Assembly: GCA_963757765.1 (NCBI GenBank)
Contig: CAVWSL010000013.1
Span: forward strand, 65,302-129,301
Reading direction: 5' to 3'
From: an uncultured Chloroflexia bacterium
GTDB taxonomy: Bacteria; Chloroflexota; Limnocylindria; Limnocylindrales; CSP1-4
Length of the DNA: 64,000 nt
The notes below the pieces were generated by a model. The model searched no databases. It was not told the DNA's origin and was given only the letters and a program-made list of their open reading frames with translations. This document shows positions 1 through 64,000 of the stretch, one piece after another. Each line of letters opens with the position of its first letter. Positions within the stretch are counted from its first letter, which is position 1. A program made the position numbers and the translations under genes.

Positions 1-183
1 CTCTCGATGATGCTCGACCATCAGATCCGCGAACCGGCATTCCGGGACACCGTCCTGGAGCAGGGCTGGGCGACGCAGGCGGACCTGGACGCCATCTCCG
101 GTTCCAGCAGCGCACTGGCGAGTCGGGACGATCTCTTTGGCTTCGTCGTGTACGTGTGCGCGCTTGGCTGGGTCGACGCATAG
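1..183 (+). CDS. 3' end of an unidentified CDS entering from upstream (possibly a methyltransferase-type C-terminus)
   Basis: The frame is open from base 1 to TAG at 181-183 (...GWATQADLDAISGSSSALASRDDLFGFVVYVCALGWVDA*). No start lies in the window. The family guess is only a weak impression. Confidence 0.3.
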   Translation, partial: LSMMLDHQIREPAFRDTVLEQGWATQADLDAISGSSSALASRDDLFGFVVYVCALGWVDA

Positions 184-454
184 CGGGGTAGCTGGCGGAC
201 GATGGCGGCCACGGCGGCGCGATGGTCGAGCAGGTCCTGGGCCGGATGGTTGCGGACGGCCAGGCGCTGCATTCCTTCGTCTTCGCGGCCACGGACCCCA
301 CCGATCTGGCTGTCCAGACCCGCTGAGCGAGAGGAACTTGATGGGCCTGGGCATGGTGATCTCCCTGCTCGGTGGATTGGGTGGCCCGGGACTCCAGCAG
401 GCTGTGACGGGTCGATGGTCATCGCGGCCGACCCGGGCATCGCCTGGCGACTGG

Positions 455-793
455 TCATCTTCGACAAGCGTCCGGCAGCAGCCGCAGGGCCGCGAGGAGG
501 TCGGGGTCCTGGTAGCGGTCCACATGCTCCGGCTCACGGCCGGGCGCATCCTGGCCAGTGGATGGGATGTCCCGACGAGCCTGGAGATGTCCCGCCGCGA
601 TCCGGAACGCCGAGCGCCACACCCAGGCCGCGGGATCGCGGACCTCGGCGCCCCGTCGGAGAGCCTGGGCGAATGCCTCCGACATCGCGTCGCTCGCGAT
701 ATCGGCATCCCCGCTCCATGCGTGCAGGGCACGCCACAGGCGGTCGCCATCCTTGAGTTAGGCCTGCTCGACGCGCTGTGCCCAGTCGGTCAT
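455..793 (-). pseudogene. ECF/sigma-70-like factor remnant with an in-frame TAA and a lost region 4
   Basis: The minus-strand reading is MTDWAQRVEQA-TAA(758-760)-LKDGDRLWRALHAWSGDADIASDAMSEAFAQALRRG..AWVWRSAFRIAAGHL...LLAALRLLPD. This resembles sigma region 2 and the start of region 4. The frame then stops at 455, and the downstream sequence is not readable as region 4 in any single frame. Confidence 0.35.
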
Positions 794-1010
794 GACCAAC
801 GCACAGTCCATCCCCCATCAAGGGTCGCATCCGGCCCGAAAGTTGACATCCGATATCGAGATCGCGTGACCGGACCAGAGGCGGTGGCGGCAGCGGCGAA
901 GCTCATCGAGGCGGAGCGGGAGGGCTGGGGGTGGGATGGGGAGGACTGGATCGGGACCCCCGCTCCGGCCGGTCGCATCACTGCGACCGGCCGGGTGCGT
1001 GGAGGAGCTG

Positions 1011-2270
1011 TCAGTCTGCGAGCCGCTGCCAGGTCGGGAAGTTCGGGATGAGCTGGTCCGTTCGGGCGGCATCGCCGGTCGCGACGTCGATGAACCAGGT
1101 CCCCTCACCGCCGTTGGTGAGGTACACCGTGTCCCCGTCCGGCGAGAAGTCCCAGTCGTTCTGGGCGCTGGCGACGAAGGCGGGCCCGATCTGGCGTGCC
1201 GGTTCGTCGCCCGCGACCGGCGCGACCACGAGGTGGTCCGCGTTGGCACCGACGACCCAGCGGCCGTCCGGCGAGAAGGGTGCGAACCCGCCACCGTAGT
1301 CGTGGGACAGGCGATCCTCGCCAGTCTCCAGGTCCAGCAGGTGCCCCCACCCGTCCGTCTTGCCCGCGTCGTCGGGCCCCCAGGTCCAGTAGCCGACGGT
1401 GGTCCCGTCCGGTGAGATGGTCGGGCTGCCATAGGCAGTCGCGTCGGGGACCACCGGTGTGATCTGCTGGAGTCCGCTGCCGTCGGCCCCGACCAGGTAC
1501 AGGGCCACCTTGCTTTGTTCGGCCAGCGAGGGCGCACCCCGAAACAGCAGCTCATCGCCGTGCGGTGGCCGCCAGATGACGACGTCCTTAGGTACCACGT
1601 CGCCCAGGTCCAGGTCCACGACGGGCTGGCTGCCGTCCGTCGTGGCGATCGACAGCACCAGCTGCCCGTCGACCGGATGGGTGAAGGCGATGCGCGTGCC
1701 ATCGGGTGACCAGTCGGCCCAGTCGGTGTCAGCGGCCACGGTCGTGGCGTCCATGCCGTCGGCCCCCGCGATCATCAGAGCCTGTGGGCCACCGGGGGCC
1801 CCGCGGGTGAACATCAGGTGGGTGCCGTCCCTCGAGAAGTAGGGTCCCGCATCGATGTCGGGTCCCGTGATGAGTGGCGCGGCCTTCGAGCCCGCGGCGT
1901 CGGAAAGGTAGATGTCGCCTTCGATCTCGTATGCGAGGGCCCCGTTGCGTGCCGGACCATACGGTTCCGGCAGCGCCACACGTGGGCTCGGCAGCAGCGA
2001 CGCGCCAGCGATGGCTGCGGCGCCCAGGGCCAGGATGAGGGCCATCGTGATGGCCGCGAGCGTGACCAGCCGGAACGTCGGCGACCCGACGGCGACTCGT
2101 GAGGAGAGGCGCATGGGAGACTCCTTCATGAGGGCGAGCCAACGCGGCCAGCGGCGTTCGCGCCGCGCGGCCCGGAGGACTTCGGGCACGAGCCGGTCCG
2201 GTTCGCGAGTGGGCGCCATGTCCGCGAGCACGTCGGCGAGCAGTCGCTCGAGTCGCTCGTCTCTGGTCAT
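1011..2270 (-). CDS. Anti-sigma factor: N-terminal cytoplasmic segment, one TM helix and a TolB/WD40-like beta-propeller ectodomain
   Basis: 419-aa ORF overlapping the upstream sigma gene by 4 nt. It has a TM stretch (LVTLAAITMALILALGAAAIAG) and repeated SPDG/FSPDG propeller-like motifs. Confidence 0.7.
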   Translation of the reverse strand: MTRDERLERLLADVLADMAPTREPDRLVPEVLRAARRERRWPRWLALMKESPMRLSSRVAVGSPTFRLVTLAAITMALILALGAAAIAGASLLPSPRVALPEPYGPARNGALAYEIEGDIYLSDAAGSKAAPLITGPDIDAGPYFSRDGTHLMFTRGAPGGPQALMIAGADGMDATTVAADTDWADWSPDGTRIAFTHPVDGQLVLSIATTDGSQPVVDLDLGDVVPKDVVIWRPPHGDELLFRGAPSLAEQSKVALYLVGADGSGLQQITPVVPDATAYGSPTISPDGTTVGYWTWGPDDAGKTDGWGHLLDLETGEDRLSHDYGGGFAPFSPDGRWVVGANADHLVVAPVAGDEPARQIGPAFVASAQNDWDFSPDGDTVYLTNGGEGTWFIDVATGDAARTDQLIPNFPTWQRLAD

Positions 2271-2839
2271 GTCGATCGCTCCCGGACCTGGTGCAACGTG
2301 CCCCCGGGTTCGGAGTCGATCCCGGCACGCAGCGCGGCGAGGCCGCGATGCAGCCGGGACTTGGCCGTCCCGTGGGGGATGTCGAGGACATCGGCCGCCT
2401 CGGTGAGGGGCAGTCCGAGGTAGAAATGGAGCACGATGACGGCACGCTGATCGATGGGCAGCTGACCGAGTGAGCGCTCGAGACGGTCACGGTCGGCCAG
2501 CATCATCGCAGCGTCCGGTTCTCCCGACGGCCTGTCATCGGGCCACACGTGCAGCTCGACGAGGCGCCGACGCCGCTCACGCCGCGCCGCCTGGTAGCAG
2601 GCCCGGATGGTGAGTCGATGGAGCCAGGCGTCCCACGCATCGGGGTCCCGGAGCGCACCCATGCCCTTCCAGGCTGACACGAGTGCTTCCTGGACCGCGT
2701 CCTGGGCACGGTCCCCGTCGCGAAGGATGAGGGTGGCGATGGCGTACTGGCGCGACGTCGACGTTCTCACCAGGCTGGAGAACGCCTCGAAGTCACCCCG
2801 GATCGCTCGTTCCACGAGCTCTCGTTGCACGGCCACCAC
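2267..2839 (-). CDS. ECF-type RNA polymerase sigma-70 factor
   Basis: 190 aa. Region 2 (DAVQEALVSAWKG...PDAWDAWLHRLTIRACY) and region 4 (LPIDQRAVIVLHFYLGLPLTEAADVLDIPHGTAKSRLHRG) are both present. GTG start, 4-nt overlap with the anti-sigma gene. Confidence 0.85.
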   Translation of the reverse strand: MVAVQRELVERAIRGDFEAFSSLVRTSTSRQYAIATLILRDGDRAQDAVQEALVSAWKGMGALRDPDAWDAWLHRLTIRACYQAARRERRRRLVELHVWPDDRPSGEPDAAMMLADRDRLERSLGQLPIDQRAVIVLHFYLGLPLTEAADVLDIPHGTAKSRLHRGLAALRAGIDSEPGGTLHQVRERST

Positions 2840-3117
2840 CGCTGTGACACGGCCGACCTGACCGCGTTCGGACTATATGTGTGGCGTAACCACCGAAACG
2901 GTTCCCTCCGCCGCGAACTTCATCGCGAGCCTCCACGACGTGGGTCGACTCGAGGATGTGCGTCCACGCCGGGTGCTCGAGATCGCACGCGTTGCCGGCC
3001 ACCACATCCGGCGACTTGACCCGACTGGATGGCCCTCGCGGATGGTTCCCGCCATCGCACCCTGGACCCCATACGGTTGGCCGACGGGTCGGGTGCGCGT
3101 CTATGGGGCTTCTTGCC

Positions 3118-4398
3118 CTAGCCGATGGCGACGTCGCGCTCCGACATGCCGTGCAGATCCAGATCGACTACTGCCATCTCATCCCCGACGCGGACCCGGT
3201 AGTGGCCGGCGAACCCCTCGATGGCAACGCGACCCTCGTCATCCGCGATGACCGTGGTCGCGGGAAGCCACCAGTCGCCCTTGACGAGGCGCGAGAGGGC
3301 GTGGAACGCGGGCTTCGGTGTGCCGTCGGCCCGTACGAGGCCAGACGGCGCCCCGAGCCACGACCCGCTGTCGGTCAGCCCCCAATAGGTGATGGACCGC
3401 ACGGCGGGGTGACGCACGAGCGTGGTGTAGTGCCGCACGAGCTCCTCCGCCTGGCGCTCCTCGCCGTCAGGCGTCGAGGGCCACTCGGGCACCTGGTGAT
3501 CGTTGAGGTCCACGATCTCGGGCGGCATGAGCCGTCCCGACAGGAGGGTCGTCTCGCTCATGTGCAGGGGAAGCCCGAAGCGCGCAAACCGCTCAAGTAC
3601 CGAGAGCGTCTTCGCCTCACCCCAGTAGCCTTGGTGCATGTGACTCTGCAGACCGATCCCATCGATGGAGATACCAGCCTCGAGGCAGCCCTCGATCAGG
3701 TGCTCGTAGTCCGCTGACATGTCGAAGTCGTTCAGGATGAGCGTCGCGCCCGGGTTCGCAGCGCGGGCCGTCTCGAACGCAAGCCGGACCATCCCCACGC
3801 GCCCGAGCCGCTGGGCAAGAGGGGTGATCGCGTTCCCCTCCTTCTCGAACACCGGCATGATCACCGCCTCGTTGATCGCATCCCAGGTGCTGATCGCGTC
3901 GACGAACCCGGTGACCTCCCGTGTGATCCGCGTCCTGACGGCGGCCTCGACCGCTGCGGATGGGAGGTCGAGCAGCCAACGCGGCGCCAGCGTGTGCCAG
4001 ACGAGCGGGTGACCTTTCACCGTGCAGCCGCGATCGCCGAACCATCGCGCCGCCCGCAGGAGGCGCGTCGTATCGGGGTGGCCGGGATCGGGCTCGAAGT
4101 CCCGCCAGTAGAACGGCAGCGTCACGGTGTTGAACAGGTGGAACCACAGCTCCACGAGGCGTGGCACAAGGTCCGGTGACGCACCGCCGAACGAGGTGGG
4201 GCGTGCGGGTTCGGCCTCGCCGTTGGCCAGGGCGATGAAGTCGAAGCCGATGTTGCCGAACTGGAACGCGTGTCGCACCTGCTCGACCGAGACGGGCGAC
4301 CCGCGGAGGGGCGTACCGTCTCGCCCGACCAGCCGCAGGGTCGCGCGGGTCATGCGGTGCTGGTAGTCGGGCCCTGCCCCACAACGCGCGACGTTCAC
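3118..4398 (-). CDS. Glycoside hydrolase family 10-like (endo-1,4-beta-xylanase-like), no signal peptide seen
   Basis: Contains GHPLVWH, WDAINEA (acid/base-like), LILNDFD, IDGIGLQSHM and LHMSETT (nucleophile-like). The true start may be the internal MTRATL at 4353. Confidence 0.75.
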   Translation of the reverse strand: MNVARCGAGPDYQHRMTRATLRLVGRDGTPLRGSPVSVEQVRHAFQFGNIGFDFIALANGEAEPARPTSFGGASPDLVPRLVELWFHLFNTVTLPFYWRDFEPDPGHPDTTRLLRAARWFGDRGCTVKGHPLVWHTLAPRWLLDLPSAAVEAAVRTRITREVTGFVDAISTWDAINEAVIMPVFEKEGNAITPLAQRLGRVGMVRLAFETARAANPGATLILNDFDMSADYEHLIEGCLEAGISIDGIGLQSHMHQGYWGEAKTLSVLERFARFGLPLHMSETTLLSGRLMPPEIVDLNDHQVPEWPSTPDGEERQAEELVRHYTTLVRHPAVRSITYWGLTDSGSWLGAPSGLVRADGTPKPAFHALSRLVKGDWWLPATTVIADDEGRVAIEGFAGHYRVRVGDEMAVVDLDLHGMSERDVAIG

Positions 4399-4453
4399 TC
4401 CAACCTCCTCCAGTCCCGCCCCGGCCGGTACCGCCTCTGGCCGGGTCCGGGTG

Positions 4454-4693
4454 TCAGGACCCTGTCGCCACCCGGCGCGGCCGCGCCGGCCCAGTGGACT
4501 CGCGGACCACCATGGATGTCGAGAGCTCGATGCGCTGGATCTGGCGCGTGCTGCCGCCCGCGAGCTCGACCACGATGCGGGTCGCCTCCCGGGCCATCTC
4601 CTCGAGCGGCTGTCGGACCGTGGTCAACTGGGGCGTGACCCACGACCGGTTCACCGCCAAGCGCACAGGCCCTCCGCCGGACGCGGCGCTCAA
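4454..4693 (-). pseudogene. LacI-family regulator, C-terminal fragment only
   Basis: The 79-aa ORF contains the characteristic C-terminal ...PQLTTVRQPLEEMAREATRIVVEL...IELSTSMVVRESTG. No HTH or sugar-binding N-terminal part can be read in one frame upstream (4694-4900). Only degraded similarity is seen there, spread across frames. Confidence 0.5.
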
Positions 4694-5181
4694 GCTGGGA
4701 ACGCCAGCATGGGATCGCCTCGTGGTCGAGTTTCACGGGGGGTCTGGCGCCCGCGTCTGGGCCGAGGTCCAGGGATCCTCGAAATACCCGGATGCCTTGG
4801 ACGAAGCCCTTGCCCTCTGGCGCGCGGTGTTCGAGGAGTGGCTCGCCCATCGGGGCCAGGTGCTCGCCCCAGCCTCCATGGACGAGCTCCGACATGCGCT
4901 CGGCCTAGGCAAGGATTGACTGCCCGAGCGGCGATCGAGTTCGAGCACCCAGCGCGATGAGTCCTGCCCCGCCAGTGGCGCCGACCGGGAGCGGCCCCTC
5001 TGGCACAAAGGCCTGAAATGACGAGCCCACCCGGGCGCGTCTACACCAGCGACGAGGTCTGCACGGTCCGGGACGGCAGCAAGCTGTATGACTACGACGA
5101 GGTCGACGATCCGATCCTGCCATCAGCGGTCACCGGGCAACCTTCAACGAGCCCGATGGGCCTGCTTGTGCATAGGATGAG

Positions 5182-5267
5182 TGGCGGAGAGGGTGGGATT
5201 CGAACCCACGAGGCTTTCGCCCGGCGGTTTTCAAGACCGCTGCCATCAACCACTCGGCCACCTCTCC
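5182..5267 (-). tRNA. tRNA-Ser (anticodon UGA), CCA encoded
   Basis: The reverse complement reads GGAGAGG-TG-GCCGAGTGGTTGATGGC-A-GCGGT-CTTGAAA-ACCGC-long variable arm-GTGGGTTCGAATCCCAC-CCTCTCC-G-CCA. Acceptor, anticodon and T arms all pair. The long extra arm is typical of Ser. Confidence 0.9.
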
Positions 5268-5315
5268 CCACCCGGAGTGTACCGTCCGAGCCAGCGGCTG
5301 ACCCCGTACGTCTTT

Positions 5316-5357
5316 GGCTATTGACAATAGCCATCAAGGCTATGTACAGTAGCTATT
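5316..5357 (+). promoter_or_regulatory. Putative promoter with overlapping operator half-sites for the DUF4260-TetR operon
   Basis: AT-rich island containing TTGACA (5321-5326), an 18-nt spacer and TACAGT (5345-5350). The start codon follows 8-11 nt after the -10, so the mRNA looks leaderless. There is a 17-bp palindrome GGCTATTGACAATAGCC (5316-5332) plus further GGCTAT/AGCTATT repeats. Confidence 0.45.
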
Positions 5358-5358
5358 A

Positions 5359-5853
5359 GTGATGGGCACGACGCCCATCGCAACGCATGATGGAGCGACC
5401 AGCATGGGTCACCCGATCACCACCGCCGTTCCTGCCATCGATCGCCAGGTACGGGCCTGGCTCCGCCTCGAAGGACTGGCCGCCCTGGTCGCCGGCGCGG
5501 TGGTCTATGGTCGGCTCGGCGGGGACTGGCTCTGGTTCGTGCCCGCGATGCTCGCAGTGGACATCTCGATGGCCGGGTACCTCCGCGGGCCGCGGGTCGG
5601 CGCCTTCGCCTACAACCTCGCCCACGACTGGGCGACCGGCCTTGCCATCCTGGGTGCTGGCCTGGCCATGGGTATCCCGGTCCTCGCGATGGTGGGAGGC
5701 GTGCTGGTCGCGCACGTGGGGATGGACCGCGCAGCCGGGTATGGCCTGAAGCTGACGACCGGGTTCGCCGATACCCATCTCGGTCGCATCGGCAAGGACC
5801 GGGCGGCTGCCGTCGCGGCCTCCACCGCCGGCGTCCTGCCGACCGTAGGATGA
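5359..5853 (+). CDS. DUF4260-like small integral membrane protein
   Basis: 164 aa with about 4 hydrophobic helices and the motifs DISMAGY, YNLAHDW and HVGMDRAAGYGLK. 4-nt overlap with the downstream TetR gene. Confidence 0.65.
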   Translation: MMGTTPIATHDGATSMGHPITTAVPAIDRQVRAWLRLEGLAALVAGAVVYGRLGGDWLWFVPAMLAVDISMAGYLRGPRVGAFAYNLAHDWATGLAILGAGLAMGIPVLAMVGGVLVAHVGMDRAAGYGLKLTTGFADTHLGRIGKDRAAAVAASTAGVLPTVG

Positions 5854-6452
5854 GCCCCGCCATCGCGCGCACCTCCAACGACGCCATCATCGAGGCGGCT
5901 CGTCTCCTGCTGGAGGCGGGCGGTCCGGAGGCCGTCACGATGCAGGCGGTGGCGGATGCGGTGGGTGTCCGCGCGCCCTCGCTGTACAAGCGCTTCACGG
6001 ACCGCGCAGCGCTCGTGACCGCACTCGCCGATGACGTGGCGGCGGACCTCGCGGCCGCGGTGGAACCGCCGGCACACGTCCGGGACGCACAGCGGGCATT
6101 GCGCACGATGGCCACGCGCTATCGAACCTTCGCTCACCGGTCGCCGCGCGCCTACCAGCTCCTGTTCGGTGCGGCCGGCGTCCCCGGCGGCGCGCCATCA
6201 CCGGGCACCGACGCGTTGGCCGCGGCCGGGGTGCTCCGGGTCGCCACGGCCCTGGTCGGTGCCAGCGACGCGCTCGCGGCTGCCCGGCTGCTGGTCGCCT
6301 TCGCCCACGGGTTCGTGAGCATGGAGCTCGCAGGGGCCTTCCGGTTGGGCGGCGACGTGGATGCCGCCTGGGACTACGGCATCGACACCCTCATCGCGGG
6401 GCTGACGGGCCGAGCAGGCTCCCCGCCGGACGCGGCTGACGGATCTTCATGA
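5850..6452 (+). CDS. TetR/AcrR family transcriptional regulator
   Basis: N-terminal TetR HTH (AIIEAARLLLEAGGPEAVTMQAVADAVGVRAPSLYKRFTDRAALV). 200 aa. Confidence 0.85.
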   Translation: MSPAIARTSNDAIIEAARLLLEAGGPEAVTMQAVADAVGVRAPSLYKRFTDRAALVTALADDVAADLAAAVEPPAHVRDAQRALRTMATRYRTFAHRSPRAYQLLFGAAGVPGGAPSPGTDALAAAGVLRVATALVGASDALAAARLLVAFAHGFVSMELAGAFRLGGDVDAAWDYGIDTLIAGLTGRAGSPPDAADGSS

Positions 6453-6536
6453 ACAGCGAACGGGACCGACCATGGCGCAACGTCGACAGGTGGCGCGCGA
6501 TGGTGACCCGAAGGCGACCGGACCACCGGCTGACGG

Positions 6537-6956
6537 CTACCCCGCAAGAGCCAGCGTGATCTTCTCGACCATCGCGGCCTCCTCCGGCACCACCCCGCCC
6601 TTGGCTTCGGCGACCTTGTTGGCCACCGCGAGCACGAACGCCCGATAGGCCTCGAGCTCATCGGGTGCCTTGGTCGTCAGCAGCGTCACCGAAGCCGCCA
6701 GGGCCGCGATGGTCTCGGCCTCGATCTTCTGGGGCGACGCGGTCAGCCCGAACCCACTGTGGGTCGCGCCAAGCTCGCGCACGAGTTGGCTCGCGCTGTG
6801 AGCGTGTTCGGTCGACATCTCCTTGGCGAGTGCGTTCGCCTCCCCGAAGCTATCGGTGAAGTCCTTGTGGGCGAGCGACACCAGCATGCCCGCGCCAGTG
6901 ACGCTCCGGCTGAGGGTCTTCCACTCGTCCTCGGTGAAGTCTGCCTTCGTGGCCAT
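6537..6956 (-). CDS. Conserved-looking hypothetical protein (helical, about 139 aa)
   Basis: Protein-like sequence begins at MATKADFTEDEWKTL (ATG at 6956). The upstream 28 codons of the tracked ORF look like GC-driven extension. Confidence 0.55.
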   Translation of the reverse strand: MATKADFTEDEWKTLSRSVTGAGMLVSLAHKDFTDSFGEANALAKEMSTEHAHSASQLVRELGATHSGFGLTASPQKIEAETIAALAASVTLLTTKAPDELEAYRAFVLAVANKVAEAKGGVVPEEAAMVEKITLALAG

Positions 6957-7097
6957 CTCGTGCTCCTCGTGCTCAGTGGTGGGTCCGACCGGCGTCCAAC
7001 GGTCAGGTCGTGGATGTGGATCCAGTGCCCGAAGGGCCACCAGTCGGTGCCCAGCGGAGATGACCAGCGCGCGGCGCCCCCAGAGCGTCGGCGTGGC

Positions 7098-8399
7098 TCA
7101 TGCCGCGCTGATCCGCTCCCCCAGTCGGGGTCGCAGGGCGTCCGGCACCCGGATGGAGCCGTCCGACTCCTGATAGACCTCCATGATCGCGGCCACGGTG
7201 CGCGCGAGCGCAAGTCCCGATCCGTTGAGGGTGTGCAGGATCTCTGGCTTGGCCCCGGCGCTCGGACGCCAGCGGATGTTCATTCGACGCGCCTGGTAGT
7301 CCCGGAAGTTGGAGACCGAGCTGACCTCGAGCCAGTCCTCCGCTCCGGGCGCCCAGACCTCGAGGTCGTACTTCTTGGCCTGGGTGAAGCCGACGTCACC
7401 GGCGGCCATGAGCTTGACCCGGTAGGCCAGGCCCAGGCGCTGGAGCGCGACCTCGGCTCGCCCGACGAGCCACTCGAGCGTCGCTCCGGAGTCCTGTGGC
7501 CGCTCGAAGCAGACCATCTCGACCTTGTCGAACTGGTGCACCCGCAGGATGCCCCGGGTCTTGGCGCCCGCGGCCCCGGCCTCGCGCCGGAAGCAGGGCG
7601 AGTACGCGACGTATCGGATGGGCAGTGACGCAGCCTCGATGATCTCGTCCCGATGGATGTTGGTGACCGGCACTTCCGCGGTCGGCACGAGGTACAGCTC
7701 GTCGCGCGTGACCACGTACATCTGGTCTTCCTTGTCCGGGATCTGACCCGTACCTCGCGCCGAGGCGATGTTCACGAGCGCGGGTGGCCAGATCTCCGTG
7801 AAACCGTTCTCCCGCGTGTGCAGGTCCAGGAACAGGTCGATGAGGCTGCGCTGGAGCGCAGCACCGGCGCCCTTGTAGATGGGGAACCCGGAGCCGGCGA
7901 CCTTGGCACCGGCAGCCAGGTCGATCATGTCCAGTGCCTCGGCGATCTCCCAGTGCGGCTTGACGACCGAGCCGTCCGCGTCGGTATGGGGTCGCGGCTC
8001 ACCCCAGGTGCGCACGATGACGCTGGCCGAGGCGTCACCGGGCGGCACGTCGGGGTCAGGCGGGTTCGGGATCTGGAGCAGCAGCTCATCGAGCGACGCC
8101 TGGGCCTCGCCGACGATCACGTCCAGCTCGGCGATGCGAGTCCCCATCTCTGTGGAGCGGCCACGGAGCGCCGCCACTTCCGGCGCGTCGGGCCTCGCCC
8201 CACCTTTGATCGCGGCGCCCATCTGCTCGCTCACCAGCTTCCGCTCGGCCCGCAGGTGGTCGGCCTCGCCCAGCATCACACGGCGGCGAGCGTCGAGCGC
8301 CAGCGCCTCGTCGACCCGTGCCGGATCCTCGCCCTTGGCGATCGCTCCCTGGCGGATGGTCGCGGCATCGTCGCGCAGCCGCTGGACGCCGACGCTCAC
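7098..8399 (-). CDS. serS: Seryl-tRNA synthetase
   Basis: 433 aa with an N-terminal coiled-coil arm and a class II core (FRREAGAAGAKTRGILRVHQF, GSGLALARTVAAIME). Confidence 0.95.
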   Translation of the reverse strand: MSVGVQRLRDDAATIRQGAIAKGEDPARVDEALALDARRRVMLGEADHLRAERKLVSEQMGAAIKGGARPDAPEVAALRGRSTEMGTRIAELDVIVGEAQASLDELLLQIPNPPDPDVPPGDASASVIVRTWGEPRPHTDADGSVVKPHWEIAEALDMIDLAAGAKVAGSGFPIYKGAGAALQRSLIDLFLDLHTRENGFTEIWPPALVNIASARGTGQIPDKEDQMYVVTRDELYLVPTAEVPVTNIHRDEIIEAASLPIRYVAYSPCFRREAGAAGAKTRGILRVHQFDKVEMVCFERPQDSGATLEWLVGRAEVALQRLGLAYRVKLMAAGDVGFTQAKKYDLEVWAPGAEDWLEVSSVSNFRDYQARRMNIRWRPSAGAKPEILHTLNGSGLALARTVAAIMEVYQESDGSIRVPDALRPRLGERISAA

Positions 8400-10027
8400 T
8401 GGTCGGGACCCTCCTCCGCCAGCTCGGACGGCGTCCGCATCGGCGGGTCACCCGCGGCGTCACGCAGTCGCTGGACCACGAACGCGCGGTCGAGGCTGGC
8501 GAGGAGCCAGCCGGCGCGCGGCCCGTTGAGGCGGCCCAGGAACGCGAGGTAGATGGCCGCGAACGCATCGCCGGAGGAGACGCCATACGCGGCGGACGTG
8601 CCGAAGATGAGGTCCTGCCATGCGTCACCCGACACCGGCGCGCTCACCTCGGCCTCCGACGCGAGTGCCTTGAGGCAGATCCGCTGCGCCTCCGTCAGGC
8701 CCGCGACACCCTCGGGCAGGCGCTCCTGGACCGCGACCTTGTAGCGGTCGGGGGCGAACGACTCCAGCCACTCGGCGGCGACGCGGGCACGCTCCGCGAG
8801 GATGGACTGCTCGACCTCGTCGAGCGGCGCGCCCTTCTCTGCTTCCATGCGCGCCGCCAGGTCGACGTTGGGCACCTGGACCAGGAGCGCGAGGTGGCGG
8901 AAGGGCGGCCGGAACCGGCCCGCCTCCAGGGCCACGTCGGCATCCGCATCCACCAGACTTTGGCGCAGGATCGCTTTGGGCTCGGGCGGTAGCTCCCCGC
9001 GGACCGGCTTGCCGGCGATCGCGGCGCAGATGCGGTCGAACTCGTCGAACAGGCCCGGGATGGTGTCGCCCTCGGGATCGAACTCGATGGCCTTGCGGGG
9101 CTTGTGGCGCAAGAAGAGGAAGCGCAGCAGCTCGGGGGGCAGCAGCTCCGCGATGCCGTGCGCGGTCGCACCGGTGCCCTTCGAGGTGCTCATCTTCCTG
9201 CCGCCGATGTTCAGGAACTCGTAGGCGACGTTGATGGGGGGCTCGCGGTGGAACACCTCGCGGGAGATGGCATCCGAGCGGTCACGCGACCCACCGGCCG
9301 TGGCGAGATCCTTGCCACAGCCTTCGACCGTGATGTCGAACAGGCTCCACTTTGCGGCCCAGTCGACGTTGAAGGGCAGCTTCACGCGACCCGAGGTCGG
9401 GAGCACGCGGCCCTTGTGGCCGCAGCCAGTGGCCCAGGTCACGTGGTCGGGCTTGCAGGCATACGCGATGGTGGAGCCGTTCCAGTCGGTCGCGTAGGTG
9501 GTGCCGATCTTGCCGCAGTGCTCACAGATGACCGAGACCGGCAGCCAGTCAGGCGCCTTCTCGACGTGGCTGACCCGGGAGTAGATCTCGCGCACCTGCT
9601 GGGCATGGTCGAGGGCCGTCCGGATGAACGGATCCATCGACCCGTTGCCGTACATCTCGCTCATCCAGTAGATGGTCGGGTGGATGCCGAGACCCGCGAA
9701 GGTGCCCATGAACAGCTCCCCCACGAAGTAGCGGGCGTAGGACGCAGCGCTGCTCCCGGCGGGCGCCGGCACGTGCGCCAGGGGGACACCCATGTAGCGG
9801 TCCACCGCGTCGGGGGTCAGGAGCGCCTGCGAGTCCATCGGGTCCAGGTCGTCGACGCCGTAGCGGAACCCGGTCGGGAGGCCGTGGTCACGGAGCGCGC
9901 GCGCGATGGCGTCATGGAGCACCACACCACGCAGGCTGCCCACGTGGACGGTCCCGGACGGCGTCTTCGAATCATTGACCACCTGGGACCCGCTCAACGT
10001 GGACGCCAGCTCGTCTGCCCAGAACAT
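8396..10027 (-). CDS. lysK: Class I lysyl-tRNA synthetase (archaeal-type LysRS)
   Basis: Starts at MFWADELA (ATG at 10027). HIGH-like HVGSLRG and KMSKS-like RKMSTSKG motifs, about 543 aa. The upstream part of the 731-aa tracked ORF overlaps greA in another frame. Confidence 0.85.
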   Translation of the reverse strand: MFWADELASTLSGSQVVNDSKTPSGTVHVGSLRGVVLHDAIARALRDHGLPTGFRYGVDDLDPMDSQALLTPDAVDRYMGVPLAHVPAPAGSSAASYARYFVGELFMGTFAGLGIHPTIYWMSEMYGNGSMDPFIRTALDHAQQVREIYSRVSHVEKAPDWLPVSVICEHCGKIGTTYATDWNGSTIAYACKPDHVTWATGCGHKGRVLPTSGRVKLPFNVDWAAKWSLFDITVEGCGKDLATAGGSRDRSDAISREVFHREPPINVAYEFLNIGGRKMSTSKGTGATAHGIAELLPPELLRFLFLRHKPRKAIEFDPEGDTIPGLFDEFDRICAAIAGKPVRGELPPEPKAILRQSLVDADADVALEAGRFRPPFRHLALLVQVPNVDLAARMEAEKGAPLDEVEQSILAERARVAAEWLESFAPDRYKVAVQERLPEGVAGLTEAQRICLKALASEAEVSAPVSGDAWQDLIFGTSAAYGVSSGDAFAAIYLAFLGRLNGPRAGWLLASLDRAFVVQRLRDAAGDPPMRTPSELAEEGPDQ

Positions 10028-10053
10028 CGTTCTGGCCTCCTCCCCCACGGGGA

Positions 10054-10449
10054 TCAGCTGATCCCGAGGATCTTGTAGACCTGGTCCCCGGCAGGGACCG
10101 ACACGGTGATCTTGTCGCCCTTCTTCTTGCCCAGGAGTGCACGACCGACTGGCGACTCGTTGGAGATCCGACCCGATGCCGGCGCCGCCTCGGCCGACCC
10201 GACGATGGTGTATGTCTCCTTGCCACCGGAGCCCTGGAGCTCCACGGTCGAGCCGATCTGGACGTGGGTGCTCGAGGTGTGCTCGTCGATGATGACGGCG
10301 TTCTTGATGAGCGCCGAGAGGCTCTGGATGCGACCCTCGATGAACGCCTGCTCGTTCTTGGCGTCCTCGTATTCGGCGTTCTCGCTGATGTCGCCGTGCT
10401 CCTTGGCCTCGTGGATCCGGGCGGCGACCTCTGCGCGTCGGACATTCAC
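10054..10449 (-). CDS. greA: Transcription elongation factor GreA; the N-terminus appears frameshifted (see finding)
   Basis: Contains GDISENAEYEDAKNEQAFIEGRI (coiled-coil tip) and a C-terminal globular domain (VELQGSGGKETYTIVGSAEA...ISNESPVGRALLGKKKGD). The annotated frame can only begin at GTG 10449. The expected N-terminus reads in another frame from GTG 10519. Confidence 0.85.
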   Translation of the reverse strand: MNVRRAEVAARIHEAKEHGDISENAEYEDAKNEQAFIEGRIQSLSALIKNAVIIDEHTSSTHVQIGSTVELQGSGGKETYTIVGSAEAAPASGRISNESPVGRALLGKKKGDKITVSVPAGDQVYKILGIS

Positions 10450-10752
10450 GAGCTCGTCGAGCTCTGCCCGGAGGTCCGTCCAGGCCCTGCCGTGAGACGT
10501 ATTGGGGCTTGTTGTTCACGCGACTTCCCCTGGATCGGAGGGATGCACCCGGGAAACGTCCGGTCCCGGGGGATTCACGACGAAACGGCACTACCGAGGG
10601 TGCGCGTCACATACGTCGCCCACTCGGTGTCCGTGCCGGAGCGCGGAGCGTACACGATCCGTGCTCCGAGCGTCAAACCGGGGCACCAGACCAGCGCGCC
10701 GTGGGGGTTACCGGCGACCGACCCGGCCTTCGTCACACCACGAGGCATGGTC

Positions 10753-11220
10753 TCAGGAGCCCGCGAGGTGGACCAGTCGCTGACGCACGCGCTGGAGGGC
10801 GACCCGGTCGGCGAACGCCAGGAACAGCGTGTCGTCACCCGCGATACTACCCACGACCTCGGTCCAGTGGCAGCGGTCGAGGCTGGCCGCGATCGCGTGC
10901 GCGCTCCCGGGCACGGTCCGGACGACCAGCAGCAGCCCGGCTGGCTTGAGCTCCACCGGCAGGTCATGCAGCAGCTTGGCGAGGCGGTCCTCGCCCGTCT
11001 GCTCGCGTTCCTCGGCACGGCTGGGCAGCGCGTATACCTGGACCCCTTGGGCGCCGCGCTTCACGAGGCCCAACTCCGCCACGTCACGGCTGACCGTGGC
11101 CTGGGTCGCCCGGATGCCACGTTCGCGAAGCGCTGCCACGAGCTCCTGCTGGGTCCGGATGGGCCGCTGTTCGAGCAGGTCGCGGATCGCTTGCTGGCGC
11201 ATCCCCTTCATGACTTCCAC
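10753..11220 (-). CDS. argR: Arginine repressor
   Basis: RQQAIRDLLEQRPIRTQQELVAALRERGIRATQATVSRDVAELGLVK winged helix, plus a C-terminal oligomerisation domain (GSIAGDDTLFL). Confidence 0.9.
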   Translation of the reverse strand: MEVMKGMRQQAIRDLLEQRPIRTQQELVAALRERGIRATQATVSRDVAELGLVKRGAQGVQVYALPSRAEEREQTGEDRLAKLLHDLPVELKPAGLLLVVRTVPGSAHAIAASLDRCHWTEVVGSIAGDDTLFLAFADRVALQRVRQRLVHLAGS

Positions 11221-11225
11221 GGACG

Positions 11226-12059
11226 CTACCGGAAGAACAGCAGCACGGTGACCACGGCCGCGAAGATCAGCCGGTAGACGATGAAGATGGTCAGGTCGTG
11301 CGTCTTGAGGTAGCGCAGCAGGAAGCTGATGGCCAGCAACCCGAAGATCGTCGCCGAGATCATGCCCACGATGAGCACCCCGAACTGGTCACCCTGCGGG
11401 GGGTCGGTGACCAGGTTGCGCATCTTCCAGAGCGTCGCCCCGGCGATGACGGGGATGCCCATGAGGAAGGCGAAGCGCGCTGACGACTCGCGGGTGAGCC
11501 CCCGGAAGAGGCCCATCGCGATGGTGACACCCGACCGGCTGGTGCCCGGGAAGAGCGCCAGTGCCTGGGCGGCACCGATGGAGACGGCATCGCCCAGATG
11601 CAGTCGGTCGAGGTCACGGGAGCGCCGGCCGACGCGCTCGGCGGCCCACAGCACGATCGCGCCGAGGAACATGATCAGCGGGATGAGGAAGAGCCGGCCG
11701 GAGTCCCGGAAGTAGGTGTCGAAGAACGATTCGAAGGCGGCTCCGAGCAGTGCGGCCGGGATGACGCTCACCACCAGCAGCCAGGCAAGCCGTCGGTCCG
11801 GATCATCCGCGAGCGAGCGCTCCTTGAGGGCCGCCCAGCCCGCAGCCACGAGCCGGAGCACGTCCCGCCAGAAGTACACCAGGAGCGCCACGAGGGTACC
11901 GCCGTGGAGCATCACGTCGAACGTGGCGCTGTTGATGAACGGATCGGTCCAGCCCAACAGCTCCGGCGCCAGGATGAGGTGGGCGGACGACGAGATGGGC
12001 AGGAACTCGGCAAGGCCCTGAAGGGCACCGATGATGAACGCCTGGAAGAGCAGCTCCAT
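11226..12059 (-). CDS. uppP: Undecaprenyl-diphosphate phosphatase
   Basis: Has the LQGLAEFLPISSSAHLIL signature, multiple TM segments and PGTSRSG. 277 aa. Confidence 0.9.
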   Translation of the reverse strand: MELLFQAFIIGALQGLAEFLPISSSAHLILAPELLGWTDPFINSATFDVMLHGGTLVALLVYFWRDVLRLVAAGWAALKERSLADDPDRRLAWLLVVSVIPAALLGAAFESFFDTYFRDSGRLFLIPLIMFLGAIVLWAAERVGRRSRDLDRLHLGDAVSIGAAQALALFPGTSRSGVTIAMGLFRGLTRESSARFAFLMGIPVIAGATLWKMRNLVTDPPQGDQFGVLIVGMISATIFGLLAISFLLRYLKTHDLTIFIVYRLIFAAVVTVLLFFR

Positions 12060-12236
12060 GGACCCCCTGCTCGGATGCGGATGTCTGTGTCCGCCGATCC
12101 GAAGCCCGGGTGCGCATGCGCCCGGGCCCGACTCGCGAGTCTAGCGGAAGCCCGGCAGAACCCTCCCCGGTGACCGAGCTTCCCGCGATACCGGCGGTGG
12201 ACAGTGGCAACGCGATCGGGACTTGCGGCGGGGATC

Positions 12237-12310
12237 GCGCGACGATGCCGGGCCGGCGGTCCGGCGGGGGACAGCGCGACGATGCCGGGCGGGCGGTCCG
12301 GCGGGGGACT
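12237..12310. repeat. Tandem direct repeat, 2 x 37 bp
   Basis: GCGCGACGATGCCGGGC(C/G)GGCGGTCCGGCGGGGGAC(A/T) occupies 12237-12273 and 12274-12310, with 2 differences. A related partial copy CCGGCGGTGGACAGTGGCAACGCGATC lies at 12191-12217. Confidence 0.85.
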
Positions 12311-12318
12311 GTGGCAAC

Positions 12319-12497
12319 GATCCTGCAGCATCAGCGAACGAGATGGCCGTCGGCGACACGATCGCCATGCTTCGCGGGCACCCAGAGGCACACTTGTGCC
12401 GGGTGCCGTGAAGGATCGTCGCTGGGGGGACCCGCGGGGTCCGGTCCATGACCCCACTGGCAGCCGAGACGTTCGGTGATGGTGAAGATCCGTTCCC
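12319..12497. repeat. Copy A of a ~178-bp dispersed direct repeat
   Basis: Aligns end to end with 13563-13738 at roughly 85% identity by eye, with 2-3 single-base gaps. It begins GATCCTGCAG.ATCAGCGAACG.GATGGCCGTCGGCGAC and ends GAGACGTTCGGTGATGGTGAAGATC. Confidence 0.85.
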
Positions 12498-12623
12498 CAG
12501 GAGCCTTGGGACACTGACCCGTGACAGGGCTGCGGAACGCGCGTAGGGCGCGATGCGAGCGGCCTCGCCGCCAGGCTCGCGCAGACTCACTGGCTCACGC
12601 TTGGCGCGTCAACAAACGGACGC

Positions 12624-12637
12624 ATAAGGATCCGTAT
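12624..12637 (+). promoter_or_regulatory. Imperfect palindrome just upstream of the XRE-family gene (candidate operator)
   Basis: ATAAGGATCCGTAT is centred on GGATCC (12 of 14 positions symmetric) and ends 14 nt before the GTG start at 12652. It lies in a locally AT-richer stretch. Confidence 0.3.
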
Positions 12638-12651
12638 CCACACTTCGTGCC

Positions 12652-13530
12652 GTGTCACCAGGAACGCCCGCCACGGATGCCGCCGATGCGGTCACCCTCG
12701 CCCTGTCGGGCATCCGCCATACCGTCGGTGACGCGGTTCGTGACGAACGTCGGAGACGCCACTGGACGCTGGCGGAACTTGCGACACGGAGCCGGGTCGC
12801 CGCCTCGACCGTGCACGGGATCGAGGCAGGCAAGGGCGGTTCGCTCGACGTGATCGTACGGATCGCACGGGCACTCGCCTTGGAGGTCCGGGTCGACGTC
12901 GTCGATCCGCGTCGGCGCGTGGACCGGCGTCACGACGCGGATGTCGTCCACAGCGCGATGGCCGAACTTCAGGTCGCTCGCCTTCGGACGTACGGCTTTG
13001 GCACGGGCATCGACGAGCCGTATCAGCATTACCAGTTCGCGGGTCGGGCCGATGTCATCGCGTGGGACATGGGATCTCGTGCGTTGCTGCACATCGAGAA
13101 CCGGACGCGATTCCCCGACATCCAAGCGATAGCCGGAAGCTACAACGCGAAGCGTGAGCACCTCGCCGATTCCGTCGCGAGGCGGATCGGCCTTCGGCGA
13201 TTCGAGAGTCAGACCCACGTTCTCGCCGCCTTATGGTCGGCCGAAGTGCTGCACGCGATCCGTCTCCGTCCGGCAACCTTCCACGCGCTGTGCCCGGATC
13301 CGACCGATGCCTTCCGCACCTGGTGGCGTGGGGACCCACCGCGATCAGGGACGACGTCAAGCTTCGTCTTGCTCGACCCATTCGCTTCGGGTCGAGCGCG
13401 TCGTACCGTGTCGCTGGACCTCGCACTGGGTCCGGTTCGGCCCAGGGTCCACGGATACGCTGAGGCTGCGGCACGCTTGGCGAGCATGCCGGGAGGCAGC
13501 CCTCACCAGCGGAGGAAGGGACCGGCCTGA
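12652..13530 (+). CDS. XRE-family HTH protein fused to a PD-(D/E)xK-like (restriction-endonuclease-fold) domain
   Basis: HTH: WTLAELATRSRVAASTVHGIEAGKGGSLDVIVRIARAL. Followed by HSAM...GRADVIAWD...ALLHIENRTR...DIQAIAGSY, which resembles a D...ExK(R)...Q..Y nuclease core. 292 aa. Confidence 0.6.
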   Translation: MSPGTPATDAADAVTLALSGIRHTVGDAVRDERRRRHWTLAELATRSRVAASTVHGIEAGKGGSLDVIVRIARALALEVRVDVVDPRRRVDRRHDADVVHSAMAELQVARLRTYGFGTGIDEPYQHYQFAGRADVIAWDMGSRALLHIENRTRFPDIQAIAGSYNAKREHLADSVARRIGLRRFESQTHVLAALWSAEVLHAIRLRPATFHALCPDPTDAFRTWWRGDPPRSGTTSSFVLLDPFASGRARRTVSLDLALGPVRPRVHGYAEAAARLASMPGGSPHQRRKGPA

Positions 13531-13562
13531 TGTGCGCCTTCCCTAGCGCCGGGCAGGACCGC

Positions 13563-13738
13563 GATCCTGCAGTATCAGCGAACGGGATGGCCGTCGGCGA
13601 CGCGATCGCGGTGCCTGGCGGGCACTCAGAGGCACATTTGTTCCGGGCGCCGTGAAGGATCGTCCCTGGGAGGCCCGCGGCGACCGGCCATGACCCCATC
13701 GGCCGGCGAGACGTTCGGTGATGGTGAAGATCGGTCCC
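13563..13738. repeat. Copy B of the ~178-bp dispersed direct repeat
   Basis: Same orientation as copy A (12319-12497). It starts 33 nt after the XRE-gene stop. Confidence 0.85.
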
Positions 13739-13830
13739 AGCGAGCTGTCAGACGGTATCCGCGAGCATCGCCCGAACGGATGGTAGAGACGCCCTGGTCG
13801 GTAGAGCGGGGCCCTCGATGAGCGTGACTG

Positions 13831-13972
13831 GCCAGCCGGTGCCTGGCGCACCCCGGGCCCGGCGGTGCCTGGCGTGGCGCGCCCCGGGCCCGGCGGGCCT
13901 GGCCCGGCGGGGGCCTGGCGGGCCTGGCCCGGCGGGGGCCTGGCGCGCCCCCGGCCAGCCGGTGCCTGGCGC
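13831..13972. repeat. GC-rich composite repeat array immediately 3' of hppA
   Basis: The 19-bp GCCAGCCGGTGCCTGGCGC occurs at both ends (13831-13849 and 13954-13972). A perfect 2 x 25 bp tandem GGCCTGGCCCGGCGGGGGCCTGGCG sits at 13896-13945, and CCCCGGGCCCGGCGG occurs twice. Confidence 0.8.
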
Positions 13973-13998
13973 GGGCGAGCTCGCCGAGGCCGGGCGAG

Positions 13999-16200
13999 CT
14001 AGCGGATGAACAGCGGTGCGAGCACCAGGGTGATGGTGGCGATGAGCTTGATGAGCACGTGCAGTGACGGGCCCGCCGTGTCCTTGAACGGGTCGCCGAC
14101 GGTGTCGCCAACGACGGCCGCCGCATGCGCGTCGGTCTTCTTGCCCAGGACGTTGCCGAGGGCATCCTTCAGGTGGCCCGACTCGACGAACTTCTTGGCA
14201 TTGTCCCAGGCACCGCCCGAGTTGTTGAAGAAGGTCGCAAGCATGACACCCGAGATGGTGCCCACCATGAGGAACCCTGCCACGGCCTGATAGCCGAGCA
14301 GAAGCCCAACGACCACTGGGGTGGCCACAGCGACGGCGCCCGGCAGGATCATCTGCTTGAGGGCTGCAGCGGTGGTGATGTCCACGACGCGCGCGTAATC
14401 CGGGCGCTGCGTGTAATCCATGATGCCGGGCATCTCCCGGAACTGGCGTCGGACCTCGACGATGATCGACTGTGCCGTCGTGCCCACCGCACGGATGGCG
14501 AGCGAGCTGAAGAAGTAGACGAGCATCGAGGCGATGAGCGCCGCGACGAACACCTGGACGTCCGCCAGGTTCACCGCCGTCATGAGGCTCTTGCCCTGGG
14601 CGGTGAGGATGTTGTTGACGCGGTCGATGTAGGCGCTGAACAAGAGGAACGCGGCGAGCGCGGCGGACGCGATGGCGTAGCCCTTGGTGAGTGCCTTGGT
14701 GGTGTTGCCCACGGCGTCCAGCTTGTCGGTGATCTCGCGGGCGCCGGCCTCCGACTTCGAGAATTCGGCGATGCCACCGGCGTTGTCCGTGATGGGCCCG
14801 AAGGTGTCCATCGCGAGGATGTAGGCGGTCGTCATGAGCATGCCCATGGTCGCGACGGCGGTGCCGAAGATGCCACCGACGTTGACGCCTTCCTTGTTGA
14901 CGATGCCGGCCTGCTCACCCAGCCAGTGGCTGAGCAGCAGCGCGATGCCGATGGTGACGGCCGTGACGAGGGTGGTCTCCATGCCCACCGAGACACCCGA
15001 GATGATGTTCGTGGCGGGGCCCGTCTTGGACGCTTCCGCGATCTCCTTGACCGGCCGCCAGCCACCCGCGGTGTAGTACTGGGTGATGTACACGAAGGCG
15101 ATGCTGGTGACGAGGCCGACGCAGCCGGCGAGGAAGAACCAGATCCAGGTGGGGATGCCGTTGGTGCCGGACTGTGCACCGGTGTCCATCATGAAGAAGG
15201 TCGCGATGGCGAGGCCGATGACCGCGAACAGGGTCGTGGCCCAGTAGCCGCGGTTGAGGATCTTCATCGGATCCTCGTCTTCGCTGCCCTTGATGAAGAA
15301 CGCGACCGAGACGATGGTGCCGATGAGGCCGAAGCCACGGACCACGAGCGGGAAGAAGATCCACGCCTCCGGGTTGGGCCAGCCACTCGCGAGGGCGATG
15401 AAGTACACCGCGACGCCCAGGATCATGGCGCCGATGTTCTCGGCAGCGGTGGACTCGAACAGGTCGGCGCCACGGCCGGCGCAGTCGCCGACGTTGTCGC
15501 CCACGAGGTCCGCGATGACGCCCGCGTTGCGCGGGTCGTCCTCGGGGATGCCCGCCTCGACCTTGCCCACGAGGTCCGAGCCCACGTCCGCGGCCTTGGT
15601 GTAGATACCGCCACCCAGCTGGGCGAAGAGGGCCACGAACGAGGCACCAAAGCCGAAGCCGACGATGAGGAAGGGCGCCTGGGCCGGGTTGTCGAAGCCG
15701 CCGAAGAGGACGAAGATGCCGTAGACGCCGAGCAGCGACAGGGCGACCACCAGGAAGCCCGATACCGCGCCGCCGCGCATGGCGACCGTCACCGCGCCGA
15801 CGAGGCTGTTGCGTGCCGCCGCGGCGGTCCGCAGGTTCGCCTTGACGCTGATGAACATGCCGATGATGCCCGACGCCATGGAGCACGCAGCACCCACGAG
15901 GAACGCGACCGCGGTGTAGATGCCCAGCTGGACACCGTTGATGTCCGTGTCGCTGACCTCGGGCGTGTTCACGACCGCGATGATCGCGCCGATGATGACC
16001 GACGCGAACAGGGCCAGGACAGCGATGGTCACATACTGGCGACGGATGAAGGCGACAGCGCCCTCGTAGATGGTGGCTGCCACGTCCTGCATCGCCGGGG
16101 TGCCCTGGTCCTGCGCGATCACCCAGCGGGCCAGGTAGATCGCGAAGATGACAGCAGCGATCCCGGCGATGGGGATGATCAGGTTGATCGTTTCGCCCAC
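13999..16200 (-). CDS. hppA: Membrane-bound H+-translocating pyrophosphatase, K+-independent type
   Basis: 733 aa, about 16 TM helices, with GGG(I)YTKAADVGSDLVGKVE and DNVGDCAGRGADLFES motifs. GNTTKA (Lys rather than Ala) is the known K+-independence signature. Confidence 0.95.
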   Translation of the reverse strand: MGETINLIIPIAGIAAVIFAIYLARWVIAQDQGTPAMQDVAATIYEGAVAFIRRQYVTIAVLALFASVIIGAIIAVVNTPEVSDTDINGVQLGIYTAVAFLVGAACSMASGIIGMFISVKANLRTAAAARNSLVGAVTVAMRGGAVSGFLVVALSLLGVYGIFVLFGGFDNPAQAPFLIVGFGFGASFVALFAQLGGGIYTKAADVGSDLVGKVEAGIPEDDPRNAGVIADLVGDNVGDCAGRGADLFESTAAENIGAMILGVAVYFIALASGWPNPEAWIFFPLVVRGFGLIGTIVSVAFFIKGSEDEDPMKILNRGYWATTLFAVIGLAIATFFMMDTGAQSGTNGIPTWIWFFLAGCVGLVTSIAFVYITQYYTAGGWRPVKEIAEASKTGPATNIISGVSVGMETTLVTAVTIGIALLLSHWLGEQAGIVNKEGVNVGGIFGTAVATMGMLMTTAYILAMDTFGPITDNAGGIAEFSKSEAGAREITDKLDAVGNTTKALTKGYAIASAALAAFLLFSAYIDRVNNILTAQGKSLMTAVNLADVQVFVAALIASMLVYFFSSLAIRAVGTTAQSIIVEVRRQFREMPGIMDYTQRPDYARVVDITTAAALKQMILPGAVAVATPVVVGLLLGYQAVAGFLMVGTISGVMLATFFNNSGGAWDNAKKFVESGHLKDALGNVLGKKTDAHAAAVVGDTVGDPFKDTAGPSLHVLIKLIATITLVLAPLFIR

Positions 16201-16494
16201 GGTTGTGGTCAGCCTCCCCTTGCGCCCAAAAGTCGGGCGATGCCATGACTGCCCAAGGTGTCAGGTCAACGGCGGTCTCTAGTGGGTCCAGACATCTCGG
16301 GCTGGGATGCCGGGCCGGGCCGAGGATCACGCGAGCAGTAGGCACGCGGAGTGTACCGGCCGCGAACGATTCGGGTCAAACCGATCGGAGAGCAAACGAC
16401 AATCGGTTGCGTCGATCGCAGCGATCCATCCGGTGGATGAGGCGACATCCCGATGGCCTCGTCCGGGTGGCACGACGGGTGGGGACGGGGCTTG

Positions 16495-16944
16495 CTAGCC
16501 CACCCAGGCGTCGATGGCGCGGTCGTAGTCGAGCAGTTCCTCGGCCCGGAACCAGAGGGCGAGCTCACGTGCCGCGCTCTCGGGCGTGTCCGACGCGTGG
16601 ACCAGGTTCTGCCCGGTCTCGAGGGCGAAGTCGCCCCGGATGCTGCCTGGCGCCGCCTCGTGCGGTCGGGTCGCGCCGTTGATGGCCCGACACACGACGA
16701 TGGCGTTCAGTCCCTCGAACGCGAGCGCCACGAGGGGTGCCGACGTGATGAAGTCGACCAGGCCCCCGAAGAACGGCTTGGCGCGATGCTCGTCGTAGTG
16801 CTGCTCGGCGGTCCGACGGTCGGCCAGCATCAGCTTCAGGCCGACGAGGCGCAGGCCGCGCTGCTCGTAGCGCTCGACGAGGCGGCCCACAAGCAGCCGC
16901 TGGACACCGTCGGGCTTGATGAGGACGAGGGTGCGTTCGGTCAT
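16495..16944 (-). CDS. ndk: Nucleoside diphosphate kinase
   Basis: [16 protein letters not shown]...NLVHASD (catalytic His). 149 aa. 4-nt overlap with the upstream gene. Confidence 0.95.
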
Positions 16945-18095
16945 GACGACTCCATGGTGATGGCGCGCCCAGGCAGGGCGCGCAGGGCTTCCTGATAGGC
17001 ATCGGCCGCATCCTGGTCGCGGCCGAGACCCCGGTAGATGTCGCCCCGCAGCAGCTGCAACGACGCCGTGTTCGCGGTGCGCGCCGGGTCCGGGGGCGTA
17101 TCCCCGACGCCCTCGATGGCTCGCTCGGCGATGGACAGGATGACAGGTGCGAGCGAGGCGTCGAGTCGAAGGAGCAGCGCGAGGCGGTCGACCATCGAGC
17201 CGATGTCGCCACGCGCCAGGTCCGCCTCCGCGGCATCGAGATGCTCAACGGACTGGCGACCTGCCGACTGCAGCATGTCGGTCGTGGCGGTGGATCCGGT
17301 CAGACCCGATGCGCGTGTCCGCAGCGCGGCGCGTCCCGCGGCGCTGGTGTGCTGGATGCCCAGTGCATCGGACATCGTGCCCGGCGCGGTGGGCCACGTG
17401 CCCGGGTCGGGGTCGGCGACCTCGGCGCCACCCACCAGGAGGCCCCAGCGACCGGGCGCCCCGGCGCCCGTATCCATCCACCCGGGAGCAGCGACGGGCC
17501 AGACGGTGCTCCTGCGCTCGCCGGCGAAGAGCCGTTCGATGCCCTCACCGATGCGTTGCTGGACGAGCGTCGCGCGTTGTCGGGCGTCGAGGATCCGACC
17601 CTCGCGTTCCGCCTGCTCGGCGGCGATGAGGATGGCCATCGGCTCCTCGCCACCGACTGCCAGATGCGCCTCCGCGGCCTCCGCGGCACCCGCCAGGTCG
17701 CCACTGCGCCAGCGTGCCTCAGCGAGGTCCACGAGCGCCTCGCGATCGAGGGAGCTGGCACCGGCCATCTGCTCCAGCTCCGCGCGGGCGAGCGTGAGCA
17801 GGCCACCCCGCAGGTGGAGACGAGCCAGTCGGGCATCCGCGGTCCGGGGATGTACGGGTATCGCGGTCGGACGAGACTCCCGCGTGCGCCGAACGGGCTC
17901 AGGTGGCGGCAGCCGCTGGACCGGCTGCGTCTCGACGGACACGGTGGTGGGCGCGATCGGGCGGGGTGGCTGGCCAGTCGACATCACCAGCTCGTCGGCA
18001 TCCATGGCGGTGGTCGGATCGTCGACGCCGTTGGCCGGCTCCCTACCCTGGGCCGCATCGCCGATCGCGTCCGGCGCCGTGCGTGTGCGTCTCAC
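16941..18095 (-). CDS. Hypothetical protein, helical/TPR-like C-terminus
   Basis: 384-aa ORF coupled by GTGA/ATGA overlaps to the M16 peptidase and ndk genes. It has Ala/Leu-rich helical repeats ([27 protein letters not shown]). No family was recognised. Confidence 0.55.
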
Positions 18096-19354
18096 GGCAG
18101 CCGGAGCGCCCGTTCCAGGGCACGCGTGCCGGCCCGGGGAGAGATGACCGACAACGACAGCTGCTCATCCCGGATGAGTCGCTGGGCGAGCGTTTGGATC
18201 TGGTCGGCCGTGACCGCGTCCAGCTCCCGCAGCGCCTCGTCGAGGGTGAGTACCCGTTGATGGAGCGCCTCCTGCGAGCCCAGCCAGGAGCACATGTGGC
18301 GGGTCTCCTCGAGCCGCATCTCCATCCGGCCGCTGACGTACGCGCGTGCCTTGTCCAGTTCGGCGGCCGAGACCCGCTCATCCCGGAGCCGCGACAGCTG
18401 GCCCATGATCGCCTCGAGCGCGCGGACCTGGTCATCGGGGTCGACGCCCGCATAGACCTGGAGCATGCCCGCGTCGGCATACTCGGTCTGGAACGAATGG
18501 ACGTCGTAGGCGAGCCCGGCTTCCTCGCGCACCGCCAGGAACAAACGTGATGACGAGCCATCTCCGAGCACCGCGTCGAGCAGCTCCAGCGTCCACTGGT
18601 CCGGATGGTCGCGGGGCAGCGCAGGCAGACCGAGGCACAGGTGCGCCTGGGCGGTCCTGCGGCGCTGGACCGCCATCCGGGAACAGGGTGCCTGGGTCGC
18701 CGGCAACCATGGTTCAGGGGCGCCGGAGCCGGCCCCGAAGCCGTCGCTGACCATATCCACGGCCTGCGCATGGGACAGGTCGCCGGCCACGGCGACGACC
18801 ATGTTCGAAGGCTGATAGCCCATCGCCCAGAAGGCCCGGATGCGCGCACCGTCGAGCGTCGCGACGGACGTCTCGTCGCCCGCGATCTCCCAGCCCAGGG
18901 GCGTGTCGCCGTAGAAGGACCGGTCGAACAGGTCGAACACGTACTGGCCAGGGTCGTCGCGGTAGGAGCGGATCTCCTCCACGATGATGTCGCGCTCGTG
19001 GAGCACGTCCTCGTCGCGCAGCAATGGCCGGACGAGCAGCTCCGAGAGCACATGGAACGCGCGCTCCGCGTGCCGCACCGGCAGGCGCACCCAGTAGACC
19101 GTGGTCTCCCGGTCCGTGGACGCGTTGGACGTGCCGCCGACCCCTTCGATGGCTTCCGACACGAGCCGTGAGGACGGCAGCGCCTGGGTGCCTCTGAAGG
19201 TGATGTGCTCCATGAAGTGGGCCAGCCCGGAGTCCGGACGACGCTCATGCCGCGATCCGACCAGCACGGTCACCGCGACCGAGAGCGAACGCGTACCCGG
19301 CATCCGGGCCGAGATGACGCGCGGCCCTCCGGGTAGCTGGGTGCGCTCGAACAT
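18092..19354 (-). CDS. M16 (pitrilysin/insulinase) family zinc peptidase
   Basis: Inverted zinc motif HFMEH, followed by ...E...NA.T. 420 aa, two-lobed M16 layout. Confidence 0.85.
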   Translation of the reverse strand: MFERTQLPGGPRVISARMPGTRSLSVAVTVLVGSRHERRPDSGLAHFMEHITFRGTQALPSSRLVSEAIEGVGGTSNASTDRETTVYWVRLPVRHAERAFHVLSELLVRPLLRDEDVLHERDIIVEEIRSYRDDPGQYVFDLFDRSFYGDTPLGWEIAGDETSVATLDGARIRAFWAMGYQPSNMVVAVAGDLSHAQAVDMVSDGFGAGSGAPEPWLPATQAPCSRMAVQRRRTAQAHLCLGLPALPRDHPDQWTLELLDAVLGDGSSSRLFLAVREEAGLAYDVHSFQTEYADAGMLQVYAGVDPDDQVRALEAIMGQLSRLRDERVSAAELDKARAYVSGRMEMRLEETRHMCSWLGSQEALHQRVLTLDEALRELDAVTADQIQTLAQRLIRDEQLSLSVISPRAGTRALERALRLP

Positions 19355-19443
19355 CCGGCGAATGCTACACGGGCGTACGGTCGAGCCCGGTCATCCGGCA
19401 TCGGGCCCCGACCGGTGGCGCGGTAACGTCGTGGCCGCGGCGG

Positions 19444-19917
19444 TCAGCTGCCGCCAGCCGCCCCGTCGGTCGTGTCGCGCCCCGACTCGGGCTCGTCAGG
19501 GTCCGCGACGGAGAGCTCCATCTGGATGTACTGCGACAAGGGGTCCAGCGGCAGCGACTGCTGGACGGACCCATCATCGGTGCTGTGGACACCGGGCGTG
19601 AACTCGAGGACCACGCGCTCGTCGCCTTGCACCAGGGTGTACCCCAGCAGCTGGTCGGGCCGGGTGTCGAACTCGAGGTGCTCCCAGGAGTCGACGTTGA
19701 TGCAGATCGACAGGGGCGTGAAGAACGACGAGACGCCCGGCTGGTCGACCACGATCCGCTCCACCCAGCCGGTCCCCGCGGTGACGAGCGTGATGCCCCG
19801 GAAGTAGCGATACGAGACGGTCTGCTTGAGCAACGGCCGCAGCAGATGATGCATGTCGACGCGGCCGGTGACGATGCCGCTGTTGACGAAGAACCTGGCG
19901 GCGGGCTCGGTGGACAT
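19444..19917 (-). CDS. Hypothetical protein (157 aa)
   Basis: Protein-like sequence begins at MSTEPAARFFVNSGIVTGRV (ATG at 19917). The rest of the 448-aa tracked ORF is antisense to coaX and has Arg/Gly/Asp-rich junk composition. Confidence 0.55.
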   Translation of the reverse strand: MSTEPAARFFVNSGIVTGRVDMHHLLRPLLKQTVSYRYFRGITLVTAGTGWVERIVVDQPGVSSFFTPLSICINVDSWEHLEFDTRPDQLLGYTLVQGDERVVLEFTPGVHSTDDGSVQQSLPLDPLSQYIQMELSVADPDEPESGRDTTDGAAGGS

Positions 19918-20034
19918 CGACGCGATGGTAGCGACCCGGCGAGGGCCGTGGGAGCCGCGCTGACCGGCACGGAGCCGCGCCGACCACGGCGCCCGACGCG
20001 CAAGGCCCGCCGGCCGGACACCTATCATCGCGTC

Positions 20035-20784
20035 ATGGTCACGTGCATCGATGTCGGCAACACGGACATCAAGATCGCCCAGGTCAGCGGGGGGATGGTC
20101 GGGCGGGTCTCGCGGACGCCCACCTCGCTCGACCCCCACACGGCCGCCGACCGGTTGCCGCTCGGTGGTCCGGCGGCCATCGCAGCCGCCCACGTCGCGC
20201 TCGTGAGCGTCGTGCCGGCCTGGACCCTGGCCGTCCGGGATATCGTCGGAGGTCTGGGCTGGAGCCTGCTCGAGGCCGATGCGACGACCATCCCCATCGA
20301 GGTCGACCTGGCGCACCCGGAGCGGGTCGGCGCAGACCGCCTCCTGGGCGCCTGGACGGCACGCGAGCTGTTCGGGGCACCCGTGATCGTCATCGATGTC
20401 GGCACCGCGACCACCATCGACGTCGTCGATGCCGGCGGCATGTTCGTGGGCGGGGCGATCCTGCCCGGGCCACGCCTCGCGATCCGGGCGCTCGGCAGCA
20501 CGGCGTTGCTGCCCGGCGTGGCGGCGAAGGTCCCGGAGCGGGCCATCGGCCGGGATACCGTCGAGGCCATCCAGTCGGGCGTGGTCCTGGGACACCTTGC
20601 GGCCGTCGCCGGGCTGGTGGCGCTCATGACCGCCGAGCTGAGTGGTTCGGTCGAGCCGACCGTGATCCTCACGGGTGGTGGCTCGACCGCCCTGGGGTCC
20701 ATCGACAGCGTCCACCGCGTCGAGCCCGACCTCCTGCTCCGGGGGCTCGCGATGCTTGCAGAGCGCGTGGCGGTGACGCCGTGA
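20035..20784 (+). CDS. coaX: Type III pantothenate kinase
   Basis: Contains MVTCIDVGNTDIKIA, ERVGADRL, VIVIDVGTATTIDVV and GGILPG. 249 aa. A TATCAT -10 box ends 6 nt before the ATG. Confidence 0.9.
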   Translation: MVTCIDVGNTDIKIAQVSGGMVGRVSRTPTSLDPHTAADRLPLGGPAAIAAAHVALVSVVPAWTLAVRDIVGGLGWSLLEADATTIPIEVDLAHPERVGADRLLGAWTARELFGAPVIVIDVGTATTIDVVDAGGMFVGGAILPGPRLAIRALGSTALLPGVAAKVPERAIGRDTVEAIQSGVVLGHLAAVAGLVALMTAELSGSVEPTVILTGGGSTALGSIDSVHRVEPDLLLRGLAMLAERVAVTP

Positions 20785-22085
20785 CCACACCGACGCAGGG
20801 GCCTCTCGAGGGGCGCCTGGTGCTGTTGGGCATCACCGGGTCCATCGCGGCCTACAAGGGCGCCGAGCTGGTGCGCCTGCTGACCGCGGCCGGGGCCGAC
20901 GTCCAGGTGCTCATGACGCATACCGCGAGCGCGTTCATCGGGCCGCTCACGCTCGAGACGCTGAGCCGTCGGCGGGTGATGCTCGATGCGCTCGAGCTGT
21001 TGCCCGATCGGCGTATCGGTCACATCGTGGCCGCCGATACGGCCGACGCGATCCTGGTCGCACCCGCCACCGCGCGCTGGATGGCGGCGATGGCGACCGG
21101 CCTGTCGGACGACGTCATCACGGCCACCTGCCTTGCCTCGACCGCGCCCGTCGTCGTGGCGCCGGCCATGGATGGGGACATGTACGCCCACCCCGCGACA
21201 CGCGCGAACGCGGCGACCCTGGCGAGCTTCGGCTACCGGATCATCGAGCCGGACTTCGGACCCCTCGCTTCGGGCGGCATCGGCCGAGGACGACTCGCGG
21301 AGCTGCCCCTGCTCGTGGACGCGGTCGTCGAGGCTATCGGTGGCCGACCGGTGCGCGAAGCCGAGCATGCTCGTCGCCCGCCCGTGACCGCCGTCGACCG
21401 CCTCCTGGACCTCGCTGGCTGGCACATCGTGGTCACGGCGGGTGGCACCGCCGAACCGATCGACCCCGTGCGTTTCATCGGCAACCGCTCCACCGGGCGG
21501 ATGGGCGTCGCCATCGCCGAGGCCGCCCTTGCCCGGGGTGCGAGCGTGACGCTCATCCACGGCATGACGAGCGTGCCACTGCCGGAAGCCGCCACGCTCG
21601 TCGATGCGCCGACCACCACCCGGATGCGGGATGCGGTGCTGGCGGTCCTGCCGTCGGCCGATGCCCTGGTCATGGCCGCTGCTGTGTCGGACTTCCGGCC
21701 CGTGACCCGTGCATCGACCAAGCTGGCTCGGGGCGCGGGACTGACGCTCGAACTGGAGCCGACCCAGGATATCCTGGCCGAAGCGTCTGCGTCCGCATAT
21801 CGGGCCGCGGGGACCACCGATGACCCCACCACCCGCACCATCCTGGTCGGATTCGCCGCCGAGACCGGCTCGCTGGAGCGTGCCCCGGAGAAGGCCGCAC
21901 GCAAGGGCGTCGACCTGCTCGTCGCGAACGATGTCTCGGAACCCGGATCGGGCTTCGGCACGGACACCAACCGGGTGACCATCATCGCACCCGGGGCGCC
22001 ACCCGATCCGTGGCCACAGCTGACCAAGGTCGAGGTCGCGCATCGCCTGCTGGACCGGATCTCGGAGTTGCGTCGAGTGCCCTGA
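20781..22085 (+). CDS. coaBC: Bifunctional phosphopantothenoylcysteine decarboxylase / phosphopantothenate-cysteine ligase
   Basis: LLGITGSIAAYKGAELVRLL flavoprotein domain plus a C-terminal CoaB domain (ITAGGTAEPIDPVRFIGNRSTGRMG). GTG start overlapping the coaX stop. Confidence 0.9.
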   Translation: MTTPTQGPLEGRLVLLGITGSIAAYKGAELVRLLTAAGADVQVLMTHTASAFIGPLTLETLSRRRVMLDALELLPDRRIGHIVAADTADAILVAPATARWMAAMATGLSDDVITATCLASTAPVVVAPAMDGDMYAHPATRANAATLASFGYRIIEPDFGPLASGGIGRGRLAELPLLVDAVVEAIGGRPVREAEHARRPPVTAVDRLLDLAGWHIVVTAGGTAEPIDPVRFIGNRSTGRMGVAIAEAALARGASVTLIHGMTSVPLPEAATLVDAPTTTRMRDAVLAVLPSADALVMAAAVSDFRPVTRASTKLARGAGLTLELEPTQDILAEASASAYRAAGTTDDPTTRTILVGFAAETGSLERAPEKAARKGVDLLVANDVSEPGSGFGTDTNRVTIIAPGAPPDPWPQLTKVEVAHRLLDRISELRRVP

Positions 22086-22169
22086 GCCAGGGCGGCTGGT
22101 CGAGCCGCGCGGCCCATCGATCCGCGCATCGCGCGACGGCACTGGCGCGTGGGGTGCATCATCGTGGGC

Positions 22170-23081
22170 ATGAGTGCGACCACGCCCGAGCGCCGTCTGA
22201 CCGTCTCCGACATCACCCGGATGCATGCCGACGGGCTGCGCATCCCGATGCTCACCGCCTACGACTATCCGACCGCGCAGATCGTGGACGAGGCAGGCAT
22301 CCCCATGATCCTCGTCGGCGACTCGCTGGGCGAGGTGCTGCTGGGCTACGAGTCGACGGTCCGGGTGACCATCGAAGAGATGCTCCACCACACCAAGGCC
22401 GTGGTCCGGGGCACGAAGCACTCGCTCATCGTCGGCGACATGCCCTTCCTCACGTATGCCACCGTGGATGAGGCCCTGGAGAACGCCGGCCGTTTCATGC
22501 GTGAGGCAGGCACGGGCGCTGTCAAGGTGGAGGGCGGCGTGCGCAGCGCCCGCATCATCGAGACCCTGGTCCGTGCTGGCATCCCGGTCATGGGCCACAT
22601 CGGCTGGACACCCCAGGCGAAGTACGGGATGGGCGGCAAGACCCGTGTCCAGGGCAAGGACCGTGATCAGGCACGCTCGCAGCTCGCCGACGCGCTCGCG
22701 GTGCAAGAGGCAGGTGCATTCGCGATCGTCCTGGAGCTGATGCCCGACCAGCTGGCTGCCGCCATCACCGAGCGGCTGCGCATCCCGACCATCGGCATCG
22801 GTGCCGGTGTCCACTGTTCCGGTCAGGTCCAGGTCATCACGGACCTGCTGGGCCTGGGATCATTCATCCCCCGCCACGCCCGACCCTATGCGCATCTGCG
22901 GGAGACGATCGCGGAGGCGGCCCGGGCGTATGCGGCGGACGTCGTCGCCGGCGAGTTCCCAGGCGCCGAGCAGTCCACCCGCATGGACCAGACGGTGCTG
23001 GCCGATACCCTGGGCGAGGGCTCCCTCGATCGGGCTGGCACGGATGAGCCGATGTCCATCCCGCTCGACCGCGACCTCTAG
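22170..23081 (+). CDS. panB: 3-methyl-2-oxobutanoate hydroxymethyltransferase
   Basis: Contains MLTAYDYPTAQIVDEAGIPMILVGDSLG, VGDMPF, VKVEGG and GHIGWTPQ. Confidence 0.9.
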   Translation: MSATTPERRLTVSDITRMHADGLRIPMLTAYDYPTAQIVDEAGIPMILVGDSLGEVLLGYESTVRVTIEEMLHHTKAVVRGTKHSLIVGDMPFLTYATVDEALENAGRFMREAGTGAVKVEGGVRSARIIETLVRAGIPVMGHIGWTPQAKYGMGGKTRVQGKDRDQARSQLADALAVQEAGAFAIVLELMPDQLAAAITERLRIPTIGIGAGVHCSGQVQVITDLLGLGSFIPRHARPYAHLRETIAEAARAYAADVVAGEFPGAEQSTRMDQTVLADTLGEGSLDRAGTDEPMSIPLDRDL

Positions 23082-23120
23082 GCTTCGACGGATCCTCGTC
23101 CGCATGGCCCTCGCTCCTCG

Positions 23121-23975
23121 ATGACCGCTGTCCTGCGCACCCGCGCCGAGCTGCGCACGGCGCTCGCGAGCCTCCCCCACCCGATCGGACTGGTGCCGAC
23201 CATGGGCTGGCTCCACGACGGTCATCGCTCGCTGTTCCGCCAGGCGCGAACCGCGAACGCCACGACCGTGGCCACCATCTTCGTCAACCCCCGACAGTTC
23301 GGTGACCCCGCAGACCTCGCGCGCTATCCGCGCAGCGAGGCACGCGACGTGGCCATCTGCACCGACGAAGGGGTCGATGTCGTGTGGGCGCCGCCCGTGG
23401 ACGAGGTCTACCACCCGGGGTTCGACACCCTCGTCTCCGTGGGCGCCATCTCGCGACCCCTGGAAGGCGCGGCGCGGCCGGGCCATTTCGACGGTGTCGC
23501 CACGGTGGTCGCGATCCTGTTCGGGCTCATCGGAGCGGAGCACGCGTACTTCGGCCAGAAGGACGCCCAGCAGGTGATGGTCCTGCGGCGGATGGCCCTT
23601 GACCTGGCGCTGCCCACGCGGGTCATCGCGTGTCCCACCGTGCGTGAGCCGGATGGGCTGGCACTATCGTCCCGCAACGTCCACCTGACGCCGGAGCAGC
23701 GGGCCGCGGCACCCGTGCTCCACGGGGCCCTGGTCGCGGCGCGCGACCGCTGGGCCGAGGGCGAGCGTTCGGCGGACGTACTGCGCGCCACCATGCTCGA
23801 CGTCCTGGGGACACAGCCGCGCGCTGCCGTCGAGTACGTGTCGGTCGCGGACGGGGCAACGCTGCGGGAGCTCGACCGTGTCGACGGGCCAGCACTGCTG
23901 TCGATGGCGGTCGCCTTCGGCACGACCCGCCTCATCGACAACGAGCTGCTCGACGGTTCAGCCGGGGCTCCGTAG
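23121..23975 (+). CDS. panC: Pantoate-beta-alanine ligase
   Basis: Contains LVPTMGWLHDGHRSL, IFVNPRQF, YFGQKDAQQ and SSRN. Confidence 0.9.
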   Translation: MTAVLRTRAELRTALASLPHPIGLVPTMGWLHDGHRSLFRQARTANATTVATIFVNPRQFGDPADLARYPRSEARDVAICTDEGVDVVWAPPVDEVYHPGFDTLVSVGAISRPLEGAARPGHFDGVATVVAILFGLIGAEHAYFGQKDAQQVMVLRRMALDLALPTRVIACPTVREPDGLALSSRNVHLTPEQRAAAPVLHGALVAARDRWAEGERSADVLRATMLDVLGTQPRAAVEYVSVADGATLRELDRVDGPALLSMAVAFGTTRLIDNELLDGSAGAP

Positions 23976-24920
23976 CCGGTCGAGACCCAGGAGCATGGCG
24001 CCCATGACCGGCGCGGTCTGGAGCACCGAGATGCGCGCGCCCGGAGCGACCTCGTGGACACCAGCCGTGATGCGCTCGATGACGTGCGCCGGTGCGTTCT
24101 GGAGGACGGAACCCGCCAGCACCACGGGCACCGCGGCGCGCAGGAGGTGGAGGCGCCGGACAGCCGCGACCACGAACGCGATGATCTCGTCGGCGAGCGC
24201 GTCCGCGATGGCGATGGAGGCCACATCCCCCTGGCGCAGGCCATCGAACACGAGTGGCGCGAGCTCCCGCACCTGCTCCTCGGTCAGGTCGCCGCGATAC
24301 AGCGCGAGGGTCACGGCCATCGGGCTGCGGAGGCCGAAGAAGGCCGGCACGCTGCGCTCGAGGAGGGTCCGCGGGCCGCGACCATCACGTGCCCGCACCG
24401 CTGCCCCCAACGCACCCCAGCCCAGCTCGTCGCCGCCCGCGCGGTCGCCGCTGATCTGGCCCAGTGCCGCGAACTGGGCCACCCGGCCGTCGGGCGCGAC
24501 GCCCACCGCGTTGATGCCCGCACCGCAGATGACACCCACGCCCCAGGAATCGTCGGTGCCGGCTCGCAGCGGCGCGTAGGTGTCATTCCGGATGATGAGC
24601 TCGGGTGCCAGCCCCAGCGCATCCATGGCGCGTGTGAGCAGGCGCACCTCGGACCGATGATCGGCCCCCGCAAGGCACATCGCCGCGACGCGCGCAACGG
24701 GCCGAAGCCCGGGCGCGAGCCCGGCCGCGGCCAGCGCCTCGTCGACGAGCGCCCCAAGGCGCGCCATCGCATCGTCGAGCGGCACCTGCTGGTGGGAGAT
24801 GGTGGCGCCGCGGACCTGGGCGAGGAGGCGACCGGTCGCATCTGCCAGCACCAGCTCCGTCTTGGAATTGCCGCCATCGACGCCCACCACCGCGACCGGC
24901 GCGACGGATCTCGTGGTCAC
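23958..24920 (-). CDS. BadF/BadG/BcrA/BcrD-type ATPase (N-acetylglucosamine-kinase-like sugar kinase)
   Basis: Contains VVGVDGGNSKTELVLAD and VICGAGINAVG, an ASKHA-fold pattern. 320 aa. Its 3' end overlaps the panC 3' end by 18 nt (convergent). Confidence 0.7.
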   Translation of the reverse strand: MTTRSVAPVAVVGVDGGNSKTELVLADATGRLLAQVRGATISHQQVPLDDAMARLGALVDEALAAAGLAPGLRPVARVAAMCLAGADHRSEVRLLTRAMDALGLAPELIIRNDTYAPLRAGTDDSWGVGVICGAGINAVGVAPDGRVAQFAALGQISGDRAGGDELGWGALGAAVRARDGRGPRTLLERSVPAFFGLRSPMAVTLALYRGDLTEEQVRELAPLVFDGLRQGDVASIAIADALADEIIAFVVAAVRRLHLLRAAVPVVLAGSVLQNAPAHVIERITAGVHEVAPGARISVLQTAPVMGAMLLGLDRLRSPG

Positions 24921-25699
24921 ACGCGGTCGCGCCGACCGTCCGCGCCCTCCGCGATGGCGATGCGGGCCACGTCCCGCTCCACATATGTCCGCGTCCCGTC
25001 GCCCCTGATCCAGGACCGGCCGTACTCCACAGCGCGACCCGCCTGGTCATCCGCGATGCCCTCGATGAGCAGACCTGTCCGGCCCGACTCCAGCCCCAGC
25101 AGGCGTGCCTCCCGGCCGGTCAGGAGCACCGGCTCGATCCATTCCCGGGCACGCACGACGCGGACGGCGTACAGCGTCCGGAGCGTCTCGTACAACGACG
25201 CGTGGCGGAAGTCGTGATCGGCGAGCCCTGGGAAGCGGCTCGCATCGAGCTGCACCTGCTCCAGCAGCAGCGGCACGCCACCCGCGACCCGCAGCCGCTC
25301 GAGCTCGATGGTGGGCGCAGAGGGGTCGATCATGAGCGCCCGGGCGGCAGGCTCCCCGGCCACCGCGATGCCACAGCTGACGACCTGGGTCGTCGAGTCG
25401 AGGCCCTGCCGACGCATCTCCTCGGAGAAGCTCATCGCCCCGAGCAGCGGGAACTCGATGGCTGGTCGGGTGACGAACGTGCCACGCCCGCGGGTGCGCT
25501 CCAGGCGTCGCTCGCGGACGAGGTCCGTGAGGGCGCGTCGAACGGTGATGAGGCTGCAACCGTACTCGTCGGCGAGCTCCCGCTCGGTTGGCAGGCGGCC
25601 ACCCGGCTGCCACTCCCCGGCGTCGAGGGCGAGCGTGAGGTCCAGGTAGACCTGATGGTGCAACGGTACCGGCCCTGGTTCCAGTCGTCGACGCGGCAT
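24917..25699 (-). CDS. GntR family regulator, HutC subfamily (UTRA effector domain)
   Basis: LPTERELADEYGCSLITVRRALTDLVRERRLERTRGRGTFV plus a UTRA-like C-terminus. I prefer the ATG at 25699 over the TTG at 25711. Confidence 0.85.
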   Translation of the reverse strand: MPRRRLEPGPVPLHHQVYLDLTLALDAGEWQPGGRLPTERELADEYGCSLITVRRALTDLVRERRLERTRGRGTFVTRPAIEFPLLGAMSFSEEMRRQGLDSTTQVVSCGIAVAGEPAARALMIDPSAPTIELERLRVAGGVPLLLEQVQLDASRFPGLADHDFRHASLYETLRTLYAVRVVRAREWIEPVLLTGREARLLGLESGRTGLLIEGIADDQAGRAVEYGRSWIRGDGTRTYVERDVARIAIAEGADGRRDRV

Positions 25700-25788
25700 G
25701 GTTGATGACAATGTTATAAGGAACTCCGGAACGCAAGCCCTGAAGTTGGGCGCCGCTGGCCGGACAGCAGCACACAGGAGACGGGTGG

Positions 25789-27081
25789 ATGGGACTCAAG
25801 GTCGCGGTCGTGGGTGGCGGGAGCACCTATACCCCGGAGCTCATCGAGGGCATCGCCCGTCGTGCGGGCGTGCTGCCGGTCGACGAGCTGGTGCTGCTCG
25901 ACCCGTCCGCCGAGCGCCTGGCCGTGGTGGCAGGTCTCGCCCGGAGGATGCTGGCGCGGGCCGGGTCGACGGTCCGGGTCACCGAGACCGCTGACGCGAC
26001 CGCGGCCATCGATGGCGCCGCGTTCGTGCTCGTCCAACTGCGCATCGGTGGCCAGGCGGCCCGGATGCTCGATGAGACGCTGCCGCTGCGCTTCGACTGC
26101 GTGGGCCAGGAGACCACCGGACCGGGTGGCTTCGCGAAGGCGCTCCGCACCGTGCCGGTCGTGTTGGACCTCGCTGACCTGGCCGATCGCCGAGCCGCGC
26201 CTGGCGCCTGGCTGGTCGACTTCACCAACCCGGTGGGCATCGTGACCCAGGCCCTCCTCGACCGGGGCCATCGGGCCATCGGCCTGTGCAACGTAGCCAT
26301 CAACTTCCAGCGCGGGCTGGCCGCCCGGCTCGGGGTGGCGCCTCAGCGGGTGGTCCTCGACCATGTCGGGCTCAACCACCTGACCTGGATCCGGGCAGTG
26401 ACCGTCGATGGCGTCGACCACCTTCCGCGCCTCCTGGAGGAGGGGCTCGAGGACATCCAGGACGAGCTGCCGATGGAGCTGATGCGCACGCTTGGCGCCA
26501 TCCCGTCCTACTACCTTCGCTACTACTACGCCAGCCGCGAGGTCATCGCCGAGGAACGGTCACGGCCCAGTCGCGCCGAGGACGTCATGGCCATCGAGGG
26601 GCAGCTGCTCGAGCTCTATCGCGACCCGACGCTCGACACCTCCCCCGACCTGCTGCGCCAGCGGGGTGGCGCCTACTACAGCGAGGCCGCCGCGCAGCTC
26701 ATCACCTCGCTCCATGCCGGCACCGGGGACACCCAGGTCGTGAACGTGCGCAACCAGGGAGCGATCCCGGACCTGCCCCCCGATGCCGTGGTCGAGCTGC
26801 CGGCCCGCATCGGCCGGGACGGCGCCACGCCCATCCCCACGGCTCCCCTTGCGCCCGAGATGCGCGGTCTTGTGCAGCACGCCAAGGCATACGAGGAGCT
26901 GGCCATACAGGCGGCGGTGACCGGCGATCGGCAGGTCGCGTTCCGGGCGCTGCTGACGAACCCGCTCGTGCCGGACGCCGCCACAGCGGAGCTGCTCCTG
27001 GGTGCCATCCTCGACGAGGGCCGAGCCCACCTGCCGCGCTTCCTGCCCGGTCGAGGGCAGCCGAGCGATGAGCGGCGTTGA
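25789..27081 (+). CDS. GH4 family 6-phospho-beta-glucosidase
   Basis: Contains KVAVVGGGSTYTPELIEG (NAD-binding), GLCNVAI and HVGLNHLTW. 430 aa, with an AGGAG RBS. Confidence 0.85.
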   Translation: MGLKVAVVGGGSTYTPELIEGIARRAGVLPVDELVLLDPSAERLAVVAGLARRMLARAGSTVRVTETADATAAIDGAAFVLVQLRIGGQAARMLDETLPLRFDCVGQETTGPGGFAKALRTVPVVLDLADLADRRAAPGAWLVDFTNPVGIVTQALLDRGHRAIGLCNVAINFQRGLAARLGVAPQRVVLDHVGLNHLTWIRAVTVDGVDHLPRLLEEGLEDIQDELPMELMRTLGAIPSYYLRYYYASREVIAEERSRPSRAEDVMAIEGQLLELYRDPTLDTSPDLLRQRGGAYYSEAAAQLITSLHAGTGDTQVVNVRNQGAIPDLPPDAVVELPARIGRDGATPIPTAPLAPEMRGLVQHAKAYEELAIQAAVTGDRQVAFRALLTNPLVPDAATAELLLGAILDEGRAHLPRFLPGRGQPSDERR

Positions 27082-27093
27082 AGGCCGTTCATG

Positions 27094-28374
27094 TCAGCGG
27101 CCGCGAAGGCGCGCCACCATCGCCCGAAGCTGTCCACCGGGCACGCGGGACACCGCCCGCTCGGGCGTGCCAGCGAGGATCATCCGCGTCTCGGTGTTCG
27201 GCGGCTCCCGCTCGTCGATGGCCCGGAGCAGACGTTCGACATCGAAGTGGCGGGCCACCAGCGCCCGGATCTCCGCGATCTTGTCCCGATCGGCCGGGTG
27301 CGTCTTGACCAGCAGGTCATGGATGCGCGACGCGGCAAGATAGGTGTCTTGCGGGATCAGGTAGGCGAACATGCCAGCCTGCCGGATGGCGTCCAGCTCA
27401 CGCTGCCGCGGGCGATAGCCACCGGTGAACACGAGCCCGGCGAGCTCCGTCCGTGACGGATCCTCCGACACCCGGCCGAACCGCGATCGGTCGCGCAGCC
27501 GGTCGAGCAGGCCGCTGTCCCGCTGGAGCGCCCGCTGCCGGCGGTTGGCGGCGATGGTCGCGTGCACGACGTCCTCGCGATCCCCGGGCACGATGAGCAG
27601 GCTGCCCGGTCCGATGCGCTCGATCACGTGGCGTGCTTGCATCGCCCCGATGGCCACGTGCTCGATGCGTCGGTCGAGGTCGTCACCGGCGTGGATCAGC
27701 TCGCCGGGCATCTGCTCCACGAGCATCGAGAGGGTCGGGTTGGAGAGGATGGGTCGATACGGCAGCGTGCCCAGCAGCTTGATGCCATGTCGGGCGAGAC
27801 CTTTGCGAAGCACATGCGGCAGGGTCGGGTTCGCGTCCTCGTCCACCTTGTTGACGACCGCGCCCAGGACTTCGACGCCGCGCCGCGCGAAGAGTGCGTG
27901 GTTGAGCACGATCTCGTCGATGGGCTTGCCCACGCCCGCCTCCGAGATGATGACTGCGGGGGCACCCAGGAGCGCCGCCACGTCCGCGTTCGAGAGCCCG
28001 ATGACCGAACCGACACCCGCGTGGCCGGTCCCCTCGACGAGCACGATGTCCCGATCCTGCGACGCGATGGCGTACGCGGCGAGGATGCGGGCACCAAGGT
28101 CGTCGGTCACCTCGCCGGCGATGAACGAGCTCGTGAACCCCCGCGGGATATGGACAGGGCTCATGACCCCGAGGTCGTCGGACAGTCCGAACACCGAGCG
28201 CATCAGGATCGCATCCTCGTCCGCTGCGATGCCCTCGACCACCGCATAGCGCTGACCGACCGGCTTCATGAAACCCGTGGCGAGGCCGCGGCCCAGGAGC
28301 GCAGCCAGCAGTCCGAGCGCGAACGTCGTCTTGCCGCGGTTCATGCCCGTGGCCGCGAGGTACACCTGTCGCAT
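27094..28374 (-). CDS. BioD/CobQ-like P-loop plus DRTGG domain protein (resembles the N-terminal two-thirds of long Pta; no PTA catalytic domain)
   Basis: Contains ATGMNRGKTTFALGL (P-loop) and LLIVPGDREDVV (DRTGG-like). The start is uncertain. I chose the ATG at 28374 so that the gene does not overlap the ilvE 3' end. Confidence 0.6.
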   Translation of the reverse strand: MRQVYLAATGMNRGKTTFALGLLAALLGRGLATGFMKPVGQRYAVVEGIAADEDAILMRSVFGLSDDLGVMSPVHIPRGFTSSFIAGEVTDDLGARILAAYAIASQDRDIVLVEGTGHAGVGSVIGLSNADVAALLGAPAVIISEAGVGKPIDEIVLNHALFARRGVEVLGAVVNKVDEDANPTLPHVLRKGLARHGIKLLGTLPYRPILSNPTLSMLVEQMPGELIHAGDDLDRRIEHVAIGAMQARHVIERIGPGSLLIVPGDREDVVHATIAANRRQRALQRDSGLLDRLRDRSRFGRVSEDPSRTELAGLVFTGGYRPRQRELDAIRQAGMFAYLIPQDTYLAASRIHDLLVKTHPADRDKIAEIRALVARHFDVERLLRAIDEREPPNTETRMILAGTPERAVSRVPGGQLRAMVARLRGR

Positions 28375-28418
28375 CGGGGTCAGGCCCATCTTCGGGGTCG
28401 GCGGGGGCGCAAGCCGAC

Positions 28419-29525
28419 TCAGGCGTCCAGGCGGGTCAGCCACCCATGACGATCCACGACTCGCCCGTACTGGATACCGGTAAGCTCCTCCCGCAGCGAC
28501 AGGGCGAGCGCCTGGGCTCCTGGGCCGGTCTGGACCATCTCGGCGTCGTCCGAGAGCAGCCGCCCGATGGGCACGATCACTGCCGCGGTGCCACAGGCGA
28601 ACGCACCCACGATCTCACCGGATGCGGCGCCCTCGCGCCACTCGGCCAGCGGCACCGCTCGACGCTCGACCGGGATCCCCCGGTCCGCGGCGAGCTGGAG
28701 GATGGAGTCACGCGTGATGCCCTCCAGGATGGACTCGGACTCCGGAGTGACGATGGAACCATCCCTCTTGACGAGCACGATGTTCATGCCACCCAGCTCC
28801 TCCAGGTTGCCCGCGTCGTCCAGGAACAGGACCTGCTGGCAGCCGTGCTCGTACGCCTCCGCCTGGGGCAGCAGGCTGGCCGCGTAGTTCCCGCCGGTCT
28901 TGGCGGCACCTGTGCCGCCACGGGCCGCACGCGCATACCGGGTCGACAGCCAGATGCTGATGGGCTCGACACCGCCCGGAAAGTACGCGCCGGCCGGGCT
29001 GGCGATGACGAAGAACGCGATCTTGTCGGCCGGCCGGACACCCAGGAATGCCTCCTTGGCGTACATGAACGGCCGAAGGTAGAGGCTCGTCTCGGGCGTG
29101 TGGGGCACCCACGCGCCGTCCACCGCGATCAGCTGTCGGAGCGCGTCGAGGAAATACTCCGTGGGCAGCTCGGGGAGGGCGACCCGGCGGGCGGAGCGCT
29201 GCATCCGGGCCGCGTTCGCCTCCGGTCGGAAGGTCCAGATCGAGCCGTCCGGATGCCGGTACGCCTTGAGCCCTTCGAAGATCTCCTGGGCGTAGTGGAG
29301 CACCGCTGCCGCCGGATCGAGCTGGATGGGTCCGTACGCCGATACCCGCGGCCGGTGCCAGGCACCGCCCTTCGACCAGCAGATGTCCACCATATGGTCG
29401 GTGAAGTGCTTGCCGAAGCCCGGGTTGGCCAGGATGGCCTCGCGCTCGGCATCGGGCAACGGATGATCGTTGCGGGTCACCGCCCACGTGAGCCCTGGTT
29501 CCGCGACGGGAAGCTGTGTCGTCAT
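28419..29525 (-). CDS. ilvE: Branched-chain amino acid aminotransferase
   Basis: Contains FGKHFTDHM, YAQEIFEGLKAYR, AAKTGGNYA, EELGGMNI and GITRDS. 368 aa from MTTQL. Confidence 0.9.
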   Translation of the reverse strand: MTTQLPVAEPGLTWAVTRNDHPLPDAEREAILANPGFGKHFTDHMVDICWSKGGAWHRPRVSAYGPIQLDPAAAVLHYAQEIFEGLKAYRHPDGSIWTFRPEANAARMQRSARRVALPELPTEYFLDALRQLIAVDGAWVPHTPETSLYLRPFMYAKEAFLGVRPADKIAFFVIASPAGAYFPGGVEPISIWLSTRYARAARGGTGAAKTGGNYAASLLPQAEAYEHGCQQVLFLDDAGNLEELGGMNIVLVKRDGSIVTPESESILEGITRDSILQLAADRGIPVERRAVPLAEWREGAASGEIVGAFACGTAAVIVPIGRLLSDDAEMVQTGPGAQALALSLREELTGIQYGRVVDRHGWLTRLDA

Positions 29526-29611
29526 GCGTATCTCGTCCTCGTACCGCTCCAACACCCGTCAGCATGCCATGGGTGGGGACCGCGGGCCATCGTTCCGGGC
29601 CTGTGAGTTCG

Positions 29612-29686
29612 CCCTGAGCCCGGAGTCGGCCTGCAACCCTGAGCCCGGAGTCGGCCTGCAACCCTGGGCCCGGAGTCGCCCTGCAG
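29612..29686. repeat. Tandem repeat, 3 x 25 bp, in the ilvE/HAD divergent intergenic region
   Basis: CCCTGAGCCCGGAGTCGGCCTGCAA occurs twice perfectly (29612-29636 and 29637-29661). A third unit, CCCTGGGCCCGGAGTCGCCCTGCAG (29662-29686), has 3 changes. Confidence 0.9.
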
Positions 29687-29880
29687 ATGATCAGGCGGAT
29701 GGAGCACGGCGATCGGCGCGTCGATGCGCCCCGCGACTCGCGACGGCCGCCGGCCGGCCGCTGATGAGCCGCGCGACTCAGGACGCGGACGGATGCCGAT
29801 GCCGCTGGACCTTACCGGCCCCATCAACCGCTCCGCGACTCATCGGCCACGTACCAGCATCCTCCCGGTACCATCGACCC

Positions 29881-30504
29881 GTGACGCAGCAGACCGCCCT
29901 CACCACCGTCGTCTTCGACCTGGGCGGGGTCCTCATCGACTGGGACCCTCGCCACCTCTACCGCCAGATGTTCGCCGACCCCCAGGAGATGGAGGTCTTC
30001 CTGCGCGACATCGTCAGCCCCGACTGGAACGCCGAGCAGGACGGCGGCCGCACGTGGGCGGAGGCGACGGCCATCCTGATGGCGCAGCATCCCGAGCACG
30101 AGCAGATGATCCGAGCCTACGTCGACCGCTGGCAGGAGATGCTCGCGGGGTCGTTCGAGGGAACGGTGTCGATCCTCGCCGAGCTCCGAGACCGGGGGAT
30201 CCCGATCTATGCACTCACCAACTGGTCTGCCGAGACCTTCCCGCGGGCGAGAGGCATGTTCCCGTTCCTGGCCTGGTTCCAGGGGATCGTCGTCTCGGGC
30301 GACGAGGGCATCCGCAAGCCCGACCCGGAGATCTGGCGCCGACTCATCGGCCGCTATGAACTCGATCCGACCCGGACGGTCTACATCGATGATGTGCCGC
30401 GAAACGTGGATGTCGCGACCGAGCTCGGGTTTCGGGCCATCCACTTCACGGATGCGCCCGCGCTCCGGGTACGTCTCCTGGACCTGGGAGTCCTGAGCGG
30501 CTGA
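29881..30504 (+). CDS. HAD-superfamily hydrolase, subfamily IA
   Basis: Contains VVFDLGGVLID (motif I), LTNWS (motif II), K...DDV (motifs III/IV) and GIRKPDPEIW. GTG start, 207 aa. Confidence 0.8.
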   Translation: MTQQTALTTVVFDLGGVLIDWDPRHLYRQMFADPQEMEVFLRDIVSPDWNAEQDGGRTWAEATAILMAQHPEHEQMIRAYVDRWQEMLAGSFEGTVSILAELRDRGIPIYALTNWSAETFPRARGMFPFLAWFQGIVVSGDEGIRKPDPEIWRRLIGRYELDPTRTVYIDDVPRNVDVATELGFRAIHFTDAPALRVRLLDLGVLSG

Positions 30505-30527
30505 AGGTCGGGATCAGCAGTGATGTG

Positions 30528-30553
30528 GTTGTGTAGGCTATGGCCTACACAAC
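30528..30553. terminator. Bidirectional hairpin between convergent genes
   Basis: GTTGTGTAGGC-TATG-GCCTACACAAC forms a perfect 11-bp stem. It lies between the HAD stop (30504) and the stop of the minus-strand ORF (30564). Confidence 0.6.
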
Positions 30554-30563
30554 ACGGACCCGA

Positions 30564-31010
30564 TCAGGTACGCTCGTGCGCCGTGGTTCGTCGCTCCACC
30601 AGGGCCACCGCATCCTTCAGCCGAGTGAGCGTCTCCTCGTCGATGGTGTCCGTATCGGCGTGGGGACCGAGCCGCTCCAGCAGGTCGACGATGAGGCCGA
30701 AGAAGACGTTCGCGTCCGCGAGGAAGAACTGCGGCTCGTTGTTGTAGCGGACCAGCGTCAGCCGACCCTGGAGCACCCGACGCTCGTCCACATGCGCGAT
30801 CTGGGTCGCGAAGTTGTGGCCCTGGATGCCGTCGGGGTTATTGAGGAAGTTGAGGGCGTTGTCGATGGCAAGACCGAACCTGGCGCGCCAGGCCACCAGC
30901 CGCTCGTGGACCTCGTTCGGGATACGGACCTCTGCGACCTGGTCGAAGACGTCCGGGCTGACCGTCAGCAGCCCGACCAACGTCGTGCCGGCGCGCGCGC
31001 CGAGCATCAC
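30564..31010 (-). CDS. Hypothetical protein (147-148 aa), no family recognised
   Basis: Protein-like composition (…DVFDQVAEVRIPNEVHERLVAWRARFGLAIDNALNFLNNPDGIQGHNF…). The start (GTG 31010 or ATG 31007) overlaps the stop of the upstream small ORF. Confidence 0.5.
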   Translation of the reverse strand: MMLGARAGTTLVGLLTVSPDVFDQVAEVRIPNEVHERLVAWRARFGLAIDNALNFLNNPDGIQGHNFATQIAHVDERRVLQGRLTLVRYNNEPQFFLADANVFFGLIVDLLERLGPHADTDTIDEETLTRLKDAVALVERRTTAHERT

Positions 31011-31174
31011 CTGGAGGATCGCTCGAGCGTGAACACCTCGGAATCGAATCGTGGGCTGGTGATGACGTCGGTCAGCAGGTCCTCGACGTTGTCGAGCATC
31101 CCAGGTTCCGCGACGGCATTGGACAGGTGGAGGATCTCCTCCTTGAACAGGAACTGTTCTTCGTGGTCGAGCAT
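31007..31174 (-). CDS. Small acidic ORF (55 aa) coupled to the downstream hypothetical gene, or the frameshifted N-terminus of that gene
   Basis: My own translation gives MLDHEEQFLFKEEILHLSNAVAEPGMLDNVEDLLTDVITSPRFDSEVFTLERSSR*. It is below the 60-aa track cutoff. Its TGA shares a base with the next ATG (TGATG). Confidence 0.3.
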   Translation of the reverse strand: MLDHEEQFLFKEEILHLSNAVAEPGMLDNVEDLLTDVITSPRFDSEVFTLERSSR

Positions 31175-31206
31175 CGCGCCGGATGGTACACCGCGAGGAC
31201 GTCCGC

Positions 31207-31669
31207 TCAGCAGACGCTCATCGGCACCATCGTGGACTGGCAGGCCTCCAGCGGGGACACGCCGATCACGGGGTCATGGATGGTGGAGGCGGCCGTACCG
31301 CACGCCACGACGGTGAGCGGTCCGGTGATGGTCCCCTGGACGGTGCCGGGCCAACCGTCCAGGGGAATGTCGGATCGTATGGCTCGCGGGACACATCGAA
31401 GTCGTCCACCGTGATCTCGTTGGTCGAGACCAGGTGGAACGCGTCGACCCCAGGCACACCACGACTGCTGCTGGTGATGGGGTCCCCAGGCCATCCAGGA
31501 ACCGGACGGGTGGCCACGAGAACGGCGTTGGCGACGCGAGACACTCGCTGCTGGCCGCGGCGACACAGGGCGATGGCGGCGCCGATGCAAGCGGAGAGCC
31601 GATCGGCGCGGCACGCTGCGCCATCGCACCGATGCCCGAGGCCATCAGCATGCCGATGACGAGCACCAT
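31207..31669 (-). pseudogene. Secreted/membrane-anchored Cys-containing protein gene broken across three frames
   Basis: There are three consecutive protein-like segments, each in a different frame. They are MVLVIGMLMASGIGAMAQRAAP... (signal-like), then ...GVDAFHLVSTNEITVDDFDVSREPYDPTFP, then LDGWPGTVQGTITGPLTVVACGTAASTIHDPVIGVSPLEACQSTMVPMSVC*. Confidence 0.35.
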
Positions 31670-31754
31670 GATGACGATGCTCGGGGCCAGGGGGCGGGCA
31701 GGTGTGGGTGTCGTCGCGGCACCCTGGCAGGTGGATGCCGCCGTGCGCGAAGGT

Positions 31755-33020
31755 CTAGGGGTACAGACCCCGGAGCGCGGTGGCGCTCGCGACACGATCC
31801 ACGGCCAGCAGGTACGCGGCCGTGCGCATGTCGCACGTCTCACGCTTGGCCATCGCGAGCACCTCGCCGAATGATCGGTCCATGATCTCCTTGAGCTTGG
31901 CGTTGACCACGGACTCGGTCCAGTGGTCGCGGTTGAGGTCCTGGACCCACTCGAAGTAGGACACCGTCACGCCACCGGCGTTGCACAGGATGTCGGGGAT
32001 GAGGAACACGCCGCGCTGCGCGAGGATGTCATCGGCATCTGGGGTCGTCGGGCCGTTGGCGGCCTCGGCGACCAGGCGAGCCTTGATGCGTCGGGCGTTC
32101 GCCGACGTGATCTGGTTCTCGAGGGCGGCCGGGACCAGGATGTCGCAGTCCAGCTCGAGCAGGGCCGCATTGGAGACGTCGACCGCACCCGGGAAGCCCT
32201 GGACCGTGCCGTGCTCGGACTTCCAGGTCTGGACCGCCTTCACATCCAGGCCGCGCGGATTGCTGATGCCGCCCGACGAGTCGGACACGGCCACGATCCG
32301 AGCGCCCAGCCCGGCGAGCAGGACCGCCGACGTGGCGCCCGCGTTGCCGAAGCCCTGGACCACGACCCGAGAGCCCGCGAGGGCCATGCCCAGGTGTGCA
32401 GCAGCTGACTCGATGCAGTAGACGGCGCCGCGCGCGGTCGCCTCCGCACGCCCTTCGGAGCCACCCAGCGACACCGGCTTGCCCGTCACGACGCCGGGGA
32501 CCGTGTGGCCCGCATGCATCGAGTAGGTGTCCATGATCCAGGCCATGACCTGGGCATTGGTGTTGACGTCCGGTGCCGGGATGTCCCGCTCGGGACCGAT
32601 GAGCACCCCCAGCTCGGTCGTGAACCGGCGCGTCAGGCCCTCGAGCTCACGCTTGGAAAGCTGCTTAGGGTCGACGGCCACGCCACCCTTGCCACCACCG
32701 AACGGGATGCCCACGACTGCGCACTTCCAGGTCATCCACATGGCGAGAGCCTTGACCTCGTCGAGGTTGACGTCCTGGTGGTACCGCAGGCCCCCCTTGG
32801 CAGGGCCCCGGACGATGTTGTGGTGGACTCGGTAGCCGGTGAAGACACGGACGCTCCCGTCATCCATCTTCACCGGGAAGTGGACCTTGAACTCCCGCTG
32901 GGGCTCGCGGAGCACCAGGCGCATGCCCGGGTCCAGCCCAAGGAGCTCTGCCGCGCGGTCGAACTGACGTTGGGCCACATGCCACGTGTTGACGGTCTCG
33001 GTGGCCTGCTCGATGGTCAT
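31755..33020 (-). CDS. gdh: NAD(P)-dependent glutamate dehydrogenase (Glu/Leu/Phe/Val dehydrogenase family)
   Basis: Contains GPAKGGLRYH, MTWKCAVVGIPFGGGKGG and VVVQGFGNAG (Rossmann). 421 aa from MTIEQATE (ATG at 33020). Confidence 0.9.
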   Translation of the reverse strand: MTIEQATETVNTWHVAQRQFDRAAELLGLDPGMRLVLREPQREFKVHFPVKMDDGSVRVFTGYRVHHNIVRGPAKGGLRYHQDVNLDEVKALAMWMTWKCAVVGIPFGGGKGGVAVDPKQLSKRELEGLTRRFTTELGVLIGPERDIPAPDVNTNAQVMAWIMDTYSMHAGHTVPGVVTGKPVSLGGSEGRAEATARGAVYCIESAAAHLGMALAGSRVVVQGFGNAGATSAVLLAGLGARIVAVSDSSGGISNPRGLDVKAVQTWKSEHGTVQGFPGAVDVSNAALLELDCDILVPAALENQITSANARRIKARLVAEAANGPTTPDADDILAQRGVFLIPDILCNAGGVTVSYFEWVQDLNRDHWTESVVNAKLKEIMDRSFGEVLAMAKRETCDMRTAAYLLAVDRVASATALRGLYP

Positions 33021-33465
33021 CTGGGTCGTGATCCTCGCGAGATATGGCGAGCGCCGAGCCCCGGTACCGATGGGCGGGCTGGCTCGAATGTGCGACGAAT
33101 TGAGCCAAGGGTACACCGGGCGGCCGCTTCGACGACGTGACGAAGGTACCGAGCCGCTACCCGCGCGATACCAGACTGCAACCGTCACGACAGGCGGCGC
33201 TCCCGGCCGCTGCCGCCTTGCAGCACCGCCTACCGGGCGCGACCCACCGTATGGGTGAGTTCGACACACCGGCACGAGGTAACGCGCAGTTGACCCAGGG
33301 CACGGGCAACTCCGGCCCCGAACGCGCGGATCCGCATGATCGATGCATCCCGTGGGTCGGATCGGCCAGCCCAGGCCGGCCGCCGGTCAGACTCACCCAT
33401 GGGGTGGGTACGGCCAGCGCTGCCCGGGCCGAGCCTCTGCCTCCGGGCGGCTAGCATGTCCGACC

Positions 33466-34206
33466 ATGACCCAACCCGACGGCGCCCACTCCCGCCACTG
33501 CCTGGTGACCGGCGCCTCGTCGGGGATCGGCTGGGCCGTTGCGGAGCGGCTGCTCGCGGACGGCTGGACCGTGACGGCCCTGGTACGACGACCGGTGGCG
33601 CCGCCGGGGGTTCGCATCGTGGTCGGTGATGCCACGTCCGTCACCGACCTCCAGGCCGCCCTCGACCGCGCCGCGGACGACGCGGGGGCACTCCAGGGCC
33701 TGGTATGCGCCGCCGGCGTGCCGCCCTCGGGGCCGTGGGATGACGCCGACCACTGGGCCGACACCCTCCGCGTCGACCTGACGGCTCCATTCGATGCCGT
33801 GCGGCTGGGCTGGCCGCGGCTGGTCATCGGTCGTGCCTCGGTCGTCCTCATCGGGAGCATCGTCGGAGCCGCCGAGGGGTCGCTCCGCTCGCCCGCGTAC
33901 GCAGCCGCGAAGGCCGGCCTCGAAGGACTGTGTCGGTCGCTCGCGGTCGTCGGCGGACCGGACGGCGTGCGCGTGAATGTCGTGGCACCGGGCGCCATCG
34001 ACACCCCCTTCGATGCCGCGGCGTTCCCGGCGGACGTGCGGCCTGACGTGCCACTTGGCCGGATGGGCACGGCGGAGGAGGTGGCGGCCATCGTGGCGCT
34101 CCTGCTGTCCGGGGAGACGGCCTATGTCACGGGAGCGACCTGGCGGGTCGATGGCGGCCGGACGGCACTCTCCCCCACCAGCGCGGCGACCCGAGCCCGC
34201 GGGTGA
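33466..34206 (+). CDS. Short-chain dehydrogenase/reductase (SDR)
   Basis: Contains VTGASSGIGWAVA (TGxxxGIG), a catalytic S...YAAAK triad and NVVAPGAIDTP. 246 aa from the ATG at 33466. Confidence 0.85.
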   Translation: MTQPDGAHSRHCLVTGASSGIGWAVAERLLADGWTVTALVRRPVAPPGVRIVVGDATSVTDLQAALDRAADDAGALQGLVCAAGVPPSGPWDDADHWADTLRVDLTAPFDAVRLGWPRLVIGRASVVLIGSIVGAAEGSLRSPAYAAAKAGLEGLCRSLAVVGGPDGVRVNVVAPGAIDTPFDAAAFPADVRPDVPLGRMGTAEEVAAIVALLLSGETAYVTGATWRVDGGRTALSPTSAATRARG

Positions 34207-34766
34207 CCGACCCCGACGGGACACCGGTCGGACCCTGGCGACGGCGATCGCGTGCGGTCGCCTATGAGAACGCGTGGATCACGGTCTTCCATGACGAGGT
34301 CGTGCGCCCGGACGGCACCCCCGGCATCTACGGCGTGGTCCATTTCCGGAACAGCGCGGTCGGGGTCGTGGCCATCGATGACCAGGACCGGGTGGCGCTC
34401 GTGGCCCAGCATCGGTACACCCTCGACCGTCGGTCGTGGGAGATCCCGGAGGGCGGGGCCGCACCCGATGAAGGGCCGCTCGCCGGCGCCCAGCGGGAGC
34501 TTCGGGAGGAGGCCGGCGTCGAAGCCGCGGAATGGCGCGAGGTCGCCCGGGTCCACATCTCCAACTCCGTGACCGACGAGCTCGCGACCCTGTACCTCGC
34601 GACCGGCCTGACGCATGGCCCAACCGCGCTGGAGTCGACCGAGATGGACCTGACGCTCGACTGGGTGCCCTTCGACGAGGTGATGGCGATGGTCATGGAT
34701 GGCCGCATCACGGACGCGATGTCGGTGGTGGCACTCCAGCGGGTCGCCCTGGAGCGACCGCGCTAA
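34203..34766 (+). CDS. NUDIX hydrolase (ADP-ribose pyrophosphatase-like)
   Basis: Nudix box G..........AQRELREEAGV. 187 aa. GTGA overlap with the SDR gene. Confidence 0.85.
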   Translation: MTDPDGTPVGPWRRRSRAVAYENAWITVFHDEVVRPDGTPGIYGVVHFRNSAVGVVAIDDQDRVALVAQHRYTLDRRSWEIPEGGAAPDEGPLAGAQRELREEAGVEAAEWREVARVHISNSVTDELATLYLATGLTHGPTALESTEMDLTLDWVPFDEVMAMVMDGRITDAMSVVALQRVALERPR

Positions 34767-34840
34767 CGAAGGTTCGACCCGGCGGGGTGCCGCCGGGTCG
34801 ATGGATGTGCGATGGGTGGCGGGCCTGCGGGGCCCCGCCG

Positions 34841-36307
34841 CTAGGACGCGAGGACCGTGCCGGCCTCGGCTTCGCCCTCCGCGACGACGCCGTCCTCGAC
34901 GTCGAGCTCGGGATGTGCCATCCGCACCTGGCGCGGGATGGCGAACGCCGCCACCGAGCCGAGGGCCACGAACGCGGCGCCGATGAGGATGGCCGGCCTG
35001 AGGCCGTCCACGAACGTGGTCGGGGTCGCGTAGCCGCCGAAGCTGCTGAACACGGAGGCCAGGATGGCCACCCCGAACACACCACCGACCTCACGGATGG
35101 CGTTGTTGGCACCGGATGCCTGTCCCTCCTCCTTCGGTCGGACGGCGCTCAGCACGACGTTCGCGACCGGTGCGAAGAAGAGGCCCATGCCGATACCCGA
35201 GATGATGAACGGCAGCACGAGCTGCGCGTAGTCGACGGTCGGCGTCACGACGAGACCGAGCCACGCGAGGCCGATCGCCTGCATCGCGAGGCCGACACCC
35301 ATGAGCACGCCACCGCCGATGCGGTCGGAGGACGCGCCAGCGATGGGCGCGATGAAGATGGGCGCCAGGGTCCAGGGCAGGATCTTCAAGCCCGCCTGGA
35401 AGGGCGAGTTGTGGAGCACGATCTGGAGGTACTGGCTGAGCAGGAAGATGGCACCGAACATCCCGAAGTACATCAGGAGGGACGCCAGGTTGGCCATCGA
35501 GAAGGCCCGGCTCTTGAAGAAGTAGAGCGGCAGCATCGGCGCGGTCGCGCGTCGCTCCCACCATGCGAAGGCGGTCAGGAGCGCGATGCCGACGGCGAAG
35601 CTGACGAGGATGGTGGCGCTGGTCCAGCCCAGCTCGTTGCCCTTGATGACAGCCCAGACCACGGCCAGCAGGCCGCCGCTGACGAGCAGCACGCCCGGGA
35701 TGTCGAGCTTGTTCGCCGGTCCGCGGCTCTCCGTCAAGCGCAGGAGGCCGAACGGGATGAGGACGAGGCCGATGGGCACGTTGAGCCAGAAGATCCAGTG
35801 CCAGTTGATGCCTTCCACGATGGCGCCACCGACGAGGGGGCCAAGGGCGACAGCCAGACCACCGATGGCGCCCCAGGCGCCGAGCGCCACGCCACGTCGC
35901 TCGGCCGGCACGGCCGCGCTCAGCAGCGTCAGGGTGAGGGGCACCACGAATGCGGCACCGGTGCCCTGGAGTGCACGGGCGATGATGAGCGTCTCGATGC
36001 TGTTGGAGAGCGCGGCGCCGGCCGAGGCGAGCGTGAACAGCGTCAGCCCGGCGACGAACATGCGGCGCCGACCGAAGCGGTCACCAAGGGCGGCCGCAGG
36101 CAGCAACAGCACCGCGAAGGTGAGGGTGTAGGCGTTGACCGTCCACTCCAGGCCTTCGAGGGTGGCGTTGAGGTCGGCCTTGATGGTCGGGAGCGCGGTG
36201 CTCACGACGAGGTTGTCGAGGACCACCATCAGCAGCGCGACGGCCGTGATGACGAAGGTCCAACGGGCGTTGGATCTCGGTTGCTCGGTCAAGTGTCTGG
36301 TCTCCAT
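34841..36307 (-). CDS. MFS transporter, DHA2 (14-TM EmrB/QacA-like) drug:H+ antiporter
   Basis: 488 aa, about 14 hydrophobic helices, LGDRFGRRRMF motif A. Confidence 0.9.
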   Translation of the reverse strand: METRHLTEQPRSNARWTFVITAVALLMVVLDNLVVSTALPTIKADLNATLEGLEWTVNAYTLTFAVLLLPAAALGDRFGRRRMFVAGLTLFTLASAGAALSNSIETLIIARALQGTGAAFVVPLTLTLLSAAVPAERRGVALGAWGAIGGLAVALGPLVGGAIVEGINWHWIFWLNVPIGLVLIPFGLLRLTESRGPANKLDIPGVLLVSGGLLAVVWAVIKGNELGWTSATILVSFAVGIALLTAFAWWERRATAPMLPLYFFKSRAFSMANLASLLMYFGMFGAIFLLSQYLQIVLHNSPFQAGLKILPWTLAPIFIAPIAGASSDRIGGGVLMGVGLAMQAIGLAWLGLVVTPTVDYAQLVLPFIISGIGMGLFFAPVANVVLSAVRPKEEGQASGANNAIREVGGVFGVAILASVFSSFGGYATPTTFVDGLRPAILIGAAFVALGSVAAFAIPRQVRMAHPELDVEDGVVAEGEAEAGTVLAS

Positions 36308-36369
36308 GTCTGTGTGGTTCGTGTCGCCGGGATGTCGGCGTCAGCGGTGGGAGGTGTCCGGGTCGCGGG

Positions 36370-36948
36370 TCACTGCGGCTCTGCCATACATCCCTCTCGA
36401 AGCATGGCGGCCCAGCCATCGGTCGCGTCCAGGACGTCCATCGACGCCATGACGTTGAGGAGCATGCCCCGACCCATGAAGGTGGCGAGGCGGAATGCCT
36501 CGACCCCGGCCACGGATGCGACGTACTCGGTGACCTCGCCGAAGCCTGTCTGGACGGCCGCCCGAACATCGGGGTCGTCGCAGGCCGCGTACGACTGCAT
36601 CTGCATCCGGAGCTTGGTGCCATCCCGGAGCATCTCGAGGTAGGCCTCCCCGATCCAGTGGGTCACGGGCATGTCGGGTGTCCCCTCCTCGACCGCCACA
36701 CGGAAACGATCCAGGGTGTCGTCGAAGCACCGCCGGATGGCGGCCAGGAACAGCTCCTTCTTGGTCCCGTACAACCGGAACAGGTACGGCTGCGAGATGC
36801 CGACGTTGCGGGCGATGGTCTCCGTGGAGGTGCCGTGGAGACCCGTGTCCGCGAACGCTTCCATGGCCGCCTGCAGGATCGCCTCACGGCGGTCGATGGC
36901 TGTCAGGCGCTGGACAGCGGGTGGCGCGACGGATGCGGCAGTGGTCAT
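36370..36948 (-). CDS. TetR/AcrR family transcriptional regulator
   Basis: REAILQAAMEAFADTGLHGTSTETIARNVGISQPYLFRLYGTKKELF. It lies upstream of the MFS gene on the same strand. Confidence 0.85.
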   Translation of the reverse strand: MTTAASVAPPAVQRLTAIDRREAILQAAMEAFADTGLHGTSTETIARNVGISQPYLFRLYGTKKELFLAAIRRCFDDTLDRFRVAVEEGTPDMPVTHWIGEAYLEMLRDGTKLRMQMQSYAACDDPDVRAAVQTGFGEVTEYVASVAGVEAFRLATFMGRGMLLNVMASMDVLDATDGWAAMLREGCMAEPQ

Positions 36949-36956
36949 GCCGGCGC

Positions 36957-36985
36957 ATGTTAGTGATGACTCACAACTACGTCAA
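36957..36985 (-). promoter_or_regulatory. Putative leaderless promoter of the TetR-MFS operon
   Basis: Minus strand: TTGACG (36985-36980), 17-nt spacer, TAACAT (36962-36957), then 8 nt to the ATG at 36948. An ACGTCA-N10-TGACGT inverted repeat overlaps the -35. Confidence 0.45.
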
Positions 36986-37010
36986 CAGGGCAAATGACGT
37001 ATGCCGCTGA

Positions 37011-38246
<1,236 letters not shown>

Positions 38247-38248
38247 GG

Positions 38249-38635
38249 ATGGAGGGACCGATGGTCACCTGGGCACCTCAGCAGCTGTCCCGGTTCGCCG
38301 ACGCCGAGGAGCTGCGCATCTCCTCCCGGCGGCCCGATGGCACCCTGCGACCGTACGTCACCATCTGGTTCGTCCGCCTGGACGACGACCTCTATGTGCG
38401 CTCGGCGTACGGCCCGGACAACGGCCTGTACCGGCACGCCGTCGCATCGGGGCAGGGACGTATCCACGTCCACGGCGTGGAACACGACGTGACCTTCGAG
38501 TCGCCTGAGCCGTCCATGAGTGCGGCCCTCGATCGCGCATATCACCGCAAGTACGACCGGCACCGGGCCACCATCGTCGCCACCGTGATGTCCGCGGACG
38601 CGGCCCGATCGACCATCCGGCTGCTGCCGCGGTAG
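38249..38635 (+). CDS. DUF2255-like small protein
   Basis: Pattern ...IWFVRLDDDLYVRSAYGPDNGLYRHA...GRIHV.G.EHDVTFE......AYHRKY. The start may be the second ATG at 38261, which follows GGAGGGA. Confidence 0.65.
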   Translation: MEGPMVTWAPQQLSRFADAEELRISSRRPDGTLRPYVTIWFVRLDDDLYVRSAYGPDNGLYRHAVASGQGRIHVHGVEHDVTFESPEPSMSAALDRAYHRKYDRHRATIVATVMSADAARSTIRLLPR

Positions 38636-38781
38636 CCCCGGGACCCGCTCGGCAATTCCGGCAGATGTGCGCCCGGTGACTGACCAGACCAGCGAAGGTC
38701 CGTTGGACCACCCGGAAGACCCCCTCGGTGGCCGTGCGATGCGCGGGGCGGCTGGGACGGACACGGGATAGCGAGCCGTTG

Positions 38782-38812
38782 GCCCACTCATGCGCGGGGC
38801 GCATGAGTGGGC
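38782..38812. other. Perfect 14-bp stem / 3-nt loop hairpin, followed by (GGAGCC)x3
   Basis: GCCCACTCATGCGC-GGG-GCGCATGAGTGGGC (38782-38812), with a GGAGCCGGAGCCGGAGCC run at about 38821-38838. It sits in a 570-bp stretch with no convincing gene. Confidence 0.7.
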
Positions 38813-39203
38813 GCCAGCCCGGAGCCGGAGCCGGAGCCGTGCGGCGCCGATTACCATCCGCAACCGATGGATGCGTACGAGGCCGCCAGCCGGGATGGGT
38901 TCGCTGTCGCAAGTCTCGGCGCCGCCGCGGGTACGTGTCGGCCTCCCCTTCGCAGCCCTGTCAGGTGAACCTGCAGGCCGTGCTGCGGTATCCCGTGGCC
39001 GTGAGCCGGGCCGCGGAGGCGATCACCTTGCTCATCGCGGTGCTCGTGGCCTGCACCTTCATGCTCGTGCCCAGCGGGTCGCCGGCGTTGCTGGGCACCG
39101 AGCTCGCCATCCTCGGTGGCGGCGTCGCCATCCTCGTTGGGTACCGAGGCGTGGCACGCCGGGCGGCCATCAGCCCCGAGTGCCTGCTCACCCGTGGCAC
39201 CCG

Positions 39204-39956
39204 TTGACCGGGTTCGAGGCCATCGCGATCGCGGCGGCCGGGCTCGCCGCGGGCGCCATCAACACCATCGTCGGGTCAGGGTCGCTCGTCACCTTCCCGA
39301 CCCTGCTCGCGTTCGGATATCCGCCGCTCGTCGCCAACGTGTCCAACACCGTCGGCCTCGTGCCGGGGGCCATGAGCGGGGTGGTCGGCTACCGTCGCGA
39401 GCTCGTCGGGCAGCGCGCGCGCATGATCCGGCTGGGGACCGCGGGTGTGTTGGGCGGGCTCACCGGCGGCATCCTGCTGCTGGCCGTCCCGGCAAGCGTG
39501 TTCGGCACGGTCGTGCCGTTCCTCATCCTGTTCGCCTGTGTGCTCATGGCGCTCCAGCCCCGCCTCACCCGATACATGAGCAGCCGCGGCCATGCCCGCG
39601 CCGACCATCCGTTGCCGCTGACCATCGGGGTCTATCTCACGGGCATCTATGGCGGCTACTTCGGCGCAGCACAAGGCGTCATCCTCATCACGCTCCTGGC
39701 CATCTTCCTGACGGACGACCTGCAGCGTCTCAACGGTCTCAAGAACGTCATCGCCGCTCTGGTCAATGGCGTGGCGGCCGTCCTCTTCCTGGCCATCGCC
39801 CCGGTCGACCTCCAGGTCGCGCTGCTATTGGCCATCGGCTCCATCGCAGGTGGTCAGCTGGGCGCCTACGTCGGCCGTCGCCTGCCGGCCCCGATCCTGC
39901 GGGCGGCGATCGTCACGGTGGGCACTGTCGTGGCCATCTGGCTGCTCGTCCGATAG
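39204..39956 (+). CDS. TauE/SafE family sulfite/anion exporter-like membrane protein
   Basis: Contains AAGAINTIVGSGSLVTFPTLL and about 7-8 TM helices. 250 aa from the TTG at 39204, so the start is uncertain. Confidence 0.75.
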   Translation: MTGFEAIAIAAAGLAAGAINTIVGSGSLVTFPTLLAFGYPPLVANVSNTVGLVPGAMSGVVGYRRELVGQRARMIRLGTAGVLGGLTGGILLLAVPASVFGTVVPFLILFACVLMALQPRLTRYMSSRGHARADHPLPLTIGVYLTGIYGGYFGAAQGVILITLLAIFLTDDLQRLNGLKNVIAALVNGVAAVLFLAIAPVDLQVALLLAIGSIAGGQLGAYVGRRLPAPILRAAIVTVGTVVAIWLLVR

Positions 39957-39960
39957 CGCG

Positions 39961-39989
39961 TTGACAAGGGCTCGGCACCCCGGTATCGT
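39961..39989 (+). promoter_or_regulatory. Sigma-70/SigA-type promoter of the aromatic supraoperon
   Basis: Consensus TTGACA (39961-39966), 17-nt spacer, TATCGT (39984-39989). It begins 5 nt after the tauE-like stop. Confidence 0.6.
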
Positions 39990-39999
39990 CCCGACCCTG

Positions 40000-40029
40000 A
40001 TGACTCAGCATTTCTGGTTTTACGCCTAG
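40000..40029 (+). CDS. Aromatic-rich leader peptide MTQHFWFYA (9 codons)
   Basis: ATG ACT CAG CAT TTC TGG TTT TAC GCC TAG. The ATG lies 10 nt after the -10 box, so the ORF is nearly leaderless. It has four consecutive Phe-Trp-Phe-Tyr codons and is followed by hairpins and a U-tract terminator. Confidence 0.6.
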   Translation: MTQHFWFYA

Positions 40030-40083
40030 CGGGTACGGATGCCGCCGAGCAGCGCTCGGCAGCAGAGGCAGTCGTGCCCGCAG

Positions 40084-40118
40084 ACGCAGGAGCCGCAAGG
40101 CCCCTGCGTTTTTGTTTT
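40084..40118 (+). terminator. Intrinsic terminator (attenuator) upstream of the DAH7PS gene
   Basis: ACGCAGGAGCC-GCAA-GGCCCCTGCGT (10 of 11 bp paired, GNRA loop), followed by TTTTTGTTTT. It ends 28 nt before the ATG at 40147. Confidence 0.65.
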
Positions 40119-40146
40119 CCCGGCATTGCACAGGGCGGTGAGCAGG

Positions 40147-41502
40147 ATGATCGTGGTGATGCGGACCGGCGTCGACAGCGCGCTGGTGGAGGACGTCAAG
40201 AAGGTCATCGAGGCGGAGGGTCTCGAGGCCTACGTCATGGTCGGAGAGGAACGCAGCGTGATCGGTGTCGTTGGCGCCGGCGTGGAACGCGTCGAGCACG
40301 TGGCGTCGATGCCCGGCGTGGAGCAGGTCATGCGGATCTCCAAGCCGTACAAGCTGGCGAGCCGCGAGCACCATCCCGACCGGACGAGGGTCAAGGTCCG
40401 CGACGTGGTCATCGGTGGCGGCGCCTCGATCGCGGTCATGGCCGGACCATGCGCAGTCGAGTCGCGCGAGCAGCTGACCGCGACGGCACGCTGGGTGAAG
40501 CGCGAGGGTGCGACCATCCTGCGGGGTGGCGCCTTCAAGCCTCGCAGCTCCCCGTACGCGTTCCAGGGGATGGAGGTCGAAGGGCTCAAGCTGCTCGCGG
40601 ATGTCCGCGAGGAGGTCGGGCTGCCCATCGTGACCGAGGTCACCAACCCGGCCGACGTGCCCATCTTCGAGGACTACATCGACATGCTCCAGGTGGGAGC
40701 CCGGAACATGCAGAACTTCGTGCTGCTCAAGGCGGTCGGCAGGAGCCGGCTGCCGGTGCTGCTCAAGCGCGGCCTCTCCGCGACCATCGAGGAGTGGCTG
40801 ATGGCGGCCGAGTACATCCTCGCCGCGGGCAACCCCAACGTCGTGATGTGCGAGCGCGGCATCCGGAGCTTCGATCCGTCCACCCGCAACACGCTCGACC
40901 TGACCGCCGTGCCGGTGCTCCGCGAGCGGACCCACCTGCCGGTCATCGTCGACCCCTCGCACGCCACCGGACACCGCTCCCTGGTGCGCCCGATGGCCGT
41001 CGCCGGTGCCGCCGCGGGAGCCGACGGGCTGATCATCGAGGTCCACCCCGATCCGCCCCGCGCCCGTTCGGACTCCGAGCAGTCCCTCTCATTCCCCGAG
41101 TTCGGCGACCTGATGGACGACCTGCGCCGCTTCGAGTACCTGCGTCGGCCGTCCGCCCCGCAGGTGAGCGCTCAGGCCATCGTGCCCGGCGACATGGCCC
41201 GTCTCCGCGGCCGTATCGACGATGTGGATATGCGCCTGGCGGCGCTCGTCGAGGAGCGGGCGCAGCTCGCGGTGGCGGTCCAGCAGACGCGCAACGAGGA
41301 CGATCATGGCCACGACGTCGGCCGTGAGCGGGCACTCATCGAGCGCGCGACCGCATCCGAGGACAGCGTCCTGACCTCCGATGAGCGCGAGCAGGTGTAT
41401 GCGGCGATCATCCGGGCTGCGCGTTCCGCACAGCGCCGTCAGGCCGCGGCCGCCGCCGCCGCCCAGGCGGAGCAGCTGCCGACCGTGGGCTCCGTGGCGT
41501 GA
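40147..41502 (+). CDS. aroF: Type I-beta DAHP synthase with an N-terminal ferredoxin-like/ACT-like domain and a C-terminal AroQ chorismate mutase domain
   Basis: N-terminal domain: MIVVMRTGVDSALVEDVKKVIEAEGLEAYVMVGEERSVIGVVG. Catalytic core: GPCAVES, LRGGAFKPRSSPY, QVGARNMQN and DPSH. C-terminal domain: LRGRIDDVDMRLAALVEERAQLAVAV...GRERALIE. Confidence 0.85.
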   Translation: MIVVMRTGVDSALVEDVKKVIEAEGLEAYVMVGEERSVIGVVGAGVERVEHVASMPGVEQVMRISKPYKLASREHHPDRTRVKVRDVVIGGGASIAVMAGPCAVESREQLTATARWVKREGATILRGGAFKPRSSPYAFQGMEVEGLKLLADVREEVGLPIVTEVTNPADVPIFEDYIDMLQVGARNMQNFVLLKAVGRSRLPVLLKRGLSATIEEWLMAAEYILAAGNPNVVMCERGIRSFDPSTRNTLDLTAVPVLRERTHLPVIVDPSHATGHRSLVRPMAVAGAAAGADGLIIEVHPDPPRARSDSEQSLSFPEFGDLMDDLRRFEYLRRPSAPQVSAQAIVPGDMARLRGRIDDVDMRLAALVEERAQLAVAVQQTRNEDDHGHDVGRERALIERATASEDSVLTSDEREQVYAAIIRAARSAQRRQAAAAAAAQAEQLPTVGSVA

Positions 41503-42899
41503 CCGACGAAGGGGACCCGGCCAGCGGCCCGGGAGACCACGCCACGCCGGGTCGCGTCGAGCCGGCCGCCCGCATCCGGGGCGAGCTGCGTCTGCCCGGC
41601 GACAAGTCCATCGCGCACCGGGCGCTGCTGTTCGATGCTCTCGGCGAAGGCGAGGCCGACGTGCGCATCCCAACGCCGGGTGGGGATATCCGGAGCACCG
41701 CGGGCGTGCTCACGACGCTGGGTGCCATCCTCGAGGAGTCGCGCGGCCATGACGGCGTGATGCGCTATCGGGTGCGCGGCGGCGGCACGCGAAGCGCGGC
41801 CTGCCTGCCGGGCGTCGGTGGTGAGCTGCTCGACCACGGCAACGCCGGCACGAGTATGCGGCTCTCGATGGGCGCGCTCGCAGGGAGGGTCGCTGCGGCG
41901 CGCCAGATCGGGGACGCGTCGCTGTCGCGCCGCCCGATGGAACGTGTCGCGGTGCCGCTGCGTCAGATGGGAGCCTCGGTCTCGACGGTCGACGGCCACG
42001 CGCCAGTGACCGTGCGGGGCGCGCGACCCCTGCGGGCGCTGCATCACGAGCTCCCGGTGGCGAGTGCCCAGGTGCTGGGCGCGGTCAGCCTCGCCGCCCT
42101 GGCCGCGGACGGGCGGACGACCATCACGACCCCGGGCCCGACCCGCGATCACACGGAGCGGCTGCTGGCCTGGCTCGGCGTCCCGGTCTCGCGCGACGGC
42201 TTCACCACGACCGTGGCCGGTCCGACCGGCTTCGCGGCGCGCGACATCGACGTCCCGGGCGACATCTCCTCCGCCGCCTTCTGGATGGCCGCGGCCGCCC
42301 TCCATCCCGATGCGGAGCTGCGCATCCGCTCCGTCGGCCTCAACCCCAGCCGGACCGCCGTCATCGACGTGCTGCGCGAGATGGGCGCCGATATCACCGT
42401 TGTGGCAGGCGACCCGAACGGCCCGGAACCCGTCGGCGACCTGGTCATCCGGGGCGGCCAACCGATCCATGGCATCCACCTCGGTGGCATCCGGGTGGCC
42501 GACCTCATCGACGAGCTGCCCCTCCTGGCCATCGTCATGGCGGGCGCCGACGGGCCATCCGAGCTGCGTGACGCCGGGGAGCTGCGGACCAAGGAATCCG
42601 ATCGCATCGCGCTCGTCGTCGACGGGCTCTTGGCTATCGGGGTCGACGCGGAGGAGCTCCACGACGGCTGGCGCGTCACGCCCGGCGAGGCACGCAGCGG
42701 ACGACCGGCGGGGGCCACCATCGTGACCGACGGCGACCACCGCATCGCGATGGCCTTCGCGATCGCTGCGATCACTGGCGTCGCTGATGGCGTGATCGTC
42801 GATGACCCAGCCTGTGCCGAGATCTCCTACCCCACGTTCTGGAGCGACCTGGCGCTGCTGACCGATGGCAGCGGCCCGTCAGCAGGAACCACCCGATGA
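41499..42899 (+). CDS. aroA: 3-phosphoshikimate 1-carboxyvinyltransferase (EPSP synthase, class II-like motif)
   Basis: Contains LPGDKSIAHRALL, NAGTSMRL, LRTKESDRI and DHRIAMAFAIA. 466 aa. Confidence 0.95.
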   Translation: MTDEGDPASGPGDHATPGRVEPAARIRGELRLPGDKSIAHRALLFDALGEGEADVRIPTPGGDIRSTAGVLTTLGAILEESRGHDGVMRYRVRGGGTRSAACLPGVGGELLDHGNAGTSMRLSMGALAGRVAAARQIGDASLSRRPMERVAVPLRQMGASVSTVDGHAPVTVRGARPLRALHHELPVASAQVLGAVSLAALAADGRTTITTPGPTRDHTERLLAWLGVPVSRDGFTTTVAGPTGFAARDIDVPGDISSAAFWMAAAALHPDAELRIRSVGLNPSRTAVIDVLREMGADITVVAGDPNGPEPVGDLVIRGGQPIHGIHLGGIRVADLIDELPLLAIVMAGADGPSELRDAGELRTKESDRIALVVDGLLAIGVDAEELHDGWRVTPGEARSGRPAGATIVTDGDHRIAMAFAIAAITGVADGVIVDDPACAEISYPTFWSDLALLTDGSGPSAGTTR

Positions 42900-44191
42900 A
42901 CCGGCTCCGGCTCCTCACCGCCGGTGAGTCGCACGGTCCGGGCATGAGCGGCATCCTCGATGGGCTGCCGGCCGGGTTGCGTGTCTCGACCCGGGAGGTC
43001 GACCGCGACCTGGCCCGTCGGCAGCACGGCTATGGCAGCGGCCGACGGATGCGGATCGAGCGCGACCGGGTAGCGTGGAACGCCGGCCTCCGCTTCGGCC
43101 GCACGCTCGGCTCGCCGCTCGCCTTCAGCGTCGCGAACCTGGACTGGGCGAGCTGGACCGAGCGGATGTCGGTGGAGCCCATCCCCGCGGGTCGGCGACC
43201 GAAGCCCATCACGCTCGCTCGGCCGGGCCACGCGGACCTCGCGGGCGCCATCAAGTACGACACGCCCGATATCCGGGAGGTGCTGGAGCGGGCGTCGGCA
43301 CGTTCCACGGCACCTCGTGTGGCGGCCGGCTCCGTCTGCCGGCAGCTGCTCGCGGCGACCGGGGTCACGGTCTGGAGCTTCGTCGACCAGCTGGGACCCA
43401 TCCGCGCATTCCCCGACGTCGACGACCCCCTCGACCGCATCGGGAATGGCTGGTGGCAGCGGGACCGCGTCGACCCCACGCCACTCCGGTGCCCGGACCC
43501 GGTCGCCGAGGCGGCGATGATGGCCGAGGTGGATGCCGTCATCGAGGCGGGCGACTCCATCGGTGGCAGCTTCGTGGTGGTGGTCGAGGGGATGCCCATC
43601 GGGGTGGGCTCGAATGCCGAATGGGACACCCGCCTGGACACCGCACTCGCCGCCGCGACCATGGGCATCCAGGCGGTCAAGGGTGTCGAGATCGGTCTCG
43701 GCTTCGGGGTGCTCGCGCGCCGGGGCAGCGCGGTCCACGACGAGGTCGACCCGGCGCGGCCGTCGTGGGGCCGGCGCTCGAATCGCGCCGGGGGTGTCGA
43801 GGGCGGCATGAGCAACGGCGAGCCGATCGTCGTGCGCGCTGCGGTCAAGCCGGTCGCGACCCTGCGCAAGCCGCTCGACTCGGTCGACCTCGCGACCGGT
43901 CACCCGGGACGCGCCCACATCGAGCGCAGCGATGTGGCCATCCTGCCCCGCGCCGCGGTCGTGGGCGAGGCGATGGTGTCACTGGCCGTCGCGGACGCGC
44001 TGCTGTCCACGTTCGGTGGCGACACGATGGGTGATGTCCTGGCCGCGGTCCGGCGTCGCCGGCTTCGCTCCCGCGGCCCGCGTGGCATGTCCGTGAGCGG
44101 ACCGGGGTCGGGCGATGACGCGCCGGTGCTCCCCTCGTTGCCCGAGGATGCCGCAGCCGAAGCCACGCCCGTGGTCGGCACGGACGCATGA
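42896..44191 (+). CDS. aroC: Chorismate synthase
   Basis: Contains LTAGESHGPG, GRRMRIE, RPGHADLAG, ERASARSTA and GGMSNGEPI. Confidence 0.95.
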   Translation: MNRLRLLTAGESHGPGMSGILDGLPAGLRVSTREVDRDLARRQHGYGSGRRMRIERDRVAWNAGLRFGRTLGSPLAFSVANLDWASWTERMSVEPIPAGRRPKPITLARPGHADLAGAIKYDTPDIREVLERASARSTAPRVAAGSVCRQLLAATGVTVWSFVDQLGPIRAFPDVDDPLDRIGNGWWQRDRVDPTPLRCPDPVAEAAMMAEVDAVIEAGDSIGGSFVVVVEGMPIGVGSNAEWDTRLDTALAAATMGIQAVKGVEIGLGFGVLARRGSAVHDEVDPARPSWGRRSNRAGGVEGGMSNGEPIVVRAAVKPVATLRKPLDSVDLATGHPGRAHIERSDVAILPRAAVVGEAMVSLAVADALLSTFGGDTMGDVLAAVRRRRLRSRGPRGMSVSGPGSGDDAPVLPSLPEDAAAEATPVVGTDA

Positions 44192-44970
44192 CCGATGCAC
44201 TCCGGTTCGGGCTGCTCGGCCAGGGCATCGCGTACACGGCGTCCCCCGCGATGATGGCCGCCGCGTTCGCGGCCCTGGGATTGCCCCACACCTACGACAT
44301 CCGGGATGTCGCGCCATCCGACCTGCCCTCGGCGGTGGATGCGCTGCGGCGGCCCGACGCGGGCGGCGCGAACGTGACCATCCCCCACAAGGCGGCGGTC
44401 GCGCGGCTGGTCGACGACATCTCGCCTGATGCGCAGCAGGTGGACGCGGTCAATGTCGTCGTCCCCGATGCCGGCCGGCTCATCGGCCATAACACCGACC
44501 TGCCGGCGCTCATGGACGAGCTGCGACTGCTGCGCCCGAATGGGCTCGGTCGGGTCGTGCTGCTGGGTGCCGGTGGGGCGTCACGCGCGGTCGAGCTCGC
44601 GGTCATGCGGCTCGACGGCGCGCTCGTCCGAGTCACTCGTGCCGATGGCTCATGGGACCGGCTCCCCGAGCATCTCGCGGCCGCGGACCTGGTCATCAAC
44701 GCAACGCCTGTCGGCACCGGCTCGGATGACACGCCCGTGCCCGTGGGTCTGCTGCGGCCAGATCTCGCCGTGTTCGACCTCGTCTATCGGCCGAGCCCGA
44801 CGCGCCTGGTGCGCGAGGCCCGCGCGGCGGGCGCTGCGGCCCGTGGCGGCGGCGGGATGCTCCTGGGCCAGGCGTGGAGGAGCCTCGAGCTGTGGCTCGG
44901 CGTGCCCGCACCCATCGACGCCATGCGCACCGCGCTGCGCGACGCCGTGGGAGCGGACGTCGATGCCTGA
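44188..44970 (+). CDS. aroE: Shikimate dehydrogenase
   Basis: Contains SPAMMAAAFAALGL, NVTIPHK, NTD and LLGAGGASRA. 260 aa. Confidence 0.9.
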   Translation: MTDALRFGLLGQGIAYTASPAMMAAAFAALGLPHTYDIRDVAPSDLPSAVDALRRPDAGGANVTIPHKAAVARLVDDISPDAQQVDAVNVVVPDAGRLIGHNTDLPALMDELRLLRPNGLGRVVLLGAGGASRAVELAVMRLDGALVRVTRADGSWDRLPEHLAAADLVINATPVGTGSDDTPVPVGLLRPDLAVFDLVYRPSPTRLVREARAAGAAARGGGGMLLGQAWRSLELWLGVPAPIDAMRTALRDAVGADVDA

Positions 44971-46597
44971 CACCATCACGCTCGTGGGGCTGTCCGCCAG
45001 CGGCAAGAGCAGCGTCGGCCGCCTGGTCGCGGATGCGCTGGGTCGACCGTTCATCGACCTCGACGCGCGCATCCGGGCCAGGACCGGCAGCTCACCCGCG
45101 CGCATCATCGAGCGTGACGGCGAGGCCCACTTCCGGCAGATCGAGGCGGCCGAGGTCCGGCGCGCGGCGGATGTCCCGGGCGCCGTCATCGCCACTGGGG
45201 GCGGAGCCGTCATCGACCCGCTCAACCGCTGGGCGCTGTGGGAGGCGGGGACGTCGGTCTGGCTCGACGCCCCCGACGAGCGGCTCGCGGAGCGGGTCCG
45301 TCGCTCTGGCGAGCGCCGGCCGCTCGTCGCCCGCGATCCGCTCGCCGCGCTGGCCCGTCTGCGCGCCGCCCGTGAACCGTTCTACGCCGCCGCGGATCAC
45401 CGGGTGGAGTCGGCCGGCAGCACCCGGACCGTCGCCGCCGCTGTGGTGGCCGCCGCCTCGCGGCCCCGGTCCAGCGCTCGTCGGCTGTATGACACGCACG
45501 CTCGGCGGGACCATCCGATGGGTCCCCGGACGGCGCACGTGATCTACGGCCGCGACCTGGACGCGGCGATGCTGGGGCCGGTCGTCACGGACGTCTCCAC
45601 GGGCACACCCGTGGTCGTGGCCGACGAACGGGCAGCCGCGGCGCTCCCAGGTCTCATGGCCGCGTTCCCCGGGGAGCGGCAGCTACGCATCGCGGCCGGC
45701 GAACGAGGCAAGCGGATGCGCTCCGTCGAGCGGCTGCTGGAGTCGGCCGCGGCGATGCGCGCGGAGCGTGGCGATGCCTGGATCGCGATGGGCGGCGGCA
45801 CGACCGGCGACCTCGTGGGCACGGCTGCAGCGTTCTACCTCCGGGGAGCGCCGCTCATCCAGGTGCCCACGACCTGGCTCGCCCAGTCCGATTCCGCCAT
45901 CGGCGGCAAGGTCGCCGTCGACCTGGCCGCGGCCAAGAACGCGGCAGGCGCGTTCTGGCCACCGGTGGCGGTCATCGGCGATGTGGCGGCGCTCCGGACC
46001 CTGCCTCGCCAGCTGCTGCTGGACGGTCTCGCCGAGGTGCTCAAGTCGGCCATCATCGGCGACCCCTGGCTCTGGTCGCTGCTCGAGACTCGCGGGGAGG
46101 CAGCGCTGGGCGAGGTGCCGGGCGGCACGCCCGACGAAGCAGCGCGGTACGCGATGGTCGAGCGTGCGATGCGCCTCAAGCTGGGAGTCGTGGACCGCGA
46201 CCCATTCGAATCGGGCGAGCGCCGGACCCTCAACCTGGGCCACACCCTGGGCCATGCGCTGGAGATCGAGAGCCGATACCGGCTGCCACACGGCCAGGCG
46301 GTCGTCCTGGGCCTGCGGGCGGTGACCGCCATCGCCGAGGGCCGGGGCGCCGAGCCCGGCCTCTCGGAGCGTATCGATGACCTGCTCCACCGCCTGGGTT
46401 ACCGGCTCACCCGCGTCTTCGATCGGAGCGCCGTCCGGGATGCGCTCGGATCCGACAAGAAGCGGGTCCGCGGCCGCCAGCGCTGGATCCTGCCGATGGG
46501 CATCGGTACCGTCGTCGACGTCGATGATGTGACCGAGTCGGAGCTCGACCTCGCCCTCGACCGCATCACGCCCTTCGCCCGTGGTGACCGGGCATGA
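44963..46597 (+). CDS. aroKB: Fused shikimate kinase / 3-dehydroquinate synthase
   Basis: One 544-aa frame. The AroK part has LVGLSASGKSSVGR (P-loop) and ATGGGAV. The AroB part has GGGTTGDLVG, SAIGGKVAVD, LNLGHTLGHALE and HGQAV. Confidence 0.9.
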   Translation: MPDTITLVGLSASGKSSVGRLVADALGRPFIDLDARIRARTGSSPARIIERDGEAHFRQIEAAEVRRAADVPGAVIATGGGAVIDPLNRWALWEAGTSVWLDAPDERLAERVRRSGERRPLVARDPLAALARLRAAREPFYAAADHRVESAGSTRTVAAAVVAAASRPRSSARRLYDTHARRDHPMGPRTAHVIYGRDLDAAMLGPVVTDVSTGTPVVVADERAAAALPGLMAAFPGERQLRIAAGERGKRMRSVERLLESAAAMRAERGDAWIAMGGGTTGDLVGTAAAFYLRGAPLIQVPTTWLAQSDSAIGGKVAVDLAAAKNAAGAFWPPVAVIGDVAALRTLPRQLLLDGLAEVLKSAIIGDPWLWSLLETRGEAALGEVPGGTPDEAARYAMVERAMRLKLGVVDRDPFESGERRTLNLGHTLGHALEIESRYRLPHGQAVVLGLRAVTAIAEGRGAEPGLSERIDDLLHRLGYRLTRVFDRSAVRDALGSDKKRVRGRQRWILPMGIGTVVDVDDVTESELDLALDRITPFARGDRA

Positions 46598-47028
46598 GGA
46601 TCCTGCTGCTCAACGGGCCGAACCTGGGACGGCTGGGACTGCGCCAGCCGGAGATCTACGGCTCGACGACCCTGGCCCAGGTCATCGAAGCGAGCCGCGA
46701 CCGGGCCACGGCGCGTGGCTCGACCCTGGATGCCTTCCAGTCCAACCATGAGGGAGCGCTCATCGATCGCCTCGAGCAGCGCGACTACGATGGCGTGGTC
46801 ATCAATCCCGGCGCGTTCACCCACTACAGCTACGCGTTGCACGACGCGTTGGTGGCCGCGGAGACCCCGGCCATCGAGATCCACATCAGCGACATCCGGA
46901 CCCGCGAAGCGTGGCGACGGGTGTCGGTCATCCAACCTGCCGTGACCGGCACCGTGATGGGCAAGGGCTGGCAGGGCTACGTGGAGGCTGTGGACCGACT
47001 CATCGACATCGTGGAGGGCACACCGTGA
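46594..47028 (+). CDS. aroQ: Type II 3-dehydroquinate dehydratase
   Basis: Contains MRILLLNGPNLGRLGLRQPEIYG, FQSNHEG, INPGAFTHYS and EIHISD. Confidence 0.95.
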   Translation: MRILLLNGPNLGRLGLRQPEIYGSTTLAQVIEASRDRATARGSTLDAFQSNHEGALIDRLEQRDYDGVVINPGAFTHYSYALHDALVAAETPAIEIHISDIRTREAWRRVSVIQPAVTGTVMGKGWQGYVEAVDRLIDIVEGTP

Positions 47029-48508
47029 TCGCACCGGTGGCACCTGGGACCGGGGACGCGCTCGACGCGGACCGCGGACCGGACGGCGGCAGGATCGCTG
47101 TCATCGAGCTGAGCGCTGATACGCTCACACCCGTCGCAGCCGCGTTGCGGCTCAAGGATCGCCTCGCGTTCATCCTCGAGAGCGTCGAGGGCGGCGCGCG
47201 ATACGGGCGCTACTCGTTCGTGGGCGTCCGGGGCCGAACGCTCATCGTCGACCAGGGCGAGGCGGTGGTGTGGGACGCTCACTACCGGGAGCTGGAGCGG
47301 TTCGCGGAAGCCGACCCGCTCGAGGCGCTCCGACGGGTGCTCCCGCCGCGCGCTGAGGCATCCGGCTTCCCATTGCCGCTCGCAGCAGGGGTCGGCTTCG
47401 TGTCCTATGACGCTGCCGCCCGGTGGGAGAAGCTGCCCGTTCCCGACGCCGACCCGGTGGGCCTGCCCGAGGCGCTCTTCCACATGCCCTCGGTCGTCAT
47501 CGCCTTCGACCACCTGGCCCAGACCGCGACCCTCGCGACACTGCTCGACGGAGGCGCCGACGGGCGTCTGGCATCGGTCGCCGCGCAGCTCGCGGTCCCG
47601 TCCGCGGATGAGGCGCCGACGCGCCTGTCAGGGGCCGGCCAGCGGGCCGTCCGCCACGTGCCACCGGCCGCGGACCCGGTCTACGAGGCTGGCGTGGCCA
47701 AGCTCGTCGAGGACATCCACGCGGGCGAGATGCTCCAGGTCGTGCCCGCGCGACGGTTCACGGTGCCCAATCGAGCCCCCGCGCTGACCATCTACCGTGC
47801 GTTGCGGCGCATCAACCCATCGCCCTACCTGTTCGCGCTCGACCTGGGCCCGGGCAGCTCCATCCTGGGAGCCTCGCCGGAGCTGCTCGTGCGGGTGCGC
47901 GACGGCGAGGTCGTCACCCGGCCGCTCGCCGGGACGCGGCCACGCTCCGACGATCCGGTGCGCGACGCTGAGCTGGAGGCGGACCTGCGCGCCGACGAGA
48001 AGGAGCTGGCCGAGCACGCCATGCTCGTGGACCTGGCTCGCAACGATGTCGGGCGGGTGGCCGAGCCGGGCAGCGTCGAATGGCCGCTGCTGTATGGCGT
48101 GGAGCGCTACTCCCACGTGATGCATCTCGTCTCGGAGGTGCGCGGACGGCTGCGCTCCGACCGCGACGCGTTCGATGCGGTCCGCGCGACGTTCCCCGCG
48201 GGCACCCTCAGTGGGGCGCCGAAGGTGCGTGCGATGCAGGCCATCGCCGAGGTCGAAGGCGCTCGACGGGGCGCGTACGGCGGCGCGGTCGGCTACTTCT
48301 CGCCCGACGACACGGAGATCGCGATCACCATCCGGAGCGTGGTGCTCCGGGACGGGGCCGCCTTCGTGCACGCCGGTGCGGGCGTTGTCGCCGACTCGAT
48401 CCCCGCTCGTGAGTCGGCGGAGGTCGCGGCGAAGGCCGGGGCGGTGCTGACCGCGCTGGCCCAGGCAGAAGCGACGATGGCGGCTGCGGCCGGGGAAGGG
48501 GCCGAGGC

Positions 48509-48512
<4 letters not shown>
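47025..48512 (+). CDS. trpE: Anthranilate synthase component I
   Basis: Contains LESVEGGARYGRYSF, PSPY, GTLSGAPKVRAM and RGAYGGAVGYF. GTG start overlapping the aroQ stop. Confidence 0.9.
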
Positions 48513-49153
<641 letters not shown>

Positions 49154-49167
49154 AGCCACGTCCGAAG

Positions 49168-49197
49168 GCCTGCCCGAAGGTCCCTGTTCGGGCAGGC
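49168..49197 (+). terminator. Hairpin after trpG (no U-tract)
   Basis: GCCTGCCCGAA-GGTCCCTG-TTCGGGCAGGC forms a perfect 11-bp stem. It starts 15 nt after the trpG stop. Confidence 0.5.
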
Positions 49198-49212
49198 GGG
49201 ACGCCTGCTACC

Positions 49213-51375
49213 GTGCCCGGGATGTCAGGATCGCACGCACACGAGGGTGCTCGACCGGGTCCTGCCGCCGATACCCGCGCCCGACCCTTGGCTGCCCCTG
49301 CCCGCGCGGACGTCGCACCCCGGGCACCCGAGGTGCTCGAGCCGGTGTCCCTGGAGCCGGCGCGGATGACCGAGCTGCTGACACGTCCCGCGGACGGCAC
49401 GACGGCGCCGACGCCACCACCCCACGGACTCTCCCGAGGACAGATGCTCGCCCTCCAGCGGACCGTGGGCAATCGCGCCGTCACCAGCGTCATGCGCTCG
49501 GTCGCGCAACGGGTCGCCATCAAGGAGCCGACCAGGACCGAGACGCTCTACAACACGCCGGTCGCGGGTGGCCAGGCCACGGCCAACCAGTACACGATGA
49601 ACCCGCAGTACGAGATGACCCGCAGCGGTGACACGGGCGTGACCGTCACGGTGCGTATCAAGTTCCTGAGTCAGGCTCGCAATGGCGTCGACCCCACCTC
49701 GCCCGGAGCGCCCGCGGGCACCCCCGCGCTCGGCACGCTGCTCGGATCGCCCACCGAGATCCCGGCGTCCGATCCGCGTCGGGCATGGGCCACCGGCGTG
49801 GCCGCCGGCGGCGTCGCACATTGGAACGGCCACCTGACACTCGTCGGCGAGGAGTGGAACCTCACCGAGGACAACACCAGGAAGCGGCTGCCGGTCACAT
49901 TCCAGTCGGTGCCGGTCTTCGGCATCGGCGAGACAGCGCATTCGCAGATCATCGTCCATCCCTCCTCGGTGGTCGCCGGCTCACCCGGTCAGCCCATCGA
50001 CGCCGGCAACTACTACATGAACAAGGGCAACTACGGCGGTGACGAGAAGGTCATCGCCGCGCACGAGTACGGCCACCTGCTGGGTATCCCCGACGAGTAC
50101 AGCCAGAGCAACGAGCAGCTGAACGCGCTCATCCATCAGGCAGCTCCCGGCACGGCGCCGAGCGCCCGAGCGGCGCTGGACCGCATCACGGTCCAGCGGA
50201 TGGTCCTCGCGGCGCTCCGGCAGCCGATGTACAGCCAGCTGTCAGCGACGCTGCCGGAGGTCACGGAGGCGCTGCGGGCCAAGCGGCAGCTGGTCAAGAC
50301 ACGCATGGCTGCCGCGGCGCGGGAGAGTGTCGTGAGCGCCGAGGTTCGCGACGAGCTGCAGGCACAGCTGACCGTGGGCGCAGACTCCAAGCTCGGCGCG
50401 AGCGTGCCAGGCGTCGTCGCGTTCGAGACGACCGCGAACTTCAGCAACGTCAGCCGGGCGGACGAGGGAGTGGAAGCGGGCTTCTCCACCGCGGCCCTGA
50501 CCAAGCACATCGGGGACGGCTACTGGAAGGCGTTCCTCGATGCCGGCAGCGCCAACGTCGCGGTCGCCGGCCTCGGCGACGTCCGCCTGAACGTCCAGGG
50601 CTCGGTCCCGGCCACGACAGCCACTGGTGGCGCCCAGGCAGGCCCAGCCGCAGGACTGGCCACGAGCGCGGTGGGGGCAACCGCGGCGCCGGGGTTGCCC
50701 ACGATCGCGCCGCCGACGAGCCTGACCGGGAAGCTGACCGCCCTGCCAGCGACCTGGGGAGCCGCGGGTTCGGCGGTCGAGACCGGCGTCACCGCCGCCG
50801 CGTTCTCGGGCAAGATGGTGGCCACGCTCAAGGCTGCAGCCGCGAGTGCGGCGGCCGCGGCCGCCGCACTGCCACCCGGGGTCGTGCCGAGTCCCAGGAT
50901 GCAGCGTGCACGAGAGCTCTACGCGCGGGCCTACCAGATGGTCACCAACGCAGCGCGGACGGCGTCGCGGCAGGTGGCCACGGAGCTCATCGCGACCACC
51001 ATCGACCCCATCCTGACGGCGAGCGTCAGCGACCTCCAGACGACCATCGACACGGAGGTCGGTCGGATCATGACCACACCCGCGGCGGGTGTCGCGGCGC
51101 TCGGTACGCCCGATCCGAACATGGTCGCGATGGTGGCGGCGATGAAGGCGCGGCTCGACGCGGACAAGGCCGCGACCGCGGGTGGTGGTCGCGACCCACT
51201 CGGTGCCCCGGGCGGCACGGCCCCTGCCCAGGACGTGACCTACAGCTACCAGGGACTCATGGGCTCGAACGCGACGACCGCGCTCCGACCCGACCAGTTC
51301 GGCCCCATGGTGACCCAGTTCAACAGCAAGCTCACCACCCTGTTCGAGAAGAAGTTCACGGCCGAGGTCAGATGA
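49213..51375 (+). CDS. Large (about 720 aa) Ala-rich protein with an N-terminal LQRxxGNxAV motif and a snapalysin-like HExxHxxGxPDEY zinc-peptidase motif
   Basis: LALQRTVGNRAVTSV lies at aa 80-94 (nt 49453-49482 cover LQRTVGNRAV). AAHEYGHLLGIPDEY is at nt 50062-50100. The composition is protein-like (N, Y, K, I, F present) despite long Ala/Gly/Thr tracts. No signal peptide was seen. The start is GTG 49213 or ATG 49222. Confidence 0.65.
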   Translation: MPGMSGSHAHEGARPGPAADTRARPLAAPARADVAPRAPEVLEPVSLEPARMTELLTRPADGTTAPTPPPHGLSRGQMLALQRTVGNRAVTSVMRSVAQRVAIKEPTRTETLYNTPVAGGQATANQYTMNPQYEMTRSGDTGVTVTVRIKFLSQARNGVDPTSPGAPAGTPALGTLLGSPTEIPASDPRRAWATGVAAGGVAHWNGHLTLVGEEWNLTEDNTRKRLPVTFQSVPVFGIGETAHSQIIVHPSSVVAGSPGQPIDAGNYYMNKGNYGGDEKVIAAHEYGHLLGIPDEYSQSNEQLNALIHQAAPGTAPSARAALDRITVQRMVLAALRQPMYSQLSATLPEVTEALRAKRQLVKTRMAAAARESVVSAEVRDELQAQLTVGADSKLGASVPGVVAFETTANFSNVSRADEGVEAGFSTAALTKHIGDGYWKAFLDAGSANVAVAGLGDVRLNVQGSVPATTATGGAQAGPAAGLATSAVGATAAPGLPTIAPPTSLTGKLTALPATWGAAGSAVETGVTAAAFSGKMVATLKAAAASAAAAAAALPPGVVPSPRMQRARELYARAYQMVTNAARTASRQVATELIATTIDPILTASVSDLQTTIDTEVGRIMTTPAAGVAALGTPDPNMVAMVAAMKARLDADKAATAGGGRDPLGAPGGTAPAQDVTYSYQGLMGSNATTALRPDQFGPMVTQFNSKLTTLFEKKFTAEVR

Positions 51376-52073
51376 TGCGTCGGCTCGCGACGTTCAGGTG
51401 GCAGACGCCGGCACCGACCTCCGTCGACGAGGAGCTGGTGCTGTTCGATGACGGGACCACCTGGCTCGTGGTCCGCGGCCCGCGCCGCGAGGACGCCACC
51501 ATCGGCAGCTACCGGTCGCGGCCCGCCGACGCGGACGCGCGCCAGCTCAAGGCAGCGGGCGATGGGCCCCATTCCTTCGACCTCCGGGCCCCAACGGACC
51601 CCGCTCGCGCCGACCTGCTGGCGCTCGCTGAGCGGGTCGCGGAGGGCTGTCGGGCGAGCCCGCGGGCCGTGGTCACGTTCCATGCCCATCTGCCGGCCGC
51701 CGAGCCGGACGGCACTGCCGGCATCACCCTGCTGGCGGTCGCGGGTGGCGTCGACCCGGTGGAGTTCGAGCTCGATCCCGGGCCATCCTCGATCCACTAT
51801 CTCGACCGCAATGGCCAGCCGATGTCCTGGCAGGAGCTGCCGACGCCCCAGACCGGGTTCGTGACCCCAGACGCGGAGGGCCTCGGCGGCCTCCACCGGG
51901 CCGCCGTCATCCGGCCGGGCGCCTACGGTGCCATGACGTTCGCCAGCGTCCGTCCGGCTGGCGCAGCATCCGCCGCGATCCTGGTCGCTGGCTGGCTCCG
52001 GGACGCGTTCCCGGATGCGCCGAACCCGGAACGGTTCCTCGTGCGCACCGCATCGACGCCCACGCCTTCCTAG
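51372..52073 (+). CDS. Hypothetical 233-aa protein translationally coupled to the metallopeptidase-like gene
   Basis: ATGA overlap at 51372-51375. Beta-rich-looking sequence (ELVLFDDGTTWLVVRG...AVVTFHAHL...GITLLAVAGGVDPVEFELDP). No family was recognised. Confidence 0.55.
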   Translation: MMRRLATFRWQTPAPTSVDEELVLFDDGTTWLVVRGPRREDATIGSYRSRPADADARQLKAAGDGPHSFDLRAPTDPARADLLALAERVAEGCRASPRAVVTFHAHLPAAEPDGTAGITLLAVAGGVDPVEFELDPGPSSIHYLDRNGQPMSWQELPTPQTGFVTPDAEGLGGLHRAAVIRPGAYGAMTFASVRPAGAASAAILVAGWLRDAFPDAPNPERFLVRTASTPTPS

Positions 52074-52099
52074 CCACCGGCGGCGGTCGTCGCCCAGCG

Positions 52100-52999
52100 T
52101 CAAGCGGGGTAGCGGTGGAACCCCTGCCCCGTCTTGCGACCCAGATGACCGGCAGCGACCAACGCCCGAAGGACGTCCGGCGGCCGGAACCGGTGCTGGT
52201 CCAGGCTGGACGCCAATGCCTCCAGGATGCTCAGGCAGACGTCGAGGCCGATGCGGTCGGCGAGCTCCAGGGGGCCCAGCGGATGGCCGAGCCCCAGGCG
52301 AGCCGCGGCGTCGATGTCGACAGCGGTCGCGACTCCCTCCTCGAGCTCCCGCATCGCCTCCGCGAGCAGCGGGAAGAGGGCGCGGTTGACGACGAAACCC
52401 GGTCGGTCCGCGCTCAGGAGCGGGGTCTTCGCCATCGATTCCGCGAGGTCCCGGACGAGCTCCAGGGTGGCGTCACTCGTGTCGGGTCCCCGGACGATCT
52501 CCACGAGGGGCATCGCCGGGACCGGGTTGAAGAAGTGCATCCCGATGACCCGCGAACGCCGGTCGACCGTGACGGCCGTTGCGAGGGAGGCGATGGACAG
52601 CGAGCTGGTGTTCGAGGCGAGGATGGTGTGGCGGGGCGAGATCCGGTCGAGCTCAGCGAACAGTGATCGCTTGGTCGCCACGTCCTCGGTGACCGCCTCG
52701 ATAGCGATGTCGACACCCGACACGCCAACCGCCAGGTCGGGCGCGACCGACACCCGTGAGCGTGCGGCGGACGCAAGCTCGTTGGTCAGCCGCCCCGATG
52801 CGACCAGTCGGTCGAGGCCGGCGGAGACGCGTGCCTGACCGGCATCCGCGCGCGCACGCTCTGGCTCGAACAGGCGAACGTCATGACCGGCCACCGCAAG
52901 GGCCTGAGCGATGCCGTGGCCCATCTGGCCGGCACCGCAGACGAGCACGTCGCATCCCTCCACGCCCGGAGGGTACCGCCCTAGGCGGCGATCATTCAC
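52100..52999 (-). CDS. 3-hydroxyacyl/3-hydroxybutyryl-CoA dehydrogenase
   Basis: Contains VLVCGAGQMGHGIAQ (Rossmann), SNTSSL, HFFNPV, GFVVNR and a C-terminal helical domain. The start is GTG 52999 or an internal GTG near 52963. Confidence 0.85.
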   Translation of the reverse strand: MNDRRLGRYPPGVEGCDVLVCGAGQMGHGIAQALAVAGHDVRLFEPERARADAGQARVSAGLDRLVASGRLTNELASAARSRVSVAPDLAVGVSGVDIAIEAVTEDVATKRSLFAELDRISPRHTILASNTSSLSIASLATAVTVDRRSRVIGMHFFNPVPAMPLVEIVRGPDTSDATLELVRDLAESMAKTPLLSADRPGFVVNRALFPLLAEAMRELEEGVATAVDIDAAARLGLGHPLGPLELADRIGLDVCLSILEALASSLDQHRFRPPDVLRALVAAGHLGRKTGQGFHRYPA

Positions 53000-53904
53000 A
53001 GGAAGAACGGCGGGCTCGTCAGGATGTAGCGATCCACGGCGACGACCGGGTGATCTTCGAGCAGATGCATCGTGAACGGGTCGAGCCGGTAGCGGCGCGC
53101 CAGGAGCCAGTCGGTGGCGGCCACGTTGGCGAGCGGCACGGTCAGCGAGAGCGGCTCATCGCTGCGGGCGAGCGCGTCGGATTCCACGACGCCGATGGCG
53201 CCGGGCATGTCGGCCGGGTCCAGCGTGGCGATGGGCCCCTGACGCCTGCCACCGTAGGCATAGCCGACCGGCGTGTCGCCACGCATCAGGATCCAACCCG
53301 GGCCGCGGGCGGCGAGCCAGGCATGATCCGGGTCGCGGCGGGCACCGAGGACTCGAGCGTCGATGGCGCCGATGTGCGCGAAACGCTCCTGGATCGGCGA
53401 CTCCGCCATCGGTCGCGCGACCAGGCCCTCGCGCAGCGGCGCCGGCGGCGTCGTCGGCCGCCCTTCGAAGGCATACAGCACCGTCGTCGGGCGCATGCCG
53501 TGGCGGAGATATCGCGACAGCGCGGCTGGGTCCGAGGTCGCGAGGATCGAGCGATGCTGGACGTCGGTGTCGGGGAACGCCCGGGATATCAGCTCCCGCC
53601 CAACGCCTCTGCCCTGGGCCTCCGGCAGCGTGAAGAACTCGGTCAGCTCCCGGGTGTCGGCGCGCCGGATGGAGCGGGCATAGCCGACCAGCTGCCCGTC
53701 GAGCTCGGCGCCCCATGCCTCGTCCGCGGTCGCCTCGAGGTGCTCGAACAGGGGTCGCCACTTGAGCCACTCGGTCTCATCCTGCTCCACCCATGGCCAG
53801 CTCTGTCCCTGGCGAACGAGCAGGTCGGCGAGTGAGCGCCGGAAGATGGCATATGCGGTCCAGGTGTCGCCCGGTTCCAGTCTGCGGAACGTGAGGTCGC
53901 TCAT
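52996..53904 (-). CDS. GNAT-family acetyltransferase-like protein (two-lobed, 302 aa)
   Basis: Contains LPEAQGRGVGRELI (Q/RxxGxG/A acetyl-CoA motif). 4-nt overlaps on both sides. Confidence 0.65.
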   Translation of the reverse strand: MSDLTFRRLEPGDTWTAYAIFRRSLADLLVRQGQSWPWVEQDETEWLKWRPLFEHLEATADEAWGAELDGQLVGYARSIRRADTRELTEFFTLPEAQGRGVGRELISRAFPDTDVQHRSILATSDPAALSRYLRHGMRPTTVLYAFEGRPTTPPAPLREGLVARPMAESPIQERFAHIGAIDARVLGARRDPDHAWLAARGPGWILMRGDTPVGYAYGGRRQGPIATLDPADMPGAIGVVESDALARSDEPLSLTVPLANVAATDWLLARRYRLDPFTMHLLEDHPVVAVDRYILTSPPFFL

Positions 53905-54881
53905 GACGCCTCGCCCACGAGCCCGGCCAGCAGCACATCGGCGGCGGTCTCGGGGTCGGTGCGATGACCGGCGACGGCATCGACCAGCTGGTCGAGCTCG
54001 GCGCGGGCGACGTCCGTGGTCAGCCGAGCCCGGACGCGATCCATGACCAGGCTCATGACCTGCGCCTCCGCGCGGACGCGGGCGGTGGTCGAGCCTCCCG
54101 GAGCGTCGACCACGGGTGTGCGCCGGTCGATGGCGGCGAGCAGCTCCGGCACGCCGACACCGGTGAGCGCTGACACCAGCAGCACCTCGGGTCGGCGAGG
54201 GTGTGGTCGGTCCCCCATCGCCAGATCCTGCTGGGCGCCGACCGTGAGCATCGCCCGGAGGGCGGCGGCGGCCTGATCCGCACCTGGCCGGTCGGCCTTG
54301 GTCACCGCCACGATGTCCGCGACCTCCAGCAGACCCGCCTTGAGCGCCTGGACCTCGTCACCCATCTCGGGCGCCTGGACGACGACCGTCGTGTCCGCGA
54401 GCGAGGCGATCTCGACCTCACCCTGTCCGGTGCCCACGGTCTCGATGATGACCAGCCCGAAGCCGCAGGCGTCGAGCACCGAAGCGGCGTCGACGGTCGC
54501 GACCGCAAGCCCGCCGGCATGACCGCGCGCGGCCATGGAGCGGATGAAGACACCATCGTCCGCGGCGTGCTGCTGCATCCGGACCCGGTCGCCCAGGATG
54601 GCGCCGCCCGTGATGGGGCTCGACGGGTCCACCGCCAGCACCGCGACCATGCGTCCCTGCTCCCGGGCCTGGGCGACGAGTGCCGTCGCGAGAGTGCTCT
54701 TGCCCGCTCCTGGTGGCCCCGTGATGCCCACCAGGTGGGCCGCACCTGCGAGTGGATACAGCATCTCCAGGGCCGCGCGCGCGAACGACGTCCGGTCCTC
54801 GACCTCCGTCAGCAATCGACCGAGCGCCCGGCGGTCACCCGCACGGGCGGCCGTGGCCAGCGCCCGGCCCGCATCGGTCAC
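53901..54881 (-). CDS. meaB: Methylmalonyl-CoA mutase-associated G-protein chaperone (MeaB/ArgK)
   Basis: Contains [22 protein letters not shown] and VTKAD (NKxD-like). 326 aa. Confidence 0.9.
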
Positions 54882-55285
54882 GTGTGGCGCGGTCGGACGT
54901 TCGCGCGCAGATAGTCCGCGACCTGCGCGATACTCGTGCCGGGCCCAAAGACCGCGGCCACGCCGGCGGCCTGGAGCACCGGCACATCCTCGTCGGGGAT
55001 GATGCCGCCCGCGGTCACCAGGACGTCGGTCATGCCCTGGTCGCGCAGCAGCCCGGTGATACGCGGCAGGAGCGTGAGATGGGCGCCCGACAGGATCGAG
55101 AGACCCACCACGTCCACGTCCTCCTGCACGGCCGCCGACACGATCATCTCGGGGGTCTGCCGGATGCCCGTGTAGACGACCTCGAATCCCTCGTCGCGCA
55201 ACCCCCGCGCGAGCACCTTGGCGCCACGGTCATGGCCGTCGAGGCCCGGCTTGGCGATGAGCACCTTGATGGGACGGTCGGCCAT
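54878..55285 (-). CDS. Cobalamin-binding small subunit/domain of an acyl-CoA mutase
   Basis: [29 protein letters not shown] carries the DxHxxG B12-binding motif, and [11 protein letters not shown] is also present. 135 aa from the ATG at 55285. Confidence 0.9.
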
Positions 55286-55448
55286 GGCCCCGATGATAGC
55301 GGCGGTCGGTGTCGGGCCAGAGCCCCTCGAGACGCGCCAGTCGCCCCGGTCGTCCCGGGTCGTCCTGCGTATGCTCACCGCTGGACGGCTCGCGTACCGT
55401 TGGCAGGTGGCTGGACCGGACGTCGACATCTAGCTGGATGGACCCGAG

Positions 55449-56654
55449 ATGGCCGCGCGGGGTGGCGTGACGGTCGAGCGCCTCGAGGAGCTGGCCACAG
55501 CTGGCATCCTGTCCCGTGACGCCGAAGGCAGGTTCCGCGAGCGCGAGCTCACGGCGCTCCGGTACGCCGAGGCATTCGAGGCGTCTGGCACACCCCTGAG
55601 CGCCCTCGGGGAGGCCGCCCGACGGGGACTCCTCTACTTCGACACGCTGGAGCTGCTGTACGAGGCGGTGCCCCATGTCGACACGACGCTCACCACGCTC
55701 GCCGACCGACTGGCCGTGCCGGTGGCGACGCTGGAGGGCGTCCTCGCCGCGCTCGGTCTGCCAGCCCCCGCGCCGGCGACCCCGCTGCGCGGCGACGACG
55801 CGGAGCTCCTGGAGCTGTTGGTCGCGACGTGGCTCCGCGGCCCCATCTGGGGGTCCTCCGCGTGGCTCAGCCGCGCGGCGCTCGGCTATGGCGCCGCCAT
55901 CCGCCACCTGGTCCGGTTCGAGTACGACGCCTATCTCGAGGCGCAGCCGTCGGCCCGTGACCAGGCGGTCCTGGACAGGGACGAGCGACGTCGGATCTCG
56001 ACCCAGGACGGCGAGGCGCTCCGGCTCGCCGCACGGGTGACGAACCTGCTGCATGCGCGCCTGATGGAGCAGGCGATCGCCGAGACCTCCGTCGAGGTGA
56101 CGGAGGGCTTCCTGGCCTCACGCGGTCTCGTGGCCCGGACCGGGCATGGCCGTTCCCCCACCGTCGCCTTCGTCGATGTGTCCGGCTATACCGCGCTGTC
56201 GCTCGAGCACGGTGACGAGCGGGCAGCGACGCTGGCGGCCCGTTTCGCCGAGCTGGTACAGCTCCTCGCGCAGGCGGGTGGTGGTCGACTCGTCAAGCTC
56301 CTTGGGGACGGTGCGCTGCTCCTGTTCCACGACCCGACCAGCGCGGTGTCGACCACGGCTGGGATCTTCGCCAGTGCACGTGCAGCTGGCCTGCCCGACC
56401 TCCATGCAGGTATCCACACCGGCCCCATCATCGAGCGCGATGGGGATGTCTTCGGACGGACCGTCAACCTGGCCGCCCGCATCGCGGGTCGAGCGGCCGT
56501 CGGGGAGCTGCTGGTGACCACCGACCTCGCGGCGCTCCTTGACCCGGGGACGTGGCAGCTCGAGGCGGTGGGCGAGGCGATGCTCAAGGGCATCGCCGAA
56601 CCCGTCGCGCTCCTGCGGGTCGTCCTCCCGCCTGCGGGCGCGCCCCGACCCTAG
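55449..56654 (+). CDS. Class III adenylate/guanylate cyclase with an N-terminal helical (MerR-like?) extension
   Basis: Cyclase core: VAFVDVSGYT, VKLLGDGALLLF, GIHTGP and GRTVNLAARI. 401 aa. Confidence 0.8.
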   Translation: MAARGGVTVERLEELATAGILSRDAEGRFRERELTALRYAEAFEASGTPLSALGEAARRGLLYFDTLELLYEAVPHVDTTLTTLADRLAVPVATLEGVLAALGLPAPAPATPLRGDDAELLELLVATWLRGPIWGSSAWLSRAALGYGAAIRHLVRFEYDAYLEAQPSARDQAVLDRDERRRISTQDGEALRLAARVTNLLHARLMEQAIAETSVEVTEGFLASRGLVARTGHGRSPTVAFVDVSGYTALSLEHGDERAATLAARFAELVQLLAQAGGGRLVKLLGDGALLLFHDPTSAVSTTAGIFASARAAGLPDLHAGIHTGPIIERDGDVFGRTVNLAARIAGRAAVGELLVTTDLAALLDPGTWQLEAVGEAMLKGIAEPVALLRVVLPPAGAPRP

Positions 56655-57409
56655 GCCACCATCCGGTCGAAGGCACGACCACCCACCCAGAGGCCGATGG
56701 CGGCGAGGGCAGCCATCAGCACCACGCCCGGGATGACGCTGGGGTCCGCGAACTGGCCGTTGAACAAGGCCCGGGCCGCGTCCACCGCGTGCGACAGCGG
56801 GTTGACCGATGCGAGCGTCTTGAGCCAGTCTGGTGCCAGCGTCAGCGGCAGCAGCACACCCGAGAGCAGCAGCAGCGGCAGGGTGACGGTCATGAGCAGC
56901 GGTGCCAGGGCGTCCTCGCTCCGGAGCTTGAGCGCCAGCGCATACGAGATCGAGGCCATGAGCAGGCCCATGAGCGTCAGCAGTCCGAGCACGACCACGA
57001 GTCCCTCGATGCTCACGGTCAGACCGAACGGGATCGCGACAAGGACGAGCAACACCGCCTGTGCGGCCAGGATGGCCACGTCCCGGAGCGCCCGGCCGAG
57101 CAGCAGCGACAGGCGGCTCGTGGGTGTCACGCGCATCCGCTCGATGACACCCTCGCGCATCTCATCGATGAGTCCGAAGCCGACGAATGCCGCGCCGAAC
57201 AACCCGAGCTGGATGATGAGTCCGGGCACGAACAGGTTGAACGCCGACGATCCGGTCATGCCCGGGCCGGCCAGCGACTTGAGCAGTGGGGCGAACAGGA
57301 CGAGGTAGAGGATGGGCTGGGTGAGCCCGACCACGACCCAGACGGGGTTGTGCAGGGTGAGCCAGGCGGCTCGCTGGAACTGGAGCCAGGTGTCACGGAT
57401 GAGCTGCAT
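56651..57409 (-). CDS. ABC-2 type transporter permease
   Basis: 252 aa from MQLIRDTW (ATG at 57409, AGGA upstream). Six hydrophobic segments, DrrB-like layout. Confidence 0.85.
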   Translation of the reverse strand: MQLIRDTWLQFQRAAWLTLHNPVWVVVGLTQPILYLVLFAPLLKSLAGPGMTGSSAFNLFVPGLIIQLGLFGAAFVGFGLIDEMREGVIERMRVTPTSRLSLLLGRALRDVAILAAQAVLLVLVAIPFGLTVSIEGLVVVLGLLTLMGLLMASISYALALKLRSEDALAPLLMTVTLPLLLLSGVLLPLTLAPDWLKTLASVNPLSHAVDAARALFNGQFADPSVIPGVVLMAALAAIGLWVGGRAFDRMVA

Positions 57410-57464
57410 GGGAGGTCCTTCCTGATGCTCGTCGGTTGGGGGGCGTAGGGAGAGGTGGCGTCGC

Positions 57465-58469
57465 TCAGGCGGCGTCGCGCAGCGAGCGACCGGTCTGGCG
57501 CAGGAACACGTCATCCAGCGACGGGCGATGGAGCGACAGTGCCTGGGGCGCCAGGCCTTGTGCATCGAGGAGCCGGAGGATCGCGGGCAGCGCGACCTCG
57601 CCGTGGTCCACATAGGCGCGCACCTTGCCGTCCGCGACGTTCGCCTCACGCACGAACGACTGGTCCTCGACGAGTCGCAGCACGTCATCGGAGCGGTCGT
57701 CGACACCGATGGTCACGACGTCACCCGCGATCTGGCGCTTGAGGGCATCGGGTGTGCCTTCGACCACGATGCGGCCGTGGTCGATGATGGCCAGCCGGTC
57801 ACAGAGGGCGTCCGCCTCGTCGAGGTAGTGGGTCGTCAGGAACACGGTCGTGCCGCCGTCCCGGAGGGAGGCGATCTCGCGCCACATCCCGGCGCGGGCC
57901 TGGGGGTCGAGACCCGTGGTCGGCTCATCGAGGAACAGCAGCGACGGTCGATGCGTGATGCCCAGGCCGACGTCCAGGCGTCGGCGCATGCCGCCGGAGT
58001 AGGTGCCCGTCGTCCGGTCCGCGGCCTCCACGAGGTCGAGATGCTCGAGCACCTCCGTGGCGCGCGCCTGGGCGTCCCGGGCGTTCATGCCGTACATCCG
58101 GCCCTGCATCACGAGCTCGCCCCGCCCGGTCATGCCCTTGGCGCTCGAGGATCCCTGCGCCACATATCCGATGCGACGGCGCACCTCGGACGACTGCACG
58201 CGCAGGTCGAGGCCGCAGATGCGCGCTTCCCCTGCGGTCGGTGCGAGCAGTGTCACGAGCATCCGCAAGGTCGTCGTCTTGCCCGCCCCATTGGGTCCCA
58301 GGAAGCCGAACACCTGCCCGGTCTCGACCCGCAGGTCGACCCCACGGACGGCCTCCACCGTGGTATCGCCCTTGCCGAAGCTCTTGCGTAGGCCCTGCGT
58401 CTCGATGATCGCGGTCACGGCGAACGTCCTTTCTGCCATCATGGCCCCATGCGGCGCGTTATTCATCAC
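57465..58469 (-). CDS. ABC transporter ATP-binding protein (DrrA-like)
   Basis: Contains GFLGPNGAGKTTT (Walker A), YSGGMRRRL (signature) and LLFLDEPTTGLD (Walker B). The start is uncertain; candidates lie between 58469 and about 58415. Confidence 0.9.
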   Translation of the reverse strand: MMNNAPHGAMMAERTFAVTAIIETQGLRKSFGKGDTTVEAVRGVDLRVETGQVFGFLGPNGAGKTTTLRMLVTLLAPTAGEARICGLDLRVQSSEVRRRIGYVAQGSSSAKGMTGRGELVMQGRMYGMNARDAQARATEVLEHLDLVEAADRTTGTYSGGMRRRLDVGLGITHRPSLLFLDEPTTGLDPQARAGMWREIASLRDGGTTVFLTTHYLDEADALCDRLAIIDHGRIVVEGTPDALKRQIAGDVVTIGVDDRSDDVLRLVEDQSFVREANVADGKVRAYVDHGEVALPAILRLLDAQGLAPQALSLHRPSLDDVFLRQTGRSLRDAA

Positions 58470-58476
58470 GCCAATC

Positions 58477-58491
58477 TCTTAGTTGCTAAGA
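58477..58491. promoter_or_regulatory. Palindromic candidate MarR operator in the ABC/MarR divergent region
   Basis: TCTTAG-TTG-CTAAGA in an AT-rich 32-bp intergenic gap. TAAGAT (58487-58492) ends 9 nt before the MarR ATG, consistent with a leaderless-type -10. Confidence 0.45.
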
Positions 58492-58501
58492 TATCGGCAA
58501 T

Positions 58502-59662
58502 ATGAACGATCAGCCCGACCCTGTCAACCCCACCTCGAGCCCTCTTCGTGACGACTTCGTCCGGCTGACCGAACGAGCCGCCTTGTTCCAGGAGGCGGCC
58601 GCGGAACGTCTCGGACTCAACGTGACGGACTTGCGCTGTCTCGCGCTGGCATATGCCGAGCCGGGCATGACGGCCAGTCGCCTCGCGGAGTCGAGCGGCC
58701 TGACGAGCGGCGCCATCACCGGGGTGCTCGACCGATTGGAGCAGGCGGACCTCGTGCGCCGCGAGGCGGATCCGGCCGATCGCCGCCGGACGCTGATACG
58801 GGGTGTGCCCGGTCGGGAGCACGACTTCCGGGAGACCTACGACTCCATCGAGGCTGCCATCTCGCGGGTGCGGAGCACGCTCGACGACCGACAGCAGGCC
58901 GGGTTGGACGCGTTCATCGCGGGTGCTTCGGATGCCTTCCAGCAGGAGACAGCCCGGCTTCGGGCACAGACGCGTGGCGGGATGGTCGACGAGATGTTCA
59001 CCGCGCCGATGGGGGACATCGACGCCGGGCGCCTGGTCTTCGCCTCGGGCGCACCCCGGATCTCCCTGCGCGCAGCGCCGCTGGGTCCCACCGCGGATGC
59101 CCGGATGGTCGCGGAGCTGGCTCATTCGACGCTCCGCCTCACGACGGGTGCACATCCCGGCGAGCTGTGTCGGGCGACCTTCTCGGGCCCTGTCCCGGAC
59201 ATCAAGGCCAACCGGGAAGGCACCGTGGCGGTCCGGTATCGCAGCCGGCTGGACTGGCGAGCTCGCCAGGCGAGCCTTGGGCTGAGCGTGGATGTGCCCT
59301 GGACCATCGAGATCAGCGGCGGCTTATCGGGCTTGTCGGGTGATCTGCGTGGGCTGCGCCTGCGGGCGTTCGACCTGCGAGGTGGCGTGGACGAGCTGGA
59401 GCTGGACCTGCCGGCGCCCGACGGCACCAGCCGCATCCACGTGTCCGGCAGCCCCGCGAACGTGACGCTCCTCCATCCCCGGGGTTCCGCGATGCGAGCG
59501 ACCGTCAAGGGTGGCATCCATGAGCTGCGCTTCGGCGCCAAACACATGCGCGACGTCCACGGTGAGCTGCGCCTGGAGACACCCGGGGCCGGTGCGGCAC
59601 CCGACCGCTACGAGGTGGAGATCACGGGCGGCGTCCGCTTCCTGAAGATCACACCCGCCTGA
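58502..59662 (+). CDS. MarR-family HTH regulator fused to a ~240-aa beta-rich C-terminal domain
   Basis: MarR wHTH: LNVTDLRCLALAYAEPGMTASRLAESSGLTSGAITGVLDRLEQADLVRREADPADRRR. The C-terminal half has repeated short strands (ISGGLSGLSGDLRGLRLRAFDLRGGVDELELDLP...VSGSPANVTLLHP). Confidence 0.75.
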   Translation: MNDQPDPVNPTSSPLRDDFVRLTERAALFQEAAAERLGLNVTDLRCLALAYAEPGMTASRLAESSGLTSGAITGVLDRLEQADLVRREADPADRRRTLIRGVPGREHDFRETYDSIEAAISRVRSTLDDRQQAGLDAFIAGASDAFQQETARLRAQTRGGMVDEMFTAPMGDIDAGRLVFASGAPRISLRAAPLGPTADARMVAELAHSTLRLTTGAHPGELCRATFSGPVPDIKANREGTVAVRYRSRLDWRARQASLGLSVDVPWTIEISGGLSGLSGDLRGLRLRAFDLRGGVDELELDLPAPDGTSRIHVSGSPANVTLLHPRGSAMRATVKGGIHELRFGAKHMRDVHGELRLETPGAGAAPDRYEVEITGGVRFLKITPA

Positions 59663-59711
59663 GGCCGGCAGTCGCCACCGGCCCGTCCCGGGCCACCGTA
59701 CCAGCCACGTT

Positions 59712-60098
59712 GTGCCCCGCATCCGCGCCTGCCACGATGAACGGGTGTCCCAGACCGTCCTGATCGTCGACGATCACCCGGAGTTCCGGCGGTCGGCGCG
59801 AGCGCTGCTCGAGGACGAGGGTTTCATCGTCGCGGGCGAGGCTCGCGACGGGCAGGAGGCGGTGAGTCTCGCCACGCGGCTGCGGCCCGACATCGTCCTG
59901 CTGGACATCCAGCTGCCCGACCTGGACGGCTTCGAGGTCGCCGAGCGACTCGCCGCGAGCGCCTCGCCACCGACGGTGGTGCTCATCTCCAGCCGTTCCG
60001 CTGCGTCCTTCGGGTCCCGGCTCGATGACGCGGTGGCGCGAGGCTTCATCCCGAAGAGCCACTTGTCCGGGGCGGCACTGACGGCACTGGTGGGGTGA
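59712..60098 (+). CDS. Single-domain response regulator (receiver only)
   Basis: Contains VLIVDDHPEFR, DIVLLDIQLPDLDG (phospho-acceptor Asp) and ISS...K. About 128 aa, ending without any HTH output domain. Confidence 0.8.
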   Translation: MPRIRACHDERVSQTVLIVDDHPEFRRSARALLEDEGFIVAGEARDGQEAVSLATRLRPDIVLLDIQLPDLDGFEVAERLAASASPPTVVLISSRSAASFGSRLDDAVARGFIPKSHLSGAALTALVG

Positions 60099-61816
60099 CC
60101 GAGCGCCGGCCTCCGTACCTGCTGGTCGGGTTCGCGCTGCTCGTCATCGCCGCGGGGTTGGTGGCGACCTGGGGCCGATACGGACCGTCGAACATACCCA
60201 GCGGAGTGCCGGCCTTGCTGGCCGGCTGGGCCATCGCAGGCAGCGGGCTCGTGGCCTGGGCGCGAGTGCCGGCGAGTCGGGTGGGTCCCCTGCTCGCCGC
60301 GGCCGGCCTCGCGACCTTCCTGACCGACTTCTCGAGCTGCCTGAGCATCGTCCCCATCTCGCCACGTTGTCTCCAGACGGGGGCACTCAGCCCGCTCGCT
60401 CGGCAGCTCCAGTTCGTGTGGACCGGATTCTTCGCGCACGCCTTGATCGCCTATCCCTCCGGCCGAGCCGTGACGCGACTCGATCGGGGCGCCATCTTCG
60501 TCGCGTACGTCACGGCAGTACTCCCGTTCCTGTGGCAGGCCGATGCCGTGCCACTCCTGCTGCCGGTGCTGCTCGCGGTGATCACCGCGGCCGGCTGGGC
60601 GGCGGTGGATCGGCGTGCGCAGGCAGCGCGCCGGCCGACCGTCCTCGCGACCTGCGGGATGGCGCTTGCGATGGCGGCCATCTATCTTGTGGCGCTGGCA
60701 CTCCCTCGGGCCGGGTCCGGTGGGCTGTCCGAGGCGCTCTCGGGCAGCCTGGGTGTCGCGGACCCCATGTCGGTGCTGGAGCTGCTGGCGGCGATAGCGG
60801 CGCTCTGGTCGTCCGCCGGTCTGCTCGCCACGTCCCGCGACCGCTCCATGATGGCGGATCTCGTCATCGATCTTGGTGATGCGAACCACGGTGGGGTGAG
60901 TGATGCCCTCGCCCGGGCGCTGGGCGACAGCACGCTGCAGGTCGGGTTCCAGTCGGACGCGGCGGGCGGATTCGTCGACGACGCGGGGCGTCCGCTCGAA
61001 GTGCCGCCGATGGGATCCACGACGCGCACCGTGGTCACCCTCCAACGGGATGGCCGCCCGGTCGCGGTACTCATCCACGACCCGGTCGTGGCCAGCGATC
61101 CGGCGCTTCGCAACGCCCTGGCGGCAGCCACTCGTCTGACAGAGGCGAACGCCGCGCTGCAGGGCGAGGCCCGAGATCAGCTGGACGAGGTCCTCTCGTC
61201 CCGGCGCAGGCTGCTGGATGCCGGTGTCGCCGAGCGACGCGAGCTCGAGCAGCGGCTCCATGACGGCCCCGAGCGGCACCTTGACCTGCTCACCACCGAG
61301 CTCATCGGTGCCAGGACGACGGTGGATAGCCCAGGCGTGATCACGTCCCGCCTGGACCGCGCCATCGAGCAGCTGGCCGAGACCCGGATCGAGGTCCGGG
61401 AGCTAGCCCGTGGGTTGCATCCGCGCGTCCTCGAAGAGCGGGGGTTGCGTGGCGCTCTCACCGAGCTTGCCGATCGGGCTCCGGTCCCGGTCGAGCTGGC
61501 GATGGACATGGACGGAGACCCCGACACCGGCATCGGAGCCACGATCTACTTCCTGACGAGCGAGGCGCTGGCCAACGTGGCCAAGTACGCATCAGTATCC
61601 AGCGTGCGCGTCACGCTGGAACGGTCAGGAGATGGCATTCGGCTCGTCATCACGGACGATGGGCCAGGCGGAGCGGATCCGACGGCCGGCAGCGGGCTCC
61701 GCGGCCTGGCCGATCGGGTCGAGGCACTTGGCGGATCGTTCGAGATCGACAGCCGGCCCGGGCAGGGGACACGCCTCGCCGCCACGATCCCATCGGGCGG
61801 CGAGGCGCACGGCTGA
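60095..61816 (+). CDS. Membrane sensor histidine kinase, HisKA_3 (NarL/LiaS-type) class
   Basis: Multi-TM N-terminal half. Also contains RRELEQRLHDGPERHL (H-box), EALANVAKYA and GLRGLADRVEALGGSFEIDSRPGQGTRL. GTGA overlap with the RR gene. Confidence 0.85.
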   Translation: MTERRPPYLLVGFALLVIAAGLVATWGRYGPSNIPSGVPALLAGWAIAGSGLVAWARVPASRVGPLLAAAGLATFLTDFSSCLSIVPISPRCLQTGALSPLARQLQFVWTGFFAHALIAYPSGRAVTRLDRGAIFVAYVTAVLPFLWQADAVPLLLPVLLAVITAAGWAAVDRRAQAARRPTVLATCGMALAMAAIYLVALALPRAGSGGLSEALSGSLGVADPMSVLELLAAIAALWSSAGLLATSRDRSMMADLVIDLGDANHGGVSDALARALGDSTLQVGFQSDAAGGFVDDAGRPLEVPPMGSTTRTVVTLQRDGRPVAVLIHDPVVASDPALRNALAAATRLTEANAALQGEARDQLDEVLSSRRRLLDAGVAERRELEQRLHDGPERHLDLLTTELIGARTTVDSPGVITSRLDRAIEQLAETRIEVRELARGLHPRVLEERGLRGALTELADRAPVPVELAMDMDGDPDTGIGATIYFLTSEALANVAKYASVSSVRVTLERSGDGIRLVITDDGPGGADPTAGSGLRGLADRVEALGGSFEIDSRPGQGTRLAATIPSGGEAHG

Positions 61817-61832
61817 GATCCGACCTGAGCGG

Positions 61833-63305
61833 TTACTCGATCTTCTTCCAGGCTCGCTCCCACCAGGCCTGAGCCAGCGACATGTCGTTCGACGGGATCG
61901 GGATGCCGTTGTACGGACTCACCGCAACGACCACGAACCGGAGCTCGTCGTTCTCAAGGGTCCACGTAACGTCGTTGATGTCGGGGCCGCATGGGGAGGT
62001 CCATGTGAAGCGCACGACGGCGCCCTGTACCGAGTAGGAGAGTGTGCAATCAGGCGGGACCCCGTTGCTATCGGTCGCGACGCCGTCCTTCAGGGCAAAG
62101 GTCGTGGTGCCGGCATTCCCGTATGCCCAGTTGGCCGGCGCGCCCTTGGCCATCAGCTCGTCAGCGGTGATCACGGCCCGGTACACGCCATTCGGCGGTA
62201 GCTGCGCCACGGGTCCGGTCGCGGGCGCCGCGGTGATGGCGGCGGCGGGCGGATGCTCACAGGCTGCCGCGCTCGGGCCGGCGGTGGTGGCTGCCTTCAG
62301 ATCCTGAATGTCGGCGATGAGCTGCTTCGTCAGAGGATCCTGCTCCAGGCCCGCGTACAGCGGCTGTGTCGCCGCCTCGAAGGCTGCGACCTGAGCGTCG
62401 CTTGCGAGCACGATGTGACCGCCGTCGGCACACCAACCAGCTCCGGCATCCGCATCGTTCTGGTGTGCGCCGATGGCGTCCTCCTGGGCGATCGCAACGG
62501 CCTGCCGAAGATTCGCCTGCTGTTGGTCGGTCAGGCGCCCGTAGGCCGCGTCATCGATGACGAGGACGTCGTACCGGGGGAAGAACGTCACGTTTCCCGT
62601 AGCCGTAAGCCGGCCCGGATCGTACCGACGATGACCAAAGCCGCTCTCGACGCCGTCCAGACCGCAATCGTCGTTCGATCCCGTGGGTGTGTCGTTCGGT
62701 TCGGCGCCCAGGGCACGCAGCATGTCGAACGTGGCCTGCGACGTGAAGGCGCCGATGGTCTTTCCAGCCAGGTCGGTGGGTGACAGGAACGGTGCCACGT
62801 GGCAGTCATCAAAGGCGAATGGGTGCCGCAGGTCCTGGGGATAGAGGCCCAGCCCCACCACCCCAGCGGACCCCATGCCGTCGAGCATGCGTTGGCCGAT
62901 GTCAGTGCCGGCGACGGCCGTCGCCAGGGCGTCGCTGGTGATGAGGAACGGCGCCTGGAGCGCCTGCAGGCTCGTGACGCCCTTGGCGTCCCAGGTGCGC
63001 GTCGGCAGCAGCCCCATCTCGAGGTCGCCATCGATCACTCGCTGGGCGACCACCTGGTACTTGTCACCAGGGCTGTCGTGATTGGCGTTGAATTCGGGCT
63101 CGATGGTGATGCTGTCCGACAGCTTGGCGACCTGCTCGACGAGGTCGGCGACGACCCCGGGGACGACGACGTCGCCCGGACCGTCGCCGAGGCCAAGGCG
63201 GAGGGTGACGTGTGGGTCGGCCGCCTGTGTTGACGTGCCGACGCCTGCCGTCGCGAGGATGACGCTGCCCGCCAGCGTGGCGAGCACCCGGCTCCTGTGG
63301 TGCAT
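61833..63305 (-). CDS. Secreted solute-binding-like protein (TRAP DctP-like N-terminal half plus an extra C-terminal domain)
   Basis: 490 aa from MHHRSRVLATLAGSVILATAGVGTSTQA (signal peptide, GGAGG RBS). DGDLEMGLLPTRTWDAKGVTSLQALQAPFLI resembles DctP-type binding proteins. The family call is tentative. Confidence 0.55.
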   Translation of the reverse strand: MHHRSRVLATLAGSVILATAGVGTSTQAADPHVTLRLGLGDGPGDVVVPGVVADLVEQVAKLSDSITIEPEFNANHDSPGDKYQVVAQRVIDGDLEMGLLPTRTWDAKGVTSLQALQAPFLITSDALATAVAGTDIGQRMLDGMGSAGVVGLGLYPQDLRHPFAFDDCHVAPFLSPTDLAGKTIGAFTSQATFDMLRALGAEPNDTPTGSNDDCGLDGVESGFGHRRYDPGRLTATGNVTFFPRYDVLVIDDAAYGRLTDQQQANLRQAVAIAQEDAIGAHQNDADAGAGWCADGGHIVLASDAQVAAFEAATQPLYAGLEQDPLTKQLIADIQDLKAATTAGPSAAACEHPPAAAITAAPATGPVAQLPPNGVYRAVITADELMAKGAPANWAYGNAGTTTFALKDGVATDSNGVPPDCTLSYSVQGAVVRFTWTSPCGPDINDVTWTLENDELRFVVVAVSPYNGIPIPSNDMSLAQAWWERAWKKIE

Positions 63306-63389
63306 CTCTGGACCTCCTGTTCGTTGGGGTGGACCGATGCACCGAACGTAGGCAGCACCCGACCTCCCCACAACGCGGTGGGTACGGCG

Positions 63390-64000
63390 ATGATGCGCCC
63401 GGGACACCGTACTGGCCACGTGATCGCGCGCCGGAGCCGCTGCCAGAATGCGCTCGTGGCTCGCCTCCGAGGGCTGCCCTTGACCGCGTCGATCGTCCAC
63501 GTGACGGTGCCGATGGCCGCGCTGGGCTATGCCCTGGCCGTGGTGGTCGTTGCGCAGGGTGGACCGGTGAGGATCACCAGCTACGCCCAGATGGGACCGC
63601 CGTACGCCCTGCTCGATCGGGGCGCCGGTCTCGCCTTGATCGTGGTCGGCGTGTATGCCTGGTTCGGTTGGCCCCGGTCCCGCGTCGGGGGTCTCGCGAT
63701 ACTCTGTGGGGCGGCGTGGTTCGGGCCGGATTGGCTCGGTGCCGTCGGTGCGCCGGACGTCGTGCGCAGCGTGAGCCTGCTGATGACACCCTTCCTGGTG
63801 CCGCTCACGGCGGACCTGGTGGTGACCGCCACGGACCGCCGTGGCGCGGGACCCGGCGGTCGACGGCTGATCGTGCTGCTGTATGGGGTCACGGCGGTCC
63901 TCACGGTCGCTCGCGTCGTCACGTACGTCCCATTCGACGAGCGGTACTGCTGGGCGATCTGCACCCAGACTGGCAACATCTTTGCTATTGGCGGTGGCAA
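63390..64000 (+). CDS. 5' part of a multi-TM protein resembling the N-terminal sensor region of the 60095-61816 kinase (runs off the window)
   Basis: My own translation is open from ATG 63390 (or GTG 63501) to the window end: ...AALGYALAVVVVAQ...GLALIVVGVYAWFGWPRSRVGGLAILCGAAWFGPDW.... This pattern parallels GLVAWARVPASRVGPLLAAAGLATFLTDF in the kinase. It is not in the ORF track because no stop is reached. Confidence 0.45.
   Translation, partial: MMRPGHRTGHVIARRSRCQNALVARLRGLPLTASIVHVTVPMAALGYALAVVVVAQGGPVRITSYAQMGPPYALLDRGAGLALIVVGVYAWFGWPRSRVGGLAILCGAAWFGPDWLGAVGAPDVVRSVSLLMTPFLVPLTADLVVTATDRRGAGPGGRRLIVLLYGVTAVLTVARVVTYVPFDERYCWAICTQTGNIFAIGGG

Follow-up and report, generated by a model that had tools for sequence, protein, structure and literature searches.

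In E. coli, the trpL and pheL leaders (Rfam RF00513 and RF01859) carry their regulatory codons in segment 1 of a 1:2, 2:3, 3:4 arrangement of pairings, with one strand common to antiterminator and terminator. The pyrBI leader of the same organism works with no competing helix; a ribosome close behind RNA polymerase blocks the terminator hairpin, and the leader ORF runs through the terminator. In Corynebacterium glutamicum, the leader of aroF contains a Phe-Tyr-Phe motif and is reported to respond to Phe limitation (PMC11802643; PMC4046766), where ribosome stalling on aroR enhances read-through into aroF (Neshat 2014, as summarised in PMC11802643; Mentz 2013, PMC4046766). Leaderless leader peptides of about ten residues with a predicted role in attenuation were described in Deinococcus deserti; they are enriched in the cognate amino acid, occupy the extreme 5′ end of biosynthesis or tRNA synthetase mRNAs, and have mapped transcription start sites (TSSs) at, or 1 nt 5′ of, the start codon (de Groot 2014, PMC4007540). 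No description of leader-peptide attenuation in Chloroflexota was found in the literature searched.

Here we describe a leader from a Chloroflexota contig, found in a window of 64 kb (the whole stretch of DNA that was analysed). It is a cassette of a promoter, an ORF of 8–9 codons without an SD sequence, a 53-nt hairpin (P1) and a terminator (T). Judged from comparison with related loci, it is quite likely to be a ribosome-mediated transcription attenuator of the Chloroflexota aro-trpEG operon, reading charged tRNA-Phe, tRNA-Trp and tRNA-Tyr. As in aroR-aroF, a short leader ORF with aromatic regulatory codons lies directly 5′ of a DAH7PS gene, and the Phe-Tyr-Phe motif of aroR also occurs in a sister family of Chloroflexota leaders; this likeness concerns the leader ORF as described. 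However, the peptide described here has an invariant Trp, it belongs to another phylum, no antiterminator pairing is detectable, and the operon further contains the entire shikimate pathway, a fused chorismate mutase and trpEG. With trpL and pheL it has in common leader codons for the end product, an intrinsic terminator ahead of the first structural gene and signalling through the position of the ribosome, whereas its regulatory codons are unpaired, no nucleotides are common to P1 and T, and the ORF is only 8–9 codons long and lacks an SD sequence. It differs from the D. deserti leaders in phylum and RNA, and in that its TSS is predicted from a −10 box 8–11 nt from the start codon.

A conserved cassette upstream of the operon

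The features of the locus are as follows.

39961-39966, + strand: −35 hexamer TTGACA; in related loci TTGACA (TTGAC in a few), 61–67 nt 5′ of the leader stop codon
39984-39989, + strand: −10 hexamer TATCGT, 17-nt spacer from the −35 hexamer; TAnnnT in relatives
40000-40029, + strand: leader ORF MTQHFWFYA plus TAG; an 8–9 codon ORF in frame in 30 loci, with 19 distinct peptides
40012-40023, + strand: regulatory codons TTC TGG TTT TAC (Phe-Trp-Phe-Tyr); codon pattern conserved in 30 loci
40029-40081, + strand: P1, a three-helix hairpin whose first pair is formed by the G of the stop codon (folds, covariation)
40029-40038 with 40072-40081, + strand: P1a, with compensatory G-C to C-G changes between two leader types
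40040-40043 with 40067-40070, + strand: P1b (folds)
40044-40050 with 40054-40060, + strand: P1c, the apical GCCGAGC-AGC-GCTCGGC (folds, covariation)
40061-40066, + strand: P1 internal loop AGCAGA, 3′ side (folds)
40084-40109, + strand: terminator stem-loop T, ACGCAGG-a-GCC GCAA GGC-c-CCTGCGT, −18.5 kcal/mol, covarying upper stem
40109-40118, + strand: U tract TTTTTGTTTT, ending 28 nt 5′ of the DAH7PS ATG (40147)
40119-40146, + strand: spacer, variable and unalignable among relatives, that contains the SD GGTGA (40137-40141) for the first structural gene
40147-49153, + strand: controlled operon (Pfam; same gene order in relatives L161 and L162)
40147-41502, + strand: DAH7PS (FL domain, catalytic domain and C-terminal CM_2; Pfam)
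41499-42899, + strand: aroA (Pfam)
42896-44191, + strand: aroC (Pfam)
44188-44970, + strand: aroE (Pfam)
to 46597, + strand: aroK-aroB (Pfam)
46594-47028, + strand: aroQ (Pfam)
to 48512, + strand: trpE (Pfam)
48509-49153, + strand: trpG (Pfam)

The components named in the original prediction are all present at the coordinates given. The promoter (TTGACA, 17-nt spacer, TATCGT) lies where it had been placed, and the 9-codon ORF begins 10 nt past the −10 box, with no room for an SD sequence. The hairpin GCCGAGC-AGC-GCTCGGC (40044-40060) turned out to be the tip of the larger hairpin P1. The proposed terminator, a GNRA-capped hairpin followed by a U tract, was borne out (GCAA loop), as was the claim that it is the only strong U-tract terminator in the window: a dedicated scan returned it as the sole hairpin plus U tract. 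Downstream genes were identified by Pfam as stated (DAH7PS-CM, shikimate pathway, anthranilate synthase), and a search of relatives for an F/W/Y-rich mini-ORF, which had been suggested as a check, was strongly positive (30 loci, 19 peptides).

The cassette recurs with fixed geometry in 30 related Chloroflexota loci whose flanking DNA is unalignable, and its recurrence at the same spacing lies far beyond chance. Close relatives came from a metagenome scan; a genome-contig scan with an alignment query gave mostly distant phyla among the matches listed. The promoter agrees with the consensus at 10 of 12 positions, and 36000-52000 contains no other such site on the + strand. Across the 30 loci the −10 box stands 8–11 nt from the start codon, mostly 10, a spacing that suggests a leader 5′ UTR of a few nucleotides only; given the 10 nt between −10 box and ATG, it is thus probable that the transcript is not strictly leaderless. 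Near-leaderless translation of the leader, for which efficient initiation is assumed, would follow from this promoter spacing.

The leader RNA folds better than 200 of 200 dinucleotide shuffles (z = −4.1). In the alignment of P1 and T, 97.7% of cells are paired and double changes occur at 10 pairs; none of 500 shuffles reached any of the five measures used, and slid controls paired at 35–42%. In P1c, pair 52:61 is AU in 14 sequences, GC in 13 and CG in one, and both sides have also changed at pairs 49:64, 50:63, 51:62 and 53:60. The upper stem of T covaries similarly (100:109, 12 CG and 11 GC; 101:108, 20 CG and 6 UA), while its lower stem is invariant, as are the sequences of P1a and the 3′ internal loop. 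The invariance of these segments, next to covarying apical stems, is a hint of further interactions beyond those found.

As in known attenuators, the leader ORF is followed by an intrinsic terminator ahead of the first structural gene. Its U tract has five or more T in a row, which occurs nowhere else on either strand of the window, and in relatives this tract is positioned 78–84 nt past the leader stop codon. T was missed by a standard terminator scan because of the internal A/C mismatch in its stem. The distance from the U tract to the ATG varies from 21 to 85 nt among relatives, in sequence that cannot be aligned; the spacer therefore falls outside the conserved switch. A second ORF was considered from GTG 40074 (GAGG 5 nt 5′ of it; ATG in one subclade), but it can be as short as 7 aa or longer than 100 aa, and its frame is not conserved past the P1-T spacer, and it was rejected.

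Leader codons and operon content

In leader-peptide attenuators, conservation of the mini-ORF extends to its reading frame, beyond the level of RNA, and the same was found here. The start codon of related leaders is ATG or GTG, in frame, the stop codon TAG is invariant, and synonymous TTC/TTT and TAC/TAT changes occur among them. Four of the nine codons of MTQHFWFYA are aromatic. TGG is invariant 4 codons 5′ of the stop (30/30 loci), and TTY or TAY predominates at codons −5, −3 and −2. In codons −5 and −2, U and A at the second position are exchanged in concert (14 UA, 12 AU); F and Y thus trade places between the two codons, and both residues are always retained. The ORF is accordingly a short one enriched in codons for the amino acids of its operon, which leads to chorismate, prephenate and anthranilate. 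The genes of this operon have ends that overlap or abut, and they are presumably co-transcribed; terminator and operon content are conserved in relatives, L161 and L162 included.

A leader sampling three amino acids had been called unusual. At least one F, one W and one Y were indeed present in each of the 19 distinct peptides, but leaders of mixed aromatic composition are no rarity 5′ of DAH7PS genes: similar ones precede those of type I-beta in many phyla, and this wide spread merits a systematic survey. Here, signals from three amino acids appear to be combined by one sensor of 9 codons, which gates the common pathway as a whole.

The sister Chloroflexota family provides a comparison. Its leaders read M..FYFRCPA, with Trp in none of 11, and its operons carry aro genes and a CM gene and lack trpEG in the two loci checked (2/2), whereas trpEG is in the operon at 3/3 loci with the Trp-containing leader type. 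Leader codon content thus tracks operon content, with Trp found only where trpEG is in the operon, which makes for a clean comparative case. A covariance model of the element has one match in the window, at 129 bits, and also matches the sister family over its full length (E 1e-5 to 1e-10). In the alignment based on this model, the aromatic codons of both leader types are equidistant from the base of P1, and the stop codon is shifted by 9 nt. Rfam families gave nothing comparable: in a cmscan search of 39000-41000 at E up to 10, the best overlapping match reached 17 bits against a threshold of 50 and was to an unrelated sRNA, and T-boxes, riboswitches and the listed amino-acid leader families (Trp, Phe, His, Leu, Thr) were excluded by this search. 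The covariance model could be used to annotate this RNA family, absent from Rfam, in metagenomes.

Search for an antiterminator and alternative readings

The original prediction saw in this locus the classical trpL/pheL architecture. This part did not hold: P1 and T have no nucleotides in common, T forms under all ribosome masks, and the regulatory codons take part in no conserved pairing. An antiterminator helix sharing a strand with the terminator was not found. Folding with and without ribosome masking, also proposed at the time, revealed no loss of T; with the ribosome at the Trp codon, at codon −2 or at the stop, T was in the minimum-energy fold every time, in both leader types. In the constrained folds P1 was intact for stalls at −5 and −4 and four pairs shorter at −2, and P1a was lost at the stop. 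The best alternative folds without T were 4–15 kcal/mol worse.

The antiterminator pairing had eluded inspection by eye, and the two candidates found here fared no better than shuffled controls. The pairing that we called P0, between the aromatic codons and the purine-rich 5′ arm of T, occurred in most folds lacking the 3′ arm of T, but shuffled ORFs paired equally (5.7 vs. 5.4 pairs; −8.9 vs. −10.1 kcal/mol), and it was rejected. Shuffled versions of the ORF segment are at least as structured as the segment itself; if anything, the leader ORF is kept unstructured. The pairing called AT, in which the internal loop and the 3′ strand of P1a pair with the arms of T while the 5′ strand of P1a is masked, was likewise rejected as a selected structure, being no better than shuffles and not conserved in register. 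A column-pair covariation scan outside P1 and T returned noise only, in addition to the F/Y codon swap. A non-canonical or kinetic competitor of T is still conceivable.

The second pairing would underlie a reversed logic, in which a ribosome that has reached the stop codon occludes the P1a 5′ strand, and the freed 3′ strand and internal loop (GCAGAGGCA...GUGCCCGC) pair with the terminator arms, giving read-through when translation is smooth and termination upon stalling or absence of the ribosome. This very pairing appears in the best alternative folds once a penalty is set on T pairs, the gap to the T state falls to 4–9 kcal/mol with the P1a 5′ strand masked (11–15 when it is free), and GCAGAGG of the internal loop resembles GCAGGAG of the T 5′ arm. 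However, shuffling the loop-plus-3′-strand segment gives pairings that are just as stable (P from 0.03 to 1.0), and the register of the native one differs between relatives; moreover, it would turn a biosynthetic operon on when the products are abundant, and it leaves the tracking of trpEG by Trp codons unexplained. We regard this arrangement as highly improbable. The real sensor might instead be P1 itself, as a site for a protein or small ligand or as an RNA acting on RNA polymerase like HK022 put, with the mini-ORF secondary or merely tuning the folding of P1. The invariant sequence of P1a, the 3′ internal loop and the lower stem of T, set against covariation in the apical stems, points to constraints other than base pairing alone and would suit such a sensor, as would the failure to find an RNA antiterminator. 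Yet the Rfam matches at E up to 10 were noise only, the internal loop differs between leader types (GCAGAGGCAC vs. GGGGGCACGG), and the reading frame, the start codon, the retention of F, W and Y and the correlation of Trp with trpEG would go unexplained if the peptide were irrelevant, which leaves P1 as the real sensor very unlikely.

Control might also be post-transcriptional, with a stalled ribosome or P1 altering the stability or translation of the read-through mRNA, or T might be constitutively leaky, or the 120-nt product might be an independent small RNA or micro-protein. The presence of T in all computed states fits these possibilities, and in some relatives the sequence past the U tract shows complementarity to the 5′ arm or loop of T, or to the P1 5′ strand (40040-40045 with 40122-40127 in the window). 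The complementarity to the T 5′ arm or loop is striking in L017, L065 and L016, but overall it is not significant, and complementarity past the terminator varies from one relative to another (mean z −0.8; significant in 3 of 11). The spacer between T and the ATG varies in both length and sequence, and the aromatic codons with their operon match point to a cis-acting amino-acid sensor, so we consider any of these readings extremely unlikely.

Proposed coupling of ribosome position to termination

In the attenuator that we favor, transcription would start a few nucleotides 5′ of the ATG at 40000, and MTQHFWFYA would be translated by a ribosome that binds without an SD sequence, while RNA polymerase makes P1 (40029-40081) and then T (40084-40118). 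With all three aromatic aminoacyl-tRNAs plentiful, the ribosome would reach TAG, whose G is the first pair of P1, so that the basal helix P1a must be unwound, and transcription would terminate at T. If any one aminoacyl-tRNA were scarce, the ribosome would stall 2–5 codons 5′ of the stop with its front at most 4 nt into P1; it would then sit at the base of a closed P1, and polymerase would read through into the DAH7PS-CM gene. Standard ribosome footprints imply that P1 would be closed upon stalling and opened by a terminating ribosome. The direction of regulation we infer from the logic of biosynthetic operons, and closed P1 would presumably lead to read-through by suppression of T.

How T would be suppressed can be suggested only tentatively. 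In the preferred, steric version, which we hold as a possible but rather unlikely one, P1 folds away 53 nt, so that the parked ribosome and a rigid P1 would lie 0–4 nt from the 5′ base of T; completion of the T stem would be hindered in the polymerase exit channel, and the opening of P1a would lift the hindrance. This would resemble pyrBI, although here the ORF ends 55 nt 5′ of T and proximity would presumably come from P1 looping out the intervening RNA. We know of no direct precedent for it, and it fits the sister family less well because the P1-T linker there is 2–7 nt. More doubtful is an attenuator with no RNA antiterminator at all, in which P1 serves as a bridge looping out about 50 nt; if true, it would be a structurally new way for ribosome position to be coupled to intrinsic termination, and one that both Chloroflexota leader families share. 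The leader peptide and terminator are conserved with no detectable antiterminator, and they thus make a compact system (~120 nt) for studying ribosome control of intrinsic termination that dispenses with strand competition. The element would extend leader-peptide attenuation to Chloroflexota, here to lineages that are Limnocylindria-like and for the most part uncultured, from soil and freshwater.

Inside P1, a short hairpin, GGCA(C)/(G)UGCC, was also noted as an alternative fold. It occurs in both leader types, is absent from L105 and L111 and makes no contact with T, and it may keep P1 open once the ribosome has passed.

The leader cassette and its conservation

The original prediction placed a promoter, a mini-ORF, a hairpin and a terminator at 39961-40146, and the coordinates of all four match the sequence exactly. 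The downstream gene content that it described is borne out by Pfam: the first gene encodes a DAH7PS with N-terminal ferredoxin-like and C-terminal CM_2 domains, and the rest of the operon comprises aroA, aroC, aroE, a fused aroK-aroB, aroQ, trpE and trpG.

Features of the leader region and first operon gene
39961-39966, + strand: -35 box TTGACA
39984-39989, + strand: -10 box TATCGT, 17-nt spacer from the -35 box
ATG 40000 to TAG 40029, + strand: leader ORF, MTQHFWFYA
40044-40060, + strand: hairpin GCCGAGC-AGC-GCTCGGC, the tip of hairpin P1
40084-40109, + strand: GCAA-capped hairpin of terminator T, then TTTTTGTTTT to 40118
40147-41502: DAH7PS, with PF18152 (ferredoxin-like, ACT-like), PF00793 and PF01817 (chorismate mutase)

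The promoter agrees with the consensus at 10 of 12 positions and is the only + strand site this good between 36000 and 52000; its upstream neighbor is an unrelated TauE/SafE membrane protein gene ending at 39956. With a predicted folding energy of -73.2 kcal/mol, the leader (39996-40146) is more stable than its dinucleotide shuffles (z = -4.1). In this fold the small hairpin forms the apex of a 53-nt three-helix hairpin, P1 (40029-40081; P1a basal, P1b, P1c apical), whose first pair involves the G of the stop codon and which lies 2 nt from T. From the end of TTTTTGTTTT (40118) to the DAH7PS ATG there are 28 nt. No Rfam family matches the leader region, and a consensus terminator scan did not detect T because of an internal A/C mismatch in its stem. 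A looser scan of both strands of the window found T as the sole hairpin with a U tract, in keeping with the earlier remark that no other strong U-tract terminator was noticed there, and the U tract is the one run of at least five T in 64 kb. T (or A) runs of this length are nearly missing from 1-64000: the + strand has one and the - strand has zero, where base composition would by our estimate give about 5 each. As the window holds no other hairpin with a U tract, most of its genes must end transcription otherwise.

Relatives of the DAH7PS-CM protein number in the thousands, the named ones being Chloroflexota or Candidatus Limnocylindria/Limnocylindrales MAGs. Among the matches listed, a genome scan yielded at least three close loci (L001-L003); a metagenome scan added about 30 loci at 70-92% protein identity, and two long contigs (L161 and L162) supplied context. 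The cassette was found in all close relatives having enough upstream DNA. In these, TTGACA lies 61-67 nt from the leader stop codon, a TAnnnT box precedes an ATG or GTG start by 8-11 nt, the ORF has 8 or 9 codons, CGGGTACGAGGC directly follows the TAG, and the U tract comes 78-84 nt after the stop. Neither the sequence 5′ of the -35 box nor the 21-85 nt between U tract and DAH7PS start can be aligned; conservation of the cassette between such flanks is therefore selective.

The three-part DAH7PS domain layout is common to all of the best 120 database matches. Ferredoxin-like and chorismate mutase domains are alternative regulatory add-ons of DAH7PS, and their presence together on one chain may deserve attention. 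In one relative (L162, 8865-9764 and 12749-13972; L163), an IS110-family transposase gene on the opposite strand splits the operon between aroA and aroC, and an rve integrase gene is found immediately 5′ of the leader. Three long ORFs flanking the operon in the window (49213-51375, 720 aa; 34532-36643, 703 aa; 37184-38158, 324 aa) have no Pfam match, and some may be spurious at 70% G+C.

Leader peptides, RNA structure and a sister family

The predicted mini-ORF is conserved before related DAH7PS genes in 30 loci, which encode 19 distinct peptides, all containing Phe, Trp and Tyr at least once (e.g., MTRYWYFS, MTYQWFYG, MSYMWFYV, VNPQFWFYG, MTTFFWYYT, MQSSFWWYA, and MVRYWSFS). TGG four codons 5′ of the stop is invariant across these loci, while TTY or TAY predominates at codons -5, -3, and -2, with both synonymous codons in use. 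In a column-pair scan, codons -5 and -2 covary at their second base (14 U/A, 12 A/U), exchanging Phe...Tyr for Tyr...Phe so that both residues are retained. These sequences vary as a translated sensor would, rather than as an RNA motif.

For 28 distinct leaders, RNAalifold predicted P1 and T and nothing further. On this alignment 97.7% of cells are paired, with two-sided changes at 10 pairs; none of 500 shuffles reached any of these measures, and sliding the partners by 1-3 columns left just 35-42% pairing. P1c covaries (pair 52:61 is AU in 14 leaders, GC in 13, and CG in one, and four adjacent pairs change too), as does the upper stem of T (pair 100:109, 12 CG and 11 GC). No sequence change occurs in P1a, in the 3′-side internal loop GCAGAGGCA or in the lower stem of T. 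The loop and 3′ strand of P1 (40061-40081, columns 66-86 of leader alignment A2) read GCAGAGGCA.UCGUGCCCGC throughout, though the apical stems covary, and the lower T stem, ACGCAGG/CCUGCGU, is likewise constant across relatives, an additional constraint on these parts.

A second leader precedes other Chloroflexota DAH7PS genes (53-59% identical, without the CM domain). Its 11-codon ORF ends in FYFRCPA (variants IYRFTCPA, YYFRYPA, FFYFLSPA, and LFFYRGPA) with a TGA stop, and is followed by a P1-like hairpin and the terminator GCAGAGG...CCUCUGC-U6. These type II leaders were found in L005, L006, L011, L012, L016-L019, L065, L164 (9849-9971), and L165 (9850-9971). R1, a covariance model built from Trp-containing (type I) leaders alone, has a single match in the window (129 bits) and matched all type II leaders at full length (E 1e-5 to 1e-10), so both types belong to a single RNA family. 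When aligned with the model, both types have their aromatic codons equally far from the P1 base, and the UAG stop of type I falls opposite the Cys codon (UGC) of type II, whose ORF thus extends 9 nt further, into the P1a 5′ strand. From one type to the other, some P1a pairs change from G-C to C-G and others from U.G to C-G. Its 3′ strand, UCGUGCC, is unchanged despite the different pairing partner.

Trp is absent from all 11 type II peptides. The type II operon, seen in full in L164 and L165, comprises DAH7PS, aroA, aroE, aroC, aroKB, aroQ, and a separate CM gene, and lacks trpE and trpG in both. Operons with the Trp-type leader end in trpE-trpG (the window, L161, and L162). In this small sample of three against two full operons, the Trp codon tracks trpEG exactly as a charged-tRNA sensor would predict.

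Ribosome position and termination

The conserved cassette, peptides and covariation strongly support the part of the original prediction that saw a ribosome-mediated aromatic attenuator, and on this comparative evidence the leader very probably is one. The classical trpL/pheL architecture also proposed is not supported, as no competing strand for T could be substantiated. In the constrained folds, the ribosome mask extended 11 nt beyond the A-site codon's first base. P1 remains whole with the A site at the Trp codon, loses four pairs at codon -2, and loses P1a when the stop codon is in the A site; T is in the minimum-energy structure under every mask, for both leader types.

Several competitors were considered, and strand competition with T was statistically supported for none of the candidates examined. 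As long as the 3′ arm of T has yet to be transcribed, its purine-rich 5′ arm pairs in most sequences with the pyrimidine-rich ORF, but shuffled ORFs pair equally well or better. With T pairs penalized, the best fold joins the T arms to the internal loop and the 3′ strand of P1a; it does not outperform folds with a shuffled segment, lies 4-12 kcal/mol above T, needs the P1a 5′ strand covered, and implies inverted regulatory logic. A second ORF from GTG 40074 is conserved in neither frame nor length. A small hairpin within P1, GGCA(C)/(G)UGCC, occurs in both types, but two type I sequences lack it and T takes no part in it.

What is conserved is the spacing from the aromatic codons to the P1 base, not from the stop to P1. 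Given standard footprints, the front edge of a ribosome waiting at one of the four regulatory positions would fall anywhere from 3 nt before P1 to 4 nt into it, leaving P1 closed. The stop lies at the P1 base in type I (TAG) and 9 nt into P1a in type II (TGA), and a ribosome reaching it would have to open P1a. This geometry implies that the switch operated is P1 closed versus P1 open; by the logic of a biosynthetic operon, closed P1 would mean read-through, and open or vacated P1 termination. The gap from P1 to T is 0-4 nt in type I and 2-7 nt in type II. If P1 is closed, the parked ribosome and rigid helix would adjoin the 5′ base of T and could hinder completion of its lower stem within the polymerase exit channel; with P1a unzipped or the ribosome gone, T would complete. 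Given an attenuator, we tentatively prefer such steric bridging, though it is less likely than not. A kinetic or non-canonical competitor helix that escaped detection is nearly as likely, and an action of P1 on the polymerase or through a factor is improbable.

Immediately 3′ of the U tract, a segment can base-pair with the upstream leader in the window (AUGCCG, 40040-40045, with CGGCAU, 40122-40127), in L017 (GGUCAUCG with CGAUGACC) and in L106 (GCAGAGGU with ACCUCUGC), and was also noted in L065 and L016. Of the 11 type II leaders, 3 show significant complementarity, whereas the set as a whole does not (mean z -0.8); such pairing could refold the read-through mRNA.

Related leaders in other bacteria

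Of the cases described, aroR, the leader of C. glutamicum aroF, comes closest: it has Phe-Tyr-Phe, and stalling when Phe is limiting increases transcription (PMC4046766; PMC11802643). This F-Y-F motif recurs in the type II leader. C. glutamicum ilvBNC is reported to have a leader peptide without an RBS (cited in PMC4046766). The Chloroflexota leader probably works in the manner of leader-peptide attenuation. It differs from known leaders in phylum, in an invariant Trp that joins Phe and Tyr and goes together with trpEG, in its ORF of 8-9 codons 8-11 nt from the -10 box, in its unpaired regulatory codons, and in a T without an overlapping competitor. In the literature searched, no paper connected attenuation and leader peptides with Chloroflexi. 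Related cases may be treated in a 2010 survey by Lopatovskaya et al. (cited in PMC4833913).

The proposal that one leader would sample Phe, Trp, and Tyr fits all 19 peptides; the rarity ascribed to it did not hold up. The missing antiterminator and three-amino-acid input make the finding more interesting, while aroR as a precedent and the many similar leaders elsewhere make it less surprising. Among the matches listed, the 400 nt upstream of more distant DAH7PS genes contained aromatic-rich mini-ORFs in many phyla, with a hairpin and U tract after each one folded, so a mixed aromatic leader is common before type I-beta DAH7PS.

Aromatic-rich mini-ORFs before more distant DAH7PS genes
Geobacter/Geomonas: MINTGYFTFTNFYFWYGFYFRPSPRVEV
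Acidobacteriota: MFQTHASSFTYFSYRYWSFSPIR
Planctomycetota: MKRSWFRYFWFFYFTG...
Nocardiopsis: MQQNFWRFYGYRP...
Also in Syntrophaceae and Gemmatimonadota
Loci: L004, L008, L013, L014, L021, L023, L033, L034, L038, L051, L055, L063, L068, L069, L074, L077, L078, L118, L130, L135, L140

Mini-ORFs of 20-30 codons precede type I-beta DAH7PS in Desulfobacterota, Acidobacteriota, Planctomycetota, Gemmatimonadota, and Actinomycetota. R1 gave weak full-length matches upstream of the DAH7PS gene in Syntrophaceae and Geobacter loci.

Follow-up and report, generated by a model that had tools for sequence, protein, structure and literature searches.

It is an open question how contractile injection systems (CIS) select cargo, above all in the cytoplasmic systems of Streptomyces type found in Gram-positives and Chloroflexota. 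In this study, we analyzed a locus within 64,000 nucleotides of DNA from an uncultured Chloroflexia bacterium (hereafter the window), in which a large protein joins an N-terminal LQR motif to a zinc-peptidase-like signature, and asked what such a protein might be for. The locus points to a short N-terminal motif common to DUF4157 proteins, cargo-slot proteins and hundreds of dispersed genes, and the question of cargo selection becomes testable through this shared motif. On balance, we read the main protein as a putative CIS cargo or effector that is metzincin-like, bears an LQR tag and has a cognate partner. The locus itself is, with similarly guarded confidence, a two-gene cassette of a widely conserved CIS-associated family, whose copy in the window lies away from CIS genes. 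The original prediction, made from the sequence and proposing a non-classically exported protease effector or toxin, was confirmed in part as to its observations; its interpretation is supported, and its main claims survived testing.

The main gene is the open reading frame at 49213..51375 on the forward strand. It encodes 720 aa from a GTG start, and its GC3 of 0.83 against a GC2 of 0.59 is in the usual range for coding sequence in this DNA. Translation probably begins at the ATG at 49222 (MSGSHAHEG...), in agreement with the N-termini of the homologues P0002 and P0004; the sequence collection's own call begins at the ATG at 49366 and gives 669 aa. The reading frame and both of its previously reported motifs are real, the zinc motif following the LQR motif by about 200 aa. 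AlphaFold2 gave a confident fold (pLDDT 88.6), and the protein consists of four parts, namely a disordered N-terminus with the LQR helix, a zinc-peptidase-like domain, a helical domain and a C-terminal segment. The N-terminal region (aa 1-66; 49213..49410) is Pro/Ala-rich and variable, was unconserved in two family alignments and, in keeping with the disorder proposed before, was predicted at pLDDT <50. The LQR module (49435..49515) comprises a helix at aa 75-95 with LALQRTVGNRAV, then QRV at aa 99-101. The beta-rich zinc-peptidase-like domain (aa 99-300; 49507..50112) was modeled at pLDDT 95-98, with the active-site helix (aa 278-289) as its end, and is followed by a large ordered alpha-helical domain (aa 300-655; 50110..51177; pLDDT mostly >90). 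A conserved C-terminal beta/alpha segment (aa 668-720; 51214..51375), which contains VTYSYQGLMGS and the helix 693-706, completes the chain. The last 400 aa or so had been described as low-complexity, which was wrong, since they are conserved and were predicted by AlphaFold2 as an ordered helical domain (pLDDT >90). In a simple hydropathy scan, the N-terminus was not hydrophobic and no stretch of 19 residues exceeded a KD of 1.6 (maximum 1.57, in the Ala-rich helix 535-553), which agrees with the reported lack of a signal peptide and of a TM segment.

The LQR motif itself, LALQRTVGNRAVTS, spans aa 79-92 (nt 49447-49488). Across 113 aligned homologues, L81, Q82, G86, R100 and V101 were invariant and N87 and Q99 were conserved in at least 90%; two conserved basic QR motifs, LQR and V/IQR, make up the putative tag. 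Because the key residues are conserved in homologues, neither the LQR motif nor the zinc motif is a chance occurrence. A profile of the module matched at least 600 representative proteins that bear it at the N-terminus (E<=1e-3). Among the 70 matches of at least 200 aa outside the family, eCIS_core/DUF4157 was the commonest Pfam domain (9 proteins), with named examples from Actinomadura and Streptomyces; the polymorphic-toxin domains Ntox34 and Tox-ART-HYD1 and cell-wall domains were also present. DUF4157 is a marker of eCIS toxins (PMC8213781), and the link of the LQR motif to DUF4157 and eCIS, which the original prediction had given, proved real, eCIS_core being the top Pfam partner of the module. 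Other LQR-tagged proteins are often distant from CIS genes, and the tag could therefore serve another machinery.

The zinc signature HEYGHLLGIPDEY (aa 284-296; 50062..50100) was invariant, as HEYGHxxGxxDEY, in 73 of 73 family members. H284, E285, H288, G291, D294, E295, Y296 and H308 (codon at 50134-50136) were invariant in the same set, down to 25% identity, so the H-E-H-D positions on which the earlier reading depended are kept in all of these members. The signature aligns with the HETGHVLGLPDHY motif of snapalysin, and the apparent similarity to the M7 zinc site, including the Tyr two residues further on, extends to 73 of 73 members; Asp is presumed to be the third zinc ligand, as in M6/M7. 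Sub-threshold profile matches to M6, M7 and M10 were found around the motif. For M7, the scores were 16.7 bits with PF02031 (cut-off 25) and 16.1 with NF033628 (cut-off 300); for M6, they were 16.1 bits with PF05547 (cut-off 22) and 25.5 with TIGR03296 (cut-off 110.8), and an artificially spliced construct of a different family member reached 22.2 bits. By these sub-threshold matches, the site is M7 snapalysin-like, as had been proposed, and equally M6 InhA-like, rather than of the DUF4157 kind. PF13699 gave no match to the main protein even at E<=1; a neighboring cluster protein at the homologous locus L061 scored 113 bits against it.

Snapalysin (MEROPS M7, PDB 1c7k/1kuh) and immune inhibitor A (M6) are metzincins with Asp as third zinc ligand, and the main protein shares with them the HExxHxxG(L/I)PD(E/H)Y signature and a strand ahead of the active-site helix. 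In contrast, its similarity to the M6/M7 profiles is limited to about 30-55 residues, with scores far below the cut-offs, and these enzymes are secreted by signal peptide, have no LQR tag and no 350-residue helical domain. The M7 architecture, a secreted single domain of about 130 aa, is absent from this multidomain protein of 720 aa without a hydrophobic N-terminus. Sequence searches of the PDB, for which the main protein and a spliced profile of the family served as queries, returned only snapalysin and karilysin, around HExxH and at E >=0.037, the snapalysin match (E 0.037-0.5) being restricted to the surroundings of the motif. Whole-chain Foldseek returned no protease and nothing significant (best E 0.05 in PDB and 0.14 in BFVD), and helical proteins dominated its matches. 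At the C-terminus, V675, T676, Y677, M683 and G684 were invariant in the 113-sequence alignment; in the wider set, 65 of 73 members have M683, and GLM683GS with the following helix 693-706 is a candidate Met-turn and C-terminal helix. When aa 304-667 were spliced out to probe for a split metzincin fold, the M7 score rose marginally, from 16.7 to 19.0 bits, with M683 unaligned to the Met-turn. The main protein is outside every defined peptidase family. It counts against a peptidase assignment that its basis is a signature of about 30 residues, below every curated threshold.

A second gene, translationally coupled to the first and omitted from the original prediction, lies directly downstream (51372..52073). 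Its ATG overlaps the TGA of the main gene (ATGA), and its 233-aa product was modeled with high confidence (AF2 pLDDT 95.9) in two domains, alpha/beta at the N-terminus and a beta-sandwich at the C-terminus. Fold matches of this partner were weak and generic (Ig-like, ApaG, proteinase-inhibitor), one of them being 3isy, the intracellular proteinase inhibitor of B. subtilis. The partner family comprises 111 clusters without Pfam assignment. In nearly every locus at or above 45% identity, the partner gene follows the main gene directly. Stop and start of the two genes overlap or abut, and the flanking genes are wholly different between genomes; a pair conserved in this manner amid changing flanks behaves as a mobile module.

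The main protein had been called an orphan, which no longer holds, for at least 242 full-length homologues were found, and 80 loci occur among GTDB species representatives. The homologues belong to Chloroflexota (Limnocylindrales) and Actinomycetota, share 50-78% identity over the whole length across the two phyla, and none is assigned to Pfam or NCBIfam. Their distribution, patchy and interleaved over both phyla, resembles that of an accessory module spread by horizontal transfer. Other carriers of the pair include Angustibacter sp. McL0619 (NZ_CP188257.1), Microlunatus ginsengisoli, M. aurantiacus, Nocardioides vastitatis and the 2.1-Mb contig CAVSEN010000003.1. A scan of viral contigs found no family member, so the family is not phage-borne. 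Scans of the main protein and the partner against Pfam and NCBIfam gave nothing above threshold, and those against PHROGs and PADLOC gave no match whatever. The two proteins represent two sizeable unnamed families (of about 700 and 230 aa) that are abundant in soil Chloroflexota and Actinomycetota.

The surroundings of the pair in the window are those of a housekeeping region. The main gene had been placed just after a terminator hairpin of trpG. The hairpin is indeed strong, a GC-rich structure 3' of the trpG stop (49154..49209; core stem 49168-49178/49187-49197; dG -31.8 kcal/mol and z -2.7 by RNA fold) that separates the trp genes from the two-gene cassette; it has no T-run and was unflagged by a consensus terminator scan. 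As stated before, the 64-kb window holds housekeeping genes only, and the reported absence of CIS and secretion genes was upheld over all 64 kb; the window copy of the pair is therefore unlinked to any CIS. A tblastn search of CIS genes against the window gave one match (61980-62183, E 0.003), which was rejected as an antisense frame of a real gene, without HExxH. Type VII or classical secretion of the main protein was set aside, since it has neither signal peptide nor TM segment and no secretion gene lies nearby.

A different picture emerged from some other genomes. Adjacency to a CIS cluster, missing for the window copy, was seen for homologues. Of about 76 species, 12 carry the main gene and its partner within a CIS cluster, in the order AAA+ ATPase, DUF4157 protein, main-protein homologue, partner, sheath and tube; the pair lies between or beside the AAA+/WHD ATPase, eCIS_core/DUF4157, sheath and tube genes. 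Of these 12 clusters, 11 encode a DUF4157 protein with the same LQR motif, and an LQR-type motif is present on 9 of the 12 CIS-linked family members, which are scattered over all major clades of the family tree. Hosts of the CIS-linked copy include Agromyces terreus and A. salentinus. L087, an independent CIS cluster from Limnocylindrales, has two different LQR-tagged proteins with annexin domains in the same slot, and an ORF of 220-233 aa follows each of them. The main-protein family is entirely absent from this cluster and from L088, another of the same lineage, and is thus not a core CIS component. The conserved pair occupies the cargo position of CIS clusters elsewhere, and for this reason the pair in the window is probably a stray CIS cargo or effector module. 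The proposal of a non-classically exported effector, of putative protease or toxin activity, gains strong genomic support from homologues in the CIS cargo slot beside an LQR-tagged DUF4157 protein. Several observations count against the CIS-cargo reading: conservation is unusually high for a toxin, some 84% of family loci lack CIS genes within 10 kb, the window has none at all, whole-chain Foldseek returned no protease and the fold matches of the partner are generic.

Comparison with known systems revealed likenesses and differences. Like the eCIS/CIS cargo proteins Cgo1/Cgo2 of AlgoCIS, Tme of Streptomyces davawensis and SLIV_17110/Sle1 of S. lividans, the main protein has a disordered N-terminus, an HExxH metallopeptidase-like module and a large C-terminal body, and its homologues are placed between the AAA+/DUF4157 genes and the sheath gene. 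It also carries the N-terminal LQR motif of the DUF4157 proteins in CIS clusters, a leader that is associated with those proteins and not defining for PF13699. Unlike DUF4157 cargo, it lacks PF13699 and has a zinc site of the M6/M7 type (HExxHxxGxxDEY); its body is a compact, confidently folded helical domain instead of a tape-measure-like or disordered linker, and the window copy, whose loading is putative, lies outside a CIS cluster. The effectors Sco4256-4258 of the cytoplasmic CIS of Streptomyces coelicolor have highly similar N-termini and differing C-terminal domains, and the main-protein family likewise has an N-terminal module common to cluster proteins and lies upstream of the sheath gene; each of Sco4256-4258, however, contains a transmembrane helix, and two of them also a ricin-type domain, whereas the main protein has a peptidase-like domain and no TM segment. 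By analogy, the pair may also be likened to orphan (auxiliary) T6SS effector modules, in which an effector and a small cognate gene form a mobile cassette that occurs within the main injection-system cluster as well as at a distance from it. In contrast to those modules, the machinery here would be a CIS of eCIS or cytoplasmic type, and no VgrG, PAAR or known adaptor family lies near the pair.

Other explanations were weighed against the same evidence. The main protein could be an ordinary metalloprotease, cytoplasmic or cell-associated, that has its own inhibitor or chaperone and serves housekeeping or regulation independently of CIS; the LQR helix would then act in regulation, oligomerisation or localisation, and the occasional CIS neighborhood would be incidental or secondary. 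Such an enzyme would suit the majority of loci, the window included, in housekeeping or variable contexts without CIS genes, the very high full-length conservation, enzyme-like rather than that of a fast-evolving toxin, and the weak match of the partner to the proteinase inhibitor 3isy. Nevertheless, we consider it unlikely in view of the CIS linkage in 12 species from all clades, with a constant slot beside DUF4157 and the AAA+ ATPase, the presence of the N-terminal motif on the CIS marker protein of those clusters, and the patchy two-phylum distribution that looks like horizontal transfer. The strong conservation and the invariant catalytic signature would also fit a CIS accessory protease for maturation or processing, which would not be cargo itself but would act on LQR-tagged proteins, for example by taking the LQR...QR leader off DUF4157 proteins and cargo or cutting close to it, its own tag serving for co-recruitment or autoprocessing. 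The gene directly adjoins the DUF4157 and AAA+ genes, the basic LQR and V/IQR motifs could be recognition or cleavage sites, and DUF4157 itself has a putative role in loading or maturation. This explanation appears quite improbable, however, as the canonical CIS clusters L087 and L088 lack the family, the L087 slot holds unrelated LQR-tagged proteins, as expected for interchangeable cargo, and there is no evidence of cleavage for any LQR leader.

An effector followed by a small, tightly coupled gene is also the arrangement of a toxin-immunity pair, which might be exported by type VII secretion or a polymorphic-toxin pathway, with the partner as the immunity protein; Ntox34 and Tox-ART-HYD1 domains among LQR-tagged proteins and the missing signal peptide would fit. 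We give this very little credence. By the features of polymorphic toxin-immunity systems, the downstream gene is present, but a variable C-terminal toxin domain was not seen in the family, where conservation takes in the whole protein and the C-terminal region is not polymorphic; neither the window nor the surveyed flanks contained genes for a T7SS or any other secretion system, and no machinery of secretion type other than a CIS has a recurrent link to the family.

For the preferred reading of the pair as CIS cargo or effector with its partner, a mechanism can be outlined. The LQR module would be a tag that recruits or loads proteins of the Actinomycetota/Chloroflexota CIS lineage into the phage-tail-like particle, and it is common to the cluster's own DUF4157 'eCIS core' protein and to other cargo-slot proteins. 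The metalloprotease with its helical body would be the payload, loaded and catalytically active, and the co-translated 233-aa partner would bind it, either to inhibit it or confer immunity or to serve as an adaptor for loading. Main protein and partner may be payloads in regulated cell death or cell-cell antagonism; should the CIS link not hold, there would remain a protease-partner pair, undescribed and highly conserved, of moderate interest.

The eCIS loading sequence is a disordered N-terminal region and requires an AAA+ ATPase (bioRxiv 10.64898/2026.05.27.728243). The main protein has a disordered N-terminus (aa 1-66), its LQR module is common to the DUF4157 and the annexin-type cargo-slot proteins, and we infer from these sequences that the shared module may be a loading signal. 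According to published analyses, no conserved eCIS signal sequence has been detected, and our literature search found no paper for the LQR motif strings. More specifically, and as a tentative proposal that we hold to be somewhat doubtful, LQRxxGNxAV...QR could be a discrete loading or recruitment signal, defined by sequence, of Actinomycetota/Chloroflexota CIS, and the pair a new cargo class. If so, the at least 600 representative LQR-tagged clusters, most of them far from CIS loci, would be a dispersed CIS cargo repertoire. In the pair, the metzincin-like module would replace DUF4157, with a helical domain of about 370 residues inserted between the zinc site and the putative Met-turn, and the two-domain partner would escort the cargo and be related to the partners of other LQR cargo. 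On this last point, BLAST and HMMER found nothing between the partner and the partners of annexin-type LQR proteins, and a profile-profile comparison gave P=8e-4 at a probability of 24%, which is at most suggestive of kinship.

The gene at 49213..51375 (+), which encodes 720 aa from a GTG start, and its partner at 51372..52073 (+), which encodes 233 aa and starts inside the stop codon of the first (ATGA), are predicted, with slightly more confidence than doubt, to be a cargo or effector module of the Actinomycetota/Chloroflexota lineage of contractile injection systems (CIS). The main gene has a coding-like base composition for this window of 72% G+C (GC3 0.83, GC2 0.59), and both motifs named in the original prediction were recovered, the LQR motif (LALQRTVGNRAVTS) at residues 79-92 and the zinc signature (HEYGHLLGIPDEY) at residues 284-296. 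The public gene call on the contig starts at ATG 49366 and gives 669 aa. The N-termini of two close homologues, MSGSQAHD (P0002) and MSVGPAHD (P0004), correspond to the product of ATG 49222 (MSGSHAHEG), which is therefore probably the true start. A hydropathy scan in 19-residue windows (maximum 1.57, in an Ala-rich helix) detected no signal-peptide-like or transmembrane segment, in agreement with the first description.

Among 73 full-length family members, down to 25% identity, H284, E285, Y286, G287, H288, G291, D294, E295, Y296 and H308 are invariant, so that the proposed H-E-H-D positions are nowhere lost; L81, Q82, G86 and N87 of the LQR motif are near-invariant, as are Q99, R100 and V101. 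AlphaFold2 (113-sequence alignment; mean pLDDT 88.6, pTM 0.83) predicted the expected disordered N-terminus over residues 1-66, a helix with the LQR motif at 75-95 (pLDDT 64-74), a beta-rich domain at 99-270 with the active-site helix (278-289) at its end, a large helical domain at 300-655, mostly above pLDDT 90, and a small beta/alpha C-terminal segment at 675-719. Because the helical and C-terminal regions are modelled with confidence, the last 400 residues, which are also conserved, are ordered and not of low complexity as had been supposed. Whole-chain Foldseek against PDB and BFVD returned nothing significant, and the similarity found in Pfam, NCBIfam and PDB sequence searches was confined to a short stretch round the zinc signature: Peptidase_M6 (PF05547) at 16.1 bits (cut-off 22), the M6 domain TIGR03296 at 25.5 (110.8), Peptidase_M7 (PF02031) at 16.7 (25), Snapalysin (NF033628) at 16.1 (300), and snapalysin 1c7k at E 0.037-0.5. 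The zinc site is of the metzincin type HExxHxxGxxD and shares with snapalysin a Tyr two residues past the Asp; M6 InhA is a metzincin with the HExxHxxGxxD...Tyr signature as well. The DUF4157 (eCIS_core) profile PF13699 gave no match at E<=1, which bears out the reading of the site as M7-like rather than DUF4157-type. As judged from profile scores, all below their cut-offs, the main protein is outside every curated peptidase family, and its putative peptidase assignment rests on the short zinc signature. The nearly invariant GLM683GS and the helix that follows it (693-706) could be a Met-turn and C-terminal helix, in which case the helical domain would be an insertion of ~370 residues; splicing this domain out raised the M7 score to 19 bits only.

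The main protein had been taken for an orphan, a view overturned by at least 242 homologues at E<=1e-3 (among 8000 candidates scored) and by ~76 full-length loci among GTDB species representatives. In the latter, tblastn matched 80 loci, and in the weakest five (L082-L086) the match was limited to ~55-80 residues round the zinc motif. The best 120 of the protein matches are all full-length, with 49-100% identity and ~89% query coverage, and each is annotated as hypothetical, without any precomputed Pfam domain. The Chloroflexota loci are mostly from Limnocylindrales and include the nearest relative, an uncultured 'Chloroflexia' MAG whose copy is 88% identical; the many Actinomycetota carriers include Microlunatus, Nocardioides, Angustibacter, Agromyces, Fodinicola, Nakamurella, Pseudonocardia, Acidimicrobiales and Nanopelagicales, and one Eisenbacteria MAG also carries a member; no relatives were found in IMG/VR viral contigs. 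In a neighbour-joining tree the branches of Chloroflexota and Actinomycetota are interleaved, which indicates horizontal transfer of the family.

The partner lies directly 3' of the main gene in almost all family loci of at least 45% identity by tblastn, and its match is weaker, yet detectable, in more distant loci. The genes flanking the pair are wholly different from genome to genome, and the pair therefore behaves as a mobile two-gene cassette. The partner family comprises 111 clusters of 216-251 aa without a Pfam domain. Its AlphaFold2 model (pLDDT 95.9) has an alpha/beta domain at the N-terminal end and a beta-sandwich at the C-terminal end, with weak, generic Foldseek matches to mu-homology domains, ApaG, Ig-like domains and the intracellular proteinase inhibitor of B. 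subtilis. At one CIS-linked locus (L032:9992-14045) the family gene appears as three adjoining ORFs, of 382, 340 and 565 aa, which between them have two distinct HEYGH sites; the explanation is either a tandem duplication in which one copy has no LQR tag, or a frameshift in the assembly.

A 33-position profile of the LQR motif region, searched against 1.84 billion representative proteins, matched 600 proteins at E<=1e-3. Among the matches listed, the motif is near the N-terminus (mostly residues 20 to 110), usually followed after 10-20 residues by (V/I/L)QR and sometimes duplicated, and the regions C-terminal to it are very diverse, in proteins of 58-1498 aa. In P0259, P0294, P0248 and P0322, LQR often stands in tandem, two or three times at ~15-40-residue intervals, e.g. 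ALQRTIGNPSTARVLALQRTIGNPSTARVLALQ. P0301 (1498 aa), with six ALQRPAGN copies exactly 119 residues apart, is probably a repeat protein of an unrelated kind that the profile matched falsely, so that some of the 600 matches are probably not true LQR tags. Most of the 70 non-family matches of 200 aa or more that were surveyed lacked a Pfam domain; the commonest domain was eCIS_core/DUF4157 (9 of 70), and others were PG_binding_1 (3), OmpA (2), Ntox34, Tox-ART-HYD1, Peptidase_M15_4 and DUF6782 (one each). Since LQR-bearing DUF4157 proteins were also found by name in Actinomadura graeca and a Streptomyces species, the tie between motif and DUF4157 in the original prediction is correct. No paper containing the motif strings was found in the searchable literature, and according to a 2024 study no specific conserved sequence had been detected for the eCIS signal (PMC11297309). 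Two unrelated LQR-tagged proteins that we examined are both far from CIS genes. A Chloroflexota contig of 2.1 Mb has another, unrelated LQR ORF without Pfam on record (L001:12847-13761 (-), about 304-338 aa, LLELQRVAGNRAV) immediately downstream of the cassette and convergent to it, making a small LQR-gene island distant from CIS genes.

Clustering of the ORFs of all fetched loci, with members identified by Pfam, revealed a recurrent neighbourhood consisting of a WHD-domain AAA+ ATPase, an eCIS_core/DUF4157 protein (113 bits), a phage sheath, a gp19-type tube protein, a GerE regulator and an fn3 protein. At 12 of the ~76 species loci, the family gene has CIS genes no more than 10 kb away (L023, L032, L039, L048 with the AAA+ only, L059, L061, L064, L065, L068, L070, L072 and L081), and a giant DUF4157 protein is near a thirteenth (L037). 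The gene order at L061 is AAA+, DUF4157, family protein, partner, sheath and tube. The linked loci are scattered over all major family clades, including relatives at 55-56% identity; LQRxAGNxxV stands upstream of the DUF4157 domain in 11 of the 12 cluster DUF4157 proteins, and an LQR-type motif is present in nine of the 12 linked family members. Two canonical Limnocylindrales CIS clusters reached via sheath homologues, L087 and L088, have complete machinery (Pvc16_N, sheath, tubes, VgrG-like spike, PAAR, gp25, baseplate J) and a variable slot adjoining DUF4157 and the AAA+ ATPase. In L087 (891-6941, 3.6-Mb contig) this slot holds two annexin-domain proteins, of 764 aa (with PG_binding_1) and 519 aa, one with LQRTAGNAAV and the other with the variant LQTAAGNRAV. 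Each annexin gene is followed by a small ORF (233 or 220 aa) without Pfam; the two are mutually homologous (E 1e-11 to 1e-14) and weakly resemble the window partner family at the N-terminus (hhalign P=8e-4, probability 24%). Limnocylindrales-type sheath proteins are extremely abundant in soil metagenomes: the L039 sheath (15769-17433) had at least 8000 matches, the best 120 clusters being 75-93% identical, and these uncultured Chloroflexota therefore very commonly have CIS.

In the preferred reading as CIS cargo, recruitment or loading would be mediated by the disordered N-terminus together with the LQR helix, which is consistent with AlgoCIS, where a disordered N-terminal region is necessary for loading, the AAA+ ATPase is needed and DUF4157 is dispensable (bioRxiv 10.64898/2026.05.27.728243), and with DUF4157 as a marker of eCIS toxins (PMC8213781). 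This CIS lineage has been grouped with the cytoplasmic Streptomyces systems, and transfer between Actinomycetota and Chloroflexota was noted (PMC12998442). The main protein parallels the layout of DUF4157 effectors (tag, Zn-peptidase-like module, large body), whereas these carry DUF4157 in place of the metzincin-like module. The partner may be an inhibitor or immunity protein, or else a loading adaptor.

Linked loci are a minority, ~84% of family loci being unlinked to CIS genes. The window copy of the pair is likewise unlinked within 64 kb: as originally described, the ~40 ORFs scanned are all housekeeping, and no real CIS gene was found in the window by tblastn when every CIS protein of the linked loci and of L087 served as a query. 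One DUF4157 match, 61980-62183 (+), reached E 0.003 but lacks HExxH and falls antisense to a real minus-strand gene; it is spurious, as is typical for high-GC sequence. A protease with its inhibitor, independent of CIS, is an unlikely alternative, favoured by this unlinked majority and opposed by the shared motif and the CIS-linked loci. The main protein as an accessory or maturation protease of CIS, cutting LQR leaders, fits the same linked loci and is more doubtful still; a toxin-immunity pair exported by a non-CIS route is very improbable. Effector cassettes of the orphan type are already known, as are CIS effectors that have a loading region at the N-terminus; the main-protein family, the partner family and LQR as a shared tag are unnamed in Pfam, NCBIfam, PHROGs and PADLOC.

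The housekeeping genes of the window include seryl- and lysyl-tRNA synthetases, BacA, H+-pyrophosphatase, an M16 peptidase and panB/panC. The cassette is immediately preceded by an aromatic amino-acid block (40030-49153) with a DAHP synthase-chorismate mutase fusion, EPSP synthase, chorismate synthase, a shikimate kinase/3-dehydroquinate synthase fusion, type II dehydroquinase and, as its last genes, trpE and trpG. The trpG stop (49151-49153) is followed by a perfect 11-bp hairpin (dG -31.8 kcal/mol, z -2.7); the hairpin of the original prediction is present, with no T-run after it and no terminator called there by the consensus scan. After trpG there is no trpD, trpC, trpB or trpA, and the cassette lies between trpG and a convergent block of 3-hydroxyacyl-CoA dehydrogenase, GNAT, MeaB and B12-binding protein genes.
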